Assembly (NCBI GenBank): GCA_001643675.2
Contig: LSRY02000015.1
Span: 1,674,001-1,738,000 of the forward strand
Direction: 5' to 3'
DNA from: Monocercomonoides exilis PA203
Taxonomy: Eukaryota; Protista; Preaxostyla
DNA: 64,000 bases
Below are positions 1-64,000 of this stretch, in pieces (the first letter of the stretch is position 1; each line of letters begins with the position of its first letter). A model generated the notes under the pieces. The model was not told the DNA's origin, made no database searches, and was given only the letters and a program-made list of their open reading frames with translations. A program made the translations under genes and the position numbers.

Positions 1-8
1 TGAGTGAA

Positions 9-3000
9 ATGGGTGAGACAGATTTTGTGATATCCTCTCCAACTTTTTCTTCTGACAAACCAAACAATGCAAAATATGGAAAAGATTTGTTTGTTTCATC
101 TCCATCGCTTATCAGCAGCATCAAGAACGAAACCCTGCCATTTGTGAAAGATAGACTGGAGATGCTGACCGAAGACTCGATGAGAGGGTATGATGGAGGA
201 AACAGAGAGTGTGCAATCCCACTGATCTATTTCTGGAAAGAGGTTGGGTCGAGTGTGCATGTTGCGCGGGAAGGAAACAATGTGGTTGTGTGTGGGCTGT
301 TGGAGTATCCGTGTGGGTCTGTTGATTATGGGCTGAAGAGAGGGAGTAGTTTGGGGATTGAGTCGATTGCCATTCAGGGGACTTGTGATGTGAGGAGCGA
401 AATGAGTGTGAGCGGGATGAGGCTGGAAGGAACAAATGGCGAAACAGACAAAATTCAATTTGTGAAAATAATTGAAGGAGACAAGGATGCTGTTGTTGAA
501 TGCAAAGGGGTTGTTCAATTCAAAGAAGTGGGGATTCTGATCCCTAGTGCCTTCGATAACGAGGCAAACATCCTCATGCAGACAGGCTCAGATGCAATCA
601 ATACGAGTATTGCAGGATGTTCAATTCACATGAGTGACAATGCTGAAGGTGAATTGACATTTGTATTGATAAGTGCTTCAAAAGGAATTGTTTCAATCGA
701 AAAGACAAACATAGCTGGATTCTCAACGATGCATGAGATAATGAGTATATCAGTTAGAAGTGTGATAACTATGAGCGATGTTTCCTTTGAAGAAATATCG
801 TTGAGTGGGGAAAGTGCAATTGTGATGAATGATAATGAGATTCCAGAAAATGGAAATAATAATGCAGAAGTTGAAGAGTGGAATGTTCTGTTTGAGCAAT
901 GCTCGTTTGTGAATGTGACGCACAGTGAGTCAAGCGACCCTTCATTTCTTTTCTGTGATATGCAGAATGAAGTGAAATTGAAAATGGAGAATTCGACAAT
1001 TGATAAATGTGGATCGGCAAGCTCGAATGAAGGAGGAGGGATGTTTTTCCTTCTCAATGAGAGGGGGAGACTGGAAATGAATCACACAAATGTGACAGAC
1101 TGCTTCTGTTCGAACAACGGGAGAGGAGGAGGATTGTTTTTGAAAACACAGAGTGCCACACAGAAGGCATTGCCATTTGTGCTGTCGAACATCACATTCA
1201 AGGGGAATGTTGCATTGAAAGGGAGAGATGTGTTTGTGAAGTGCACAGATCTTGACTCGCAGATAAGTGAATCACAGTTCCTGATAAACTTTGGGGAGCC
1301 ATTTGTGAAGGAGCTGGCGATATGGGGATGCACAGCAGACAATTATGAGGATGAAGAGGATCTGTTGGGAAGAGTGTATGTGTTCAGGAGCGAATTCATA
1401 TTTGTGTCATCGATTGTGGGGAACAGCAGCGACAGCAAGAATTGTGGGGAAATGAAGAGCGCATGCTCATCGCTGAATGTTGGGGTGAGCCACATCATTC
1501 CATCGGATTATTCGCAGCTGCTGATATGGAATGAGACAACACTAACTGGCTCATGCTCAGCTCAGAAGGTGACAATCAAGTCGATGGAGGCAAGCAGGAA
1601 TGGGGAGATAAAAGTGAATGAGATGAACTTGGCTGGGGAAGGGGCTGTGACGACATCAGAGTCTGTTCGAATTGAGAGAGTTTCATTTGTTTTTGGTGGA
1701 ATGCAGAATGTTGTCTGCTCATGCTTAATACACCAATTGAATGGATCTCTTATTCTCGAATCTGTTTCATTCCTATCGGAGAGCGGATCAATGGAGAAAT
1801 CGCGGACCCTTTTTGATTTTTCTCTACTGGTTGTTGAAAATGGGATATTTGAGGCAGATCGATGTGGTGTTGGATATTTGAAATTCTCGAAACCAATGTT
1901 CCAGATATTGAGCTCAGAAAGAGCAACATTTGAAGATCTGACTGTTTGCAATGTCCAATGCACAAGCTCAGTGATTGAATGTGGAAAGAGTAAGAAAGTG
2001 AGCATTTCAAAGTTAACAGCCACAAATATCTCTTTGCAAAATGAAAGTCTGATCTCATTTGAAAATGGCTATTCTTCACTCGTTTTATCTTTGGCGTTAT
2101 CATCATTCTCAAACATCAGCCGGCTGTCTTCTGGGCCTTGCATTATTTGCACAGCTCAGCACATGACAAGCTTTGAGATGTGCAACTGTTCTTTTCATAA
2201 GTGCACGTCAGAGTCATCAAAGGGGAGTCAAGTGGCAATTGCTTTGACTGAGAATGTCTTGGTGGATTCGTGCACATTTGAGGGAAGCCTGGCTGATAAT
2301 GCCGAAGAAATAAATGGCGTTGGTAATAAGATCTGTCAGTGGAATGGTTCAGTTGTTGACTTCTCGAAGAGTTCTGTGGTGATGAAAGACACAACAATTT
2401 CGAATTCACCCGATGGAGGAATAACAATGAGTGGAGGAAGTGTTGGAATTGAAATGGGGTTATTTGAGAATAACAATCCATCAATAGCAAATTACCCATC
2501 ACTGAGAAGAAATATCATCTGTTCAGATTCAGGAACATTGAATGTGATGAGTTTGAAAGGTGGAGATGGGGTTTTACCAAGCACATCGTTGTGGCTTTTG
2601 AATGATGTGTGCATCTTTGAAGGGATTATTTCTGAAAGGGATTCTTCATTCTTCATTCCTGTGTTGGAGAGTGTGGAAGCAAAGGAGAAAGGAGAAGAAG
2701 TGGAGGTAGTGTTCAAAGGGAGGCTTCTTCTCCCATGCAACTTGTCATTCATGATTGTGAAGCAGATAGGCGATGAAAAGCAGATAGAGAAATATGAGTT
2801 TGATGAGAGCGGATATGTGTCGGAGACAGAAGTCGAAGGGAGGCTGAAAAAGGAGATAATTCGTGAGGCAGGAGATGATGCAGAGGTGAGAGTGAGCATA
2901 CTGTTTGGGGATGCCAAAAACCCATCATCGACTGATTCTTTCATTCTGAAGAACAGAAGTGAGCCCAAAGCTAATGGAGATGAAAGGATTGCCGAGGGAG

Positions 3001-4343
3001 GAAAAGAAGGGAAATCATATTGGTTGTTGATTGTTTGCATTGCGATTGTTGTAATACTGTTTGTAGTCATTATTGTTCTGGCTGTTCGGTGGAAGAAGGT
3101 CAAGAATGAAGCAGAAGATTTGAGAGAAATTGTGAATGATAATATCAGAAAGGATCCCAAAGCATTTGAGATGGTGACGATGGAGATGTCATCTGAGGAG
3201 CGGTGGAAGAGAGCAGAGATGGAGGTTGAAAAGAAGAATGAAGAAAGGATGAAGAAGAGAATATATGAAAAAAGCCTGGGACATTCAGAATCATCAGAGC
3301 ATCTTCTCTCTGAAAGTGGATCAACTGAATATATTCTTGGAAGAGATTCAGACAAGATCCCTCAATGGATGCTGGAGAAAGATGAGGAAGAAGATGATAT
3401 ATCGAGAAAGAGAACTTCATCACCATCCATTTCATCCAACTCAACCACTTCAACAACTGATTCAGATTCAACTTTTGTTCGAGGGGAGGATCTGTGCCCA
3501 ACCACCTCATCGATGTCGAATTTGGTGGATGCAATTGCCTGTTCATCTCCTCATGAGAAACTGATTGTGGACTTGAGGGATTCATTGTTCATGCTGCTTC
3601 ATGGAAGGAATAAAACAAAGGAGATGGCGATTGGCACTCTTCAAGAGAGAGAACAAACAGCTGCTCAGATCCTGTTCTGGGTGGCTAATCTGGCACTACA
3701 CTCATTTGATGAAATGGAAAGCCCTCTTCAATCATTGAATAATCTCAGTCCACACATTGTATTGTTCTCAGAACACATGGTGATCTGCATTGTAATGCAT
3801 TCAGACTTATTGTCTGATGATGATTCTGACTCTTCTTCCATCTCATCATCAACTGTTGCCACATCTGCCAGTGATGATGATGAAGACTCTCTTCCTTCTT
3901 CAGCCTTTGAGGATGAGGACAATTACAAAAAAGAGTGTCTAAGGTGGAAGGCACCGGAGCTGCTGAATGGGACAAAGAAACACACAACGAAGAAGACTGT
4001 TGTATTCTCGATAGGGATGATGCTGTGGGAGTGCTTGACACTGCAGATCCCGTTTGGAGACTTTGAGGCTGAGACGGCTGGAGAGAAGATAAAGAATGGG
4101 GAGAGGCCGAACATGGGGGTGATTGAGACAAGCAGTTTTGGTGAGACGACGAAAGCGTGTGTGACGCTGCAGGCGAAGAACAGGCCCACGCTTGTGGAGC
4201 TGAAGCGAGAGTTCTTCGGGCACTTTCCTGCAGAGATGGTGATTGTGACAGCGTCTGATGCAATCGACGATGAAAATGCGAGCGATGTTGGCAGAGGAAG
4301 CGGTATTGGGAGTAGCAGTTTCTGCAACACATCATATCTGTAG
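9..4343 (+). CDS. Large type-I membrane receptor-like protein: Cys/Gly-rich beta-helix-like ectodomain repeats, single TM, cytoplasmic tyrosine-kinase-like pseudokinase C-lobe (5'-partial; frame open upstream of position 9)
   Basis: 1444-aa ORF with no signal peptide, so it probably starts before the window. Repeated G.D..CG....PC and GGG..L...F..N.A..G.D.FV motifs. TM YWLLIVCIAIVVILFVVIIVLAV followed by RWKK. Kinase C-lobe motifs LRWKAPELL, VFSIGMMLWECLTLQIPF, GERP. Paralogous to 28273-36000. Confidence 0.9.
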   Translation: MGETDFVISSPTFSSDKPNNAKYGKDLFVSSPSLISSIKNETLPFVKDRLEMLTEDSMRGYDGGNRECAIPLIYFWKEVGSSVHVAREGNNVVVCGLLEYPCGSVDYGLKRGSSLGIESIAIQGTCDVRSEMSVSGMRLEGTNGETDKIQFVKIIEGDKDAVVECKGVVQFKEVGILIPSAFDNEANILMQTGSDAINTSIAGCSIHMSDNAEGELTFVLISASKGIVSIEKTNIAGFSTMHEIMSISVRSVITMSDVSFEEISLSGESAIVMNDNEIPENGNNNAEVEEWNVLFEQCSFVNVTHSESSDPSFLFCDMQNEVKLKMENSTIDKCGSASSNEGGGMFFLLNERGRLEMNHTNVTDCFCSNNGRGGGLFLKTQSATQKALPFVLSNITFKGNVALKGRDVFVKCTDLDSQISESQFLINFGEPFVKELAIWGCTADNYEDEEDLLGRVYVFRSEFIFVSSIVGNSSDSKNCGEMKSACSSLNVGVSHIIPSDYSQLLIWNETTLTGSCSAQKVTIKSMEASRNGEIKVNEMNLAGEGAVTTSESVRIERVSFVFGGMQNVVCSCLIHQLNGSLILESVSFLSESGSMEKSRTLFDFSLLVVENGIFEADRCGVGYLKFSKPMFQILSSERATFEDLTVCNVQCTSSVIECGKSKKVSISKLTATNISLQNESLISFENGYSSLVLSLALSSFSNISRLSSGPCIICTAQHMTSFEMCNCSFHKCTSESSKGSQVAIALTENVLVDSCTFEGSLADNAEEINGVGNKICQWNGSVVDFSKSSVVMKDTTISNSPDGGITMSGGSVGIEMGLFENNNPSIANYPSLRRNIICSDSGTLNVMSLKGGDGVLPSTSLWLLNDVCIFEGIISERDSSFFIPVLESVEAKEKGEEVEVVFKGRLLLPCNLSFMIVKQIGDEKQIEKYEFDESGYVSETEVEGRLKKEIIREAGDDAEVRVSILFGDAKNPSSTDSFILKNRSEPKANGDERIAEGGKEGKSYWLLIVCIAIVVILFVVIIVLAVRWKKVKNEAEDLREIVNDNIRKDPKAFEMVTMEMSSEERWKRAEMEVEKKNEERMKKRIYEKSLGHSESSEHLLSESGSTEYILGRDSDKIPQWMLEKDEEEDDISRKRTSSPSISSNSTTSTTDSDSTFVRGEDLCPTTSSMSNLVDAIACSSPHEKLIVDLRDSLFMLLHGRNKTKEMAIGTLQEREQTAAQILFWVANLALHSFDEMESPLQSLNNLSPHIVLFSEHMVICIVMHSDLLSDDDSDSSSISSSTVATSASDDDEDSLPSSAFEDEDNYKKECLRWKAPELLNGTKKHTTKKTVVFSIGMMLWECLTLQIPFGDFEAETAGEKIKNGERPNMGVIETSSFGETTKACVTLQAKNRPTLVELKREFFGHFPAEMVIVTASDAIDDENASDVGRGSGIGSSSFCNTSYL

Positions 4344-6605
4344 TTGTTTGTGGTTGAAGAGCACAAAACTGGAAAAGGAAGAATGATGGAAACGACAAAC
4401 AAGCCGAATGAGAGCGGATCGAACAATTTGAACGATTTGAAACACCGAATGAGGAGAGGGGAAAGAAAGTTGGCATTGGGGCGACGAAGCAGAAACAGAA
4501 GTGATGACATTGTGAATGCTCAAGTTGGTCAGTCGCAGTGAAGAAATTTTGTTGCGGTTTCCGAATCGCAAGCAAAAAGAGAATGACTGATTTCTTGAAC
4601 AAAAACAAGTGTTTGTTTTTATTTTTCTTATTTTTGTTGTTGTTCTTTTTTGTTGAATTGGAACTTCAACAGCAAAGGAATGAATGAAAATGAAAAACAA
4701 TTTGAACCATCATGTGTTTTCTTATTTGAAAAAAAATGAAATACCCCCCCCAAAAAAAATTATTTCTGAAACAGCCATTTTGTTTCAAATGTGTTTTCTG
4801 GAGTATTGTTGTTGGCTGATAATTATTGATATGCGTGAAGGCACAGAGCTGTTTGGAATTGACATCGAAAACAAAGGCATATTCACAGAATAGGAGAATT
4901 GGAGATGAAAAAACAGTTTTGAGAAATGGAGAGAGGTGTGTTTGGCACACGAAAACAAAAGTGAAAGGGTGAAAAAATAGTAATTATTGTTTCAAATGAA
5001 TTTTTTGTTTTTTTGTTGAGGAAAAAGTGAAAAGGCAAATAAACGCATGCTATAAGTGATGGGCATTTGTTTATGTGTCTGTTTGGCCGAAAACTTTTCC
5101 ATTTGCTGAAAAGCCAGAACAAAAACGCGTCTGATGAAATGGGGTGGAGTGTCTGTGGTTTTTTTTTTTTTTTGAAGAGCAAAATGGATTTATATTTCAA
5201 TCGAATAAGTGCAGTTTTTTGAATGAAAAGAGGAAAAACAAATATAAATGTGAATGCTCCTTGCAAATATGACCTGTTGAATCTGACTCGACAAATCGTG
5301 GTATTCTCTTTTGTCTTTTCATTTTTTCACTTATTATTCAAGAACTCTTCGCCAGCACTCATGATCCCACAATCGTCCCACATTTCAACATTCATTTCAT
5401 CACGCAAAAGGGCTCCTTTATGTGGCTTCATCATTCCCGAATGCCACTGGCAATCGCAACTCTTTGTTCGTGGTGAAAGGCGATTTGATTGTTGAATGCA
5501 TCAGGGATGCTTGAAAAGCCCTTGGAAGCACATCTTCGGGCTTGTGTTCTTTTTCATTGCAATGAATGTCCTTGTTGGTGTCTTGATGCTTGAGCCAATG
5601 GTGTATCTGCTTTCCAAAAGATGGAAGAGATTTCACAAGAAAGAGGCTGTTCAATGTGAGTGATGTGCAGCACAAAAGACTGTTCTGCCAACAGCCGATT
5701 CAGCATGCATCTGCTGTCAGTCGAGCCGTGCTCTGGAGGGATGCGAGTTGAGCAGCAGGAGACATCACCCTTTGCAACTCTTCCAATCATTCATTTGTTT
5801 GCTTCATCTCGGTGATCAAACACTCCTCCAGAACATTTCCGCATCGACACTTCCCCCTTTCAGCCAGATTGATCTTTGGCTCCACACGTTCACCCACGAA
5901 ACTCAGAGCACAGCGAAGCTCATCCGGCCCCCAATGGCAAGGCTGAAGCACAACCCTTTCCCAAGGATAAGCCTTCAGTTGCACCAGAACCAATTGACAA
6001 GAATTCCATGTGGTTTGTTCAGAGGGATTTGTGAGACACCAGCTTCCGTGAATGATTGAGGGAAACATGAGAGAAAAATGATCGGAGTGTGACTGTGAAG
6101 GTTCATCAACATCAAAGACAAGGAAGCGAATGAGAAATTGCTAAGAATGTTTTTTTTTTTCCTTTTTGAATGGGTTGAAATTAGATGATGTGAATGGTGT
6201 TTCTTTCAAGCTCCCTGTTGATGTGGAGACCAGAGCGAGACTTTCAATTTTCACTTTCGCAATCTTCATCCTCAAATATGAAGTTTTTGACTGTTATGGA
6301 TTTGTGATCATTGACCCTAAATAACTTGAATAAAGTTCAGTATTGAGTGTTGAATTAGCTTTTTGTTAATTCGTGGGGTTTTTTTAGATTATTGATGTGA
6401 AGAAAATAAAAATTGTTTTCAAAATTGTTTTTTTTGAAAGGATTGAAACTATTCATTATTGGTGTACATAATACTCAACATTTTTTTTAAATTCTGACAT
6501 TTCTTTTGTGCTTTATAATTAAAACAAAAATCTGAATATTCAATAATTGATTCAATACATCTTTGAATGAGAATGCAAAAAGTTTTTCATTATTTTTCAA
6601 AGTTA

Positions 6606-9600
6606 TTAAAGATTAATAATTTGTTTTCTCAACTGTGAAACAATAAAGAAAGCAAGTTTTTCGATACTTTCAATCTCTTGCTCAATATGTAATAGAAGAA
6701 GACTATCACATGTTGATCCGTTGTCAACTCCTCCAAAGTGACTCAAACTTGCACCATCAATGGAAGAACGCTCATTTGCCATTACACTCAATGAACGGAG
6801 AGGACTTCCACAAACCGCGGAAGTTTGCGAAAAATGAAGTAAATCTTTTATGAGCATGATCTCTCTGATAAATTCTAAGTATGCTTGAGAAAAATCTGAA
6901 GAAAATGTGGAAATAAAGCTAGAAATTTGCCCTTTCTCTTCGATATTTGCAAAAAATGTAGATGGAATTTGAACAGATACAAATGAAGCAATTATGACAA
7001 GAGAATATGTTATGTTTTGCAAAATTCTGCATACATCTGAACGAAGGCTTTGCAAAGATGTAAAGGATAAATCAATGGATGTTAAAGAAATACTAAATGG
7101 AAGCTGAAGCTTTGAAGAAAGCATCAAAGAAGAAGGCTCACCTGTATTTGTCTTTGGTGTTGCATCAGAAAAATCCAAAGCAGAAGGCGAGTTATTAGAT
7201 GTTTGTTTAGAAGAAGCAAATTCCTTGTTGCTTTCCTTTTTCTCTGAAACGATTGATGCGACTCTTTGCGATATAAAAGGCTTTGAAGCGATTGAAATTG
7301 TATGTGATGTTGCTCCAAATGCAATGCGCGTTGAATCCGTTGAATACTTCAGAAGGAGAGCTTCAGGAGAAATAGAATCAAATTGATGATGGTTTCCAAT
7401 AGTGGATGAAGTGTGTGAAAACCCTCTCCTCGAAGAGCGTGAAGCTGAAGATGAGAATGAACTGGGCGAAGTTGATCTTCGTTTTAAAGAGGCAATTGAC
7501 ATTGGAGTGGAAGGTGGAGGTGACAATCGGCTTCCGAAAGGCAAAGAATTGATTCTTGAATCAATTTGAGTGGAATGAGGAAGAGATGCAATAGATGGAG
7601 ATTTTAATCCAATTCTGTTGCTCCCATCAGTATCCATGCTCTTCGAGTTATCCAAATACTCGTTGGAATAAACATCAGTTTCATTACCAGAGTTCATGAA
7701 TATGGGAATTTTCTGATAAACACCGATAAATGAAGTTGGGATTAATACACCAAGTTTTGGATGGAAAAAGCCTGGAGTTGTCTTTATTGTTTTCATCAAA
7801 TTTGCATATCTGATAAAAGATCGAGAAGAAGTGACTGAATATAAAGAAGAATTTGCAGAAAGAGTTCGACAACTGGTCACAGATGAAAGTCTTCTCTGTA
7901 AGCTGCTGATTGATTGAGAAGGCTGTGAAGCAATCAGAGAAGAAGGTAAATGTTGAGGAGTGACTGAACGTCTGCTCTGAACTCTTCCAACTGCTGAAGG
8001 TGAATTGAACATCGCAGAAGCTGAAGAGCGAGATCGTACCGAGCTTGGCTTCATAAACGTACTCATGCCACCTACAGACGATGTAGAATTTGCTCTTAAG
8101 AGCACAGATGCTAGAGGAGCTGTTCCAACTCCTGCAGATGAGGATGATGTGGATGAAGTGAACACAGGATGGTGGCGAAGAAGTCGAAGAGACGCTGTAT
8201 TTAAGTCAATGAAAGACAAAATTAAATTGATTGAAATGGTAAATGGAGGAAGCAAAGAGTGGTGAAGTGCTCTTGAAACAGGAAGAAGAAGAAGACAAGG
8301 TACATTTGGTATTTTTTGGAAGGCAGACTGATGTGTTTGAGGAAGTGTTGTCGTACAGTTTTGAGGAACTGAAGCGCAAAGCATACATGAACGCATTTGA
8401 GATGAGAGATTCGTGTGCAAAGAAGCCGCATTAGAAGGAGTAGACGATATGGATATTGAATCGGAAGATGTCTTCGAAGTAGTTCTTGCATTATTATCCT
8501 TAACAGAGCATCCAATGGAATAAAATCCTTCTGTATCAGGCAAAGCAAATTTTCTTTTTGGCAAAGGTGGTTGGCGAAGATTCAATGGACTGATTATTCG
8601 GAGACAGCAAATAATCTGTTCAATTATTGTTGTCATTAACGAAATGATTGTTTCTCCAAATGGAGAAGACAGAACAGTTGCTGAAGCAGATGAAGATGAA
8701 GATGAAGATGAAGAAGCAGCCGTTGAAAAGCCAACAGGCGCAAGACCGCCCGTCTTTGAAGTTAGTGAAGTGGAATTTAGCGCGATGGAATGTGGATCAG
8801 TTGCTAAAGTTCCCAAAACAGATGGATAGCCAATGGATTTAAAGAGAGAGCCGGTGGCCAGTGCATGCGAAGAAAGCGAATAAAAAGAAGGTGCAGAAAT
8901 CGTAGCCACAACAACTGGTTGCTGCTCGGGCTTCTTCGAATGGAGGGAATGAGTTGCTTGTGCGTATGGATCCAGAGAAGCGACTTTTTCTTGAACGGTA
9001 ACAGGCAATAACTCTTTCAGGACAGCTGTAGGTGTTGACAAAAACTGCATCAATGAAGAAAACAGCTCGTTCAAAGACAAAATGATCGATGGGTGCAAAG
9101 GCAAAAGAGGATGCGGAAAAGAGTGCATTGATCGAATAGCCGATTTGCGATGCAATGGAAGTGACATCAATCCAAATATTTGATCTGATCCATCCATCGC
9201 TGATATTCTATTGAGAGTAAGTTTCGACATGCATGATGTGTGTTGTTTTCTTTGAGCAGAAGAATTGAAAGGATAAGAAGTAGATGAATTCCCGGAAGAA
9301 GAGTAGAAAGAGTATTCTTGCTGCTTTTGTTGTCTCTCTGGACAAAAGTGAGTTGGATCTGAAACTGGAACCATATCAAGATAACTTTTAGTTTCTTTTT
9401 TGTGTTGTGAAGAAAGAATCTCTTCGGTGATTCTTTCAAGAAACATTGATGGCTGTGTCCAAGGATAAGACCTATGAAACGATGAAAATGTTTCTGGTGT
9501 ATTGTCTGAGCCTGATTGTGCGAGCTGTGTCAAAACCGCTTCGATTCTGAGAGGAGATGCTAAGTTCACAATGTCTTCGTGAAAGTGTTTCATTGCTTTG

Positions 9601-12600
9601 AGTCTTCTTTCCTCGGTGAGAAGATCTCCATCTCTGTAATACCTGAGTTTTCTTGTTACTTGTAAGCCATCTTCACTTTCATTGTCACTTTCAGAATCGG
9701 ATGATTCTGAAACCATATTAAACGTACTGCTTTTATCATATTCACTTTCGTATTTGCCAAATCCAACACCTGTGGACTGTACTCTTTTCTGGCCAAAATC
9801 AACAAATTTGTTCCCGTCCATGTTTTGCTCCTGCTTCATTGCTTCTTCTCCACATTTATTAGACAATTGTGCAATCGCAATAATCAAAGAAATAACAAGT
9901 CTTGCTTCAATCAGTCCATTTATAGTCAGATGGTTGTATGGATATGTTTTTCGTACAAGAGACGGGAGCATCAAAAGAAGTCGTTCATTAACAAATTTTG
10001 TAACTTCAATCAAAACTGATGAGAGAGATGGTAATTCAGAGAAATATTTGTGCTCAGTTGAAATTTGAGGCTTTCCAGTTATTTTTGATGATTGAATTTC
10101 GTTCAGACCAAGTTTTGTATCAACAGTTTTGATACCATAGCAGCTTGTAGCACGATTTCTATCCTTTATTGTGCTTTCAACGTTCTTCCAGTTGTGTTGA
10201 ATAAGCAAAGAGTGTACCAAAGCAGTAATTATGGTGAGTATGAAGCACCATATTCGATGCTGAGTGTTTATCTCTCCATTGGGAAGATACGGCATAGTTG
10301 GAGTATTAAAGGGCTGTGAAAGAATCTCTTCTTCTGACTGAGTTGAACCAAGTGCATTCTCTTTTGAGGATGATGTTAAAAACGATATTTGTTGTATCTG
10401 TTGTGCATATTCCGCTCTGAAATAAGCTGGTGTCATGAAAGACAAGTCTCCATCATTGTCACTTTCAGCCGCTAATCGGCTTTTATCCCATGTTTTGTAC
10501 TCTTCCTTGACTGAACCAATGAGATTGTCTGCAATTGCTTTCAGCTTGTTGATGAGACCGGCATTGAAAAAGAATGAAGCCAGAAATGGTTGCGCAACAA
10601 GAAGTGACTGAATGAGACTCAAATTCAGTTGGACAAAGCGGAAATTGAATTGTGAAGTCGGTGAAAAAGTGGAGCTATTTTTTATGAATGAAGAAGTGAT
10701 TGGAATAAAAGATGTTTCTTGTGATGAAGAGGAATTTGCAGTGGAAGAGGATAAATGCATGTACATGTTATGATTGGAAATATCTTCATAATTAATAGTG
10801 ATATTGCGAGGAATTCGAAGAAAAGAAAGCATTTTTATGTTCGAAAGTGGAATAGTCAAACCAGAAAAAATCTGAGCAAGAGTGTTTGAATCATCTAATC
10901 GAAGACAATGGATGATTTCATTAAAGTTAAGCGGAGTGATAATCTGACGGTAAGAAATAGCACCTGATGTCATTCCTATAGACGAAAGACTTGATGAAAG
11001 CACTCTTGGCGTTGTTTGATAGTTATATCGAGATGGAGATGGTGGAAGAGATTGATAATTGTCTCCATAAACTTGTTTGGATATTGATGTAACTGTTTGG
11101 AAGGAGAAAGGAGAAGATGATGAAGATGAGATATTTGCTCCAGTGTCGCATCTCACCGCAGATGGATTTGCATAATTGCTAGCTCCATCGATATGCGGAG
11201 ATTCGCCTGGAAGCTTCAGCATCGAATCATCCCATCCAGCTTCGTCAATAAATAACTCTTCTTTCTTCTGTGGTGCATCTGGAATAAGTGTGCAACGTCG
11301 AAACAGAATGCGTTGGATGAGACAGACAATAAGTGTATACACGATCATCTTCAAACCAGGTCTTAGTGGTGCACTTGGTGTGTGATAATTAATTAAAGCA
11401 ATGCAGCCCCTGGTGACATTATAGGCAACATGCTGTACAAAGCGTGAGTAATGATACAAAGAAGGGAAAACAGGGAAGTGTCTGGAAAGAAGATAGGAAG
11501 TGAGTGCTGGAGAAAACTGCTCAAGTTCTGTTGTCATTAGTTGAAGTTGTTCTTTTAGATCTGCTCCTTCAGAAGTTAAAGATTGTATCACTTTCTGCAA
11601 AGAAGATGAATTTGTAGAAAAGCTTTCTGTTACAACAGCTGCACAGAACAAGCGTTGCTCTGCGATGTCATCTTCAATCTGAGTAAGTTCAGCAGGGCTT
11701 TCGTTATTTCCTTCTTCAAGTTCAGCTAGTTCATCAACTGATTTCTCTAACATTTGGAAGATGTTCTTTTTTCTGTCAATTTCTTTGTCAAATCCCATTT
11801 CACAAAATTTCGTATTTCCTTCCTTTTTATCTCGCTTAATTGAATTTTTATCATTTTCTCTTGCAAAATCAAGCACTCCCTTTTTATTGTCATTTTTAGG
11901 TTTACCTTCGTTTTCTGCTCCACCATCGTCTTCCTCGGCAATCCCGTCCAATCCACCAGACAAATAAAATGGCGCTTGTTTAGCTCGAGAAGACGCTGGT
12001 GAAAGTTGGATGCCACCTGAACTGCTGGAGCGGGGGATGGGAGCAAACGTTGGGAAAGAATGAGAATTTGCTGCACCATCAATCAGATGGGCCGAAAATG
12101 TGATGGATGGGTTGTGCATCGAAGATGATTTGAGATAGCTGGAAGAAGCAGCTGATTTAGTTGCTGGTGAATTAGATGAAAAGGAAGAAATGACTGAATT
12201 AAGATGAGATTGGAGGATGGATGCTGATGATGATGATGAGGTTTCGCTCATCATCTGATTCATTGGAGATATTAACCGTCCTTCGTCAAAGTCAGCAAAG
12301 CTCGTTGGCTGCTTGAATTGTGAATAAAGCAGGTCTGGTGTGTGATCTAGTCTTGGTGTTGTGGATGATTCCCACTCTTTTTCAATTGAATTAGATGAGG
12401 AATTGTTGCTATTCTTCAATGAAGCCTTCGCAAAAGAAGAGGAAGATGCATTTTTTGTTGAATTGTTTGCACTTTGTGAATACCCTTCAACTTCTTCAAT
12501 TTTCATCAGAGGCACAACTGAAGGAATTGAAGGGAGAAGATGGACAATTGATGTAATCGCTGACACTATTGCAGACAGATGGCGAGACTTCAGTGGGAAC

Positions 12601-15600
12601 AAGCATCTTAGGCAAGCTGCAAAACATTTGGCGAGCTGTGTGAAAAGACAGACAGCAAAAGAAAGAGGCAATCCAGCAACTGACGGCTTCGGGAAGGAAG
12701 GCGGACGAACAATGGAATATGGCGCGAAAGTAGGCCTGCTGAAGTATGGAAGAGATAGAAGAGAATCAAACGAAGCAGTTGCATTTCCATTGTCAGGAGA
12801 AAGACTCATTGATGAAACTGTTTGTGATGAGGACTCTTGTTTTTGAGCTGAAAAAATGTTGAGTGAAGGAGGAACAGATGATGCAGATAGAAGACGGATT
12901 GAAAGAGCATAATGAAGTGGCGAAGAGAATGTGGTTTGCTTTAGAAAATTGAGGGATCCATCACTTTTGACTGGGGATGATAGAGGAATGCAGCTTGGTT
13001 GGATCAGAGGTGCTGAAGAGTTTATTATCACGATTGGCTTTGGCACGCTGTGGATTTGACTGAACTTTGAAGCATCCTTATGCGTTGTATGTGAAAGAGA
13101 TAACAAAGAGTTTGATTTGAGCAATGAAAATGAAGGAGAATTCGAAGAAATGCTCGATGAAAGTTCAGTAGATGATGGAGTCGATATGCCAAAGCGCATT
13201 GCAGGAGAGTTTCCTCCATATGAATTGATGTCCACAACTTCTTTCACTGGAATGTATTCAGATTCAACATCAAATCGAAGGAAATAATGCGTTGGGTTCA
13301 TTGGCTTTGGACATTCTTCGCACAAACTGGTCAGAAATGATAAGAGTGATAAAAGTGCAGTAAGCACATCAAACTGTGCCAATCTTCCAACATCGTCCAA
13401 AAGCAGAAGCTCGTTCATCAGCTCAGATACGTTCTGCTTTGCTGCTTCTTTCTGTTCAACAACAGCTCGCAGGAAGTGCGATGTGAACGGGATTTGTGAT
13501 GCATTGGTTTTCTTGTTTGAAAAAGAAGACTGATTTGATGATGACGTTGATGAGGATGTCGACTCTTCATATTGTTCAGATGCTCTCAATAAAAACATCG
13601 CTTCTGTCACACTTTGTTCAGCCAGTCGCTCTTCAAATGTCAATCCTGACGCTCCTTCGTTTCTCAAATTATTTGCAGAGATCATTGAAATAGCAGGATT
13701 AATAGAATTTGTCGAATTTTGAATAGTGTTTGCCACATTTAACGTTTTGTCTGTTAATCGTTTTCTTTTTCCTTCAAGAAGTGAATGGGTTGCATCTGTG
13801 CTATGAGTAAGATAAGCAAGAATATGAGTGATTATTCCCATGATAATAGCGCAAAGCAAGTGGACAGTAGTGGATGGTATAAGCTCAAAAGGAGCAAAAT
13901 TTAACTGTTTGGAATCAGATTCAGAAGAAGGCGAAGAAGAAGACGAAGATGAAGAGAGTTGCACTAAAGAAAGAGGCTTGAAAACTTCTATCGGAACACC
14001 TTCAGATATTGAACGATAGACAGCTCTCAGAAGAGGAGATGGCAGCACAATTCTGCGCGAGCTGGAACTTAAATCAGGAGAAGACAAAGGAAGACCATCA
14101 GCCAATGAATGTTGTTGAGACAATGACGATGCTGATGCATTGGCAGTGTTTGAAGAAGAATCTGTTCCTTGCCCGTTGTCTCCCATTTTCATAACTTTCA
14201 TCATTTCTTCGTTTTCGCTTTCATTTGTGGTGCGATTCCAGATGGGTTGGGCTGGAATCATCGAGCGGCATAAAGCTGCAGTTGATACAAATCGCTTCCA
14301 TGAAGCTAAAGTGCGGATTCGCGAGTTACGTCTGAATGAAGATGCGTTCGAAAGACGCATCAGATAAGGAATAAAGTGTATCGGAAACATATGCGTGTTT
14401 CGATTTTCGCTTGGTAAATCTGAATTTTTGAGAAAAAAAGACAATCAAATATCAAATTAAAAAAGAATTATGCAATAAAATTCATTTGAAAAAAAAATTT
14501 TTTTCAAACCAGAATTGTCAAAGCATCCCATCATCAGAGCTTTTTCAAAATATGTTGCATGGAACTCAAACATTGCATCGCCTGAATAAAGTGAACGTTC
14601 TGGAGTTGAATGAGCACAACGATATGAATCAAGATCGACTCCATTCATTCTGCACACAAATGACAAAAGAGAACGGAAAGAAGGCTCAGCTGAGATTGAT
14701 TCCGTGACAGACTCCATAAGCTCTGTGAGACAAGCAGGCGAAAGAAGAGATCCAACCACATTTTTCATCTGCTTTTCCGCATCGTTAAGAAGTTTGAATG
14801 CTTTTTCAATGTAAACTTCAGGCAGCGATTTGTCAGGAGCCTTTGTTGAAGAAGAAGCAGCTGTTGAAGTTGTATTTGTAGCTGTTTTTTCTTTGCTTTC
14901 CATCGTTTTTTCTCCTTCAAGTAGCACGCGAAGAATCTGTCGTTGTGCCTCTCTTGCAATTGATGAGAGTTCAATCGTTATCAAATCAAATGCCACACTC
15001 CGCGCTGTCTCAAGTGCTGAAAGATGGCACGTGGCTCTCAAAAGACGCTTCATTGCAGATGCAGTCCGTTTTGGTGACAATGATGCAAAGCCTCGAGGCG
15101 TGCGGCGGATGGATGATGATGGAGATGCTCCGTGCGGCGAAGCACTTTGCATTTGATCAGCAAATTCTTGTGAAGAAGATGTGGACATGAAAAATCCTGC
15201 TGCTGAAGATGGGCGCAACGTTCCATACATCTCATCGTTGGCTGAATCTTCTGGATCTTCGTCGTTGCTATAGACAGACGATGAAGACGTTACAGCTGGA
15301 ACCCAAAGTGGCTGCTTTTGAGCTGTTGAGTCGTTGAATAAAGAAGCTGATTGGGTTGAATTCATCAAAGATTGGCTGCCTTTTGAGGAAGACGAATTGC
15401 TTCTGTCTTTTTTCAGCTCTCTTTCCAGCGTTCTATCAAATTCATACGATGCATCGTCCAACAGTTGGAAATTAGCAGATGACATTTCAGTTTTTGCTCT
15501 TGTTTTGTTTGATAGATATTCATTTTCTTCGTTTTCTCCAAATGGACGATCGTCGTTTGGTTCATCTTCTTCTTCATCGTCTTCTTCCAAATCAATGGGG

Positions 15601-18600
15601 GATGTTGAAGATGACTCGGATGATTCAGATTCTTCATCTTTATCATCACTCTTTTCGTTCCCATCTTTGTCATTTGCTTTTTCATCTGCATTGTTTCGCT
15701 TTTGTTCCTCTTTTTGCATTCTGCGTTGGTTTTTCTTCATCTCCCGTTTCATTCTTTTCATTTCTCGCATTTTTCTATCTTCGTATTGAGCTTTCGACTG
15801 TTCAATATCCATCGTTTCTGCTTTGTCTATCTCTTCAATCTTCTTCTCTTCTTCTCTCTGTGATTCCACCAGTCTCATAGCTGCTTCCTCGTCAATGTTC
15901 ATATCATATCCTGTTGTTGACAAGCGCGTTGTAGAATCCAAGCAAATCTCATTGCCTCTTCTGAGCGACGCCGATAAAGAAACAGCACTTCCTCTTTCGC
16001 CTCTGTCCCACTTCTTCAGCAAATTTCTCAAAGTTCGGAACAAAATCGAGTCTTCTGGCATTTCGTTAGAATAAGAAGCATCTTCCGAGCCTCCTGTCAA
16101 TTTAGCATATCTTTGAAGTCTGTAGCGTCGCATGTCATTTGAGGCATATGCACTGAGAAGACATGATGGAGTCAGTACAAGCTGCCACTTCAGCTTTTGC
16201 TTCCTCATCGTTCTCAGCTCTTCCATAACATCTTTGTTACCATCTGCTTCATCGCTGTCTGGAGATCTTCCATCATTCGATTCGATTGTTCCTTTAATCA
16301 ATTCTTTTTCTCTGCCTTTCCAAAGCCATTTTCCTTCTCTTCTTCCGCTCATCATTCTCAGCTTTTTCCCAACACCCACAGCAACTCGCTGAATCGCTTT
16401 CCAAAATCCCTCGTGCACAACAAGAGCTTCAACAGCTGCGCCAAAAATATCGCACTTCTCCCACATCTTTCGGAGCAAAAGCATCAGTCCAGCAAGCAGC
16501 GCTGGTCGCTCGTTGGCCGTTTCCTCCAAGTGATCGCAAAGGAGCGACAATGAGAATCCTAAGAATGAATTCTCTGATAACACTGCTTCAGGATTTGAAT
16601 TTATATTTGATGTTTTTTCATTCAAAATATTGCTGCGATTTCGTTTTTGATCATCCAATTGAAACACATTCTCTACAAACAACTTTGCCAGCAGCGGTTG
16701 ATAATCAATTGCAGCTGATATGAACTCAACAACAGCAGCAGAAACAGAATGTGGAGTGTTTGGATCTGCAAACCTCATAACGATTGCATCTTTCAGTTGC
16801 ATTGCCTGTTTTTCGCTGCCAAAGAAGCGAATAAGCGGAGGCAGCTGAGGGAATCGAATGCTCATGCGGCACAGATGAGTTAATATTCTTGTTGAGACAG
16901 TTGAAATCTTGTTGTTGGATTGGTAGGCGACATATGATGCTAACACAAGCAGCCATTCGCGAGGCTCCTGTTTGGGCAACTGATCCGAATGCTTTAAAAT
17001 ACTTTCAGAAGAAAGCTTTGATGAGTCGTTTGGCTTTCTTGTTTCAAGAAGCTCCTTCAAAAGTTTGCTTGCAGCTGTTTCTTTGTGCTCTATCTGTTTA
17101 TTGACAGTATCATCATCCTGTGAAGGCACATCAACAAGAAAAGTGAGAATGAGCCTTTCAAATTGTGATAAATCCCTTAAAGCAGAAGCTGAGGAAGAAG
17201 AATTTGCTTGCTTTCCTTTCACACTTTCGTTTGGTGATGAAGCAGTCGCAGATGTATTTGACACATTCGAACCGGATCCTATTCCATTCATCATTTCGCT
17301 GACTTTTGATTCCTGCTCTTTCACCGTTAAATCGCTTGGCTGTGAGCTTTCCTTCTCTCTCCAATCAAACTCAAGTGAAATCAGCACAATCTCCACAACT
17401 TCCAAACACGCAGTAACTGTCTCTTCCAACACAGTTGCAATATTCTGCTGTCCAGATGCAGAAAGCTGTGTTGCGATCTCCATCGAAAGGCCTCCCGATG
17501 CTGTGAGTGTGAGCAGAGCCTTCTGCAGCACAAGATCTGTTTTGAGAGAAGCCAGAAGCTCAGCACGCGATTGATGGAGTGGGTTCGAGGATGGTTGAAT
17601 GTTGGCTAAATGTTGGTGAGCAGAGTTCCGTTTCATCAAAGTAGATTGAATCTCTTCTATTTGCAAGCTCTGGCTTGTTCCAATGTTTCTTGTTAGGGCA
17701 GCAATAGCAGTGTTCTCCATCGATGTGGCTTCGCGCGATGGAAACAGCTGTTTTTCTTTTTCGTCAGCTGTTATACTGTCTTCAACGGAAGCCATGAACA
17801 TATCGTCAATCCCATCGTCATATTCTTCAAAATCTGCAAATTCTTGCCATCTTCCTGGCTGATTGTTAGCATCGGCAGATGTGACATTATTCCACTTGCT
17901 CTGAATATCATCATTTCTCTTTTTGATTTCTTGATTCCGCTTTGCTTCTTCTGCCTTTGCATTTGCGTTCCTCGCTGCTTCGAACTTCAATCTTCTAATT
18001 CTCCTCTTTCTGTTCGAAATGGCCACTTCAATCGGAAGCGACTGGAGCACAAAGCGGAACATGTCTGTGCAGCGGAGCATTAAAAGCAGCTTGGTCAATT
18101 TGTTGTGGTGAATCCAGACATTTGGAATCATCACAAACACATCACGACGAATGATTGATATCATCTCAGAAAGAAGCATTGACGGATTGCTTAACGGAAA
18201 GCTCGACAAGAGAGAAGCAACAGATGGATGTGAATCAAAAGAAGAAATGGATAAAAGATCTAAGGGCACAGATGATGATAAGGAGGATGAGGATACAGTT
18301 GATGAATCATGTGCAAAAAGTTGATTAGGCTCCTCTTGTTTCAGAGGAACTGGAACAGAAGATGAGAGTTCAGTTGCCTTTGGTACAGCTGCTGTTTCGG
18401 AGACTTCTTTGATGATTGATGAGACAGAAAGAACTGGCAGCTTGATGCATCTTGCTGAAGAAGCAACAACGCGGCACAACCTCAGCAAAGCCAGCAAAGT
18501 TTGATAAGACCCTATTTTGGATTCTGTCGAGGTAACAATGTTAATTGCGTCGTGTATAACAGTGTTGAGTTCAACGTTGTATGTTGAGAACAACGAGACA

Positions 18601-21600
18601 AACGAATTTGTAATTCGTTGCATCTCAATTGCAACTTGTTCTGCTATTTTTCTTTTTGTTTGAGCTGATTGAATGTTTAATTGTTCTTTGTTCATGTTCA
18701 TATCTGGTTCAAAAATTGAATTTTCGCATTTCGTCAAACTTTTTTCGCTTCCGATTAAACAATTGCCCAATGAATTCGTTCTGTATTCTGGTGAAATGGT
18801 TCCATTGCTGGTCACAAACTGGTTGGGGCAGCACGACGAGCGGCAAAAAGGAAGCCAGCATGGAACTAGGAGAGTGAGTGTGCGAAGTGCAAGAGAAGAC
18901 AGCTCAAGCAGCTGTTTGCGCTCAGATTCAGAGGAAGAAGAGACAACAGACGATGAAGTGAGCTGAGATGATATGGAATGGATGAGCAAGATACACACAT
19001 TTGCCACAGAAACTGGTGGAGGTTGTGTTTGAAGAAGGCTGTTTGCTTGTGAAGTGCTGAGGATTGAAGAAGATGTTTGTGAAAGAGAAGAAGAAGAAGA
19101 AGAGAATTGAGATGAAGATAATGGTGGGAAATGTGGTGATGACTGAGAAGCAAGTCGAGAAGAATCATCAAAGATTGAACAAGGAGTAGAAGAAGAAGTA
19201 TTTGTAGAAGTCGTAGATTCAGCTGAAATGATAGAATTCATTGAAGAAAGCTGTTGGTCAATCACTTTGTGAATCGGTGGATGTGCACGAATAAGCGAAT
19301 GGATGAGAAGAAGAGCAGCGTGTGTTGTGGAAAGAGATGAAACAGATTGCTCTGCAGTGACTTTCTGCCAGGAAGAGCAGGAGTCAGGCATCTGAATGGG
19401 TGGATTGAGGATGTCTGAAGGAGATCGCGCAGAGGAAAGAGAGAAGAACGGGCGAAGAAGGAAAGGCCAGCCAGGATATGGTGATGGAGGGAAGAAGCGC
19501 ACAACCAGACCGATTGAGTTCAGAAAGTGTAGAGGAATAGGCAAAGTGAAAGAAAGCGGGAGTGGATCGTCGATTGCACGTGCTAGTGGAACACATCCAA
19601 CAATTTGTCCTTCAAAGCCAGATGGAATGACAACATTTCTGTCTGCTGCAAATTCCTCTTTCAGTTTGATGAATGGAATGTGCTGGGCATTCAGCAGCTC
19701 TTCTTCATAAAGAGCTGCTTTCTCCTGCAGCGCCTCCATTTCAATCTGCCCCAAAGCATCAAAAGCGCCTCCTGCCAATCCATCTTTCGTCAAATTCTGC
19801 TCTTTCCCCAAATTGTTTTCAGAGTGTTCCCCTGCAAATACTTTGTTTAACGACATCTGCACATCTTCATCCCATTTGATCTCCTGTCCTTCTGAATTCA
19901 CCGATTTCCATCCAAAACTGGCTCTGCCGTGGAGCAGATGTGACACAGGAACTATAACAGCCAATGACTCCATGTGATTGATTGCTTCACAGACTTGTGA
20001 AGCAGACTGAGAATCCTGCGAAAGAGAGGAATACAATCGGATGGCAGGTAAGCTGTCAGCTGGAAAAGAAGACACAGAATCTGAAAGGAGAGAGGCCAAA
20101 GACGGATTGGTTGTAGAGAGTTCCCAGTAAAGTCCAGCGAGTTTCGGGTGGTGGTATGTGACAACAGAAAGGAGAGAGAACAGAGCAGAGGCAGAAGGAA
20201 CGTTGGTGTGTGTGATTTCTGAGAGATATGTCAGCAAAGAGCCGAGTGTAGGGCGAGGCGGCTGCTGCGGCAGTGAAGTGGCAAGGGCAGAAGAGATGGC
20301 GTCAGACGAAGGAGAAGGAAGAGGAAGTGAGTCATCGTGCTGTTGAATAACTTCGATGATGTCTTGAGGTATTTGAGACAGAAGAGAAGGGAGAATGAGC
20401 TTGGAAGAGCGAAGTGTTGATGTGATAACACAAATGTACTCCATCAGAACGGTTTTGAATCCAAACAGGACTTGTTTGTGTGTCGCGGAATGCCGAACAT
20501 TGAATGAGGAGCCAGCACCCCGCGAAGAATAATTCGATTTCCAATCAAAAATGTTATTCCTTGTTCTGTTTGCTTCTTGTTCTGTTTTGTCTGCATTAAA
20601 CAGCCACATCGCATCGTTCCATTCACTTGTATCATCACCCAGCCCACTTCCGTCCTTTCCGTTCATCCATTTGTCATTCTGCTTCCAGTTGCATTCTTCT
20701 TCCTCCTTTTCTTCTTCTTCAAGACGTTCAATCAAATACGCAAAGGGCTTGTGCTTCAAAGCAAATGAGGCCAGCTTATTGAGTGTGTCAATTGTTGTTG
20801 CCTGTGGAGTTCCATTCATAATCGCCTCTGTGTCACCTTCCATCAATGTTGGCTGAGATAGAGAGAGAGGCGGAAGAGACGAAAGAGCTGTCTCACCCTG
20901 CTGCCCCATGCTTCTGCTCATTGAGTCAATTGGCATCCCATCAAGCCCGTTCATTCCTTCTCCTCCTCCAAATGCCCCAAACTGATTGCTTCTCCCTCTC
21001 TCGAAACTGTCGCAATTCTTATCAAATTCGTTCTCTCCTGCCATCTCTTCGTCTGCATTTGCTGGGTCCAGATCTTCCAGCACACCGCACTGCACGTGTT
21101 TCAGCACCAGACAGCACCAAGCAACGCAGATGACAGAAGCAGTAGCAGTCGAAGCAGAGCAGGCAGCAGAATTCGCATTCAGGTCAGCAAATCCAAAGGC
21201 CACTGCGCTTGGAGATAGAACAGCAGATAAAGCATCGAGGGAAGAGGAAGAAGACTGTTGGAGTGAAGAGGCAGTCAGTGCAGAAGAAGAAGGATCAAAA
21301 GAATGAAAAGAAGAAGCAGAAAGAGAAAACGAGTCAAATGAATCGAAAGAGCCGAATGGAAAGCTCAGAGAGCGGTTGAACTGAGAGCTGGAAGAAGCGC
21401 TGGACTCGATCCATTGGATGAAGCTGTTCAGAATCAGCTTCCGCTGCTCGTCAACCAGCACAAACGGATGCAGCTCTGCATAGTCGATTGAATTGTGTGA
21501 AATGGGATCACTTGTGAGTGAGTGCTTGGTGACAGACAGAGTGGCCTTTGATGTGATCGCAGAGGAAGCACGTGACTCTGGAAGAGAATGGATAGAAGAA

Positions 21601-23698
21601 GGTGATGCGGGCATTCGAGCAGGCTGCAGAACGCGGTGAAGGTTGAGTGATGGCGAGGCAGGCGAAGTTGCCAAGGGAACTGGGGCGATGGCAGTTGGGG
21701 TGAACATTCGTGTGGAAGATGGAGACGCAACAACTCCTGCTGTGCGCTGTTTGGGAGTAGAGAAAGGGCGAGGTGAGTGAAGAAGGCCTGGTGATTGTGA
21801 GATGGGAATCAGCTGTGTGGGCAAATGAAGTGAGGCAGGCAATGGGAGTTTTGAGGCGTTCACAGAAGAAGGTGTGCGACGATGACGTGAAGAAGCGCTT
21901 GGAGCTAAAGGAGGAACATTTTGAGAGTTTAATGAATTTGTTTGGCTTTCCTTTGGAGAGCTGTGGGCAGAGAATGTTGGCGAGCACAACTCTTCTTTCA
22001 ATTTTCCTTCTTTTTTCTTTGTTTTGGTGTTGATGCTTCCTCTCTCGCTTTCGAAATACGCTGCATTTTGTTCTGCTTCTTTGCCATTCTTTTTCTCGCT
22101 GAATGTTGCTTGAGACGCAGAAACAGGCTGCTTCGACTTCGCAAGCGAGGCTTCCAGATCAACTGCATATTCCAGCCGCATCGCCTCAATCAGCACGATC
22201 GTTGCACGCAGCTGGATGGCACGCACAGCAGATGCTATTTGACTCAGGATGTGCGGAGTCATTGAGTGCTTGTGGTTCGCTTTTGCGCTTTTAGATAATT
22301 GTGTTGATGTTGAACTAGCTGTTCCGTTTTGATGCCCCGCAGCTGAAGAAGACGGTTTCACAGAAGCTGCAGATGCTGGAGGAAAAGAAAATGGAGAAGG
22401 GTTGTTCGGCTTTGCGGCTGGAGGCAGGGTTTGAGTAGATGGCGTTGATTCATTTAAGGGCTGGATCCAGCATCTTTCAATGAAAATGGACAGTTTGTGA
22501 TGCAGCATTGATGTCTTTCGTATCACTGTGGAGTAGTCTTTCGCCTGCATCACACACAAGTCTGTGTATGATGTCAGAAACAGAGCATCGTACAAAAGAC
22601 TAATTTCTCGCAAAAGAGAGACACAAAAAGTTCCGCGGTCGAAAGGCATCTCGAGAATTGATGAAAAATCAGCTGAAGATTGATTCGATACTCCTCCTAA
22701 TTTTGTGCTATTTGATTTGGTTTTGTCTGGAATTGCTCCAAAAGTTCCTGTTGGAGAAAGATCAATGTCAAGGATGTAATCAATGCATGAGATAATTAAT
22801 CCAATAAATCCAGTAAGTTTGTGTGAATCTAAAGGATGAAGAAGATCAGAGGGTTCAAAAGAAGTAAATTTCTTCAGTCCCCCAATTGAAGATGTCGGAG
22901 ACGGCTTTGTTTGAATTGCTTCTTTTGCAAATGGAGAAGTTGTTAAATTCTTCGCAGGTGATTGTGTTGGAGAAAATACGGAAAGTCCATCCAAAACCTC
23001 CCCAGAAGGCGGAAGATTAAGCTCCTCTGCTTGCTCAGATGGATTGAGCACGTTTGATATCTGATTTAAGTAGTCTTGAGTTGTTTCTGATAAAATATCA
23101 TCAGTGTTGTTGGCTTTCAAAACTAATGTTGTGTATAACTCCAATAAGCTATGTCTCTCATTCATATAAAACAAAAAAAGTTGATTGATAAAATTCTTCA
23201 TATTATTTGGATCAATCTGAGGTAAATCAAAATCATTTACGGTATGTTTATCCTGTGAATTAACAATAAAAAGCAAACTTCTCGTATCCAAACTTCTTGA
23301 ATAAAATGATGTAGCAACTGAGCTGTTTTAATTTCATCGAGTCGCTGATTGTCCAATTTTTATTTGTTAAAATTAATTTTTCGCAGAGAAAAAAGGAAAT
23401 ATATTAAGAATGCAAATTTTTTCAAAATTTTTTCAAAATTGCACATATACAAATGCAAGAAACATACAAAATGTGAACTTATAGCACATATAAGAGCTTG
23501 CTGTTCTTCTGTTATCTGTATCTCTTGAGAATCAACAAAAATTATCCCAGATTTCAAATCTTGCTTCGATTTTTCATTTGGCAATGAAAAATATGTGCTG
23601 AGGGTCGAGATTGCTTTCCCCTTTTCGTCGTCCAAATACGCAAAGAAATCATTTTCGTCTCCTTGTTGAACAGCGAAAAGAGTTTTGGCAAATGACAT
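6606..23698 (-). CDS. NUP188: Nucleoporin Nup188-like protein, about 5,612 aa; predicted exons 23468-23698, 23294-23344, 14510-23252, 6606-14419
   Basis: ORFs 23360-23698, 14457-23291 and 6606-14444 join in frame through phase-compatible GT-AG introns (23345-23467; 23253-23293 or 23253-23278; 14420-14509). Spliced N-terminus FSLPNEKSKQDLKSG...ISSHFRLDEIKTAQLL...FLFYMNERHSLL and internal blocks LYWE..NPSLASLL..SVSSFP...IRLYSSL, ESKIGSYQTLLALLRL, LVLASYVAYQSN and VVEFISAAIDYQPLLAKLF occur in the order of recalled Nup188 conserved blocks. Confidence 0.82.
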
Positions 23699-24147
23699 TC
23701 TAAGATAAAAGTTGGTTTGATCATAATTTTTTCATTTATCTTTCAGAGACTTTTTTCAACGCAAACAATTAGCTAACATGCATATATGTTTCATATTTTA
23801 ATAATTCATTGAAACTATCCTTTATTTCACAGAGTTTTCAGTTTGGTATTCTTACAAGTTATGATTGTCAAAATACTCAATAATTATTCAAATTATTTTC
23901 AGATTGATTGTATTTCATTGTTCATATGGGGAAAAAGGCATTGTTCTATAGCTCTTCATACGTTAAAAAGCATGATTGTTTGGTTATTTGATTATTTTTA
24001 ACTATAAAGCGAAACGATGAAAAGGAAATCAAAATAGAACAAAGATAAAAATTGTTTGAATAATAGCTTTTGTTTCAGCAATTTTGAAATATCGCCTTTT
24101 CACGAGAGATCCGCTTTTTTGATGTTATCTTCTTTTTATTGTGATGT

Positions 24148-25068
24148 TTACATGTCAAGAAGAGCAGCATTGACAGACTTTTGCTTTCTCTTGATGTTGG
24201 CCAACTTTTGTCTGAATCTTTGTCTTCTCAACTTCAACGGCCATTTCTTCATTTGCCCTCCTGGGAACAATGGTCCTTTCTTTTCTGGAACTTTTTTCTC
24301 TGTTGGTTTGAATGATGGATCGGCTCTGATTGCTGCATGAGCGGACTTGTACATTGCTTCGACTTTATCAGCTGTGATTCCAGCCTTAATATATTGCGAG
24401 AAGTGGCTCTTGTATGCTCTTTCATCTTCTTTCTTCAGATCCTTCATGTATTTGGACACATGAATTCCAAAGATGTGCTCACGAAGAACAGCTGCATCAA
24501 GCTTCTTTGTTTTGGAGTTGTATCCAACAAGACGCTTGTCATTGTGTGGAATGTTCATACCACCATCAGTTGCTCCTTTCATAACTGCAAATACTTTTGA
24601 TCCAGTTGTTGTTCTGTGAAGACCAACATCGAGGAAGGCCTTGAACGGGCGTGGTCCTTTTGCATTTGGAACAACTGGCTTTGATTCTCCGGTTGCTTCT
24701 TTCACACCTGGATACAATTTGTCAAGGTGCAATTTTGCCAACAAGCGGCGTGCAAGAAGAAGACCAGTTGCATAGCATGCAGCATAATTTGTGAGACCAA
24801 CCTTGATGCCATATCTCTTGAGCTCGTGAGAATAAGCACTGCACATGCAGCTATCTCCGTACACATGGGCCATAACGATTTGGCAGATAACATCACGGTT
24901 TGTGATACGAACAACAAGTCTGTGCTTGGGGTTGTTGATGGTGCGCTGATCCTGAATAATAAGTGCCTTTCTAGCTGTATAATCAGTTTTACCTTCACGT
25001 CTACGACGATATTTTACTTGATAGCGACGATAATAAGCTTTATCTTTCTGAATTTTATGAAGCGGCAT
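24148..25068 (-). CDS. RPL5: 60S ribosomal protein L5 (uL18)
   Basis: KAYYRRYQVKYRRRREGKTDY, RLVVRITNRDVICQI, AYSHELKRYG, GLTNYAACYATGLLLARR, LDVGLHRTTTGSKVFAVMKGATDGG are uL18/L5 hallmark motifs. Confidence 0.98.
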   Translation of the reverse strand: MPLHKIQKDKAYYRRYQVKYRRRREGKTDYTARKALIIQDQRTINNPKHRLVVRITNRDVICQIVMAHVYGDSCMCSAYSHELKRYGIKVGLTNYAACYATGLLLARRLLAKLHLDKLYPGVKEATGESKPVVPNAKGPRPFKAFLDVGLHRTTTGSKVFAVMKGATDGGMNIPHNDKRLVGYNSKTKKLDAAVLREHIFGIHVSKYMKDLKKEDERAYKSHFSQYIKAGITADKVEAMYKSAHAAIRADPSFKPTEKKVPEKKGPLFPGGQMKKWPLKLRRQRFRQKLANIKRKQKSVNAALLDM

Positions 25069-25090
25069 TTCTCTCGATAATGTAAACTCG

Positions 25091-25169
25091 CTGTTTATAT
25101 ATCACATAAAATCAAATGTAAAATTATTAAAAGTCTCAAGAATTTACAGGATCATAATAACAAGCTCAC
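25091..25169 (-). other. Putative 5'-UTR intron of RPL5
   Basis: Minus strand AAG|GTGAGC ... AAACAG|CGAG, 79 nt and AT-rich, ending 22 nt upstream of the ATG. Confidence 0.45.
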
Positions 25170-25454
25170 CTTTATAGCGTTAGAATAAAAAATTCTCGCA
25201 AAGCAAGATCTGTTATATAATTCATTCGAATAAAATTTTTTCTTTGATCAAATGGAAATATCATCAACTGCAATAAACAGTTATTGATTTGGTTTTCAAA
25301 TGTTTGGGCAACGAATTTTTCTCAAACATTTGAAAATATTCGTTTATTTCGCAATGAAAAATTATTTTTTCAAAAAAGCGGAATGGAATTATCATCGTGA
25401 AGGTAACTTTTAAGTACAATGTGATTTATAAACCCACGCATTTTTATTAACTCG

Positions 25455-25586
<132 letters not shown>

Positions 25587-25593
25587 TTTGTTT

Positions 25594-26483
25594 GTTGAAA
25601 CAGAAGAAATAGTTGGAAAAAATAAAAAAGACAAACAGTTATTTAATTTATTGAATTGTTTTGTGAAAAAACCAAAAACTTTTGAATTCGATTTTCGTTC
25701 TTGATGATCAAAGGAATTTTTTGTTGATTTAATATCGTTTGTTTTGCTTGCTTTAAACCAACTTTCTTTTATTGTTTGTTTTTGATTAAAAGATCAAAAA
25801 CTTTCTCAATGAAACTTTTCTATTCAATGCGTGTTATGTTTTTATCTTATTTTCCCACTGTTTTTCACACTTCACCGTTTTCATCAATTTAATATGAAAA
25901 AATGAATGTTTTTATTTTATATTAAAAGATACGAATTAAATATCAATGAACAATGAAAACAATTAATTGATGCATTGGTAAACTTTCTTGTTAGTCATTT
26001 TGAATTGAAAAAAAAAGAAAATAAGTATTTTAATCTTTCACAATAATTGATTTGTGTGATAAAAGAAACATCATTTCACATATTTTTGTCATTACAAATA
26101 CTTTTTCAAGTTGTATTCTTTTTATGCACATCATTAAAAATATCGAATAACATCGTATCGCATGAAAATATTTTGATTTTCATATTAAATTGATGAAAAC
26201 GGTGAAGTGTGAAAAACAGTGGGAAAATAAGATAAAAACATAACACGCATTGAATAGAAAAGTTTCATTGAGAAAGTTTTTGATCTTTTAATCAAAAACA
26301 AACAATAAAAGAAAGTTGGTTTAAAGCAAGCAAAACAAACGATATTAAATCAACAAAAAATTCCTTTGATCATCAAGAACGAAAATCGAATTCAAAAGTT
26401 TTTGGTTTTTTCACAAAACAATTCAATAAATTAAATAACTGTTTGTCTTTTTTATTTTTTCCAACTATTTCTTCTGTTTCAAC
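25594..26483. mobile_element. Foldback/MITE-like element: 307-bp inverted repeats (25594-25900 and 26177-26483) around a 276-bp spacer
   Basis: Left arm gttgaaacagaagaaatagttgg...catcaatttaatatgaaaa is the reverse complement of right arm ttttcatattaaattgatg...ccaactatttcttctgtttcaac. No mismatch seen by eye. No ORF. Confidence 0.85.
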
Positions 26484-26872
26484 GAACTAAGTAAAAACCG
26501 GACTTTTTAATCACCAAATCGGGTGAATATGTTACTTCAAAATTTTTTATTGAAAAATAGTGTACTTTTTTATTGACTTTTTGCGATCAAAAAATATGAA
26601 TGAAATGAGTTCATTTTTTGAGATCCTTGTGAGGTCACGAAACATAATATAGTGATATCAATAATACCTGTAAATAGATATGAGAATCATATTTATATAG
26701 AAATCTGAGAGAGAGTTATTAAAGTTATGAGAGAAACAATTTTTCTGTGCTTTGTGCAAAACAGCTTGAAAGTTCAAATTTTCACACATATTTTTGTATT
26801 TGTGTTTCATATTTTGAACAAGTGTTTTTGAGTAGTTTATTTTGCTGCATTTTCATGTGAAAAAGAAAATAG

Positions 26873-27137
26873 AATATGGGTGATTATTTTTGAAATCATA
26901 ACTTTTTTCGGAGTGTTCATTTTTTAAGGTTGTTTTCGATTGTGAAGGATTTTTGTCTTTAATCTGTGTTTTTATCACAACTGAATTAAAAATAAATGTT
27001 TTTGCTCAAATAATGATGTTGATGTCTTCGATAAAACTTTTCTTTTTTTTGTGCTCTTTCGTTGATCTTTGAGTGAAATTTTTAGAACCGAAAATTCTGA
27101 AAGAAAAAATATGATTTCAAAAATAATCACCCATATT
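26873..27137. mobile_element. MITE family A copy 1 (255 bp GGG...CCC; 28-bp perfect terminal inverted repeat including flanks)
   Basis: aatatgggtgattatttttgaaatcata (26873-26900) and tatgatttcaaaaataatcacccatatt (27110-27137). Homologous copy at 53064-53327. Confidence 0.85.
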
Positions 27138-27736
27138 TTCATCAAATTTATTTTTTAACTTACTAAACATCAAAAGAATAATAATTATAATGTTGATTTG
27201 CTTTTGTTTTCATGACAATATTATTATTGTGAATTGGATTAACAATTCGATGAAAATATTCAATTTTCATTTTCTCATGACAAAAATAACAAAAGAAACT
27301 TTTCAAGAAATAATAAAATTATCTGTTTTTCTTGAGAAAGATGAACTGTTGCTTTTGTCGAAAAAATGAAAATTATATAAACAAAAACAGCATTTTATTG
27401 TTACAATATAGAGAATAAAAATCTTTCATTTCCACGGAAATGGGAAATGAATTCGTTTCAGTATTTCAACTTTCACATAAAATTGATTCATTTTGAAATG
27501 GCAATTCTCAATCTGTTGAAAACATTTTGGTTCCCATTGCATGTTATTCGAATGATATTCATGAATAACTGTTTTTGATTAACAACTAAATGATGAAATT
27601 TGTTCAAAGCAAATTGAAAGTTAATAATGAAGAATTATTTCCAAAGACTCAAAAATGCAGAAATCATTGCTTATGTATTGATTGATTATTTTGTATTCCT
27701 CTGTTGCACGGCTAGTTGAAAAAATCGCTTGCCTTT

Positions 27737-27737
<1 letters not shown>

Positions 27738-27793
<56 letters not shown>
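27738..27793. repeat. Poly(A) tract, about 56 nt
   Basis: Directly visible homopolymer. Confidence 0.95.
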
Positions 27794-27795
<2 letters not shown>

Positions 27796-28272
27796 TCTCT
27801 TTTTTTGTTAAACACAACCATTATTTGTTGTTTAATTAATAAACATTGGTATATGAAGGAAGAAAAAGTTTTTTTTTTTCAACACATCCTTGCTCAGATT
27901 TTTTCCCTATATATATATATATATTTATAAATTACAAAAACATTAATATAAAAGGATTCCTCATCTGTTTCTCTGAATTCCAGAGAAAGTTCAAAATGAA
28001 AAACTGATTGAACTCAAATGCTTTGCTTCGACAACTCAAGCCCAAATTTGTTCTCAGAATCGAGAAAACGAATAATATTTGAACGCTTCCCAAAACAAAA
28101 TTATTTTGAATGGAAAGATAATGCATCATAAATTTTCAATTTGATATAAATGCAATTATAATTTAGGCTTCTTCATTGATTATTCTTTTTAAGCATTTGA
28201 AGCCTTATTCGTAACTTTAATATTATCGGTTGACATTTTTTCACAATTTGTTTTTTGCATTGTGATATTATT

Positions 28273-31200
28273 CTATTCACGAACAGCGAGAGAACTGCTC
28301 CTCTCAAAGCTGCATCCTTTGTCATCAACATAGTACTGCAAATCAATTGCATCTGACATCGTTAACTGAACTGCGCCAGCTGGAGCATGACTTATGAAAA
28401 TTCGTTTTATTTCAATTAGAGTTGGGCGTGTATTTGCTTGGGTTGCTAGGCTCCTCTTTATTAACTGCAAATATGTTGTTTCAATGGAAAATAAATTTGG
28501 TCTCTCTCCATTGATAATCTTCTGTCCAGCTGTTTCAGCCTCATAGTCTCCAAATGGGATTTGAAGAGTCAAGCACTCCCACAGCATCATCCCAATCGAA
28601 AAGGCAACTGATTCCTTTGTTGCTCCCATTTTCTTATTGATCTGCAGCTCTGGCGACTTCCACCTCAAGCACTCTTTTTTGAAATCATCTTCATCCTCAA
28701 AGGCTGAAGAAGGAAGAGAGTCACTTTCGTCATCACTTGCAGAAGTCACAACAGTTGACGAAGAGATAGAGGATGAATCTGAGTCATCATCAGACAAGAA
28801 GTCTGAGTGCATCACAATGCAAATCACCATATGCTCTGAGAAGAGAACAATGTGCGGACTTAGATTGGCAAGAGATTGAAGTGGGTTGTCCATTTCATCA
28901 AATGAATGAAGCGCAAGATTAGCCACCCAGAACAGGATTTGGACAGCTGTATATTCTCTCTCCTGAAAGGTGCCAATCGCCATCTCTTTTTTCTCATTCC
29001 TCCCATGCAATAACATGAACAACGAATCCCTCAGATCAACAATCAACTTCTCATGAGGGGATGAACAGGCCATCGCATCCACTAGATTCGACATCGATGA
29101 GGTGGTTGGACACAGATCTTCTCCTCGAACAAATGTTGAATCTGAATCAGTTGAACATGTCGAAGATATTGATGGTGATGGAGTTCTCTTCCTTATCTCT
29201 TCTTCATCAACCTTCTCAAGAACCCAATCAGGAATCTTGTCTGAATCTCTTCCCAGAATATTTTCTGTTGATCCGCTTTCAGAAAGAAGATGCTCCGATG
29301 ACTCAGAGTGTCCTAAGCTTTTCGCATACACTCTTTTCTTCATCCTTTCTTCATTCTTCTTCTCTGTCTCTCTTTCTGCTCTTCGCCACTGCTCTTCAGG
29401 CGATATCTCCATCGTCACCATCTCCATCAGTTTCGGATCCTTCTTCACAGTGTCATTCACTATCTCTTCCAATTCTTCTGTTCTTCTCTTTTGCTTTCTC
29501 CATCGTACAATGAATATTATTGAAACAGTGAGAACAATCAAAAGAATAACAACAAGCGCAATAACAATCAACAACCAATACGATTTTCCTTCTTTTCCTC
29601 GTTCAACTGCTTTATCACTTTCTGGTTTTGATTCTGTTTTATTCTTCAGTATCTGTGGAGAAGTTGCAGCCAATTGTTTTCCAAACAGAATCATCACTGA
29701 TACCTCTGTTTCATCTGCAACCTTTGAAATATTTTCTGATGGGATTATTCCAATCACTTCAGTTTCTGATACAAAACCATCTTTCTCAAACTGATGAATC
29801 TCAGCCAACTCCACATCTCCTGTTTTATACACAAGTCTGAATGACAAGTCACAAGGCACAAAAAGTGATCCCTCGAATTTCACAACAACATCTCTGTCAT
29901 TTTCACTGATTGATACCTCTTCCAATTTGGAAATGAAGAAAGGAGATGACCTTTCTGCTGTCATTCCTCCAAGAGTGCATCCATCATCCAGGATCCAAAG
30001 AGATAAATTGGGAAACACTCCATCTCCCCCTTTCAAACTGGAAATGGTCAATGAGGCAGACTCCGAACAAATGATGTTTCGACGAAGAGAGGGATATTTT
30101 TCAATGAATGGATTGTTGTTCAAAAACTCTCCTTTCTCGATTGTCACATTGCCAGCAGACACTGACAATCCACCCGATGAAGCATTCGAAATTGTCACAT
30201 ATTTCATCATTATTGTTGAGTTTGTTGAATGAACAAGAGACCCACTCCATTGACAGATATCTGTGATTGCATTCATATTTTCAGTTTTGCTTTCTTTCAT
30301 AAGCACTCCAACAAATCTGCACAAATCCATCGAAACGTTCGTTGCATTGCTCAATTTCATAACACTCCCTTTGCCAGACATGGAACAACAGTTTGAGCAA
30401 GAGCAATTAGAAAGAGATATTTGAGCAGAAGTTGAAAAAGCAGTGAGAACAGAAGTGCCTTCTGAATTTCTTGAACAGTTGTTGAATGAGGAGCTTCCAA
30501 TGGAAATTGTTCCTGAAGTTGAATCATTTATTGAAAAGATGCAGCCATCAGACAGTTTCACTCCATCTGCATCAATTCCATTGAATACAACTTTTTTGCA
30601 TCGATCGATGACAAACACATTTCTCATCGCTTCAAAATTATCCATTTTCACATTTGTCATTGATATCTCATCTCCTTTTAGCAGAAACGAAGGCTTCTTG
30701 AACGAAAGCATCAATATTAAGCAGTTATCAACATGAAGAATACCAATTACAATTGTCAACAATGTTGAATTAATAAAAACAATAGGTTGATTGTTGCTTA
30801 ACCCTCCAGCAGAAGAGAAATTAACAAATAAAAGAGAAAGCTGTCCACTTGCTTCATGAATGACTGAACTTCCAGAATAAGAAAACGACTGGCCAAAGTT
30901 GAATTTCAATCTCTCAAACCGAACTTTCTCTGATGTTGTGATAAGACCGCCCTCATTGATATTAATTGTTGAGTTCAGATGCACCAAAGCAGTTGATGGA
31001 GATTGCAATGAGCGGATGATCACATCATGCACATCACATTCCCCATTGATGATAGTTTCCTCTGAAATCAACAGCTGAGAATACGATGAAGGAATGATAT
31101 GCTGAACTCCAATATCCAATGAGTGGCATGGTGCACTCAACTCTCCACATTGCTTGCTGTCCGCGTGATTATCCGCAACAGAAGACACAAATATCGTCTC

Positions 31201-34200
31201 ACTCTGATATTTCACAACTCTCAACAGAAGATCCTCTTCCCCAACAAACGAGTCTGTTGTGGCACCCCATATTGCAAGATCCTTCACAAACGGTGTTCTG
31301 AAATCCAAAAGAAATTGTTCTTCAACTATTTGCGCATCGATTGAATAGCATTTCACATACACATCTCTTCCTCTGAATGCAGAGTTATCTTTGAATGTGA
31401 TATTCAACAACAAAAACTTCAGAGGATGCTCAGCTGTCGAGGTGCATTCCAGAAACAGCCACCCGCCTCTTCCAGTGCTCGAGCAGAAACATTCAGAAAT
31501 CGTGCAAAATGAACAGTCAAACTTTCCTCCCTCATTCAACACAGAAAACATCCCTCCTCCCTTTCCACACTTCGTTCCTCCACACTTCTTCATCGTTGTG
31601 TTTCTTGTCACAATTTTCAATGGCTCATCTTCAATTTCGTTCCAAATGATAGGAATATCATTGGTTGCATTCTGAGTGACTTCTTCAAACAAACTCCACT
31701 CAATGACAATATCTTGTTCCTCTTCATTTGTCTCTCTTCTTGAACTCTTTGAAATACTCAATCCGCTTGCTCCTTCCAGCTCAACATTTTTCATTGTCAG
31801 GTTTTTCACATTCAATATCGTTGTTGACAGCACAGAAATAACATCATGCGAAAAACAAAGTGACTGAATCGTCACCAATTCCAATTGAACAGTTCCTCCA
31901 TCTGCTTTGATCAACCCAATGCTAATTATTTCTTCTCCGCTTTCTTCCATTTTTGTGAAGGAGCAGTACTTCACAGTCAATAATCCCTCACTTGAGTCAA
32001 CATGAATGAAAAAATTGACTCTTCCTGTGAATGAAGATGGAACAATAAAGTCAATCAGCTCGAGATTTGAAATTCCAGAAATCTTCATTGCTGCATCCTC
32101 TGCTACTTCAAGTGATGAGAGACACTCCAAAACACACTGATTGTTATCATCTGATTTTATTGAAATTCCACTCGCATCAACACATTTTTTAAGAATCGCT
32201 TTTTCAATGATGTTAATATTCTTTTCATTTCCCTCAGGCAATCGATCCATTGAATAATCAATTGAAAGGCAAGGATAATCCGAGAATCCACAAGTGCAAA
32301 CATCTTTCCCATTGCCCCCAATAAATATCTCTGAGCCAATTGCGAACCAGAAATACACCAATGGAATGGCATTCAATGTATCATTCCCATCAAACCCTCT
32401 CATCGAATCCAATGAAATATCTGCCAGATGTTCTGACACAAATGGAAGAGAAGTGTTTGTGATGCTCTTCGTCAAGTTGGATGATTCAACAAACAGGTCA
32501 TTTCCATATTTTGCAACATTTGGTTTTTCTGAATCAAAAACAGGAGATGAGATCACAAATAAAGAATCATCATCAATCAGCTTCAGTGCCATCCCTCCCC
32601 CAAAGCCAGTCTTTTCTTCTTCTGCTGGTGCCGTGCATCCTATGAATGTGCATGAAATAATATTCAATTGAGTATTCCGTTTCATCTGCACATTGAGAGC
32701 ACCTCCTCTGCTTTCATCAGCCAGCACTGAGCATTCATCAAAATCACATTTTTCAATATTTATTTCTGTGTTCGTATTTTCATCATCGCTATTATCAAAG
32801 CTTATGCAGCCTCCATTTCCAGTTGTTCTTTCTATTTCTGTGAAATTAGAGTTCGTCATGTTCAACCACAGAGTGCTCATTAACTCAGCCTTTATTCCAC
32901 TTCCAGACAACGAGATCAATGAATTTCTTCTCAAATCAATCGATGAAGCGGAGAATTTGTCGATTGTCAAAATTCCCGATTCAACAGACAAGAACAGAAA
33001 TGTCAATTCAGATAAAGGATCTTGAAGGGAAATGGAGCAATGAGACAAAGTCAGTTGTGAAAAAGATGATATGAAAGTGGAGTGTGATGAAAGAGATGGA
33101 GGAAGAGAGAAGATGAGTTTTGATAATTCTGTTTCAATTCTTGTTGTTATCATCGCTGAATTGGATGTTTCACTTGAATCGGAGACTGACCAGCCACTTT
33201 GATCATCATTTCCTCTGATTTCGTGTTTCTGCCCTTCAAATGTCAATTCATCACTCATCAAAATCATTCCATTCACATTCACTTTCTTTGTTCCTGTTTG
33301 TCTTGTGAGTGAATGTTTCATTGTTAAACAAGGGAATTGGACAATTCCACAGCGCGAATGATTGGATGCCTCAATATTGCTCACAAAGATTTCTTCTGGT
33401 GTGGGAAGGAGATAGATGCACAGAGGAATGGCCACACTGTTGTTTCCGTTGTCATATCCCCTCACTCTGTCAACAGAATTCAAAGAGGCTGTAACACATG
33501 TAATATTTTGTGACTTTGCAGTCACTTCCAGATTTGGTGAAATGACAAAAATATCTCTTCCCCATTTGGCTGTGTTTGTTCCGAATGAAGAGGATATCAG
33601 GAAATTTGGATTCTCATTCAATAATCGAAGAAGGATTCCTCCTCCAAGACCATCTGTTACCGAGCAATAGCATTCATCAAAAGATCCACCATTCACTTTC
33701 ACTTCATTCTCATTCCCGACAAATAGCTTCATTGATCCTCCATTCTCTGATTCTGTGCTTCCACATCCTGAAAATGAACAAGAATTCAAATTAGCATTGA
33801 CCTTGTCGTTGGAAAATGAGATGACAGCAGATCCACTCGTTGTTCTCTCAATTCCACTAAACGTGCATTCGGAAAGTGTCAATGAAATTTCATTTGTTGA
33901 AGAAAGCGAAAACAACGAAGTTGTGGAGATAGTCTTTTCCCAGTTCACGTTTTCCATCTGAAACATTCCACTCTGAACATTGATCAGCTCTGTGGTGAAT
34001 GCTGTTTGTGCGGAGTGTCCGCTTCCAGCAGATATGTTCAGTCCACTTATATGCATCTCTCCTGTTTCAGTAATCTCAAACAGCCTTGAACCACGATTAT
34101 TTGTATGTACCGAATCATGCACAAGAACAAAATCCCTTGCAGTCAATGTGCCTGTTGAGACTGAAAAAAGAGACAACCCAGATGCTTCAAATTCTGTTTG

Positions 34201-36000
34201 GATTGTTGAGCTTAAATCGCTTTGGCCATATATTGTGAAAGTGTTGGAACTGCAGTCCACACTCCTGGTCTCTTTTATTGTTCCTAAAAAGACTTCGACT
34301 TTGGGAACTAAGCCTGGAATGAGTTGTGTGACGCAACGGCTGATCGTGCAACATGGATGACTTTCATCCAGTCCACAGGCAAATGTGTCTTTGGCATTGG
34401 GTTCTGTTGTGGTTGAAGAAACAAATCTGATCACTCCGAAATCGTTTCGAAGCCAATCGCTACGATCAGCAAGTGAACTGTAACTTGAACTAACTCTGTT
34501 TGTTGATTGCCTTGTAGAATAGCAACTTGGATCAATATTATTAGATGTTGAATCATGAAGAGCAATATCATGCCCACCTATAATGCATGTGTTATTGTGG
34601 AAAAAACAATAAAAAAATAAAATTCCGTTGTTATTTGTATTTAGCAACAAGCAAACTGCTCCTCCAAAAAGTGAATAGCAATGATAAAATAAACAATTTG
34701 AGAAAATAATTTGAATTGCACCGTCCCAATGAAAAATTGCTCCTCCGCAAGAAGTTGAAGAATTTGGCGCTTGACAAAATTTGAAGAATGAGTTAATAAC
34801 GCATTTTTTTTGTTTTTGAGTAGTTTCATTTAAAATACTTATTCCTCCTCCATCATTGGCAGCAGAACAATTATTAAAATAGCAATCATCAACCATCGGT
34901 TGAATATATATTGTTTCAAACTGAATCCCTCCTCCACCCCAATCTGTAGTACCATATGTAACACATTGATCAAATGTTGAATGAAGCACAATGCATTCAG
35001 CGATTTTCAAAGCATATATTCCTCCGCCTCTTGAAGAGGAAGCATTGCATCTAGTGAAAGAACAATTTTCAACAGTCAAAATTGCATTTTCATTGTCATG
35101 AACATAAAGAGCACCCCCTTGTGGTGCTGTGCAATCAGTCCATTCACACAATGAAAAGGATTGACTATCTGTCAAATTCATTTGTCCTTTTTTCTGAAGA
35201 GCATTCATTTCTCTTTTCCCGAAGCTTACAGTTGTGTTTCTGCAGATGAATTCATGTGAAGAATGCGATCCACTCGAGATTCCTCCTTCAAACGCATTTA
35301 CACACGAATAAATGAGGCAATTCTCCATCGAACTTCGAAAACATGAATGCTCCATGTAATAATCACTTTTCTTGCAAGATTTCACAGACATGTTCCTGAA
35401 GGAACAGTCATTGATCTGTTCGCTGTGGCTCTTCCCTGAAACAAGAAAATTGTCTGAAGAAGAAACAGCCAGATCCGATATGATGGAATTTCTCAAAATG
35501 GCAATATTTGAATTATCAGATGAAAAAACAAGACTGGAAGGGTTGACATTCATTTGGGGGATCAAAGTCATGTTTGCGAGGCAGATTGACCCACTTTGCA
35601 AATGAAATGGTGATTCCGACTTTTGGAAGGAAATGCAGGAATCCAACGCCACATTCGATTTATCTGTTATTAGAATAAATGGTGTGGAAGAATATTCAAC
35701 TGCCACATTTTTCAGTCCAACTGAAGAATTGGAAAAGCGAAAAAATGAATAAATCGCTGTGCATGTTCCTGCCTTCCATCTTTTCATTCCTAATGCTTTT
35801 CTCTGTTCTGAAAAATAATTATTATTGCCATTTGCGAAAAATTGTGTATCAATTGAGTTGACTTGACCAATATATAAACAGTAATTTAAAGTAATTCTAT
35901 TTGTTAAAATACCTGGGTTTTTAAATATGGCTGTTCCATAAATGACTTGATACTTAAATGTCTCTGCTAATATCAGGCATGCTAAAAGGAGCAAATGCAT
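28273..36000 (-). CDS. Full-length receptor-like type-I membrane protein (2575 aa): signal peptide, GGA(I/L/V)-type beta-helix region, four tandem Cys-motif ectodomain units, TM, tyrosine-kinase-like pseudokinase C-lobe
   Basis: N-terminal MHLLLLACLILA. GGALYV/GGGIY/GGAIF/GGAVC repeats. Units begin DTFACG..HPCCTI, NHSRCG..FPCLTM, DVCTCG..YPCLSI, DSKQCG..APCHSL. TM YWLLIVIALVVILLIVLTVSIIFIV-RWRK. LRWKSPEL, FSIGMMLWECLTLQIPF. Confidence 0.92.
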   Translation of the reverse strand: MHLLLLACLILAETFKYQVIYGTAIFKNPGILTNRITLNYCLYIGQVNSIDTQFFANGNNNYFSEQRKALGMKRWKAGTCTAIYSFFRFSNSSVGLKNVAVEYSSTPFILITDKSNVALDSCISFQKSESPFHLQSGSICLANMTLIPQMNVNPSSLVFSSDNSNIAILRNSIISDLAVSSSDNFLVSGKSHSEQINDCSFRNMSVKSCKKSDYYMEHSCFRSSMENCLIYSCVNAFEGGISSGSHSSHEFICRNTTVSFGKREMNALQKKGQMNLTDSQSFSLCEWTDCTAPQGGALYVHDNENAILTVENCSFTRCNASSSRGGGIYALKIAECIVLHSTFDQCVTYGTTDWGGGGIQFETIYIQPMVDDCYFNNCSAANDGGGISILNETTQKQKKCVINSFFKFCQAPNSSTSCGGAIFHWDGAIQIIFSNCLFYHCYSLFGGAVCLLLNTNNNGILFFYCFFHNNTCIIGGHDIALHDSTSNNIDPSCYSTRQSTNRVSSSYSSLADRSDWLRNDFGVIRFVSSTTTEPNAKDTFACGLDESHPCCTISRCVTQLIPGLVPKVEVFLGTIKETRSVDCSSNTFTIYGQSDLSSTIQTEFEASGLSLFSVSTGTLTARDFVLVHDSVHTNNRGSRLFEITETGEMHISGLNISAGSGHSAQTAFTTELINVQSGMFQMENVNWEKTISTTSLFSLSSTNEISLTLSECTFSGIERTTSGSAVISFSNDKVNANLNSCSFSGCGSTESENGGSMKLFVGNENEVKVNGGSFDECYCSVTDGLGGGILLRLLNENPNFLISSSFGTNTAKWGRDIFVISPNLEVTAKSQNITCVTASLNSVDRVRGYDNGNNSVAIPLCIYLLPTPEEIFVSNIEASNHSRCGIVQFPCLTMKHSLTRQTGTKKVNVNGMILMSDELTFEGQKHEIRGNDDQSGWSVSDSSETSNSAMITTRIETELSKLIFSLPPSLSSHSTFISSFSQLTLSHCSISLQDPLSELTFLFLSVESGILTIDKFSASSIDLRRNSLISLSGSGIKAELMSTLWLNMTNSNFTEIERTTGNGGCISFDNSDDENTNTEINIEKCDFDECSVLADESRGGALNVQMKRNTQLNIISCTFIGCTAPAEEEKTGFGGGMALKLIDDDSLFVISSPVFDSEKPNVAKYGNDLFVESSNLTKSITNTSLPFVSEHLADISLDSMRGFDGNDTLNAIPLVYFWFAIGSEIFIGGNGKDVCTCGFSDYPCLSIDYSMDRLPEGNEKNINIIEKAILKKCVDASGISIKSDDNNQCVLECLSSLEVAEDAAMKISGISNLELIDFIVPSSFTGRVNFFIHVDSSEGLLTVKYCSFTKMEESGEEIISIGLIKADGGTVQLELVTIQSLCFSHDVISVLSTTILNVKNLTMKNVELEGASGLSISKSSRRETNEEEQDIVIEWSLFEEVTQNATNDIPIIWNEIEDEPLKIVTRNTTMKKCGGTKCGKGGGMFSVLNEGGKFDCSFCTISECFCSSTGRGGWLFLECTSTAEHPLKFLLLNITFKDNSAFRGRDVYVKCYSIDAQIVEEQFLLDFRTPFVKDLAIWGATTDSFVGEEDLLLRVVKYQSETIFVSSVADNHADSKQCGELSAPCHSLDIGVQHIIPSSYSQLLISEETIINGECDVHDVIIRSLQSPSTALVHLNSTININEGGLITTSEKVRFERLKFNFGQSFSYSGSSVIHEASGQLSLLFVNFSSAGGLSNNQPIVFINSTLLTIVIGILHVDNCLILMLSFKKPSFLLKGDEISMTNVKMDNFEAMRNVFVIDRCKKVVFNGIDADGVKLSDGCIFSINDSTSGTISIGSSSFNNCSRNSEGTSVLTAFSTSAQISLSNCSCSNCCSMSGKGSVMKLSNATNVSMDLCRFVGVLMKESKTENMNAITDICQWSGSLVHSTNSTIMMKYVTISNASSGGLSVSAGNVTIEKGEFLNNNPFIEKYPSLRRNIICSESASLTISSLKGGDGVFPNLSLWILDDGCTLGGMTAERSSPFFISKLEEVSISENDRDVVVKFEGSLFVPCDLSFRLVYKTGDVELAEIHQFEKDGFVSETEVIGIIPSENISKVADETEVSVMILFGKQLAATSPQILKNKTESKPESDKAVERGKEGKSYWLLIVIALVVILLIVLTVSIIFIVRWRKQKRRTEELEEIVNDTVKKDPKLMEMVTMEISPEEQWRRAERETEKKNEERMKKRVYAKSLGHSESSEHLLSESGSTENILGRDSDKIPDWVLEKVDEEEIRKRTPSPSISSTCSTDSDSTFVRGEDLCPTTSSMSNLVDAMACSSPHEKLIVDLRDSLFMLLHGRNEKKEMAIGTFQEREYTAVQILFWVANLALHSFDEMDNPLQSLANLSPHIVLFSEHMVICIVMHSDFLSDDDSDSSSISSSTVVTSASDDESDSLPSSAFEDEDDFKKECLRWKSPELQINKKMGATKESVAFSIGMMLWECLTLQIPFGDYEAETAGQKIINGERPNLFSIETTYLQLIKRSLATQANTRPTLIEIKRIFISHAPAGAVQLTMSDAIDLQYYVDDKGCSFERSSSLAVRE

Positions 36001-36638
36001 GCTTATCGAGAATAAAAATCAGTTTTGATTTGAAAAATAAAATATAATACAAACGATCAATTTTCATTTTCTTCTCACATTAATGATAATTGGAATGATT
36101 CAATTGAAATACTCGCAATAAAATTTGAAATACATTGTAGATGATGCAATGTCAAAATCATCCTATTTTACGATTGACCAGCTGAAAACTGTTAATGTCG
36201 AAAAAAATATTTTTCAGTAAATCATAATTACTTTTTGAATGGTGAAAATTGTTTGTAAAATGCAATGCTGTACTTGTTTGATGAATTTATTGATGTTATT
36301 TCAACAGTTATTTGGAATTGATGTTTATCAAAAATTGTTTAAAAAGATCCATTGGAACTGGAAAAGACAGTTTTCAAACCAATATTTGCAGCTTTCTTGA
36401 TTGTTATTCGTCAAACATTTTTGTTCTGGTATCAATTTGGAAGGAATAATGACTGATGAACCATTGTTTTGTTTTCAGATAACTTTTTCTTCTCGACTTC
36501 TGTTGAACATGCAGTCAATTATCTCTAGGAATCCAATGAAAATGTATTCTGTTGAGAAAAAAATTTTTTATTTTGATGTGTCAAATTATTTTTGAAGAGT
36601 TTCTTTTATTTTATTTTCAAATAAAAAAGAATTTCAAA

Positions 36639-36950
36639 TATAGTTTGTGTTAATAATGGTGGACACTTTCAATAACTGTGGACAGTGGTATTATTTCAAC
36701 TACCGTTGATAGTTGAATTTTGACAATAAATCCAATTATTCCCTCATTGAATATGAACTTCTGAGACATGCAGTAATGTTACAACTTGCTTCCAGGAATA
36801 AAGAATGATTCATTTTTGAATGACTGATAAGTTTGTATTCAATGAAGGAACAGTTGGGCTTATTATCGAAATGAAACTTTCAATGGTTGGAGAGATAACG
36901 CGACTGTCCACAGCAATTGAAAGTGTTCACCATTATTAACACTAACTATA
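36639..36950. mobile_element. MITE family B: about 312 bp with about 122-bp imperfect TIRs and TA at both ends (Tc1/mariner-like)
   Basis: tatagtttgtgttaataatggtggacactttcaataactgtggacagt... (36639-36760) is the imperfect reverse complement of ...actgtccacagcaattgaaagtgttcaccattattaacactaactata (36829-36950). Confidence 0.8.
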
Positions 36951-37961
36951 TTGCTTTCATATGGCTTTTTTCAAATCTCATTTCAATGCTTGAATTGAGT
37001 TATTTTCAACCCAAACAATTGCAAATAACTCAAATATGGAAAATTGAAAAATATAAAAATGTCCTTTTAATGTAATTTAGTTTATTTATCAAAAAAATTA
37101 TTAAAAATGTTATAAGAGGACAGTTGTTTTTCAGAACGAAAACCCTTAAAAAGAAAAATATTTGAAAAACATTGGGTCAACACCAAAGAGTGTTGATGAA
37201 AGTTAACTCGAAAACATTTAGCCTTTTCATAAAGCTTATTTTTAATTTTTAAGGAACCCTTAAAGTGGCCTTATGCCAATTATTGGAATTAAATGATGAA
37301 TAAACAAGCAAAAAATGTTCATTGTTATTTCCTTCTCCTCTGAATAATTTTGAAATTCAAGAATTAATTGCATTATTATTTATAATGTTTTTCAAATTTT
37401 CATTAATATTATTTTGTTAGCTTATTGTGAAAAAGTTCTGCTTAAAGCATGCGTAGTGGATTTTATGAATGAGAACCGTCAGAAATAGAAAAGCAATAGC
37501 TTTACGTTTTTAGTAATTCTTTCGCTTTTATTTCCCAGTCAAACAGTTTTTTTCTTTGCAAAGTTAAAAATAAGTGAATAAAAAATCTCTTTTAACGAGT
37601 TGATGCAATTTTTTCTGAATTACTAAATTTTTCAAATGAAAAAGCTGAATGTAGACCTAAACTAAATATCAATGCAAAAAACTTATAAAAGGTTCATAAA
37701 TTATAATAAAAATAATTGAAAAATATTACGAAACGAAAGCAACTTAATTTTATTGAACAAAAAGTACTTTTTCTATTACTCATTCATTTTTTTTTAAAAA
37801 AAATATTTAATACTTATTATTTCTTCTCAATATACCTCGAATAATAATCCATTAAGTGCTTCATGTAATATTCAACAATTGGCTTACCGTTAAATCATCT
37901 CTTTCCCCGAAAATATAAAAATAAATTAAAAAAAGAAATTCATTCAATAATTTCTGCTCAT

Positions 37962-39388
37962 TTATAATTCTCCATAATAAGCCTTTTTAAACAACTCCTC
38001 AACATCCCTTGCAGAAGGTGTGCGAGGATTTGGTGGAGTGCACTGGTCTTCCAACACAGCAGCACAAAGTGCTGGCAATTTGGCCAAAAATAGAGCTTCG
38101 TCCACTCCGCATTCCTTAATTGTGGACGGCCTATCGAGGCTTTTTGCCAATTTTCGAACTTCTTGAACCAAGCTCAATGTTCCTTCTTCTGGTGTTTTTG
38201 CTGGTAATCCCAATATACGTGCCATTTTCGAGTATCTAAACAAAGGCTCTTTCAAATGACATCTTTCCAAGGCAACTGGATCGGCTTCCTTTTGACTTTC
38301 TTCTTCTTTTTGCGCAAATGGACCAATTCGTGCATTAAATTCGATAACAAAAGGAAGAAGCACAGAGTTTGCTCTTCCATGAGGGATATTATATTCTCCA
38401 CCCAGCTTATGTGCCATGCTGTGAGTGAGTCCTAAGAATGCATTCGCAAAAGCCATTCCTCCAATGCACGCAGCATTATGCATTTTCTCTCTCGAAATCT
38501 CGTCTCCAACACGATAACTTTTCTCCAAATATTCAAACACCATTTCAGCTCCTTGAAGGGCAAGCCCATCTGTATAATCAGAAGCTTCTTTTGTTACATA
38601 AGCTTCGATGCAATGTGTAAGAACATCCATTCCACAATCTGCAATCAAATTTTTGGGTAATGTTTTTGTAAACTGTGGATCCATAATAGCCACATCAGGA
38701 ATAAAGGAGTCATTTACAAGAGCCAATTTACCTTTTTCGTGACCGTGATCAGAAATAACAGAAAAGCACGTAACTTCACTTCCTGTTCCGCTTGTTGTAG
38801 GAATTGCAACAAATTTTGCTTTCTTTTGTTCTTCGGAAATTATCAAAGAACGACTTCCATATGGCTCAAAGTTTCTTCGCATTTCATCAAAGGATAAATG
38901 AGGATTATTGTATAAAAGCCACATCCCCTTTGCCGCATCAATTGCAGTACCTCCACCAAGTGCAATAATTACGTTTGGTCTAAATCTATTCATTGCATCA
39001 ACACCTTTTTTCACGCATTCAATGTCAGGATGAGAAGGTATGTCCAAGTAAATTTCGCTGTGAACATACACCTGTCGACGTCGAAGGTAATACAAAATTC
39101 TGTCAACATAGCCAAGCTTTTTAACAGAGCTATCTGTTGCAATAAATGCGCGAGTAATATCATGCATTTTTTCAAGATATTGTATGGCATCATGTTCAAA
39201 GTACATTTTTGGTGGAATTTGGAAGCATCTGAATTTATCTCTGAAAAATGGCATTTACAGTTAAAAAGCATCATTGAATCTTTAAGAATTAAACGCTTAA
39301 TATTTTCAAACTGCTCTTGCTTGCTTATAACTTGATTTGTTCTTTCTGCATCAGTTGAGCTTGATGAAGCTGAATTTGACATTGACAT
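37962..39388 (-). CDS. Iron-containing alcohol dehydrogenase similar to the C-terminal ADH domain of bacterial AdhE; predicted exons 39312-39388 and 37962-39240
   Basis: FQIPPKMYFE..AIQYL, IATD, ALGGGTAIDAAK, AIPTTSGTGSEVT, DVLTHCIEAYV, THSMAHKLG, PHGRAN. A phase-2 intron GTTTGA...TTTCAG (39241-39311) joins the upstream ATG exon. The ATG at 39254 is an alternative start. Confidence 0.93.
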
Positions 39389-40061
39389 TTCTTTTTTATC
39401 AGATCATCCCATTTATTGACAATTTTTTGATAATTGTCTGTGAATATAATGGGGATACTTGAATGATAATAATGTTCATAACTGTTCAAGTTGAAGAGAA
39501 TCTCTTTTATTAGCAATGATATCTTTCAAACATTTAATATCCGAAAAATATTGACTTTTTGAATTAGAGAAAAAGAAAAAAAAATATGTTTTTCATTTTT
39601 TATTTAATAAAATTCTTACAGATGTTAAAATTATCCAATTGCGTGAAAGATTTGGATAACGGTGTATGAAAAAATCTGACAAAAAGTGAATTATTTGTTT
39701 TACAACTACTCAAAGCAAATTTTGTAAATGCTTTTAGCTGAGAAACTAGAAAAATAATTTTCCAACTAAAAATTATTCTGTTCTACAATATTTCCATGTC
39801 TTTTCTCTTGTCTATTCATCTCATTTGGATTGAACGCTTTCGTAGACAAATGGCCATCGAAGAAAAATTTATCATCAGCTTTTCCATTGAAAATAAAAGA
39901 TTCCCTATATTTTCTCTTTCACTTGCCCTCACTCATTCACACACACGCACACACTCTCAGTTCTTCATAGTCCGTCTCTATTCAACTTATAACCTTTCCT
40001 CTTCACTAACTTCACATCACATCACATCTCATTCGCATCCGCATTCAAACGCCATTCATCC

Positions 40062-41087
40062 TTAGTTTCTTCCGTAGCTCTTCCTCAACTTGTATCTGCG
40101 AGACAAAGGGCGGGACGAGCTGCTGCGGGCGGTGCTGGTTGAACGAGATCTTCTGCTTTGTGAAGATGTTCCTCTTCTCCACTCAGCAGACGACTCATTC
40201 GATGGATATGAGGGATAAGAATGGTAAGAGGGATAAGAAGGATAAACAGTGCTCGAAGAAGAAGAAGAAGAAGAAGGAGAAGGAGAAGTAGCTGTTCTGT
40301 TTGAGCTTGTGTTTCTCACACGTCTCAAATAGGCCTGCCACCTCGCCTCTCTTTCTCTCCTCTTCCTCTCCTTCTCTTCCAGCTCGAACTGATACATCCG
40401 CATCCACATCCTCTGCATCTTCAGGCGCCTCTCCGCATTCAGCCTCCGCAGCATCGCCAGCCGCAGCTCCAGCCGCGACGCCTCCAGCTCTTTCGCATCG
40501 CGCAGCCGCTCAAAAGACTCCAGACGCCGTTTTTGATTCGCATCAAGCTCAGAAACAGATCCGATTTCGTCTCTTTCTCCCAGGAGATTGGGGGAGGATC
40601 GATAGTAGCTGGAATCATAGAGCTTGCTGTCAGATTGCACCATCTTGCCTGCTTTCCTTGCAATCATATCATCATCATCATCTTCCTCTTCCTCTTCCTC
40701 TTCCTCTTCTTCTTCTTCATACCTCTCATCATCGTCCTCATCTTCTGCATCCAAGTAGCTTCCAGCCCTTCCTCTTCTGTTTGCCTCCAGCTTCTTCATC
40801 TCTTCATCAAATGCCTTGTCCATCGTCAGCTCGCGATGGCGTAGTCTGGCTGTGTCCAAATGCGACCCTTTCACCTCAAAATCACGCAGACTGCTTTCTC
40901 TTCCCCTGGGCGTGTCAAGTGCTTCATATTCATCATCATCATCTTCATCATCATCATTTTCATTGTAATTGTAATTGTCATCGTCATTGTAATCATATTC
41001 GTATTCATTTTCTGTGTCCTCGCTCAAATCAAAAAGAGTATCTTGCGATTTTCCACTCCCAACATCAACATATGCTGCATCGTATCC

Positions 41088-41120
<33 letters not shown>

Positions 41121-43597
41121 TCCATAAAAGCCTGTTGGAATGCCATCACTTTCTGTTCTCTCTTTCCCTGCGATCTGCCTTTCAAGCCTGTCCCGCGTCC
41201 TCCTCTGCGCCTCTTTCCGCATCTGCGCCAGCAGACTGCTGTACAATTCAGAAATGTCATCGTCCCATTCGGCTCCTCCTCTAATCCTCCTATCACTTTT
41301 CGCTCCTACTATACATCCTCTTCTTCTACCAAAACCGCTTCTGCTTTGGCTTCTGCTTCTGCTTCTTCCTCCAGAGCTACTTCGTGGCCGGCTTGAGCTG
41401 CGCATCGAGCTCGCCACACTCGGACTTCTATACGCACTTCCTGGCCTGCTGCTGCTGATGCTGCTGCTTCTCCTGCAACTTCCTCCTCTGACGATACACC
41501 CACGTCGCGACCCTCCTCGACTCAAACTGCGCCGCAGCAGACTTCCCGAGCGTCCTCTGCTGCTGCTTCTGTCTCTGCTGAGGCTTCGACGAGAGCTCAG
41601 ACTTCTGCTTCGGCTGCTGCTTCTGCAGTTTCTGCAATTTCTGCAGCATCTGCTTCTGCTTCTGTAGAATGAAGCAGGAGGATAGCATTCGTCTGGCTTC
41701 TGCAGCATCACAACGCGTTTGCGTCTGTCCCCGTAAGAAGACGCAGAAAGAGGACGAGCGCTGCTCAGCGCCATCGGCGGCTTGGGCGGAAGATAAGGCG
41801 GCGTTGGAGTTGTTCCGCGGTTGACCATCTGTGGCCTTCTCCCTTTTCATTTTATTTCATTTCATTTATATATATATATATTATTTTTTTGGTTGAGTGG
41901 GAGATTTTGATTGGGTTCATTTTTATAAATGAAGATAAAATAAGAATGAAAAAGAAGTAGAAGAAGAAGAAGAAGAAGATTATTTTAAAAAAAAAGCTAA
42001 TAAATACAAATGAAAAGTCATTCACACCAAAGTCACTCACAATTCTTCTGTTGCTGTCTGTTGAGCGTCTCGAAGATGACGACACCGACCGGCGTGAATA
42101 AGAGGCCGACGAAGCAGAATTTGGGCGCAGCTGGCTCATGTTGCGCGACCTGCGTGTGCCGACAAGTGGAGACTGAGGCCTTCCTTTCACATCCATCTGC
42201 CTCCGGATCAGCTCTGCCAGGAAGCGGATCTGCTCCCCTTGCTCCCTCACCTTCCGCCGCAGCATCGCCAGCTCGCTTGAAGCTCCTATTCGCTTGCGCT
42301 CGCTTCTTTCCATTTCCATTTCCCCGTCTTCTTCTTCTTCTTCTTCCTCTTCTGTTTCCTCTTCCTCTTCCTCCTCTTCCTCTTCTGTCCCTTCCTCCTC
42401 TCCGTTCTCTTCGCTCTCCCGCAGCTTCTTCGTCAGGTCAATGGCCTTGTCGAGCTCAACCAGCTCAGCCTCCAAAAGATTCGCCTTCTGCTTAAGCACC
42501 GCTGTCTTCCGCTGCGTGTTGTGCAGGTCGCTCTCAAGTGAAGTGCTTCTCCCTGGCTCTTCTGCTTTGCGCTGCTTCTGGCGCTTCTCGTTGTCGGCTT
42601 TGCTCGCGTCCTTCTGCATTTGAGACACAGATAAATACGGTTGAAATGAAAATTTTCATTCATTTATTAATTCATTCATTCATTTTATTGTATTAAAAAT
42701 TAATATTTTAATTGCAATTTTTAATTAATAAAGCATTCAAAAAGCAAATACAATATACAAAAATAAGAATGAAAGATAAAAATTTCACACATTCAGTTTA
42801 TAGCGCAATAACGAAATTGTACGATCTCTTTTTGCTCTAATTTCCATCAGAACTGCAGCTTCTTTCATTAACGAGTCTGTAAGCTCAACCAATTCGGATA
42901 GCCTTGTCCTCAAAAAACTTGCATCTTCAAGAGATCTAAACTTTTGTCCCGCTGGTATTTGCCTCTGCTTCATTTTGTCCTGCCCAATGAGATGCCCTAA
43001 GCCAATTATCCATGTTTCAAATTCACTAAATTTTAAAATATTAAATATTGATATTTCATTCAACAAATTTCAAAATGATCTTTTTAAAAAATGTGTAAAT
43101 AATATCAAGAAATAACCTTTTAGTTGGGGAATATATGTCAATCGGTTTTGGGTCTGCATTAATTGCAAATGAAAGAGATAAGGCTGAAACAACGATCATC
43201 TCTTCGCTTTGAGTTTTGTTTTGAAGTGCCTATAATCCACAAATATACAACCAAAAATAAACATAAATAAACAAAGTTTGAGTTTTGAAAATCAAATTTG
43301 GTTTTACCTGAGAATCAGGACTTATGACAACTGACTTAATTTTTGAAATCGGTAACATATTATCTGCATCAATAGTAAGAATATCTTTTTTTGGATTTAG
43401 CCAATATATATATTGTCTGGATTGGTCAAGCGCCAGCCATCTCAAGTGCAATCCGTTTATTTCTTGTTTCAAAAGCAAACATCCTAAAATACATTTAAAA
43501 TTTTAACTGAAATTCAAAATGTGCATTCGTCTTTACACAAGCCTTTTTGCATTTTAGCAACACATTGTTCGGCGCGTTCTGGAGTAACGTCAAACAT
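40062..43597 (-). CDS. PH-domain (PLC/Mcp5-type-like), coiled-coil, acidic and Arg/Ser-rich protein, about 972 aa; predicted exons 43543-43597, 43308-43483, 43117-43229, 42791-43025, 42041-42613, 40062-41828
   Basis: Five phase-compatible introns give 2919 nt (divisible by 3). Spliced N-terminus MQKGCLLLKQ..HLRWLALDQSRQYIYW...LPISKIKSV...LSFAI...IDIY...SEFETWIIGL matches the PH-fold pattern with its C-terminal helix Trp. Downstream coiled coils, poly-E/D and SR/RS tracts. Confidence 0.7.
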
Positions 43598-43808
43598 TTA
43601 TGCTAAAAATTCTACAAAACTTCAAAATAATAATAAAGAGATCTACACCATAAGAGGAACAAAAAATTTTGAAGATTTGAAGAATGTTCATTTATCCAAC
43701 GATTTTCATATTAAATTATAGCTGAAGCCAGAAAACATTTTATTTTATAAAAACGACAACAACAACGTTACGAATAGATCTTAACCAAAAGAAATTGAAT
43801 TTGTTCAG

Positions 43809-45276
43809 ATGGGACCAGAGATTTCAATTCCTATGTCGGGAGGTCCGACTGAATCTTCGAGTTCTACAACTTCTAAAGTTAGTGACGAAGAAGTTTTGGA
43901 GATGTTTGGAATTGAAGATGCCTCCCTTTCACCAGCGAAACAAAAGATAATTGTTGATTACCTCCGAAATTCTGCAGAATCGTTGATACATTTATCATCA
44001 ACAAAATCAACTGACCCCATTTCAGAAGCTTTAGTAAAGTTCATGAAACTTAAAACAGATGATGCTGAGGCAGCTGCAGAAGGAGTTCATCAGAAACTTA
44101 GTTTAAAAAAATATTTTTTGTAATTGTAATCATTTATTCATCTTTATGATATTCATTAATTTTCTTAAAAATATATTTTCACAAATGCAAACATTAACAA
44201 TAAGATGAATTCGGAAAGAGTGCGAAATCTGATGGTGAAAAAGCTGATTCATCAAAGCATTTACCAAATGCAACAAGATCCGATTTGGCTTCAATGGAAA
44301 AACGCTTGCGAGAATATGCAAAAGCAGTTTGCCCATTTTTTTTTAAAAAAAATTATGTTGGATGATTTTAATGCATTTCAATAAAGAAAATTGAAGAAGT
44401 CCAAGATGAACTTTCAATGCTTACGAAATCAGTTGAAGAGCCATGGTCTTTTAAAGAAGAGGTTCTTTTTATATTTTTTCATACAAAAGCATAACATTCT
44501 TTTTATTTGTTGCAACAATGTATTTTGCTCATTTTGATAACTTAATGGAATAGGATATCGATAAAGAGAGTGAAGATGATGACTCAGATGAAAAGAAAGA
44601 GGTTTTATCAGAAGATAAGAAAGATGAGGATTCATCGGAATCGTCTGATAAAGATGATGATGATGATGACGATGACGACGAGGATAAAAGTGATTCATCT
44701 TCATCTTCTAGTGAGAAAAAAAAAGAAAAGAAAGGAAAATCGGGAACTTTTACATTACCAGTTGGAGAAACCGCAGTGACATTAGATAAAAAAGGAACAA
44801 AAGCAACTTGGACGATGAACAAAGGAGTTAACATGCTAGTTAATCCGATTATTAAAACAGGAATATATAAATGCGAAATGCAGCTGAAGAACACCGACTG
44901 CATCTCGTATGTCACAGGCATTGGTCTTGTGCAGGCGCCATATACGAAAAACTCTACTTATCTGCTGGGAAGCGACGAGCAGTCGTTGTTTTACAATGTG
45001 ATTGGATATCTCAATCACAACAGCAAAAGGACAAATGAACAGCTGAGATCGCAGGACGGAGATGTGATTGGGATTGAGGTGAATATGAAGAAAAAGACAG
45101 TTCACTTTTTCTCGAAGAAGAGCCAGCTGGATGCATTCTATACAAAAATACCGAAGAGCGTGCAAATATTAGGGAGATGCTACAAAATAGGGAGCGAGCT
45201 GACAATTGTGAAGTTCAAGAAGATTTCAAAGGCGACTGTCAAAGAGAAGAAATCGAAAACGAAGCTTGTCTGGTAA
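43809..45276 (+). CDS. SPRY/B30.2-like domain protein with acidic linker, about 403 aa; predicted exons 43809-44100, 44205-44326, 44387-44461, 44554-45276
   Basis: Exons join in frame (1212 nt). C-terminal GIYKCEMQ...GIGLV...LGSDEQS..Y...GDVIGIEVNMKKKTVHFF is a SPRY signature. The first ATG follows CAG, so an upstream exon is possible. Confidence 0.7.
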
Positions 45277-45316
45277 AATGCAAGGGACGAAAAGAGAACG
45301 AGATAATTATATGAAC

Positions 45317-45372
45317 GAGAGAGAAAGAGAAAGAGAAAGAGAAAGAGAAAGAGAAAGAGAAAGAGAAAGAGA

Positions 45373-45427
<55 letters not shown>
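45317..45427. repeat. Compound (GAGAAA)n + (GA)n microsatellite
   Basis: Directly visible just downstream of the SPRY gene stop. Confidence 0.95.
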
Positions 45428-45428
<1 letters not shown>

Positions 45429-47039
45429 ATTTATGTTGAATGAATGGATGGAGAACAATGTTTAATGACAAAAGAAAAATTGTGTTGAAATAATTATGGA
45501 AAGAGACAAAAAAGAATGCAAAGAGCGATTAATTTGAAGAAAGAAAGAGAATGCTTCTATTTTTTTTTTTCCAATGTTAATGTTTGAAAATTTTCTTTGG
45601 CCTGTAAATTGTTGGGGAAAAATATTTCAGGAGAAAACAAAAACAATATTGGAAAACATAATCTTTCTTAAGATTGATGTTCTTTTAGTCAGCATAGTGT
45701 GATTGCTCGTCTGCTCAAAATTCAACTCGTTTTAAAATTGTGTTTATTGTTGAAAGAATAACATTTCAGAATATTTTTTTCAGCTTATCCGTTTGATTTT
45801 AACGATAAGAATAATAAATAAATTTGACATTCGTCATTCTTTTTTAGTGATTCTTCAAATCTTTTGTTCTTTAAATCGTTGTTGATGTTCCAGCCTCTTT
45901 CAAGTTATTTTGTCTTCACGTCATTTAAACTTCTTCACTTTCATTCATTTATTCATTTGAATATTTTTTTTAAGATTTTTTATCTATTTCTTTATACTTT
46001 CAAAATAGAAGCTAATCATTAGAAATCAGTTCGAAAGAGCAGTTTAAAAAATTTTGCTTTCGGCAACTGCAAATGAATGAAAAAATATAAACATTAATTT
46101 TTTATTCAGTCAACAAACTGCCAATTCTTTTATCGGTTGATGATAAATTGAAGTTCCCAATCTGTTGGAATTAGAAATCGAATTATAAATTTGAAAATAT
46201 CGTTTTACAGATAAAACTTCATGTAACCACGTAAAAACGATTCAAAAAAAAAAAAAAATGTAGTTTTGAAGAAAATACAAGATTGGATTTAAGCGTTGTG
46301 AAGGCTTAACACTTCAAATCATTTCAGAGAAAAATTACAAACAAAAAAAAGTAAAAAAGATATAAAAAGATATAAATAAATTAATGAACACATTTAATAA
46401 ATATTCTAAGAAAATGAAGCACAGCAGTCGCTTTATATGCAAATGATAAATTTGCACACAGCAAAGATCGCCTTTTCACAACTTACAGAATAATGCTCTT
46501 TTAATATTTCAATAAACTTAAAAGAAAATTAATAATGATAATAATAATAATAATAAAAGAAAAGAAAAGTAAAAAATTAATTATTAAAAAAAAATGATAA
46601 AAAAAAATATGAAAAAACGCTCAACCTCAACATCAATGCGGGTAATTGAAGTCTTAACTGGAATTTATCTCGGGAAAATAATATATGATTTTATCTGAAA
46701 CAGATTAACACACTTACAAATAACAATAAAAGCAATAAAAGCAATAAACAAATATAAAAATAAAAAAATGAATAAAAACTTATACACCCCAATAAAAATT
46801 GTGTCACTTCATTTCACAATCAATAAAGCGACTGAAAGAACAATTAGATGCAACTGCTGTAATAAAAATGAGAAAAAGTTATAAATTACATTTTGTAAAC
46901 AAACAAAATGAAAATTTCGCTTGTGCAATAGAGTCAGATCTATTGTTATTGTTGTTGTTGATGATAGCAATAACATCCAAAGCAGACAGTCTAAACAGAA
47001 CTCTATCAAAATTTTTTTTAAAAGCACCGTACAAATGTT

Positions 47040-49703
47040 TTAATCTTCCAAATTAGGTGATTGATAGTCCATTGGCACATTACCCGCCACATTCGCAAGA
47101 GATTTCAATGGATCTGTCGACGCCACTGTTGAAATGTTGTTATCTTTCAGCTGATTCAGCTGCTTGCTCTTCATCGCCAGCTGCCTCTGAAGCCTCATAA
47201 TCAGCTCCTTTGCATTCGGCCCCTGCAGCTGCTCGGGTGTCAGCTTCTCCAGCGCCTCCGGGTCGATCAGGAAGTCGTCTTCATCGATGTCCTCGTTCAC
47301 CTGGTCTTTGCTGAGCGAGCTGTCTGAATTGAGCACACTCGACTCGAAATGCGAGATGCCTGGCGAATGCCCGCTCTGCTGCGACAGCTCGTTCGAAGAC
47401 TCAGTCGAATAGTTGGACGCACTCACGCTCAGCTTCATCGCCTCCGAGCTGACGTCGTCGCGGATCGGCGCATACAGCGCCAGGTTCGAGTCCAGCGTGA
47501 GCAGATGCTTCGGGGCGCAGCGCCCGCCCTTCCGGAGGCAGCACATGTACACCACCACCAGCGCGACGACAGCCCCGACAAACAAGAAGGAGATCACAAA
47601 CACAATTGCAAACGTCACTGTGTTGAAAGGCTTCAGATACCCCCGCAAGGTCAGCGCATGCGTCGTCCTGTACTCGTTAAACCCTGTCCCGTATGTCAAA
47701 AAGCACTCAATCGACACGTTCATCGATGCCGGAGCAGAAAGCTCTGACCAACTCGCCTCGCCGTACATGACTGTCTCGTTGTGGAACACACACACCGTGT
47801 GGTTGCTTGTCGTTTCCTTTTTCGTTTTCCCGTCGGTGCGGCGTATCGTAAACGTGGTGTTGCAGGGCAAAAGGTACTCTCCAGTGAAGGTGATGCTGAT
47901 CTGCCTGTCTTCGGGTGTCTGCTCTGCATCAGAAGAACGTGTGTATGCGAGCGAGGTCAGGCGCGGGATGTAGAAATACGAGTCACGCGGCGCCTCGTTC
48001 GTGGTGATGGTGCACTGCCCGTCCCGCAGCATCCACAGCGAGTTCGTCTCGCCCGAGGACTTGTCACCCACAATGTTCTGCAGCGAGACCGTGCCGCCTT
48101 CAAAGCAGATGAGGTTTCTGCGCGCGGAGGGGAAACGTGAGTTCGCTTTCGAATTCTCGTTGAAAACTACATATGCCATGTTTGCTGCGGCTTCGGTTAT
48201 GCAAAACACACCGTTGGAATGGTGGCTGAACGCTGTGTGGTTGAAAGAGCTGGTCTGAGTGAGCTTGTCGACTTTTTCGATGTGGATGAACGAAGAGGCC
48301 CAGGTGCAGGCATCGACCTCCTCTTGGTCTTCGTTGAATGATTGCTGCGAGACGAGAGACGGGAAGGAAGACAACGGATGAAATGAATCAGAAGATGGAA
48401 GATCAGCTGAGAGAGAGAGAGGAGTTTGCGTTGCATAAGCACGGGGTTGTCGATGAAGTGAATGAAGTGAAGAATATTCGTTGCTTGCTCTTTGACTTTG
48501 TTGCTTTGAGCTTTCAGAATGCAATTCATCTGATTTCTCTGTATTCCGTGAGTCATGACTTTCCAGCAGATGAGATCTATTAACATTGTTTACTGCAATT
48601 TGACCGTTAAATTTCTGCGTATTGCTATAATTAATGAACTCATCATCAAATAAATGCCTTTTAAGCTCATTGAAGTCGTCTGTTTCAGACCATTGTTTAT
48701 TGTATCTATCTCCAAAAAACAGCGATCCGTTTATAGAAATTGGGATATTAGTTAAAAGAATGCAAGAGCCTATCAATTTTGTGGAGAAACAACGTAAAAC
48801 AAGAGAATTTTTAATTACAACTTGAAATCCCTTGCCCTCACCAGATATAAGAGCCGGATAAGTCTCTCCTCCTGCTATATCCTTTGCGGTGATATTTTCA
48901 AGAGTCATCGTAACAGTTGACGATGAATCCTCGGGTCTTAAGCAAAATACTGAACCATTCGTCAAATTTATATTTCTTATAACAGAATGTTTCACAGTAA
49001 AACGCTCCAAAATTGTTGTGTGGATGATCGAAGTTGGACTTCCAACAAAATAAAGGTCAGATATCATCATTCTCTCAAAAGTCGCTTCTCCTTTTTTGAT
49101 ATGAAAAAGATTACAATTAAGTTGTGAAACTGCTGTTGGTGATTCACTCGAACTTTCTGATGAAAGAAAGCAACAATCCATAATTTTTGCATTATCTTCT
49201 GTGCTAAATAAAAATATTGAGGATAAGTTTGTTGTTGCTAGTTGTTGGAATTTGACATTTAAATAACTCAATGAAAATGAATTTTCACAATTAAAAGCAT
49301 GATCCTTTTCGTTATTAAATTCAGATGATATTACCATTGATGGAAATTCATCTACATCGTCAGTCAACGAAGAAATGCTGACCTTGTTCATCAGAAGCTT
49401 TTCTTTTTGAAAAATATTTGAACAAATGAAAACATTGTGTTTTTTTTCAGTTTCAAGTTGAAGCGCCTTCATTGTTTCACAAGGATTCTCTTGAGAATTG
49501 CAAGGGAAGTTATTATCATTTCCATTTTCAGATACATAATATGAAACTTCATCAGTATTTTGGTAGTGAACTCCATTTGAAAGAATATCTTCCCCGGAGA
49601 AAACAGGTTTTTCATCTTGAGGAGTTATTTTTTCTCCAATTTTCATAGCTTCCAATGAAAAGAAGGAAACATAAAACAAAAAAACAAAATGCTTCATATC
49701 CAT
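47040..49703 (-). CDS. Short type-I membrane protein of the same surface family (one ectodomain unit plus membrane-proximal module, TM, coiled-coil tail, no kinase)
   Basis: Signal peptide MDMKHFVFLFYVSFFSLEA. YVSENGND..PC..ENPCET. ACTW...FPSARRNLIC...SLWM...C...YFYIPRL...GEYLLPCN. TM FAIVFVISFLFVGAVVALVVVY-MCCLRK. Confidence 0.88.
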   Translation of the reverse strand: MDMKHFVFLFYVSFFSLEAMKIGEKITPQDEKPVFSGEDILSNGVHYQNTDEVSYYVSENGNDNNFPCNSQENPCETMKALQLETEKKHNVFICSNIFQKEKLLMNKVSISSLTDDVDEFPSMVISSEFNNEKDHAFNCENSFSLSYLNVKFQQLATTNLSSIFLFSTEDNAKIMDCCFLSSESSSESPTAVSQLNCNLFHIKKGEATFERMMISDLYFVGSPTSIIHTTILERFTVKHSVIRNINLTNGSVFCLRPEDSSSTVTMTLENITAKDIAGGETYPALISGEGKGFQVVIKNSLVLRCFSTKLIGSCILLTNIPISINGSLFFGDRYNKQWSETDDFNELKRHLFDDEFINYSNTQKFNGQIAVNNVNRSHLLESHDSRNTEKSDELHSESSKQQSQRASNEYSSLHSLHRQPRAYATQTPLSLSADLPSSDSFHPLSSFPSLVSQQSFNEDQEEVDACTWASSFIHIEKVDKLTQTSSFNHTAFSHHSNGVFCITEAAANMAYVVFNENSKANSRFPSARRNLICFEGGTVSLQNIVGDKSSGETNSLWMLRDGQCTITTNEAPRDSYFYIPRLTSLAYTRSSDAEQTPEDRQISITFTGEYLLPCNTTFTIRRTDGKTKKETTSNHTVCVFHNETVMYGEASWSELSAPASMNVSIECFLTYGTGFNEYRTTHALTLRGYLKPFNTVTFAIVFVISFLFVGAVVALVVVYMCCLRKGGRCAPKHLLTLDSNLALYAPIRDDVSSEAMKLSVSASNYSTESSNELSQQSGHSPGISHFESSVLNSDSSLSKDQVNEDIDEDDFLIDPEALEKLTPEQLQGPNAKELIMRLQRQLAMKSKQLNQLKDNNISTVASTDPLKSLANVAGNVPMDYQSPNLED

Positions 49704-49907
49704 TTTGATGAAAAAGGCATCAAGTAGAAAAATTGAGGTTAGAGATCAATTTTCAAAAGAAAAATAAACGAAAGAAAAGTCATTTTATTTCACATTTTGA
49801 ACATTTTAATAGTATTCATTTAATAATCTCCAGAAAACTTTATTTAAAAAATGGGTTATGTATTATCATTTGTGAATTATTTTGACAAATTATAGAAAAA
49901 GTGTTAA

Positions 49908-51956
49908 ATGCTTGCTTTATTTATTGCATTAACAATAATTTCAAAAGGGAGTAGTGAATCTGATGCAATAACACTTTTTGTAGATGTTACTGGAAACGAT
50001 GACGGAGACTGCCAATCTTTAACATCTCCATGCAAAACTTTATTTTACGCAGTAAGCATTTCACAATTGGATATGATTTATAAAATTAATATGAGCACGG
50101 GAACGTTTTGCGAGCAAAGTTGCAGAATGGAGAATGCATCATTCAATATTTCTGGATGTCATTGGTGTAATATGTCGAGAGTTACACCAAAAAACATTTC
50201 ACAAAATGAGTTATTGAGTGTTAAAAATTGCGTATTGGAGATTTTCGATATGTTTGTTTTAACCCTGAATGAATATCCGGATGAGTTTTGTTTAATGCGT
50301 GTGGCTTCATCAAATTTTAAAGTTAGAAGCCTGGTCTTTAATCAAACTGGAGCTTCAACACAAGGCAGATTTTCGACTCCACTTTTTGCATGTGTGGATT
50401 CAAAGGGAGAATTTATTAACTGCATTATTATCGATAGATTAATTTACGAGATCAAATTAGAGGCGGAATGCAAAGAGATGTGTGAATGGAATTACGGACT
50501 TTTAAATTTTAGTTCTTCAGAAGTTTTGTTAAGCGGTTGTGTTTTTGATTCAACAAGCAATGGATCAATTTTTGCATATAAGTCAAATGTAACATTGACC
50601 AAACCATATTTTTCACGCTTATCACCTCTATTTAAGGGATTTGAGTCAATGAAAAGAAACTTTAGGTGCGTAGGTGGAGGAAAGCTAACAACTAATGATG
50701 CGAAGACCGATGAGCATAATCATACTTCGCTGTGGTTTGATACAAAAGAATGCCAAGTTGAAGGAGCAGACATATCACGAAATGGAACATATCCTTTTTA
50801 CAAGCCTGAAGTGACAACCGGGCTAGTGAACGTTTCATTTCGTAATAATTTAACTTCTGAACTTTCTAGCAATGGAACAAAACATTATGACGTAACTCTG
50901 AAGGGAAGACATTTGGAAAAATGCGATCTTGAAATATTCTATTATTCAGGCTATAATAAAGATCTTCCAACATTTGAAATACCAAGAATTTTGGAGCATA
51001 AATCAGAAACGCAGCTAACATTTACAGTCGCTGCCTCAAATGTCTCGAAAACAGGGTCAAAGATTTTATTACGTTTGGCCTTTCCATTTATGAAATCATA
51101 TGGTATTTTGGGAAATGAACTTTCTTACGCAAAGCCTGATTGGGACGGTCCTGAACCTGAACCTGAACCTGAACCTGAACCAGATCCTGAACCCGAGCCA
51201 GAACCAGAACCAGAGCCAGAACCAGAACCAGAGCCAGAACCAGAACCCAAGCCGACTCCAACACCAACGCCTTCACCTCCTCCATCCCCGTCTAATAATG
51301 GTTCACATTCAAGCTCTGTGAAAGTGAGTTCAGTTTACTGGGTATTTATCTTAATTTACTCATTGTGCGCAGTTTGTGGAATGGTTGTGTTTGTTTGTAT
51401 AGTTGTGTGCGTTGTGAAAGCATGCAGAAAGTCGAGCAGACGATCTCAATATGTGAATACGGATGGAGTAATAAATGCAAACGATGCCTTGCATGGAGTT
51501 CAGCCTGTACCGTTTTCCGAAGGCAACAGAAACGTTGCTGCACCCACAAATGTTGAGATGATTAGCATGCCACCTGGACAGAAAGGATTTCATATGGCCA
51601 TACCGCAGCAGATGGCAATGCCTCAGTATGCGTTTCCTGGTGCATCTCAGGTTGTTGCATCAACCATCATTTTGCCTCCTCCTCCTCCATCTCATGCTAT
51701 TCAAATTGGGAACCAAGAAAACCAGGTCCAGTTATCCCAGCCGCAACAGCAGACTCAGCTGCCACCGCAACCTCAACAACCACAGCTTCCTCAGCAACTC
51801 CAACAATTACCGCTAAATATACCCATGAATAAAATGTATGTTTGCTCATATCCTCCAATGCAAGGAACGAACCCCAGATACTATCTTCCAGGTCCAATTT
51901 CTTTACCTCAGCCAATTTGTCAAATTCAAATGCAGAATCCAAATGATAGTTATTAA
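49908..51956 (+). CDS. Short type-I membrane protein of the same surface family with (EP)n stalk and Pro/Gln-rich cytoplasmic tail
   Basis: Signal peptide MLALFIALTIISKGSS. FVDVTGNDDGDC..SPCKTL. MCEW...FESMKRNFRC...SLWF...C...PFYKP...GRHLEKCD. (EP)n stalk, TM VYWVFILIYSLCAVCGMVVFVCIVVCVV. Confidence 0.88.
   Translation: MLALFIALTIISKGSSESDAITLFVDVTGNDDGDCQSLTSPCKTLFYAVSISQLDMIYKINMSTGTFCEQSCRMENASFNISGCHWCNMSRVTPKNISQNELLSVKNCVLEIFDMFVLTLNEYPDEFCLMRVASSNFKVRSLVFNQTGASTQGRFSTPLFACVDSKGEFINCIIIDRLIYEIKLEAECKEMCEWNYGLLNFSSSEVLLSGCVFDSTSNGSIFAYKSNVTLTKPYFSRLSPLFKGFESMKRNFRCVGGGKLTTNDAKTDEHNHTSLWFDTKECQVEGADISRNGTYPFYKPEVTTGLVNVSFRNNLTSELSSNGTKHYDVTLKGRHLEKCDLEIFYYSGYNKDLPTFEIPRILEHKSETQLTFTVAASNVSKTGSKILLRLAFPFMKSYGILGNELSYAKPDWDGPEPEPEPEPEPDPEPEPEPEPEPEPEPEPEPEPKPTPTPTPSPPPSPSNNGSHSSSVKVSSVYWVFILIYSLCAVCGMVVFVCIVVCVVKACRKSSRRSQYVNTDGVINANDALHGVQPVPFSEGNRNVAAPTNVEMISMPPGQKGFHMAIPQQMAMPQYAFPGASQVVASTIILPPPPPSHAIQIGNQENQVQLSQPQQQTQLPPQPQQPQLPQQLQQLPLNIPMNKMYVCSYPPMQGTNPRYYLPGPISLPQPICQIQMQNPNDSY
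51150..51250 (+). repeat. Coding hexamer repeat (CCWGAR)n encoding an (EP)n stalk
   Basis: cctgaacctgaa...ccagaaccagag run inside the 49908-51956 ORF. Confidence 0.9.
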
Positions 51957-53063
51957 GTTAGATTCAAGTTTTTGTTGTTAATCAGTGAAGAAAAATTGTC
52001 AATCTGCCAATACTTTTTGTATTGGTTTATAATTTTGTTTTATTATTTATGAAATTAATATTTCCTTTTCAATTCTCGAAAAGTATTTTGAAATTTTCTC
52101 TGAATTAATTTGTATTTTCAGTTTTGTTTTTTCATTATCATTAGCTGTGCTTATTTTCTACATAAGTGTTAATTGAGCGATTAATTTGTTTTTAATTTTT
52201 TGCAGCAAAATTGGTAAATTGGCACTTTATGTGCTCTTTGTTATCTAGTAATATAATTGAAAATTTTGTTTTAATAATAAATATTTGAAAACCAAAATTA
52301 TTAGAACTCAAGCATGCTGAGCATTTTCAAAAATAATAATAATTGTAATAATTATAAAGTTAAAAATAAACATGAATATAACAGTGCAAATCCTTGTTTT
52401 CTCTTTTTTTTTATTTCATTTTCAATATGCCTTTCATTATGGAAATGATGTTTAATTTGCTCAATACCAATTAGAAATAAAATGAAAACCTGATTTCATC
52501 ACATGAGTGATAATTTTTTTTCAAAACCAACAACACCAAAAAATTTTGGTTCGAAAAAAAGAAATTCGTTTTCGGAATAAATAATTTCAAAATCGATAAT
52601 TAATCACACAATTTCGAAACGATGAAAATTTTGATTATAAGAATAATTTGCATCGTGTGATTCACATGCACATTTTTATTTGTGTTCAGACAACTTTTAT
52701 TTCACTATATGGGGGAAAATACGGACTTTCAAGATTTTTATGCACAAAGCAAGAAAAAATTGTTTATCTAATAACATTTTTAAACTTAACCAGATTTCAA
52801 AATAAATTTGATTTTCATATCTGCAAGCAAATATCATTGATATAATAACATCATGCTGTGTGACATTACATGTATTTCAAAAAATAAACCTATTTTTTTC
52901 AAATTTTTTTATCACAAAAATATCATTTAAAGTGTAAAATTTTTCTATGAAAATGCCTGAAGTCAAATATTTTGTCCCATATTTTTTTTATTTTTTGGAT
53001 TTTTCAATTTGAAAGTTATAAGAAAGAAACAAGCGACATTGAACTTATTTTTTTAGTTTTTTG

Positions 53064-53327
53064 ATATGGGCGATTATTTTTGAAAACATAACTTTTTTCG
53101 AAGTGTTTATTTTTCGAAGGTTGTTTGTTTCTGGGAAGAGATTTGGTTTCAAAATGCAAAAAATTATCAGAACTATTTCGAAGACAAATATTTAATCTGA
53201 ATAAAAAACGATGATATTTTTTATAATCCTTTTCTCTGTTCACTGTTATTTTTATGAAATTCAAGAAAAATTTATGAACCGAAATATTTGAAGGAAAAAA
53301 TATGATTTCAAAAATAATCTCCCATAT
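53064..53327. mobile_element. MITE family A copy 2 (256 bp GGG...CCC)
   Basis: atatgggcgattatttttgaaaacataacttttttcg...gaaaaaatatgatttcaaaaataatctcccatat. Termini and subterminal sequence match 26873-27137. Confidence 0.85.
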
Positions 53328-54613
53328 TCATGAAATGAAAAATATTGACTATCATATTAAACAGTAATTTTTAATGCATTATTTACAAAGAAAAATTAAA
53401 AAAATATTATTTCATGAAAACTTCAAAATTTCGTTATTCAAAAGAAATGATTAAACAGTTATCAATTTCAGATCAAATATTTTTTGTGGTGTGAATGACA
53501 TTTTTTTGTTATTAATAAAAATCATAACAAATTAATGTTCAAACAATCTTCAAAAAACCACATTGTTTTTTCATTTTTAAGTTTTATCATGAATTATTGT
53601 TTGATGCTTTTAAAAAATTTCATCACATCATTTTTTTATATCCATCATCATAAAATGGAAAAAAAATTTCAAAAATTATTTTCGTAATCTTATTATTATT
53701 TTTCGAAAATGAATTATTTTATTTCGAATAAGTATTATTTGTGGTGTATTTCTAAGAAAAATTTCTTTGAAAAATTTGTGACATTGAACCAAATGACTGA
53801 CACATCAATGGAACATCCTTTTTAAGTTTTTCAACGTTTTTTAATTTGAAACGATTTCTTCAACAATTATTGCAACAAGTTTGACAGTTTCACAGAAATA
53901 AACACATTTATGAGACATTTTCTTGTTATTATCCGAAGTTGAAGACAATTTGTTTTTCTGAAAGACATTCAAAAGCATAATGCGCTTTTTGCGTGAAGCT
54001 TCTGTTATTTAAAATAAAAACGAATCAAAATTCTTTTGTGATGAATTTTTCGAAAAAAAATTCATTTTGACATCGACTATTTTTACCTATCGAAGACATT
54101 TGCAAATGGAAAAACAGTTATTCTTTTGTATGTTTGTTTTTTATTTGTAAAATGAATTAAAAATGAGTTGGCTTCCATTCATTTATCCCTTCATATCTTC
54201 TTTCTCGTTCTTTGTTCGCTTTCAATTTCGAAATATTTGGTCAAATTTTTATTTTTAATTCAGTTATCGAAATTGATTATTTTTTTGTAATTAAAAGTGA
54301 TGATGCGCAAATAATATTCATGCTTGCCATATCACATATGTGGAAACGATCTTCAAAACAGTGAACTTTTATATTCATATTCGTTCATTTCAAACATATT
54401 TGAATGTGATTGAATATTTCGAAAGGAATAGTAAAGAAAATTGGTTTTTGAACAAGTGCGGATTTGTGCGCCAATTTGAAAATAACCTTTTCTTTTCTTT
54501 TTCTTTTTTTGATACAAACCATCGAGAAAACTGAAATTGTGATAAAATCCATTTCTTAAAGAAATAATGAAGGTCATGTGATTGAATCCTATTTTAATTA
54601 AATATGTATTTTT

Positions 54614-54689
54614 ATTAAAAAAGAAAGTGGAGAATCAATTCCTTCTCTTTTTGAGAGACGCCACAATCTATGGGTCAGTCACCCATTTG
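54614..54689 (-). repeat. DIRS right ITR with 3' extension
   Basis: 54634-54679 is the reverse complement of 59118-59163. 54614-54650 is the reverse complement of ICR segment 54823-54859. Confidence 0.92.
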
Positions 54690-54822
54690 TGTGTTTTGGT
54701 GAATTGGATAAAAAACCGCTTTGCGCTTATAAAACCAAAAAGCGCAAAGAGAAGGAACAACAAAAACATCAACAGTTTTGAAAACAGAACTTCAAAGGGT
54801 GGGAGTGAAAACGGTGGTGGGC

Positions 54823-54923
54823 AAAGAGAAGGAATTGATTCTCCACTTTCTTTTTTAATTAAAGTGCATAAGCACCTTAATTATCAAGAAAGTGTTTCAT
54901 CAATTCCTTCTCTTTTTGAGAGA
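54823..54923 (-). repeat. DIRS internal complementary region (ICR)
   Basis: 54854-54923 (70 bp) is the exact reverse complement of the element 5' end 59139-59208. 54823-54859 (37 bp) is the reverse complement of the 3' end. The two parts abut and reproduce the circle junction. Confidence 0.93.
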
Positions 54924-54928
54924 ATCAA

Positions 54929-57811
54929 TTAGTTGGATGATGAAGCCATCATTACTACCACAGTGTGCGTCTTCTTTGCGTTGTTGCTCTCTTCCTCCTT
55001 TTTTGCTTGTGATCTTGTTCGAATAATGAATTGTTCTCCAAGTGACTTCTGTTCCTCCATCTCCTCATCAGGCTCGTCTACTCTAGAAGGGAATTCAACA
55101 GAATTTTTAGCTTCTTCCTCACTCAAACCTGGCTTCATCAGGCGCTTCTTATCCCTCAGTACCATCCCAGATTCCATTTCTCGTCTCTCCTTTTTGTTCT
55201 TCTGGTCTCTGTCTGGTCTGATGCACATCTTGACACCATTTTCTGCACCCGGATTGTTTGCTAACTCTTCACTGGGAACATTCATAGTTGAGGCAATCAC
55301 TTTCCCCAAGGTTGAAGCAAGATTGGCCTTCACATAATGCTTCACCAAAGTGTCTGTTCTAGGGGAAAGACGGGCAAACTTCGCAATCTGAGTTGGTGGA
55401 ATTCCAGACATCGTTAGCGTTGAAAGCGTTGCAGCCTTTATTGAATAAGGAGTGAAATGGCCTGGAATTCCTGCTTCCTTCAACGTCTCCTTTGTTAATC
55501 GTCTAATACCTTTCACTGTAAGAGGATGAAAAGTCTCGGTATTTAAAAACAATTTATTTCCATCTGGTTTTTTTTTCTTTATCTCTTCCCACAAAACTTG
55601 AATAGCCGAAGCTGGGCAAATTGTCGGGTTTTCATTTAAAAAAGGAACTGCAATCTCTGTTCGATTAAGCGATGTTTTTAGCCTTGTGTCTAGATATATT
55701 CCTTCCTGCTCGAATCTGGATCGTTCCATATCTACTCTTTCCAACTCTGTAAACCTGCACGCAGTGAATAACATGGTGAGCACAATGGCTTTCATTGTCA
55801 GATGTTTGAAACTCAAGCTTTGATTTTCTCCAAGATTAGAAAAGAATGTCAGAATGGTCTTCGGATTCCAAATTTCTTGGACCTTCTTTTTTCTTGACTT
55901 CTCTGTTCTTCTAAACACTCTAAACAATATTTTTATTATCGGAATATCCCCTAAATTTGTGTTGTAAACCAAGCTTGTGAAAAATGAAACTGCTGAGCGG
56001 ATGAGCTGCAAACATGACAGCTTCATTCCATTGTCTCTAAGGGTAATAAATATACTGGAACATCGAGCTGCCCACTCGTGAATATCCTCTGGAATTATGC
56101 CCATATCACTCTTCTCCCACTGTTCTCCAAAATGCGCGAAGCCGAATAAATATCCATCCCACGTCGACTGAGCAATTCCCGATATGCACTCCTCTGCCAA
56201 TGAAACTGGGAAAGATCTTTCTTCCAACGCCCTTCTCCACCAGCTCTCGCCTTTAACTCTGGTGGATTGATCAATATGACTCTTAACCGGCCTGGAGGAA
56301 GACATGCACCTGTGCTTGCCATTGATGGACCCTTTCTCAGTACTGTTCTCAGACTCCTCCATTCGAATGTCCGAAGAGGCGTCTTCTCCAATAGCACATC
56401 CCAGTTCTGCCCCTTCCAGTTCGGCAGGAGTAATACTACTGGTACTCTCTCCTTCTGTGCCTTCCGAATCGTCATTGGTATCAGGGGAACTGGGGGGTGT
56501 GCAAGAACGCACTCGTTCTTCCATGGATATGCTAGACCGTCTTCTCCCAATGGGCTTCCAATTCCGCACCAACGATCGACCTTGTGGTTGTGTTGAGCTG
56601 CAAAGGCGTCCAGCGTAGGAGTAACTTGAAGAACAGACAAGATTTCTTTGAGCTCGCTGTCTGCAATGCTGTAGTCTCCTGCTCTTTCCAGCCGGGACAA
56701 AGCATCGGCTCTTGTGTTTCGCAATCCGGGGAGATGAACTGCTCTCAGGACTATCTTCAGTTTCTCCTTCAATGTCCATATCCTTTTGAGTGTTTGACGG
56801 AGATTCCTTCCTGCATTCCATCTGTTCACGTTGAAAACGACTGCCGAGTTGTCTGAACGAAGTTGCAACTGTGAAATCCGATTCTCTGCTAGGATTGGTG
56901 CAAAATATGTTAGGGCAAGTTCCACAGCTTTTAGTTCTCTGAAGTTGGATGATCGGTTTTTCACAGCGAATGGAAAACGACTGTGACAATCTAGTGACAT
57001 TCTGTTTAGTCTGAGGGTTGCTCCCCAGGAGCTTTCTGATGCATCTGTGGTTAGCACTGCTTCTGGAATAAACATTGGATTTTATCTGCGTCTGGGGTTC
57101 TTCCTCAATGTCCATCTCCATCTTCTTATCTGCAGGAGGATTGACGCATTCAGCTTCATCATTCCATCCCATCCGTTTGTTAAAACTCCTTTCTGCAACA
57201 ATTTGAAGATTGGTTGGAGGTACAAAGATGCGTCTGGCAGAACGAAGCGTGTAGAACTGAGCTTTCCCACGAATGATGCGAAATCCTTCACTCTGACAGT
57301 CTTGGCTCTTATGCACCTTCTCTCCCACTTGTGACACAGCTCTCGCGCTGCCTTTCTTCTTTCCTTCGTTAGACACACATCGAAGCTGGTTGTATTCCAT
57401 TCGAATCCAAGGAAGCTGAACTGCGAACTCAGTATGAGGTTGCACTTCTTCTTGTTTATCAGCAGACCAAGGCTTTCCAAAAATACGATTATCTCCTGTA
57501 TTATGTTCTTCAAGATTTGCTGATCTTGATACAGAAAAAGTTGGTCGTCCAAATAGGCAATGACTCTGACATCCCATCTCCTTCTTATCTCCGCTGTCAC
57601 CTTCCTCATAATATGTGTGAACAGACGCGGTGCATCTACAAAGCCGAAAGGCATGCCTTTGAAGGAGTAGTCTTTTCCCATGAATCTGAAAGCAAGATAG
57701 GGAATTAGTTCTCTTGAAACTGGAATTAAATAATAAGCTTGTTCCAAGTCTAGGGATACTGCGTAATCTTTCCGTCTTATTAGCCGTTCTACTGTTTTTT
57801 CTCCGTCTCAC
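54929..57811 (-). CDS. DIRS tyrosine recombinase ORF (YR domain in the C-terminal part; long N-terminal part overlaps RT/RH/MT in another frame)
   Basis: AQSTWDGY (core-binding helix), IWNPKTIL, LTMKAIVLTMLFTACRFTEL (catalytic Arg), RLKT, ICPASAI, TPYSIKAAT, ARLS...VKHY (catalytic Tyr). Confidence 0.9.
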   Translation of the reverse strand: MRRRKNSRTANKTERLRSIPRLGTSLLFNSSFKRTNSLSCFQIHGKRLLLQRHAFRLCRCTASVHTYYEEGDSGDKKEMGCQSHCLFGRPTFSVSRSANLEEHNTGDNRIFGKPWSADKQEEVQPHTEFAVQLPWIRMEYNQLRCVSNEGKKKGSARAVSQVGEKVHKSQDCQSEGFRIIRGKAQFYTLRSARRIFVPPTNLQIVAERSFNKRMGWNDEAECVNPPADKKMEMDIEEEPQTQIKSNVYSRSSANHRCIRKLLGSNPQTKQNVTRLSQSFSIRCEKPIIQLQRTKSCGTCPNIFCTNPSRESDFTVATSFRQLGSRFQREQMECRKESPSNTQKDMDIEGETEDSPESSSSPRIAKHKSRCFVPAGKSRRLQHCRQRAQRNLVCSSSYSYAGRLCSSTQPQGRSLVRNWKPIGRRRSSISMEERVRSCTPPSSPDTNDDSEGTEGESTSSITPAELEGAELGCAIGEDASSDIRMEESENSTEKGSINGKHRCMSSSRPVKSHIDQSTRVKGESWWRRALEERSFPVSLAEECISGIAQSTWDGYLFGFAHFGEQWEKSDMGIIPEDIHEWAARCSSIFITLRDNGMKLSCLQLIRSAVSFFTSLVYNTNLGDIPIIKILFRVFRRTEKSRKKKVQEIWNPKTILTFFSNLGENQSLSFKHLTMKAIVLTMLFTACRFTELERVDMERSRFEQEGIYLDTRLKTSLNRTEIAVPFLNENPTICPASAIQVLWEEIKKKKPDGNKLFLNTETFHPLTVKGIRRLTKETLKEAGIPGHFTPYSIKAATLSTLTMSGIPPTQIAKFARLSPRTDTLVKHYVKANLASTLGKVIASTMNVPSEELANNPGAENGVKMCIRPDRDQKNKKERREMESGMVLRDKKRLMKPGLSEEEAKNSVEFPSRVDEPDEEMEEQKSLGEQFIIRTRSQAKKEEESNNAKKTHTVVVMMASSSN

Positions 57812-58329
57812 TTGAAATGTGTTCTCTTCACTGCTGCGTTTAGTTTCCGACTATCGAGAATTTGTCTCCAGCTGCCTGACTTCTTTTGAATGAGGAATAC
57901 ATTGTTTCTGTATTTCACATCCTTCTGCTCCATTGGGATAACAACTCCTGTTCGTAACTGTTCTTCCAATATTTTCTTGAATTCCTCGATCTTTTGTTGG
58001 TTGAGAAGACACGCTCCATCTTTGAACTGGGCTCTGCTGAGAGCTTTCCTGGACTGCTTGCTTTTCCACATGGCCTGCACTCCATTGCTTATCAATTTCT
58101 CTCCTCCGATTCGCTTCCATGCTGAGAGAAACAAAGCGGTTCTCCCTCCAATGTGCCTCCTCTGCTCTGTTTCCTTGTGAACTGGACCTAAAATTGTTGA
58201 CGCACCCCTGGTCTCCTGCTCCAACTGCTCTGGTTCCTCCTTCTTCCGAATTGATGTCTTCTTGTGGGGGCTGAGGACCGGGGGTATCTCCGAAAAAACC
58301 GTGTATTTGTGTGAGAAATGGGATAACAA
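56095..58329 (-). pseudogene. DIRS pol: reverse transcriptase - RNase H - N6-adenine methyltransferase-like domain in one frame, with in-frame stops at 57808-57810 (TGA) and 57082-57084 (TAA)
   Basis: HIGGR...W, VFLIQKKSGSWRQILD, HFK*, SLDLEQAYY, MPFG..DAPRLF, YLDD, FLGFEW. RNase H: TTDAS, SSNFRELKAV, RSDN, HLPGLRNTRADALSR. MT: LDAFA, DGLAYPW, HPPVPLI, PNW..QNW. The three listed ORFs share a frame. Confidence 0.92.
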
Positions 58330-59102
58330 AATCTTCTTTGAAGTGTTCCTGGTTGTTCTCTAACAGGAGCCTGAACACGTGTAATAGGAAGTGCCGGTCT
58401 CTGGAAGCCTCTCTCTAGCTTGGCTTCCTGCCTTGTTTCTTTGAGAATCAGTTCCTGTCTCTCTGTGAGAATTCCCGTTGAAGCGTCTGTGCTCATCGCT
58501 GTGGCAGCCCTGAAACCAAACCTGCCTTGAATTCGAACCGTTCGTGCCTCTTGAAGAGCCCTGGTAATCATTATCAAGATGTCAGCTAGCCTTTGTTTTG
58601 CACCTTCACTTGAAGTCGGTATCTCGGCTAAACCTATGAGCGCAGCTTTTATCGCCTGGAAAAGAAAAATCTCCACCTTGTAACCCGCCTGATCTAATGC
58701 GTCGTTAATCCAGTTTTCTGTTCTCTTGGCAGTGGGCGGTTCAAGCGATAACAACGGGCTAAAATCCTGTGTCTTGTACTCCTCAACAACATCTTGAACG
58801 GATCTTGGGGAAATCCTTAGATCAAAAATTGAAATATTCGGCGTTTGTCCGAAAATATCCTCAAACTCCTGACAAATAAGTTGGGATATGTCTAACACAT
58901 CATCATTCTCCTTTCTGTCAGCTGAAGGGGTCAACTCCTGTGTTAAACCTTCCGATGAAGAAGGTGAAAAAATTGAAGAGGAAGAAAAGATGTTAGGTTG
59001 TGACAAGGTCCCTGGTTGGCTTTGCGCCCCACTGTGCTGCATTGCAGAATCAGCCGACGGCGTAAGTCCAACAATCGGAGGGAATTGCGAAGCAGACATC
59101 AT
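58188..59102 (-). CDS. DIRS ORF1 (gag-like) with Arg-rich C-terminus
   Basis: 304-aa ORF starting immediately inside the left ITR and upstream of pol. Assignment is positional. Confidence 0.75.
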   Translation of the reverse strand: MMSASQFPPIVGLTPSADSAMQHSGAQSQPGTLSQPNIFSSSSIFSPSSSEGLTQELTPSADRKENDDVLDISQLICQEFEDIFGQTPNISIFDLRISPRSVQDVVEEYKTQDFSPLLSLEPPTAKRTENWINDALDQAGYKVEIFLFQAIKAALIGLAEIPTSSEGAKQRLADILIMITRALQEARTVRIQGRFGFRAATAMSTDASTGILTERQELILKETRQEAKLERGFQRPALPITRVQAPVREQPGTLQRRFCYPISHTNTRFFRRYPRSSAPTRRHQFGRRRNQSSWSRRPGVRQQF

Positions 59103-59105
59103 TGA

Positions 59106-59208
59106 TCAAATGTGGCTACTGACCCATAGATTGTGGCGTCTCTCAAAAAGAGAAGGAATTGATGAAACACTTTCTTGATAATTAAGGTGCTTATGCACTT
59201 TAATTAAA
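59106..59208 (-). repeat. DIRS left ITR with 5' extension
   Basis: Matches the right ITR (inverted) and the ICR. Begins TTT on the minus strand. Confidence 0.92.
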
Positions 59209-59978
59209 GTTTAAATTGAAAAAAAAATGTGAATATTTAAATTATCTTGAAATGAATATTGAATCATGAAAAATTACAACTTGGAAGCGATTTTTTGTAG
59301 CCATTATTTTAATTTATGCATTGGTGGAATTCACTTGGATGATTATGAGTTTTGTTTAAAGAGTTTTTGAAGTTATCTCATCGTCAATGATTTTTCAAAA
59401 GCAATTGTTTTCCATTCTATCGAAACGAACAAATTGCCGAAAATAAAAAAATAATCAGTATTGTTTATTACTGAGGGAAAAAATAAAAATAAGTTTTATG
59501 AATAAAAGTTGAATTGTATCGTTTTCTGAAAATAGAAACATTCATCAAAAGCCATAATGTCAAAAACAAAAATAATTTTTTGTTTCAAAAATTCAACAAA
59601 ATCTCGATATCTTGCATATAACCAGATGCGTTATACACCGATAAATAATTGTCTTTATAATTGAAATTTTATTTTTGAAATTCATCGAGCAATTCGAATT
59701 TTCATAAAATAGTTTGGGTTTTAAAAAAGTGTCAGTTTAGTTGAAACCCAATGAAACGTTTTGTAATGATAAATGTGAAATCGATCCCAAAATCTTATTC
59801 ATTTCATAACTGACAATACATCAATAACTTTTTCAAACATTAAATATAAAATTCATCTCTTTGAATTAATTTAAATTGAACATGTGAAACAAAGAAATTT
59901 CACATAATTTGTTTTGGACGAATAAAAATTCAAGAATATTGATGGATCAAAACCCAAACTTAGTGTTTATTTCATAAT

Positions 59979-62900
59979 ATGGAAAAAGAAAAGGAAAAGA
60001 AAAAAATGAAAATAATGAAACAATTCAAATCGTTAAATGTTGTTTTGATGATTTTCATTGTTGATTCTTTGAATACACATTCTATTTTGTCAACATTCAA
60101 TGAAGAGAAAAATGAATTAAAAAGAATTGATGAGTTGGTAAACATCAACATTGGGAGCAGGAAAAGCACAATCGAAGGATCAATCATTTTCTCGAATTCA
60201 ACATGTGGAATGGAAAACATCAGAATTGTGCAGAAAGGAGATGGAAGTGCTGTCTGCTGTGTTTTCTCATCGGATGTTGAAGGCACCAAGATTGAGATTG
60301 TTGACAGAAGCAGCCACAATGAACATCCGTTCCTTGTTGAGGATTCTAGCCTTCACTTGATGAATGCCACACTGATTGTTGAAAACAAAGAGATCAGTTC
60401 GCCTTCTCTTGTTGGTTATCCAAGAAAGCATGAGTTCAGATATTCTAAAAGAACATCATCAACTGGAATGCTGATTGTTGAGCAGTCACTGTTTTCATCA
60501 ATCTCAGTTTCATCCCCGCCATTTCTTTCTTCACCATCACTTACCGAGATTAATGTGGGAAATTCCATATTCTGCAACATTTCTTCTTGCAAGCATCACA
60601 TCCTTCCCAATTCCTATAGATTTCACAGATTGCAAACACGAGCTGAAAGTTGCTCTTTTGTGTCTGTGCATGATGCATTTGATGGAGGTGTATTTGAGTC
60701 AGTCAATGCCCCAGGTGCTTCATTCCAATCGTTCAACAACTCATTCATGAACTGTGCCAAAACATCATTTTCTGGGAACAGCAACATGGAGAGAAAGACT
60801 TTTGATGGTGGATCACACTCATTCTCAAACTGTGAATGGCATAACACAAAAACTGAAAATGTTTGGGAAGGAAATGTTGATTGGGATTTAAAAGTTTGTG
60901 GAGGCGCTATTGGCATTCATGGAAATTCAGAAACAGTTGTTGTTATTGACAGTTGCATTTTCGACAATTGTTCTTGTGGTAGATATGGAGGTGCTGTGAT
61001 GGTGTTTCATGCTGGCAATACATATATGGACAGAATGAAAGGTGAAAATTGTTCTGGAGGATCTGGCGCATTTGGCATGCTAAATGACTTAATTGATCTT
61101 CGAATAGCAAACTCGAATTTTAAAAACTGCTCAGTGAGTGATTTCGGTGCATTACGTCTGCAATCTTTTAATGTCATCCATTCTGAAAATGAATTAACTG
61201 TTCCTGTTGTTTGTAATTGTTCATTCACTCTTTCAGATTCAAATCTGACAACTTGCGCTTTCATTTGTTTACACAATATGTTTCAGCCATATTCCATATC
61301 TGAAAGTTTATTTTTTAATGGTTTCACAAAAATATTAGGAGGAGCAATATCTATCTATTGGAGGGATGCATATGGAACAATTTCAGAAAAGCCATGGTTG
61401 TATTTCTGTTTCTTCCACAACAACACGGCAGGAGATGGAAATGGAGATGATGTGTCAATACGAGACTCGTTTTCATATATGCCAGAGACCACAGTGCTGA
61501 GTGTGTCGTCATTCACAACGAAGACAAGTGGAAGCAGTGTGTGGCACTCTCGATTTGGAACAAAGAACGAGTGGCTGAGTGTGGGGATTCTGAGGAGATA
61601 TGTGGATGCGGAGGGAAGAGAAGAGGTTGGATGTGGGATATACGAGTGGGATGGGTGCAAGACAGTGGAATATGCAGTGGATCAAGCAAGCTCAGCTGGG
61701 GAGCAGCGGCTGCAGCTGGCGGAGTGCACATTCAGGATCACAAGAACGGTGGATGTGGGGGGAAAGACGATTGTGATGAATGGGCTTGGGGACAGCGGGA
61801 CAATAGTGAAATCGGAGCTGATGGGAGGGTCATCGACAATGGTGAGGATCGGGGATGGGGCATTGAGTGCCGCCTCGATGAAGATACTGCACACATCCAG
61901 GGCGTCACCATCACCGCGGCTGTTTGAGATGACTTCGGCATCAGGCACTCTCTCGCTGTGTTGCATCACGATCACCTCGCAGGATGTGGGAACAGCAGAC
62001 TTGGTTGTGAGCACATCACCCTTTTTGATATATCTGTCTCAGATGCGAATGGAAAGCACAAGGGTTGAGAACATGGTGCTGTCTGTGGTGGTGTTCAGCG
62101 AGAAAGAGCCATCTGGAGCTGGAGCATCGAGCTTGGCGAATGTGACGCTGGAGAACATCACGCGCACAGATGGAGATGGGGCTGTTCTCTCTGTCAGTGT
62201 GGGCAGAGAGCGTGAGGTTAGTGTGGAAAACACAACGCTGAAGAACTGTGTGTGCACAGGTGGAAACGGGGGAGGGGTGTTTGTTTCTCTGGGGCCTGGA
62301 GGCTATGTGGGGATAGGAGGCAATTTGGAAGTGGGGTTTGATGGGTGTTGTGTTCCGTTGGAAGAGGCAGCGAAAAGGAAAGGAGGAGGGGTGTATCTTC
62401 TGTGCTCGGGAAGTGATTGGGAGTTCAGTGTGAAAAAGTGCACATTCAGGGAGTGCAAGGCCTGGAAAGGGAGGAACATGTTTGTGGCAGCACCAGACTT
62501 GTCGACAGCTGTGAACAGCAGTTCAATCGGATTCAATGCGGAGACCGGGGTAAATAGAGCAGAATTTGATGAGCTGAGTGGGATGGAGAGCAGCAATGCG
62601 GGGCTGATTGTCCCACTGGTTCTGTTTCTGCGGGAGTTCCAGCCACCCGCATATGTGGGTGGGAAGGCAGCGGGGCTGGACTTCAGGCTGTGTGGATTTG
62701 CAGACTACATGTGCAAAACGATCGGAAGCGCTGGGACATATCGGTTCCCGAACTCGAAGCGGATATTGAGGCTGGCAGAGACATTTGTGTTTGATGAGGA
62801 GACGAAGCTGGACAAAGGGCCGTATGAGGTGGATGCGAGCAGCAAAAGCAAGGGAGTGAAAGTGGAGGCAGCAGGACCGAAAGTGCAGGATGCGCTGGTG

Positions 62901-64000
62901 ATGAGCAGCGTCACAGCCACATTCACGAACATCAGCTTTGAGCTGGGGGCTTCGATCGGCGGCCGCTCGACATTTGTATATTCATCGGCAGGCGATGTGA
63001 AATTCATCGACTGTGCGATTGATGGGGCCAGGGGCGGGAGTGGGGTGGAATACGGGTTTGTGAGTGTGAGTGGAGGGAGCGTGCAGATGCTGAGGGTGAG
63101 CTGTGGAGGCGAGAGAGAAGTGACGTTTGGGAGTTATGTGGTGCTTGTGAATGGAAGCGGGGCCTGCACCGTCGACCAGATGACGATGAACCAGATGAGA
63201 GTTAGCGAGGGCAGAAGTGGGAGCCAAGGGATCATTGAACTGGCAACAAGCAGCCCAACCACAATCCACAACAGCACTATTGCGAATGTTGTGCTGGGGT
63301 CGGGAGGGCTGATCCATTTTGCAGAGGGATCATCGCTGAAGATGAAAAACACATCGTTCATGAGCATTGGCAGGAGCGGTGGAGGCGGGGCGTGCCTGGA
63401 GCTGGATGAAGCGTGCGGGAGGAAGCAGAGTGTGTGGATAGAGAACTGCTCATTCAGCGCCTGCAAAGTGGATGGAGATGGAAGCTGTGGTGGAGGAGTA
63501 TATGCTATGCTGGATGTCTCGAGTGAGCTTCATGTGTCGTCGACACGGTTTGAAGGATGTCAGGCACCCTCAGAAGGCGGGACAAACGGGAAAGGTGGGG
63601 GTTTGCTGTTGAATGTGCTGGATGCAGGTGTGCTGTTTGAGCTGTCAGCAACCCTTGCATTTGAGGCAAACCAAGCGGAATACGGAGCTGACCTGTTTGT
63701 GGCATCTCCTGACCTGAAAGCAAGCGTCACAAAAGAACACATCCTGTTTGCAATTCCGTTGACAGGAAGCACAAGAGCAGCAATGGGGGTGGATTCGAAG
63801 TGGAGCGATCTGACTATTCCGCTGATGTATTATCTGTGTGATGATCCGCCATGCATGCACATGGGGAACGACGGGCATGATGTGGTTGTGTGTGGGCATG
63901 AGCAGTTCCGATGCAAGTGTGTGGACTATGCTGTGAGGAGGGTGATCGGGAAACAGCATGCTCTGGCGTTTGGCGACTCGTATCTGTTTGAAGAGAGCGT
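59979..64000 (+). CDS. Large surface-family receptor-like protein, 5' part (appears to run off the window end; missing from the ORF track because no stop lies inside the window)
   Basis: Manual translation from the ATG at 59979 gives ...NVVLMIFIVDSL..., HDAFDGG, SFSNCEW, GGAIGI, YFCFFHNN, EVGCG..DGCKTVEYA, and further on GGGVYL...CKAWKGRNMFV, LCGFADYMCKTI, VCGHEQFRCKCVDYA. Same architecture as the N-terminal half of 28273-36000. Start could be 59979, 60006 or 60015. Confidence 0.85.
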   Translation, partial: MEKEKEKKKMKIMKQFKSLNVVLMIFIVDSLNTHSILSTFNEEKNELKRIDELVNINIGSRKSTIEGSIIFSNSTCGMENIRIVQKGDGSAVCCVFSSDVEGTKIEIVDRSSHNEHPFLVEDSSLHLMNATLIVENKEISSPSLVGYPRKHEFRYSKRTSSTGMLIVEQSLFSSISVSSPPFLSSPSLTEINVGNSIFCNISSCKHHILPNSYRFHRLQTRAESCSFVSVHDAFDGGVFESVNAPGASFQSFNNSFMNCAKTSFSGNSNMERKTFDGGSHSFSNCEWHNTKTENVWEGNVDWDLKVCGGAIGIHGNSETVVVIDSCIFDNCSCGRYGGAVMVFHAGNTYMDRMKGENCSGGSGAFGMLNDLIDLRIANSNFKNCSVSDFGALRLQSFNVIHSENELTVPVVCNCSFTLSDSNLTTCAFICLHNMFQPYSISESLFFNGFTKILGGAISIYWRDAYGTISEKPWLYFCFFHNNTAGDGNGDDVSIRDSFSYMPETTVLSVSSFTTKTSGSSVWHSRFGTKNEWLSVGILRRYVDAEGREEVGCGIYEWDGCKTVEYAVDQASSAGEQRLQLAECTFRITRTVDVGGKTIVMNGLGDSGTIVKSELMGGSSTMVRIGDGALSAASMKILHTSRASPSPRLFEMTSASGTLSLCCITITSQDVGTADLVVSTSPFLIYLSQMRMESTRVENMVLSVVVFSEKEPSGAGASSLANVTLENITRTDGDGAVLSVSVGREREVSVENTTLKNCVCTGGNGGGVFVSLGPGGYVGIGGNLEVGFDGCCVPLEEAAKRKGGGVYLLCSGSDWEFSVKKCTFRECKAWKGRNMFVAAPDLSTAVNSSSIGFNAETGVNRAEFDELSGMESSNAGLIVPLVLFLREFQPPAYVGGKAAGLDFRLCGFADYMCKTIGSAGTYRFPNSKRILRLAETFVFDEETKLDKGPYEVDASSKSKGVKVEAAGPKVQDALVMSSVTATFTNISFELGASIGGRSTFVYSSAGDVKFIDCAIDGARGGSGVEYGFVSVSGGSVQMLRVSCGGEREVTFGSYVVLVNGSGACTVDQMTMNQMRVSEGRSGSQGIIELATSSPTTIHNSTIANVVLGSGGLIHFAEGSSLKMKNTSFMSIGRSGGGGACLELDEACGRKQSVWIENCSFSACKVDGDGSCGGGVYAMLDVSSELHVSSTRFEGCQAPSEGGTNGKGGGLLLNVLDAGVLFELSATLAFEANQAEYGADLFVASPDLKASVTKEHILFAIPLTGSTRAAMGVDSKWSDLTIPLMYYLCDDPPCMHMGNDGHDVVVCGHEQFRCKCVDYAVRRVIGKQHALAFGDSYLFEES

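Follow-up and report, generated by a model that had tools for sequence, protein, structure and literature searches.

Several systems are known in which a surface protein combines a hypervariable centre with conserved flanks. In Anaplasma msp2, Neisseria pilE/pilS, Borrelia vlsE and the trypanosome VSGs, one or a few expression sites are supplied from silent, truncated donors, switching occurs within a clone, mosaics arise by segmental conversion and the conserved flanks may act as homology arms. Another tandem or dispersed family of surface receptors, the clustered protocadherins of teleosts (fugu, zebrafish), has part of a coding exon homogenised at synonymous sites and separated by a discrete boundary from a diversified part of the ectodomain which is thought to carry specificity. 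In the fugu clusters, GC content at third codon positions (GC3) is significantly raised in the converted part, with 54-69% versus 38-45% elsewhere (PMC1852091). The gene family described here shares some features with each of these kinds of system, and the mechanism proposed for it is already familiar from other surface-gene families.

Monocercomonoides exilis, a protist of the gut, is the first eukaryote shown to be without mitochondria. The TKL or 'protein tyrosine kinase' family of 332 members is the largest of its genome, overlaps the 'unclassified repeats' and has been characterised in the genome papers by its kinase match only (PMC6759080, PMC8767320). A transmembrane region of the family finds no mention in PMC6759080, nor does gene conversion in PMC8767320, and among the papers listed by a literature search combining Monocercomonoides with gene conversion none deals with this receptor family.

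The analysed stretch of 64,000 nucleotides (the window) contains, at 28273-36000 on the minus strand, an intron-less ORF of 2575 aa, the gene of the public model MONOS_9988. It comprises a signal peptide, an ectodomain of about 2100 aa made of repeated beta-helix modules, a transmembrane helix (29506-29580, minus strand, aa 2141-2165) and a C-terminal domain resembling a kinase C-lobe. The Pfam Pkinase profile is matched at positions 162-258 (C-lobe) only, with 18.3 bits versus a cut-off of 31.7, and the same C-lobe part passes the PF07714 threshold with 37.7 bits in the paralog at 9-4343. All 121 database relatives of the ORF are from M. exilis, many of them with PF07714. Identity and homology to annotated MONOS_ members indicate that the gene belongs to the giant receptor/TKL family of M. 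exilis, as one of several hundred receptor-like genes predicted to encode beta-helix surface receptors; the published TKL expansion is the same family, described without its receptor architecture and its conversion. A first look at the 82.3-Mb genome gave 1873 family candidates. The 73 that were scored are 60-76% identical over aa 1-600, and about three quarters of them are open genes of full length. DNA-level analyses covered aa 1-1100 of the 30 closest paralogs; all copies derive from a single ONT/Pilon assembly, in which some small patches could be products of polishing. Eight of these 30 paralogs share a nonsense codon at codon 38 and are then open for more than 1000 codons.

Within the gene, the initial annotation had picked out an AT- and TpA-rich core (34441-34980, minus strand, aa 341-520) and read it as a module exchanged separately from its scaffold, or as a region escaping the homogenisation of its flanks. 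Divergence among paralogs does change abruptly, at edges other than the CEW and CFFHNN motifs then proposed: measured in windows of 6 codons on 70 pairs of differing block type from an array of 14 genes on contig 1, it rises from 14% to 41% between aa 343 and 344 and falls from 21% to 9% between aa 517 and 518. The hypervariable block thus delimited by its divergence edges measures 522 bp (34450-34971, minus strand, aa 344-517), and its history is uncoupled from that of the rest of the gene. The SFSLCEW anchor (35140-35160) belongs, with two conserved rungs, to the scaffold (34972-35160, minus strand, aa 281-343); family amino-acid identity there is 0.80-0.86, the top of the N-terminal 600 aa, GC3 is already low (0.25-0.29) and TpA is low. 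The block itself consists of a left half (34702-34971, minus strand, aa 344-433, about three beta-helix rungs), a conserved island, SNCLFY (34684-34701, minus strand, aa 434-439), and a right half (34450-34683, minus strand, aa 440-517), which holds the end of the beta-helix and, as a second conserved island, CFFHNN (34591-34611, minus strand).

The separate histories of block and scaffold are apparent from several comparisons. Distance matrices from windows of aa 341-500 correlate with every scaffold window at rho 0-0.2 only, and scaffold windows correlate with one another at rho 0.4-0.7, even across the block. On scaffold data the 14 contig-1 genes form a clade (support 98/99); on block data they are scattered over at least three deep clades, and the group, defined by location, is rejected (AU p = 1.7e-4). 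The MONOS_9988 block is nested in contig-1 types, with its scaffold outside the contig-1 genes (AU p = 1.9e-6). Within the contig-1 array, scaffolds differ by 6-12% and blocks by 2-37%, in line with the idea of a region escaping homogenisation; the Mantel correlation with physical distance among these 14 genes is weak (rho 0.18, p = 0.046). The pairs L009/L010 and L010/L013 are 3-15% divergent in the scaffold and 30-50% in the block, and the reverse is seen in L002/L003/L005 (block dS 0.08-0.13 versus scaffold 0.22-0.38) and in L007/L014 (0.03 versus 0.10-0.23); in eight pairs the block is more alike than the scaffold. Greater likeness of paralogs at synonymous sites in the homogenised part, a discrete boundary with incongruent genealogies, and homogenisation by genomic neighbourhood (the contig-1 scaffold clade) are marks of concerted evolution, and each of them is found here.

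Median dS is 1.34 in the block versus 0.52-0.55 outside, a 2.5-fold excess, and the difference at four-fold sites is 0.46 versus 0.26-0.30. With dN of 0.28 versus 0.12, dN/dS is 0.21 versus 0.24, so that the raised ratio looked for in the cassette did not materialise. This parallel increase of dS and dN, about 2.3-2.5 fold with dN/dS unchanged, would suit locally faster mutation or a relaxation of constraint, which alone and without recombination might explain both the divergence and the drift towards AT; yet that account is contradicted by the incongruent trees, by the eight reversed pairs and by recently related pairs that show 0% difference over 140 block codons, and it is extremely unlikely. 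As block and scaffold are equally alike in these recent pairs, there is no hypermutation, and the comparisons indicate that block divergence is a matter of older lineages, not of faster evolution. At 10% distance the 30 genes fall into 25 block clusters, and the nearest relative of the MONOS_9988 block has 85% identity, which speaks against recent copying into it. Positive selection was not detectable, dN/dS being 0.62 at the most variable block columns versus 0.97 at variable scaffold columns; selection for diversity is therefore an assumption.

Exchange between scaffolds also involves parts of the block. Conservation of the SNCLF codons between block types extends to their nucleotides (third-position difference 6% versus 40-60% on either side), with TCA AAT TGT nearly invariant among the 30 paralogs, and the island is a likely crossover point. 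The recombinant pair L010/L014 differs by 4% in the left half and 24% in the right, the pair L013/L017 by 11% and 28%. Trees of the two halves differ as well, the left-half data rejecting the right-half clade L004+L008+L011 (AU p = 2.4e-5); the halves reassort around the conserved island.

Edges that are sharp and recurrent, with a nucleotide-conserved island between them, might also point to programmed diversification, in which the module would be switched somatically from donors and the flanks and the SNCLF island would be dedicated anchors; a likeness to antigenic variation had indeed been suggested for this gene. The near-identity of L002/L003/L005 is confined to the block, almost every gene carries a different block, and the nonsense at codon 38 in eight of 30 otherwise open paralogs could mark silent donors. 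The same patchy exchange runs along the whole scaffold, however, and is not specific to the block. Moreover, the block-bearing loci, at least 150, lie mainly within ORFs of 2400-3100 aa, mostly complete genes with their own signal peptide, transmembrane helix and kinase-like tail; the few short fragments contain stops and resemble pseudogenes, and no orphan cassettes, silent or truncated donor archive, or dedicated expression site was seen among these loci. A recombinase or expression-site feature was not found, and at 85% identity the closest match to the MONOS_9988 block is far from a near-identical donor. The family differs in these respects from msp2, pilE, vlsE and the VSGs, and the proposed likeness is not supported; programmed switching appears very improbable. 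Hardly more probable is an actively maintained combinatorial receptor repertoire, in which the block would set specificity, rungs would be shuffled one by one with the SNCLF 15-mer and the flanking rungs as crossover anchors, the copies with early nonsense at a fixed position (about one quarter) would be intact but silent donors, and the module would possibly be spliced out under regulation.

In the AF2 model, aa 280-520 are predicted with pLDDT 85-93 in a repeating E-E-E pattern, and confident beta-helix rungs extend to about aa 520, followed by a low-confidence linker (aa 527-541). The stacked three-strand rungs and their match to solved structures identify the model as a right-handed parallel beta-helix, and for aa 101-700 the leading Foldseek matches consist entirely of lyases and tailspikes with a beta-helix (E 2e-4 to 1e-2, probability 0.8-0.97). 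The best structural matches, PL6 alginate lyases, phage tailspikes/depolymerases and AlgG, are carbohydrate-binding beta-helices; TM-scores are only about 0.2, identity is about 10% and the matched part has no catalytic motifs, so that the modelled likeness is one of generic fold only. Chlamydia PMPs and the Pmp-like proteins of Trichomonas likewise form a large surface family with GG[AG]I-type repeats on successive parallel beta-helix rungs, and PF02415, the Chlamydia PMP repeat, stays below its threshold here (14.9 bits versus 20.6, E = 0.032, one 11-residue stretch). Unlike the Chlamydia proteins, MONOS_9988 has Cys-x-F-x-x-C rungs and is not an autotransporter but a type I membrane protein that ends in a kinase-like tail.

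Public gene models treat part of these rungs as non-coding. The MONOS_9988 model (P0001) is identical, by exact block match, to ORF aa 144-388 and 476-2575, and cuts out 34576-34836 (minus strand, aa 389-475) as an in-frame GT..AG intron of 261 nt, with the ends GTATTT...TATAG and a GC of 0.29. The model of another paralog, MONOS_11273, removes about 450 nt of its block, a segment read by eye as 453 nt with GTATGT..AG ends, for which an automatic boundary scan found none. Introns of M. exilis have 25-28% GC (PMC8767320), and part of the block could accordingly be a real or alternatively spliced intron (exitron), whose intron-like composition would then be trivial. Several observations make this improbable: the block frame is open in nearly all of about 150 loci, 64 structural columns of the block (Cys, Gly-Gly, Phe, Asn) are near-invariant and its dN/dS is 0.2-0.35, regular beta-helix rungs at the pLDDT given above run through the block, the two model introns neither coincide nor agree in length, and the closest paralogs lack the 5' GT of the MONOS_9988 intron. 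It is likelier that both are gene-predictor artefacts arising from block composition. The MONOS_9988 model is consequently without 87 block residues and that of MONOS_11273 without about 150, and many public models of the family start downstream of the true N-terminus or lose part of the block.

As for composition, the hand counts of TpA in the initial annotation (37 in 34441-34980, 14 in 33901-34440 and 8 in 35221-35640) were exact on recount. GC in these three intervals is 0.33, 0.43 and 0.40, and observed/expected TpA is 0.62, 0.32 and 0.21. When nine long ORFs of the 64 kb are scanned in frame with windows of 180 codons (1193 in total), the core has the lowest GC3, 0.189, and the core TpA count is the maximum within its own gene (mean 15.7, SD 5.8), which places the step beyond chance. 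Since GC at codon positions 1 and 2 is unchanged (0.40 in the core versus 0.41 outside) while GC3 is 0.19 versus 0.36, the step is largely synonymous. Of the 37 core TpA, 22 span codon junctions, where observed/expected TpA is 0.75 in the core and 0.32 outside. Resampling of synonymous codons showed that amino-acid content lifts the expected TpA to no more than 35 per 540 nt, starting from about 25-30; the remaining contrast is that the flanks are depleted 2-3 fold in TpA and the block is not. Core composition is near that of intergenic DNA (GC 0.24-0.30, TpA observed/expected 0.52-0.58).

The step recurs in the family, block GC3 lying below that of the rest in 30 of 30 close paralogs (0.25 versus 0.36), a comparison which concerns the level of GC3 and not repair bias itself, and block TpA above it in 28 (5.4 versus 2.6 per 100 nt). 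The distant paralog starting at 59979 shows the same dip in the homologous stretch (60789-61418, plus strand, its aa ~271-480), with GC3 of 0.20-0.30 compared with 0.37-0.43 upstream and 0.48-0.68 downstream, and 8-13 TpA per 180 nt versus 0-6 elsewhere. This paralog extends past the window end. The two copies in the window, from which the cassette had originally been argued, are 14-32% identical everywhere and so do not delimit it; it is the close paralogs that reveal it. The three outcomes named beforehand as speaking against the original proposal were a step absent from the wider family, a step caused by amino-acid content, and congruent cassette and scaffold trees, and none of them was observed. 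Both forms of the proposal, exchange of the module and escape from homogenisation, are supported by the paralog data.

The step might be unrelated to recombination if codon choice follows protein conservation, through translational accuracy or through selection against TpA, cryptic poly(A) or cryptic splice signals, with the block, under weaker synonymous constraint, drifting to an AT-rich mutational equilibrium and its mosaicism real but a separate matter. In block and scaffold alike, GC3 is higher at conserved columns than at variable ones (0.285 versus 0.18-0.21 in the block, 0.374 versus 0.28-0.29 in the scaffold), and over the full length of the gene, family identity correlates positively with GC3 and negatively with TpA (rho +0.41 and -0.40; without the block +0.32 and -0.33, p about 0.005). 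The intergenic-like composition of the block would fit as well, as would aa 31-120, where GC3 is low yet synonymous divergence is low. At equal conservation class, however, block GC3 is 0.06-0.12 lower; 14 of the 18 amino acids show the drop, which extends even to invariant codons for Gly, Ile, Val, Leu and Lys. The mixture of classes predicts a block GC3 of about 0.32 versus the 0.25 observed, the larger share of variable columns explaining about one third of the drop. Block and scaffold also share one mRNA and expression level, and the distant paralog reaches 0.6-0.68 downstream of its block. Codon choice as the whole explanation is thus unlikely, though less so than the other alternatives weighed here.

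The reading we consider probable is that 34450-34971 is a hypervariable module of a mosaic multigene family, in which the scaffold is homogenised and old variants are kept and reshuffled in the block. The paralog alignments demonstrate, at the level of sequence, short-tract gene conversion working along entire genes, homogenisation of scaffold copies chiefly within a chromosomal array (concerted evolution), and persistence of old variant lineages in the five or six rungs that close the first beta-helix (aa 344-517), so that almost every gene has its own version. They likewise show occasional movement of the whole block or either half between scaffolds, by crossovers in the conserved flanks and islands. 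The persistence of the block may have either or both of two causes: a divergence of 30-40% between types may hinder homologous repair, and selection may act against homogenised copies. The AT- and TpA-rich composition of the block is probably a by-product: receiving less GC-biased conversion than the scaffold, the block would stay near the neutral composition of the genome, which would be the main cause of the step, and the tendency of variable codons to lower GC3 would contribute a smaller part.

The link between conversion and composition is correlative, and GC-biased conversion in M. exilis is suggested by it at one remove. Scaffolds of contig 1, which are more homogenised, exceed the others in GC3 and contain fewer TpA (p about 1e-4). 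The GC3 dip starts about 70 codons upstream of the divergence edge, within conserved rungs, and outside the block GC3 shows no significant correlation with four-fold divergence (rho -0.24, p = 0.29; 1100-aa data set). Third-position changes, polarised by parsimony with distant outgroups and hence biased in the same direction as the counts obtained (scaffold W>S 310 versus S>W 302; block 55 versus 20), lack the pattern expected from GC-biased conversion. The direction of the GC3 difference between homogenised and variable parts (36% versus 25%; in the distant paralog up to 68% versus 20-30%) is that of fugu. Unlike the protocadherins, the variable part in M. exilis is an internal 522 bp, homogenised on both sides and reshuffled in halves; the fold is a beta-helix and not a series of cadherin repeats; the family has far more members, spread over many contigs; and the organism, unlike the teleosts, is an oxymonad with no described sexual cycle.

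Because scaffold trees reflect homogenisation, trees of the family should not be drawn from the scaffold alone, and proteome-based studies miss the variable part, since public models are without parts of the block or the N-termini. The GC3 step within the gene may be taken as indirect evidence that an oxymonad repairs recombination intermediates with a bias towards GC. The block plausibly sets binding specificity, and a module so sharply bounded and specific to each copy is a candidate for the part of the receptor which recognises ligands, be they gut bacteria, host glycans or other cells.

The divergent segment lies within an uninterrupted minus-strand frame of 2575 codons (28273-36000), which is assigned to the public model MONOS_9988 because its protein, P0001, is identical to the ORF over aa 144-388 and 476-2575 (residue numbers refer to this focal ORF). 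The encoded protein carries a signal peptide, an ectodomain spanning about 2100 aa in which rungs of the type Cys-x-Phe-x-x-Cys ... Gly-Gly-x-Ile recur, a transmembrane helix (aa 2141-2165, minus strand) and a cytoplasmic tail which matches only a protein kinase C-lobe, under the Pfam cut-off. A search of its N-terminal 460 aa against Pfam and NCBIfam at E <= 10 gave no match above threshold, and its database relatives, 121 in number, all come from Monocercomonoides exilis. In the genome papers, this is the largest gene family, with 332 members described as 'tyrosine kinases', almost all of them TKL (PMC6759080), and it overlaps 'unclassified repeats' (PMC8767320). A six-frame search of the 82.3-Mb, 101-contig genome, in which the window occupies positions 1674001-1738000 of contig 9, returned 1873 first-look candidates for aa 1-600, of which 73 were scored (60-76% identical), while at least 150 loci, mostly within ORFs of 2400-3100 aa, were matched by the AT-rich core alone (34441-34980, aa 341-520). 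DNA analyses were conducted on the 30 closest paralogs (loci with L-numbers), 4.8 kb each (aa 1 to ~1100), all taken from one ONT/Pilon assembly; the whole-length family analysis is at the protein level and based on public models, many of them truncated. Elsewhere in the window, two adjacent minus-strand ORFs (6606-14444 and 14457-23291; 2612 and 2944 aa) separated by 12 nt, both Ser-rich, of low complexity and without a Pfam match, may represent a single very large gene.

The history of the core is uncoupled from that of the remainder of the gene, here called the scaffold. In pairwise nucleotide-distance matrices of 40-codon windows, any two scaffold windows correlate with rho of 0.4-0.7, even across the core, and the four windows of aa 341-500 correlate with all scaffold windows at rho of only 0-0.2. 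Profiles of single pairs are box-shaped: in L009/L010, L010/L013 and L007/L013 the scaffold differs by 3-15% and aa 341-520 by 30-50%, and the reverse is observed in L002/L003/L005, L008/L011 and L007/L014, with 0-8% inside this stretch and 5-17% outside. Six-codon windows in 70 between-type comparisons within the contig-1 array, which comprises 14 of the 30 paralogs, place the edges at aa 343|344, where divergence rises from 14% to 41%, and at aa 517|518, where it falls from 21% to 9%, delimiting a divergent block at 34450-34971 on the minus strand. The anchors which the initial annotation had proposed as module edges do not coincide with these positions: SFSLCEW, an instance of SFSxCEW, belongs with the next two rungs to the scaffold and to the most conserved stretch of the N-terminal 600 aa, and CFFHNN, from the proposed anchor YCFFHNN, is a conserved island within the block.

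The proposal that module and scaffold diversified separately was borne out by phylogeny. In the scaffold tree, the 14 contig-1 genes form a single clade (98/99) with short, star-like branches, and in the block tree they are split over three or more deep clades. A contig-1 group defined by location is incompatible with the block data (AU p = 1.7e-4), and scaffold data reject the block clade uniting the focal contig-9 gene with L002-L005 (AU p = 1.9e-6), a clade which, like some of the other groups submitted to AU tests, was named after tree inspection. Within contig 1, distances span 6-12% in the scaffold and 2-37% in the block, and a 10% threshold divides the blocks of the 30 genes into 25 clusters. 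A mosaic history of block versus scaffold is therefore held with high confidence. Outside the block, a short patch at 35161-35220 (aa 261-280, K[GE][QKR]x[ND]xTxSQ) exists in two or three distinct versions, whose distribution among paralogs is uncoupled from the windows on both sides, as that of a mini-cassette or of a site of frequent conversion would be.

The focal block is itself a mosaic, with aa 341-360 nearest to L002 (3%), aa 361-400 nearest to L004 (5-8%, with L002 at 13-15%) and aa 401-440 nearest again to L002/L003 (3-8%, with L004 at 28%). Its left half (aa 344-433, 34702-34971) and right half (aa 440-517, 34450-34683) are separated by the SNCLFY island (34684-34701, 18 nt, minus strand), which is conserved at the nucleotide level across block types, with a third-position difference of 6% versus 40-60% around it. 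For the Ser of the island, 28 of the 30 copies use TCA, and the first five codons, TCA AAT TGT TTA TTT (SNCLF), are conserved in nucleotides among block types which are otherwise saturated; they may serve as a crossover anchor or be under constraint at the nucleic-acid level. Around the island, L010/L014 (left 4%, right 24%) and L013/L017 (11%, 28%) have the profile of recombinants. The right-half clade L004+L008+L011 is rejected by left-half data (AU p = 2.4e-5), and two left-half clades are weakly rejected by right-half data (p = 0.075 and 0.038); for L010, an AU test of half-block recombination was non-significant (p = 0.43). Mosaicism and half-block reassortment together imply that the block is open to recombination, being swapped whole or piecewise, yet not homogenised. 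About ten partial block matches, located on contigs 80, 37, 35, 91, 10, 19, 1 and 36 of the genome, start at block residues 50-70 and reach the block end, some in short stop-bearing ORFs and others opening ORFs of 1600-2000 aa. These could derive from a recurrent truncation or breakpoint, or from a local-alignment artefact.

Nei-Gojobori estimates of dN and dS confirmed the excess divergence expected of the block, with a median dS of 1.34 versus 0.52-0.55 in the scaffold; dN was 0.28 versus 0.12 and dN/dS 0.21 versus 0.24. Unlike the block, aa 45-120 combine an ordinary dS (0.50) with a dN/dS of 0.56. A raised mutation rate or hypermutation of the block is excluded, because in recently related pairs block identity equals scaffold identity, as in L007/L014, with 0% difference over 140 codons. 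Block lineages are older, not faster evolving. Simple methods did not find positive selection: dN/dS ranged from 0.2 to 0.46 in close pairs, and at the most variable columns of the block it was 0.62, below that of variable scaffold columns (0.97).

The compositional step which first drew attention to this region was reproduced exactly, with 37 TpA in the core and 14 and 8 in its flanks. The TpA count of the core is the maximum within the focal gene, and its GC3 of 0.19 is the lowest among 1193 coding segments, each 180 codons long, of the 64-kb window. Between the rest of the focal gene and the core, GC at codon positions 1+2 is nearly constant (0.41 and 0.40), GC3 drops from 0.36 to 0.19 and codon-junction TpA o/e rises from 0.32 to 0.75. 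Amino-acid content, the alternative which the initial annotation had raised, was ruled out as the whole cause by the equal GC12 and by resampling of synonymous codons from the gene's own codon usage, which gave 35 expected TpA against 37 observed in the core, and 25 and 23 against 14 and 8 in the flanks. Amino acids thus account for a minor part of the step, the remainder being an avoidance of TpA in the flanks which is absent in the core. The step is family-wide: in the codon alignment, GC3 is lower in the core in 30 of 30 paralogs (0.25 vs 0.36) and TpA is raised in 28 of 30 (5.4 vs 2.6 per 100 nt), with GC12 nearly equal. It also recurs, as had been noticed, in the paralog starting at 59979 on the plus strand (GC3 0.20-0.30, vs 0.37-0.43 upstream and 0.48-0.68 downstream), which is only 14-32% identical to the focal gene in every segment. 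In another subfamily, 38-42% identical to the focal gene, the left half-block is again the least conserved at the protein level. Three further segments of the focal gene (aa 1771-1950, 2011-2190 and 2491-2550; identity 0.43-0.67) equal the block in protein-level variability among family members, and some of them overlap low GC3 or high TpA.

The best-supported idea for the step, familiar from other families under concerted evolution, is a GC gain driven by conversion: frequently converted stretches would gain GC at silent sites, and stretches without frequent conversion would stay close to mutational equilibrium. This idea is supported by the composition of the core, which equals that of local intergenic DNA (GC 0.24-0.30, TpA o/e 0.52-0.58). 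In addition, the GC3 shift persists at equal conservation class and is seen in 14 of 18 amino acids; along the whole 2575-aa gene, family identity correlates positively with GC3 and negatively with TpA, also with the block left out (rho +0.32 and -0.33, p ~0.005); and the tightly homogenised contig-1 scaffolds exceed other scaffolds in GC3 and have fewer TpA. This pattern is known from the fugu protocadherin clusters, which have a discrete boundary with a GC3 of 54-69% on the homogenised side and 38-45% on the diversified side, EC1-EC3 (PMC1852091). However, several observations speak against a simple version of the idea. The GC3 dip begins about 70 codons ahead of the divergence edge, aa 31-120 combine low GC3 with low dS, and the correlation outside the block is non-significant in the DNA data set. 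Variable columns are lower in GC3 everywhere, which explains roughly a third of the drop. Finally, polarised counts lack the expected asymmetry, the scaffold being balanced and the block having a W>S excess, which is probably a parsimony bias from distant outgroups. The link between mosaic history and composition is accordingly held with moderate confidence.

In an AlphaFold2 model of aa 101-700 (37-sequence alignment, mean pLDDT 76), a regular helix with three strands per rung runs through aa ~110-520, with pLDDT of 85-93 over aa 280-520, followed by a low-confidence linker (aa 527-541) and a further domain. The block is thus predicted to make up the last five or six rungs of the first beta-helix, at its C-terminal end. 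In the alignment, a framework of Cys, Gly-Gly, Phe, Asn and Gln-Lys is nearly invariant and the variable residues lie between. All Foldseek matches were right-handed beta-helices of a generic kind (PL6 alginate lyases, phage tailspikes and depolymerases, AlgG; E 2e-4 to 1e-2, TM ~0.2), and the Chlamydia PMP repeat model scored below threshold on the focal protein.

In composition, the block resembles an M. exilis intron, these having 25-28% GC (PMC8767320), and parts of it are treated as such in public gene models. MONOS_9988, which starts at Met144, removes an in-frame GT..AG 'intron' at 34576-34836 (261 nt, aa 389-475, minus strand), seen as a single 87-aa skip in the exact-block comparison. 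MONOS_11273 (L020) removes about 450 nt of the block (L020:1765-2211) from an uninterrupted frame of 2607 codons; read by eye, the removed piece is 453 nt with GTATGT..AG ends. In a BLAST map, which smears single skips over repeated rungs, the skips of public proteins relative to the ORFs cluster in aa ~285-494. We read both 'introns' as probable annotation artefacts because nearly all loci keep an open frame, dN/dS is ~0.3, the rungs are modelled confidently and the 5' GT of the focal gene is missing in the closest paralogs. Moreover, of the 18 public models that could be assigned to a locus, 16 begin at an internal Met (between aa 45 and 596), and those of L006, L008-L014, L016, L018, L019, L023, L024 and L029 start at aa 109-596 of the ORF. 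Such models have no signal peptide and often no variable block, even at loci with an open upstream frame.

A nonsense codon, TAA and once TGA, is found at one alignment column in eight of the 30 close paralogs (L008, L012, L013, L015, L019, L022, L023 and L024), corresponding to codon 38 from the signal-peptide Met and to ~35887-35889 of the window, where K, L, C, S or Y is encoded in intact copies. L011 has a nonsense codon six codons further downstream. Early-nonsense copies have no second stop within the next ~1060 codons, and 17 of the 73 scored family members combine a stop in aa 1-600 with an open frame of more than 2500 aa. The shared position is strongly non-random; the codon may have been spread by conversion, and its bearers may be silent but intact copies.

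The likeness to antigenic variation suggested in the initial annotation did not extend to membership of a programmed system, as far as the tests reach, because neither a silent archive nor a recent donor for the focal block was found (its nearest relative is 85% identical) and exchange is not confined to the block. The block and scaffold system is instead of the same known kind as the protocadherin clusters, with a looser likeness to the hypervariable regions of many surface families. In term searches, the text of PMC6759080 did not refer to a transmembrane region and that of PMC8767320 did not refer to gene conversion; nor did a literature search on gene conversion in Monocercomonoides yield a paper about the family. 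The phenomenon is one of regional gene conversion with a variable module which escapes it and is reshuffled, and what is new in the searched literature is the description of the ectodomain and its bounded module in the largest gene family of M. exilis.
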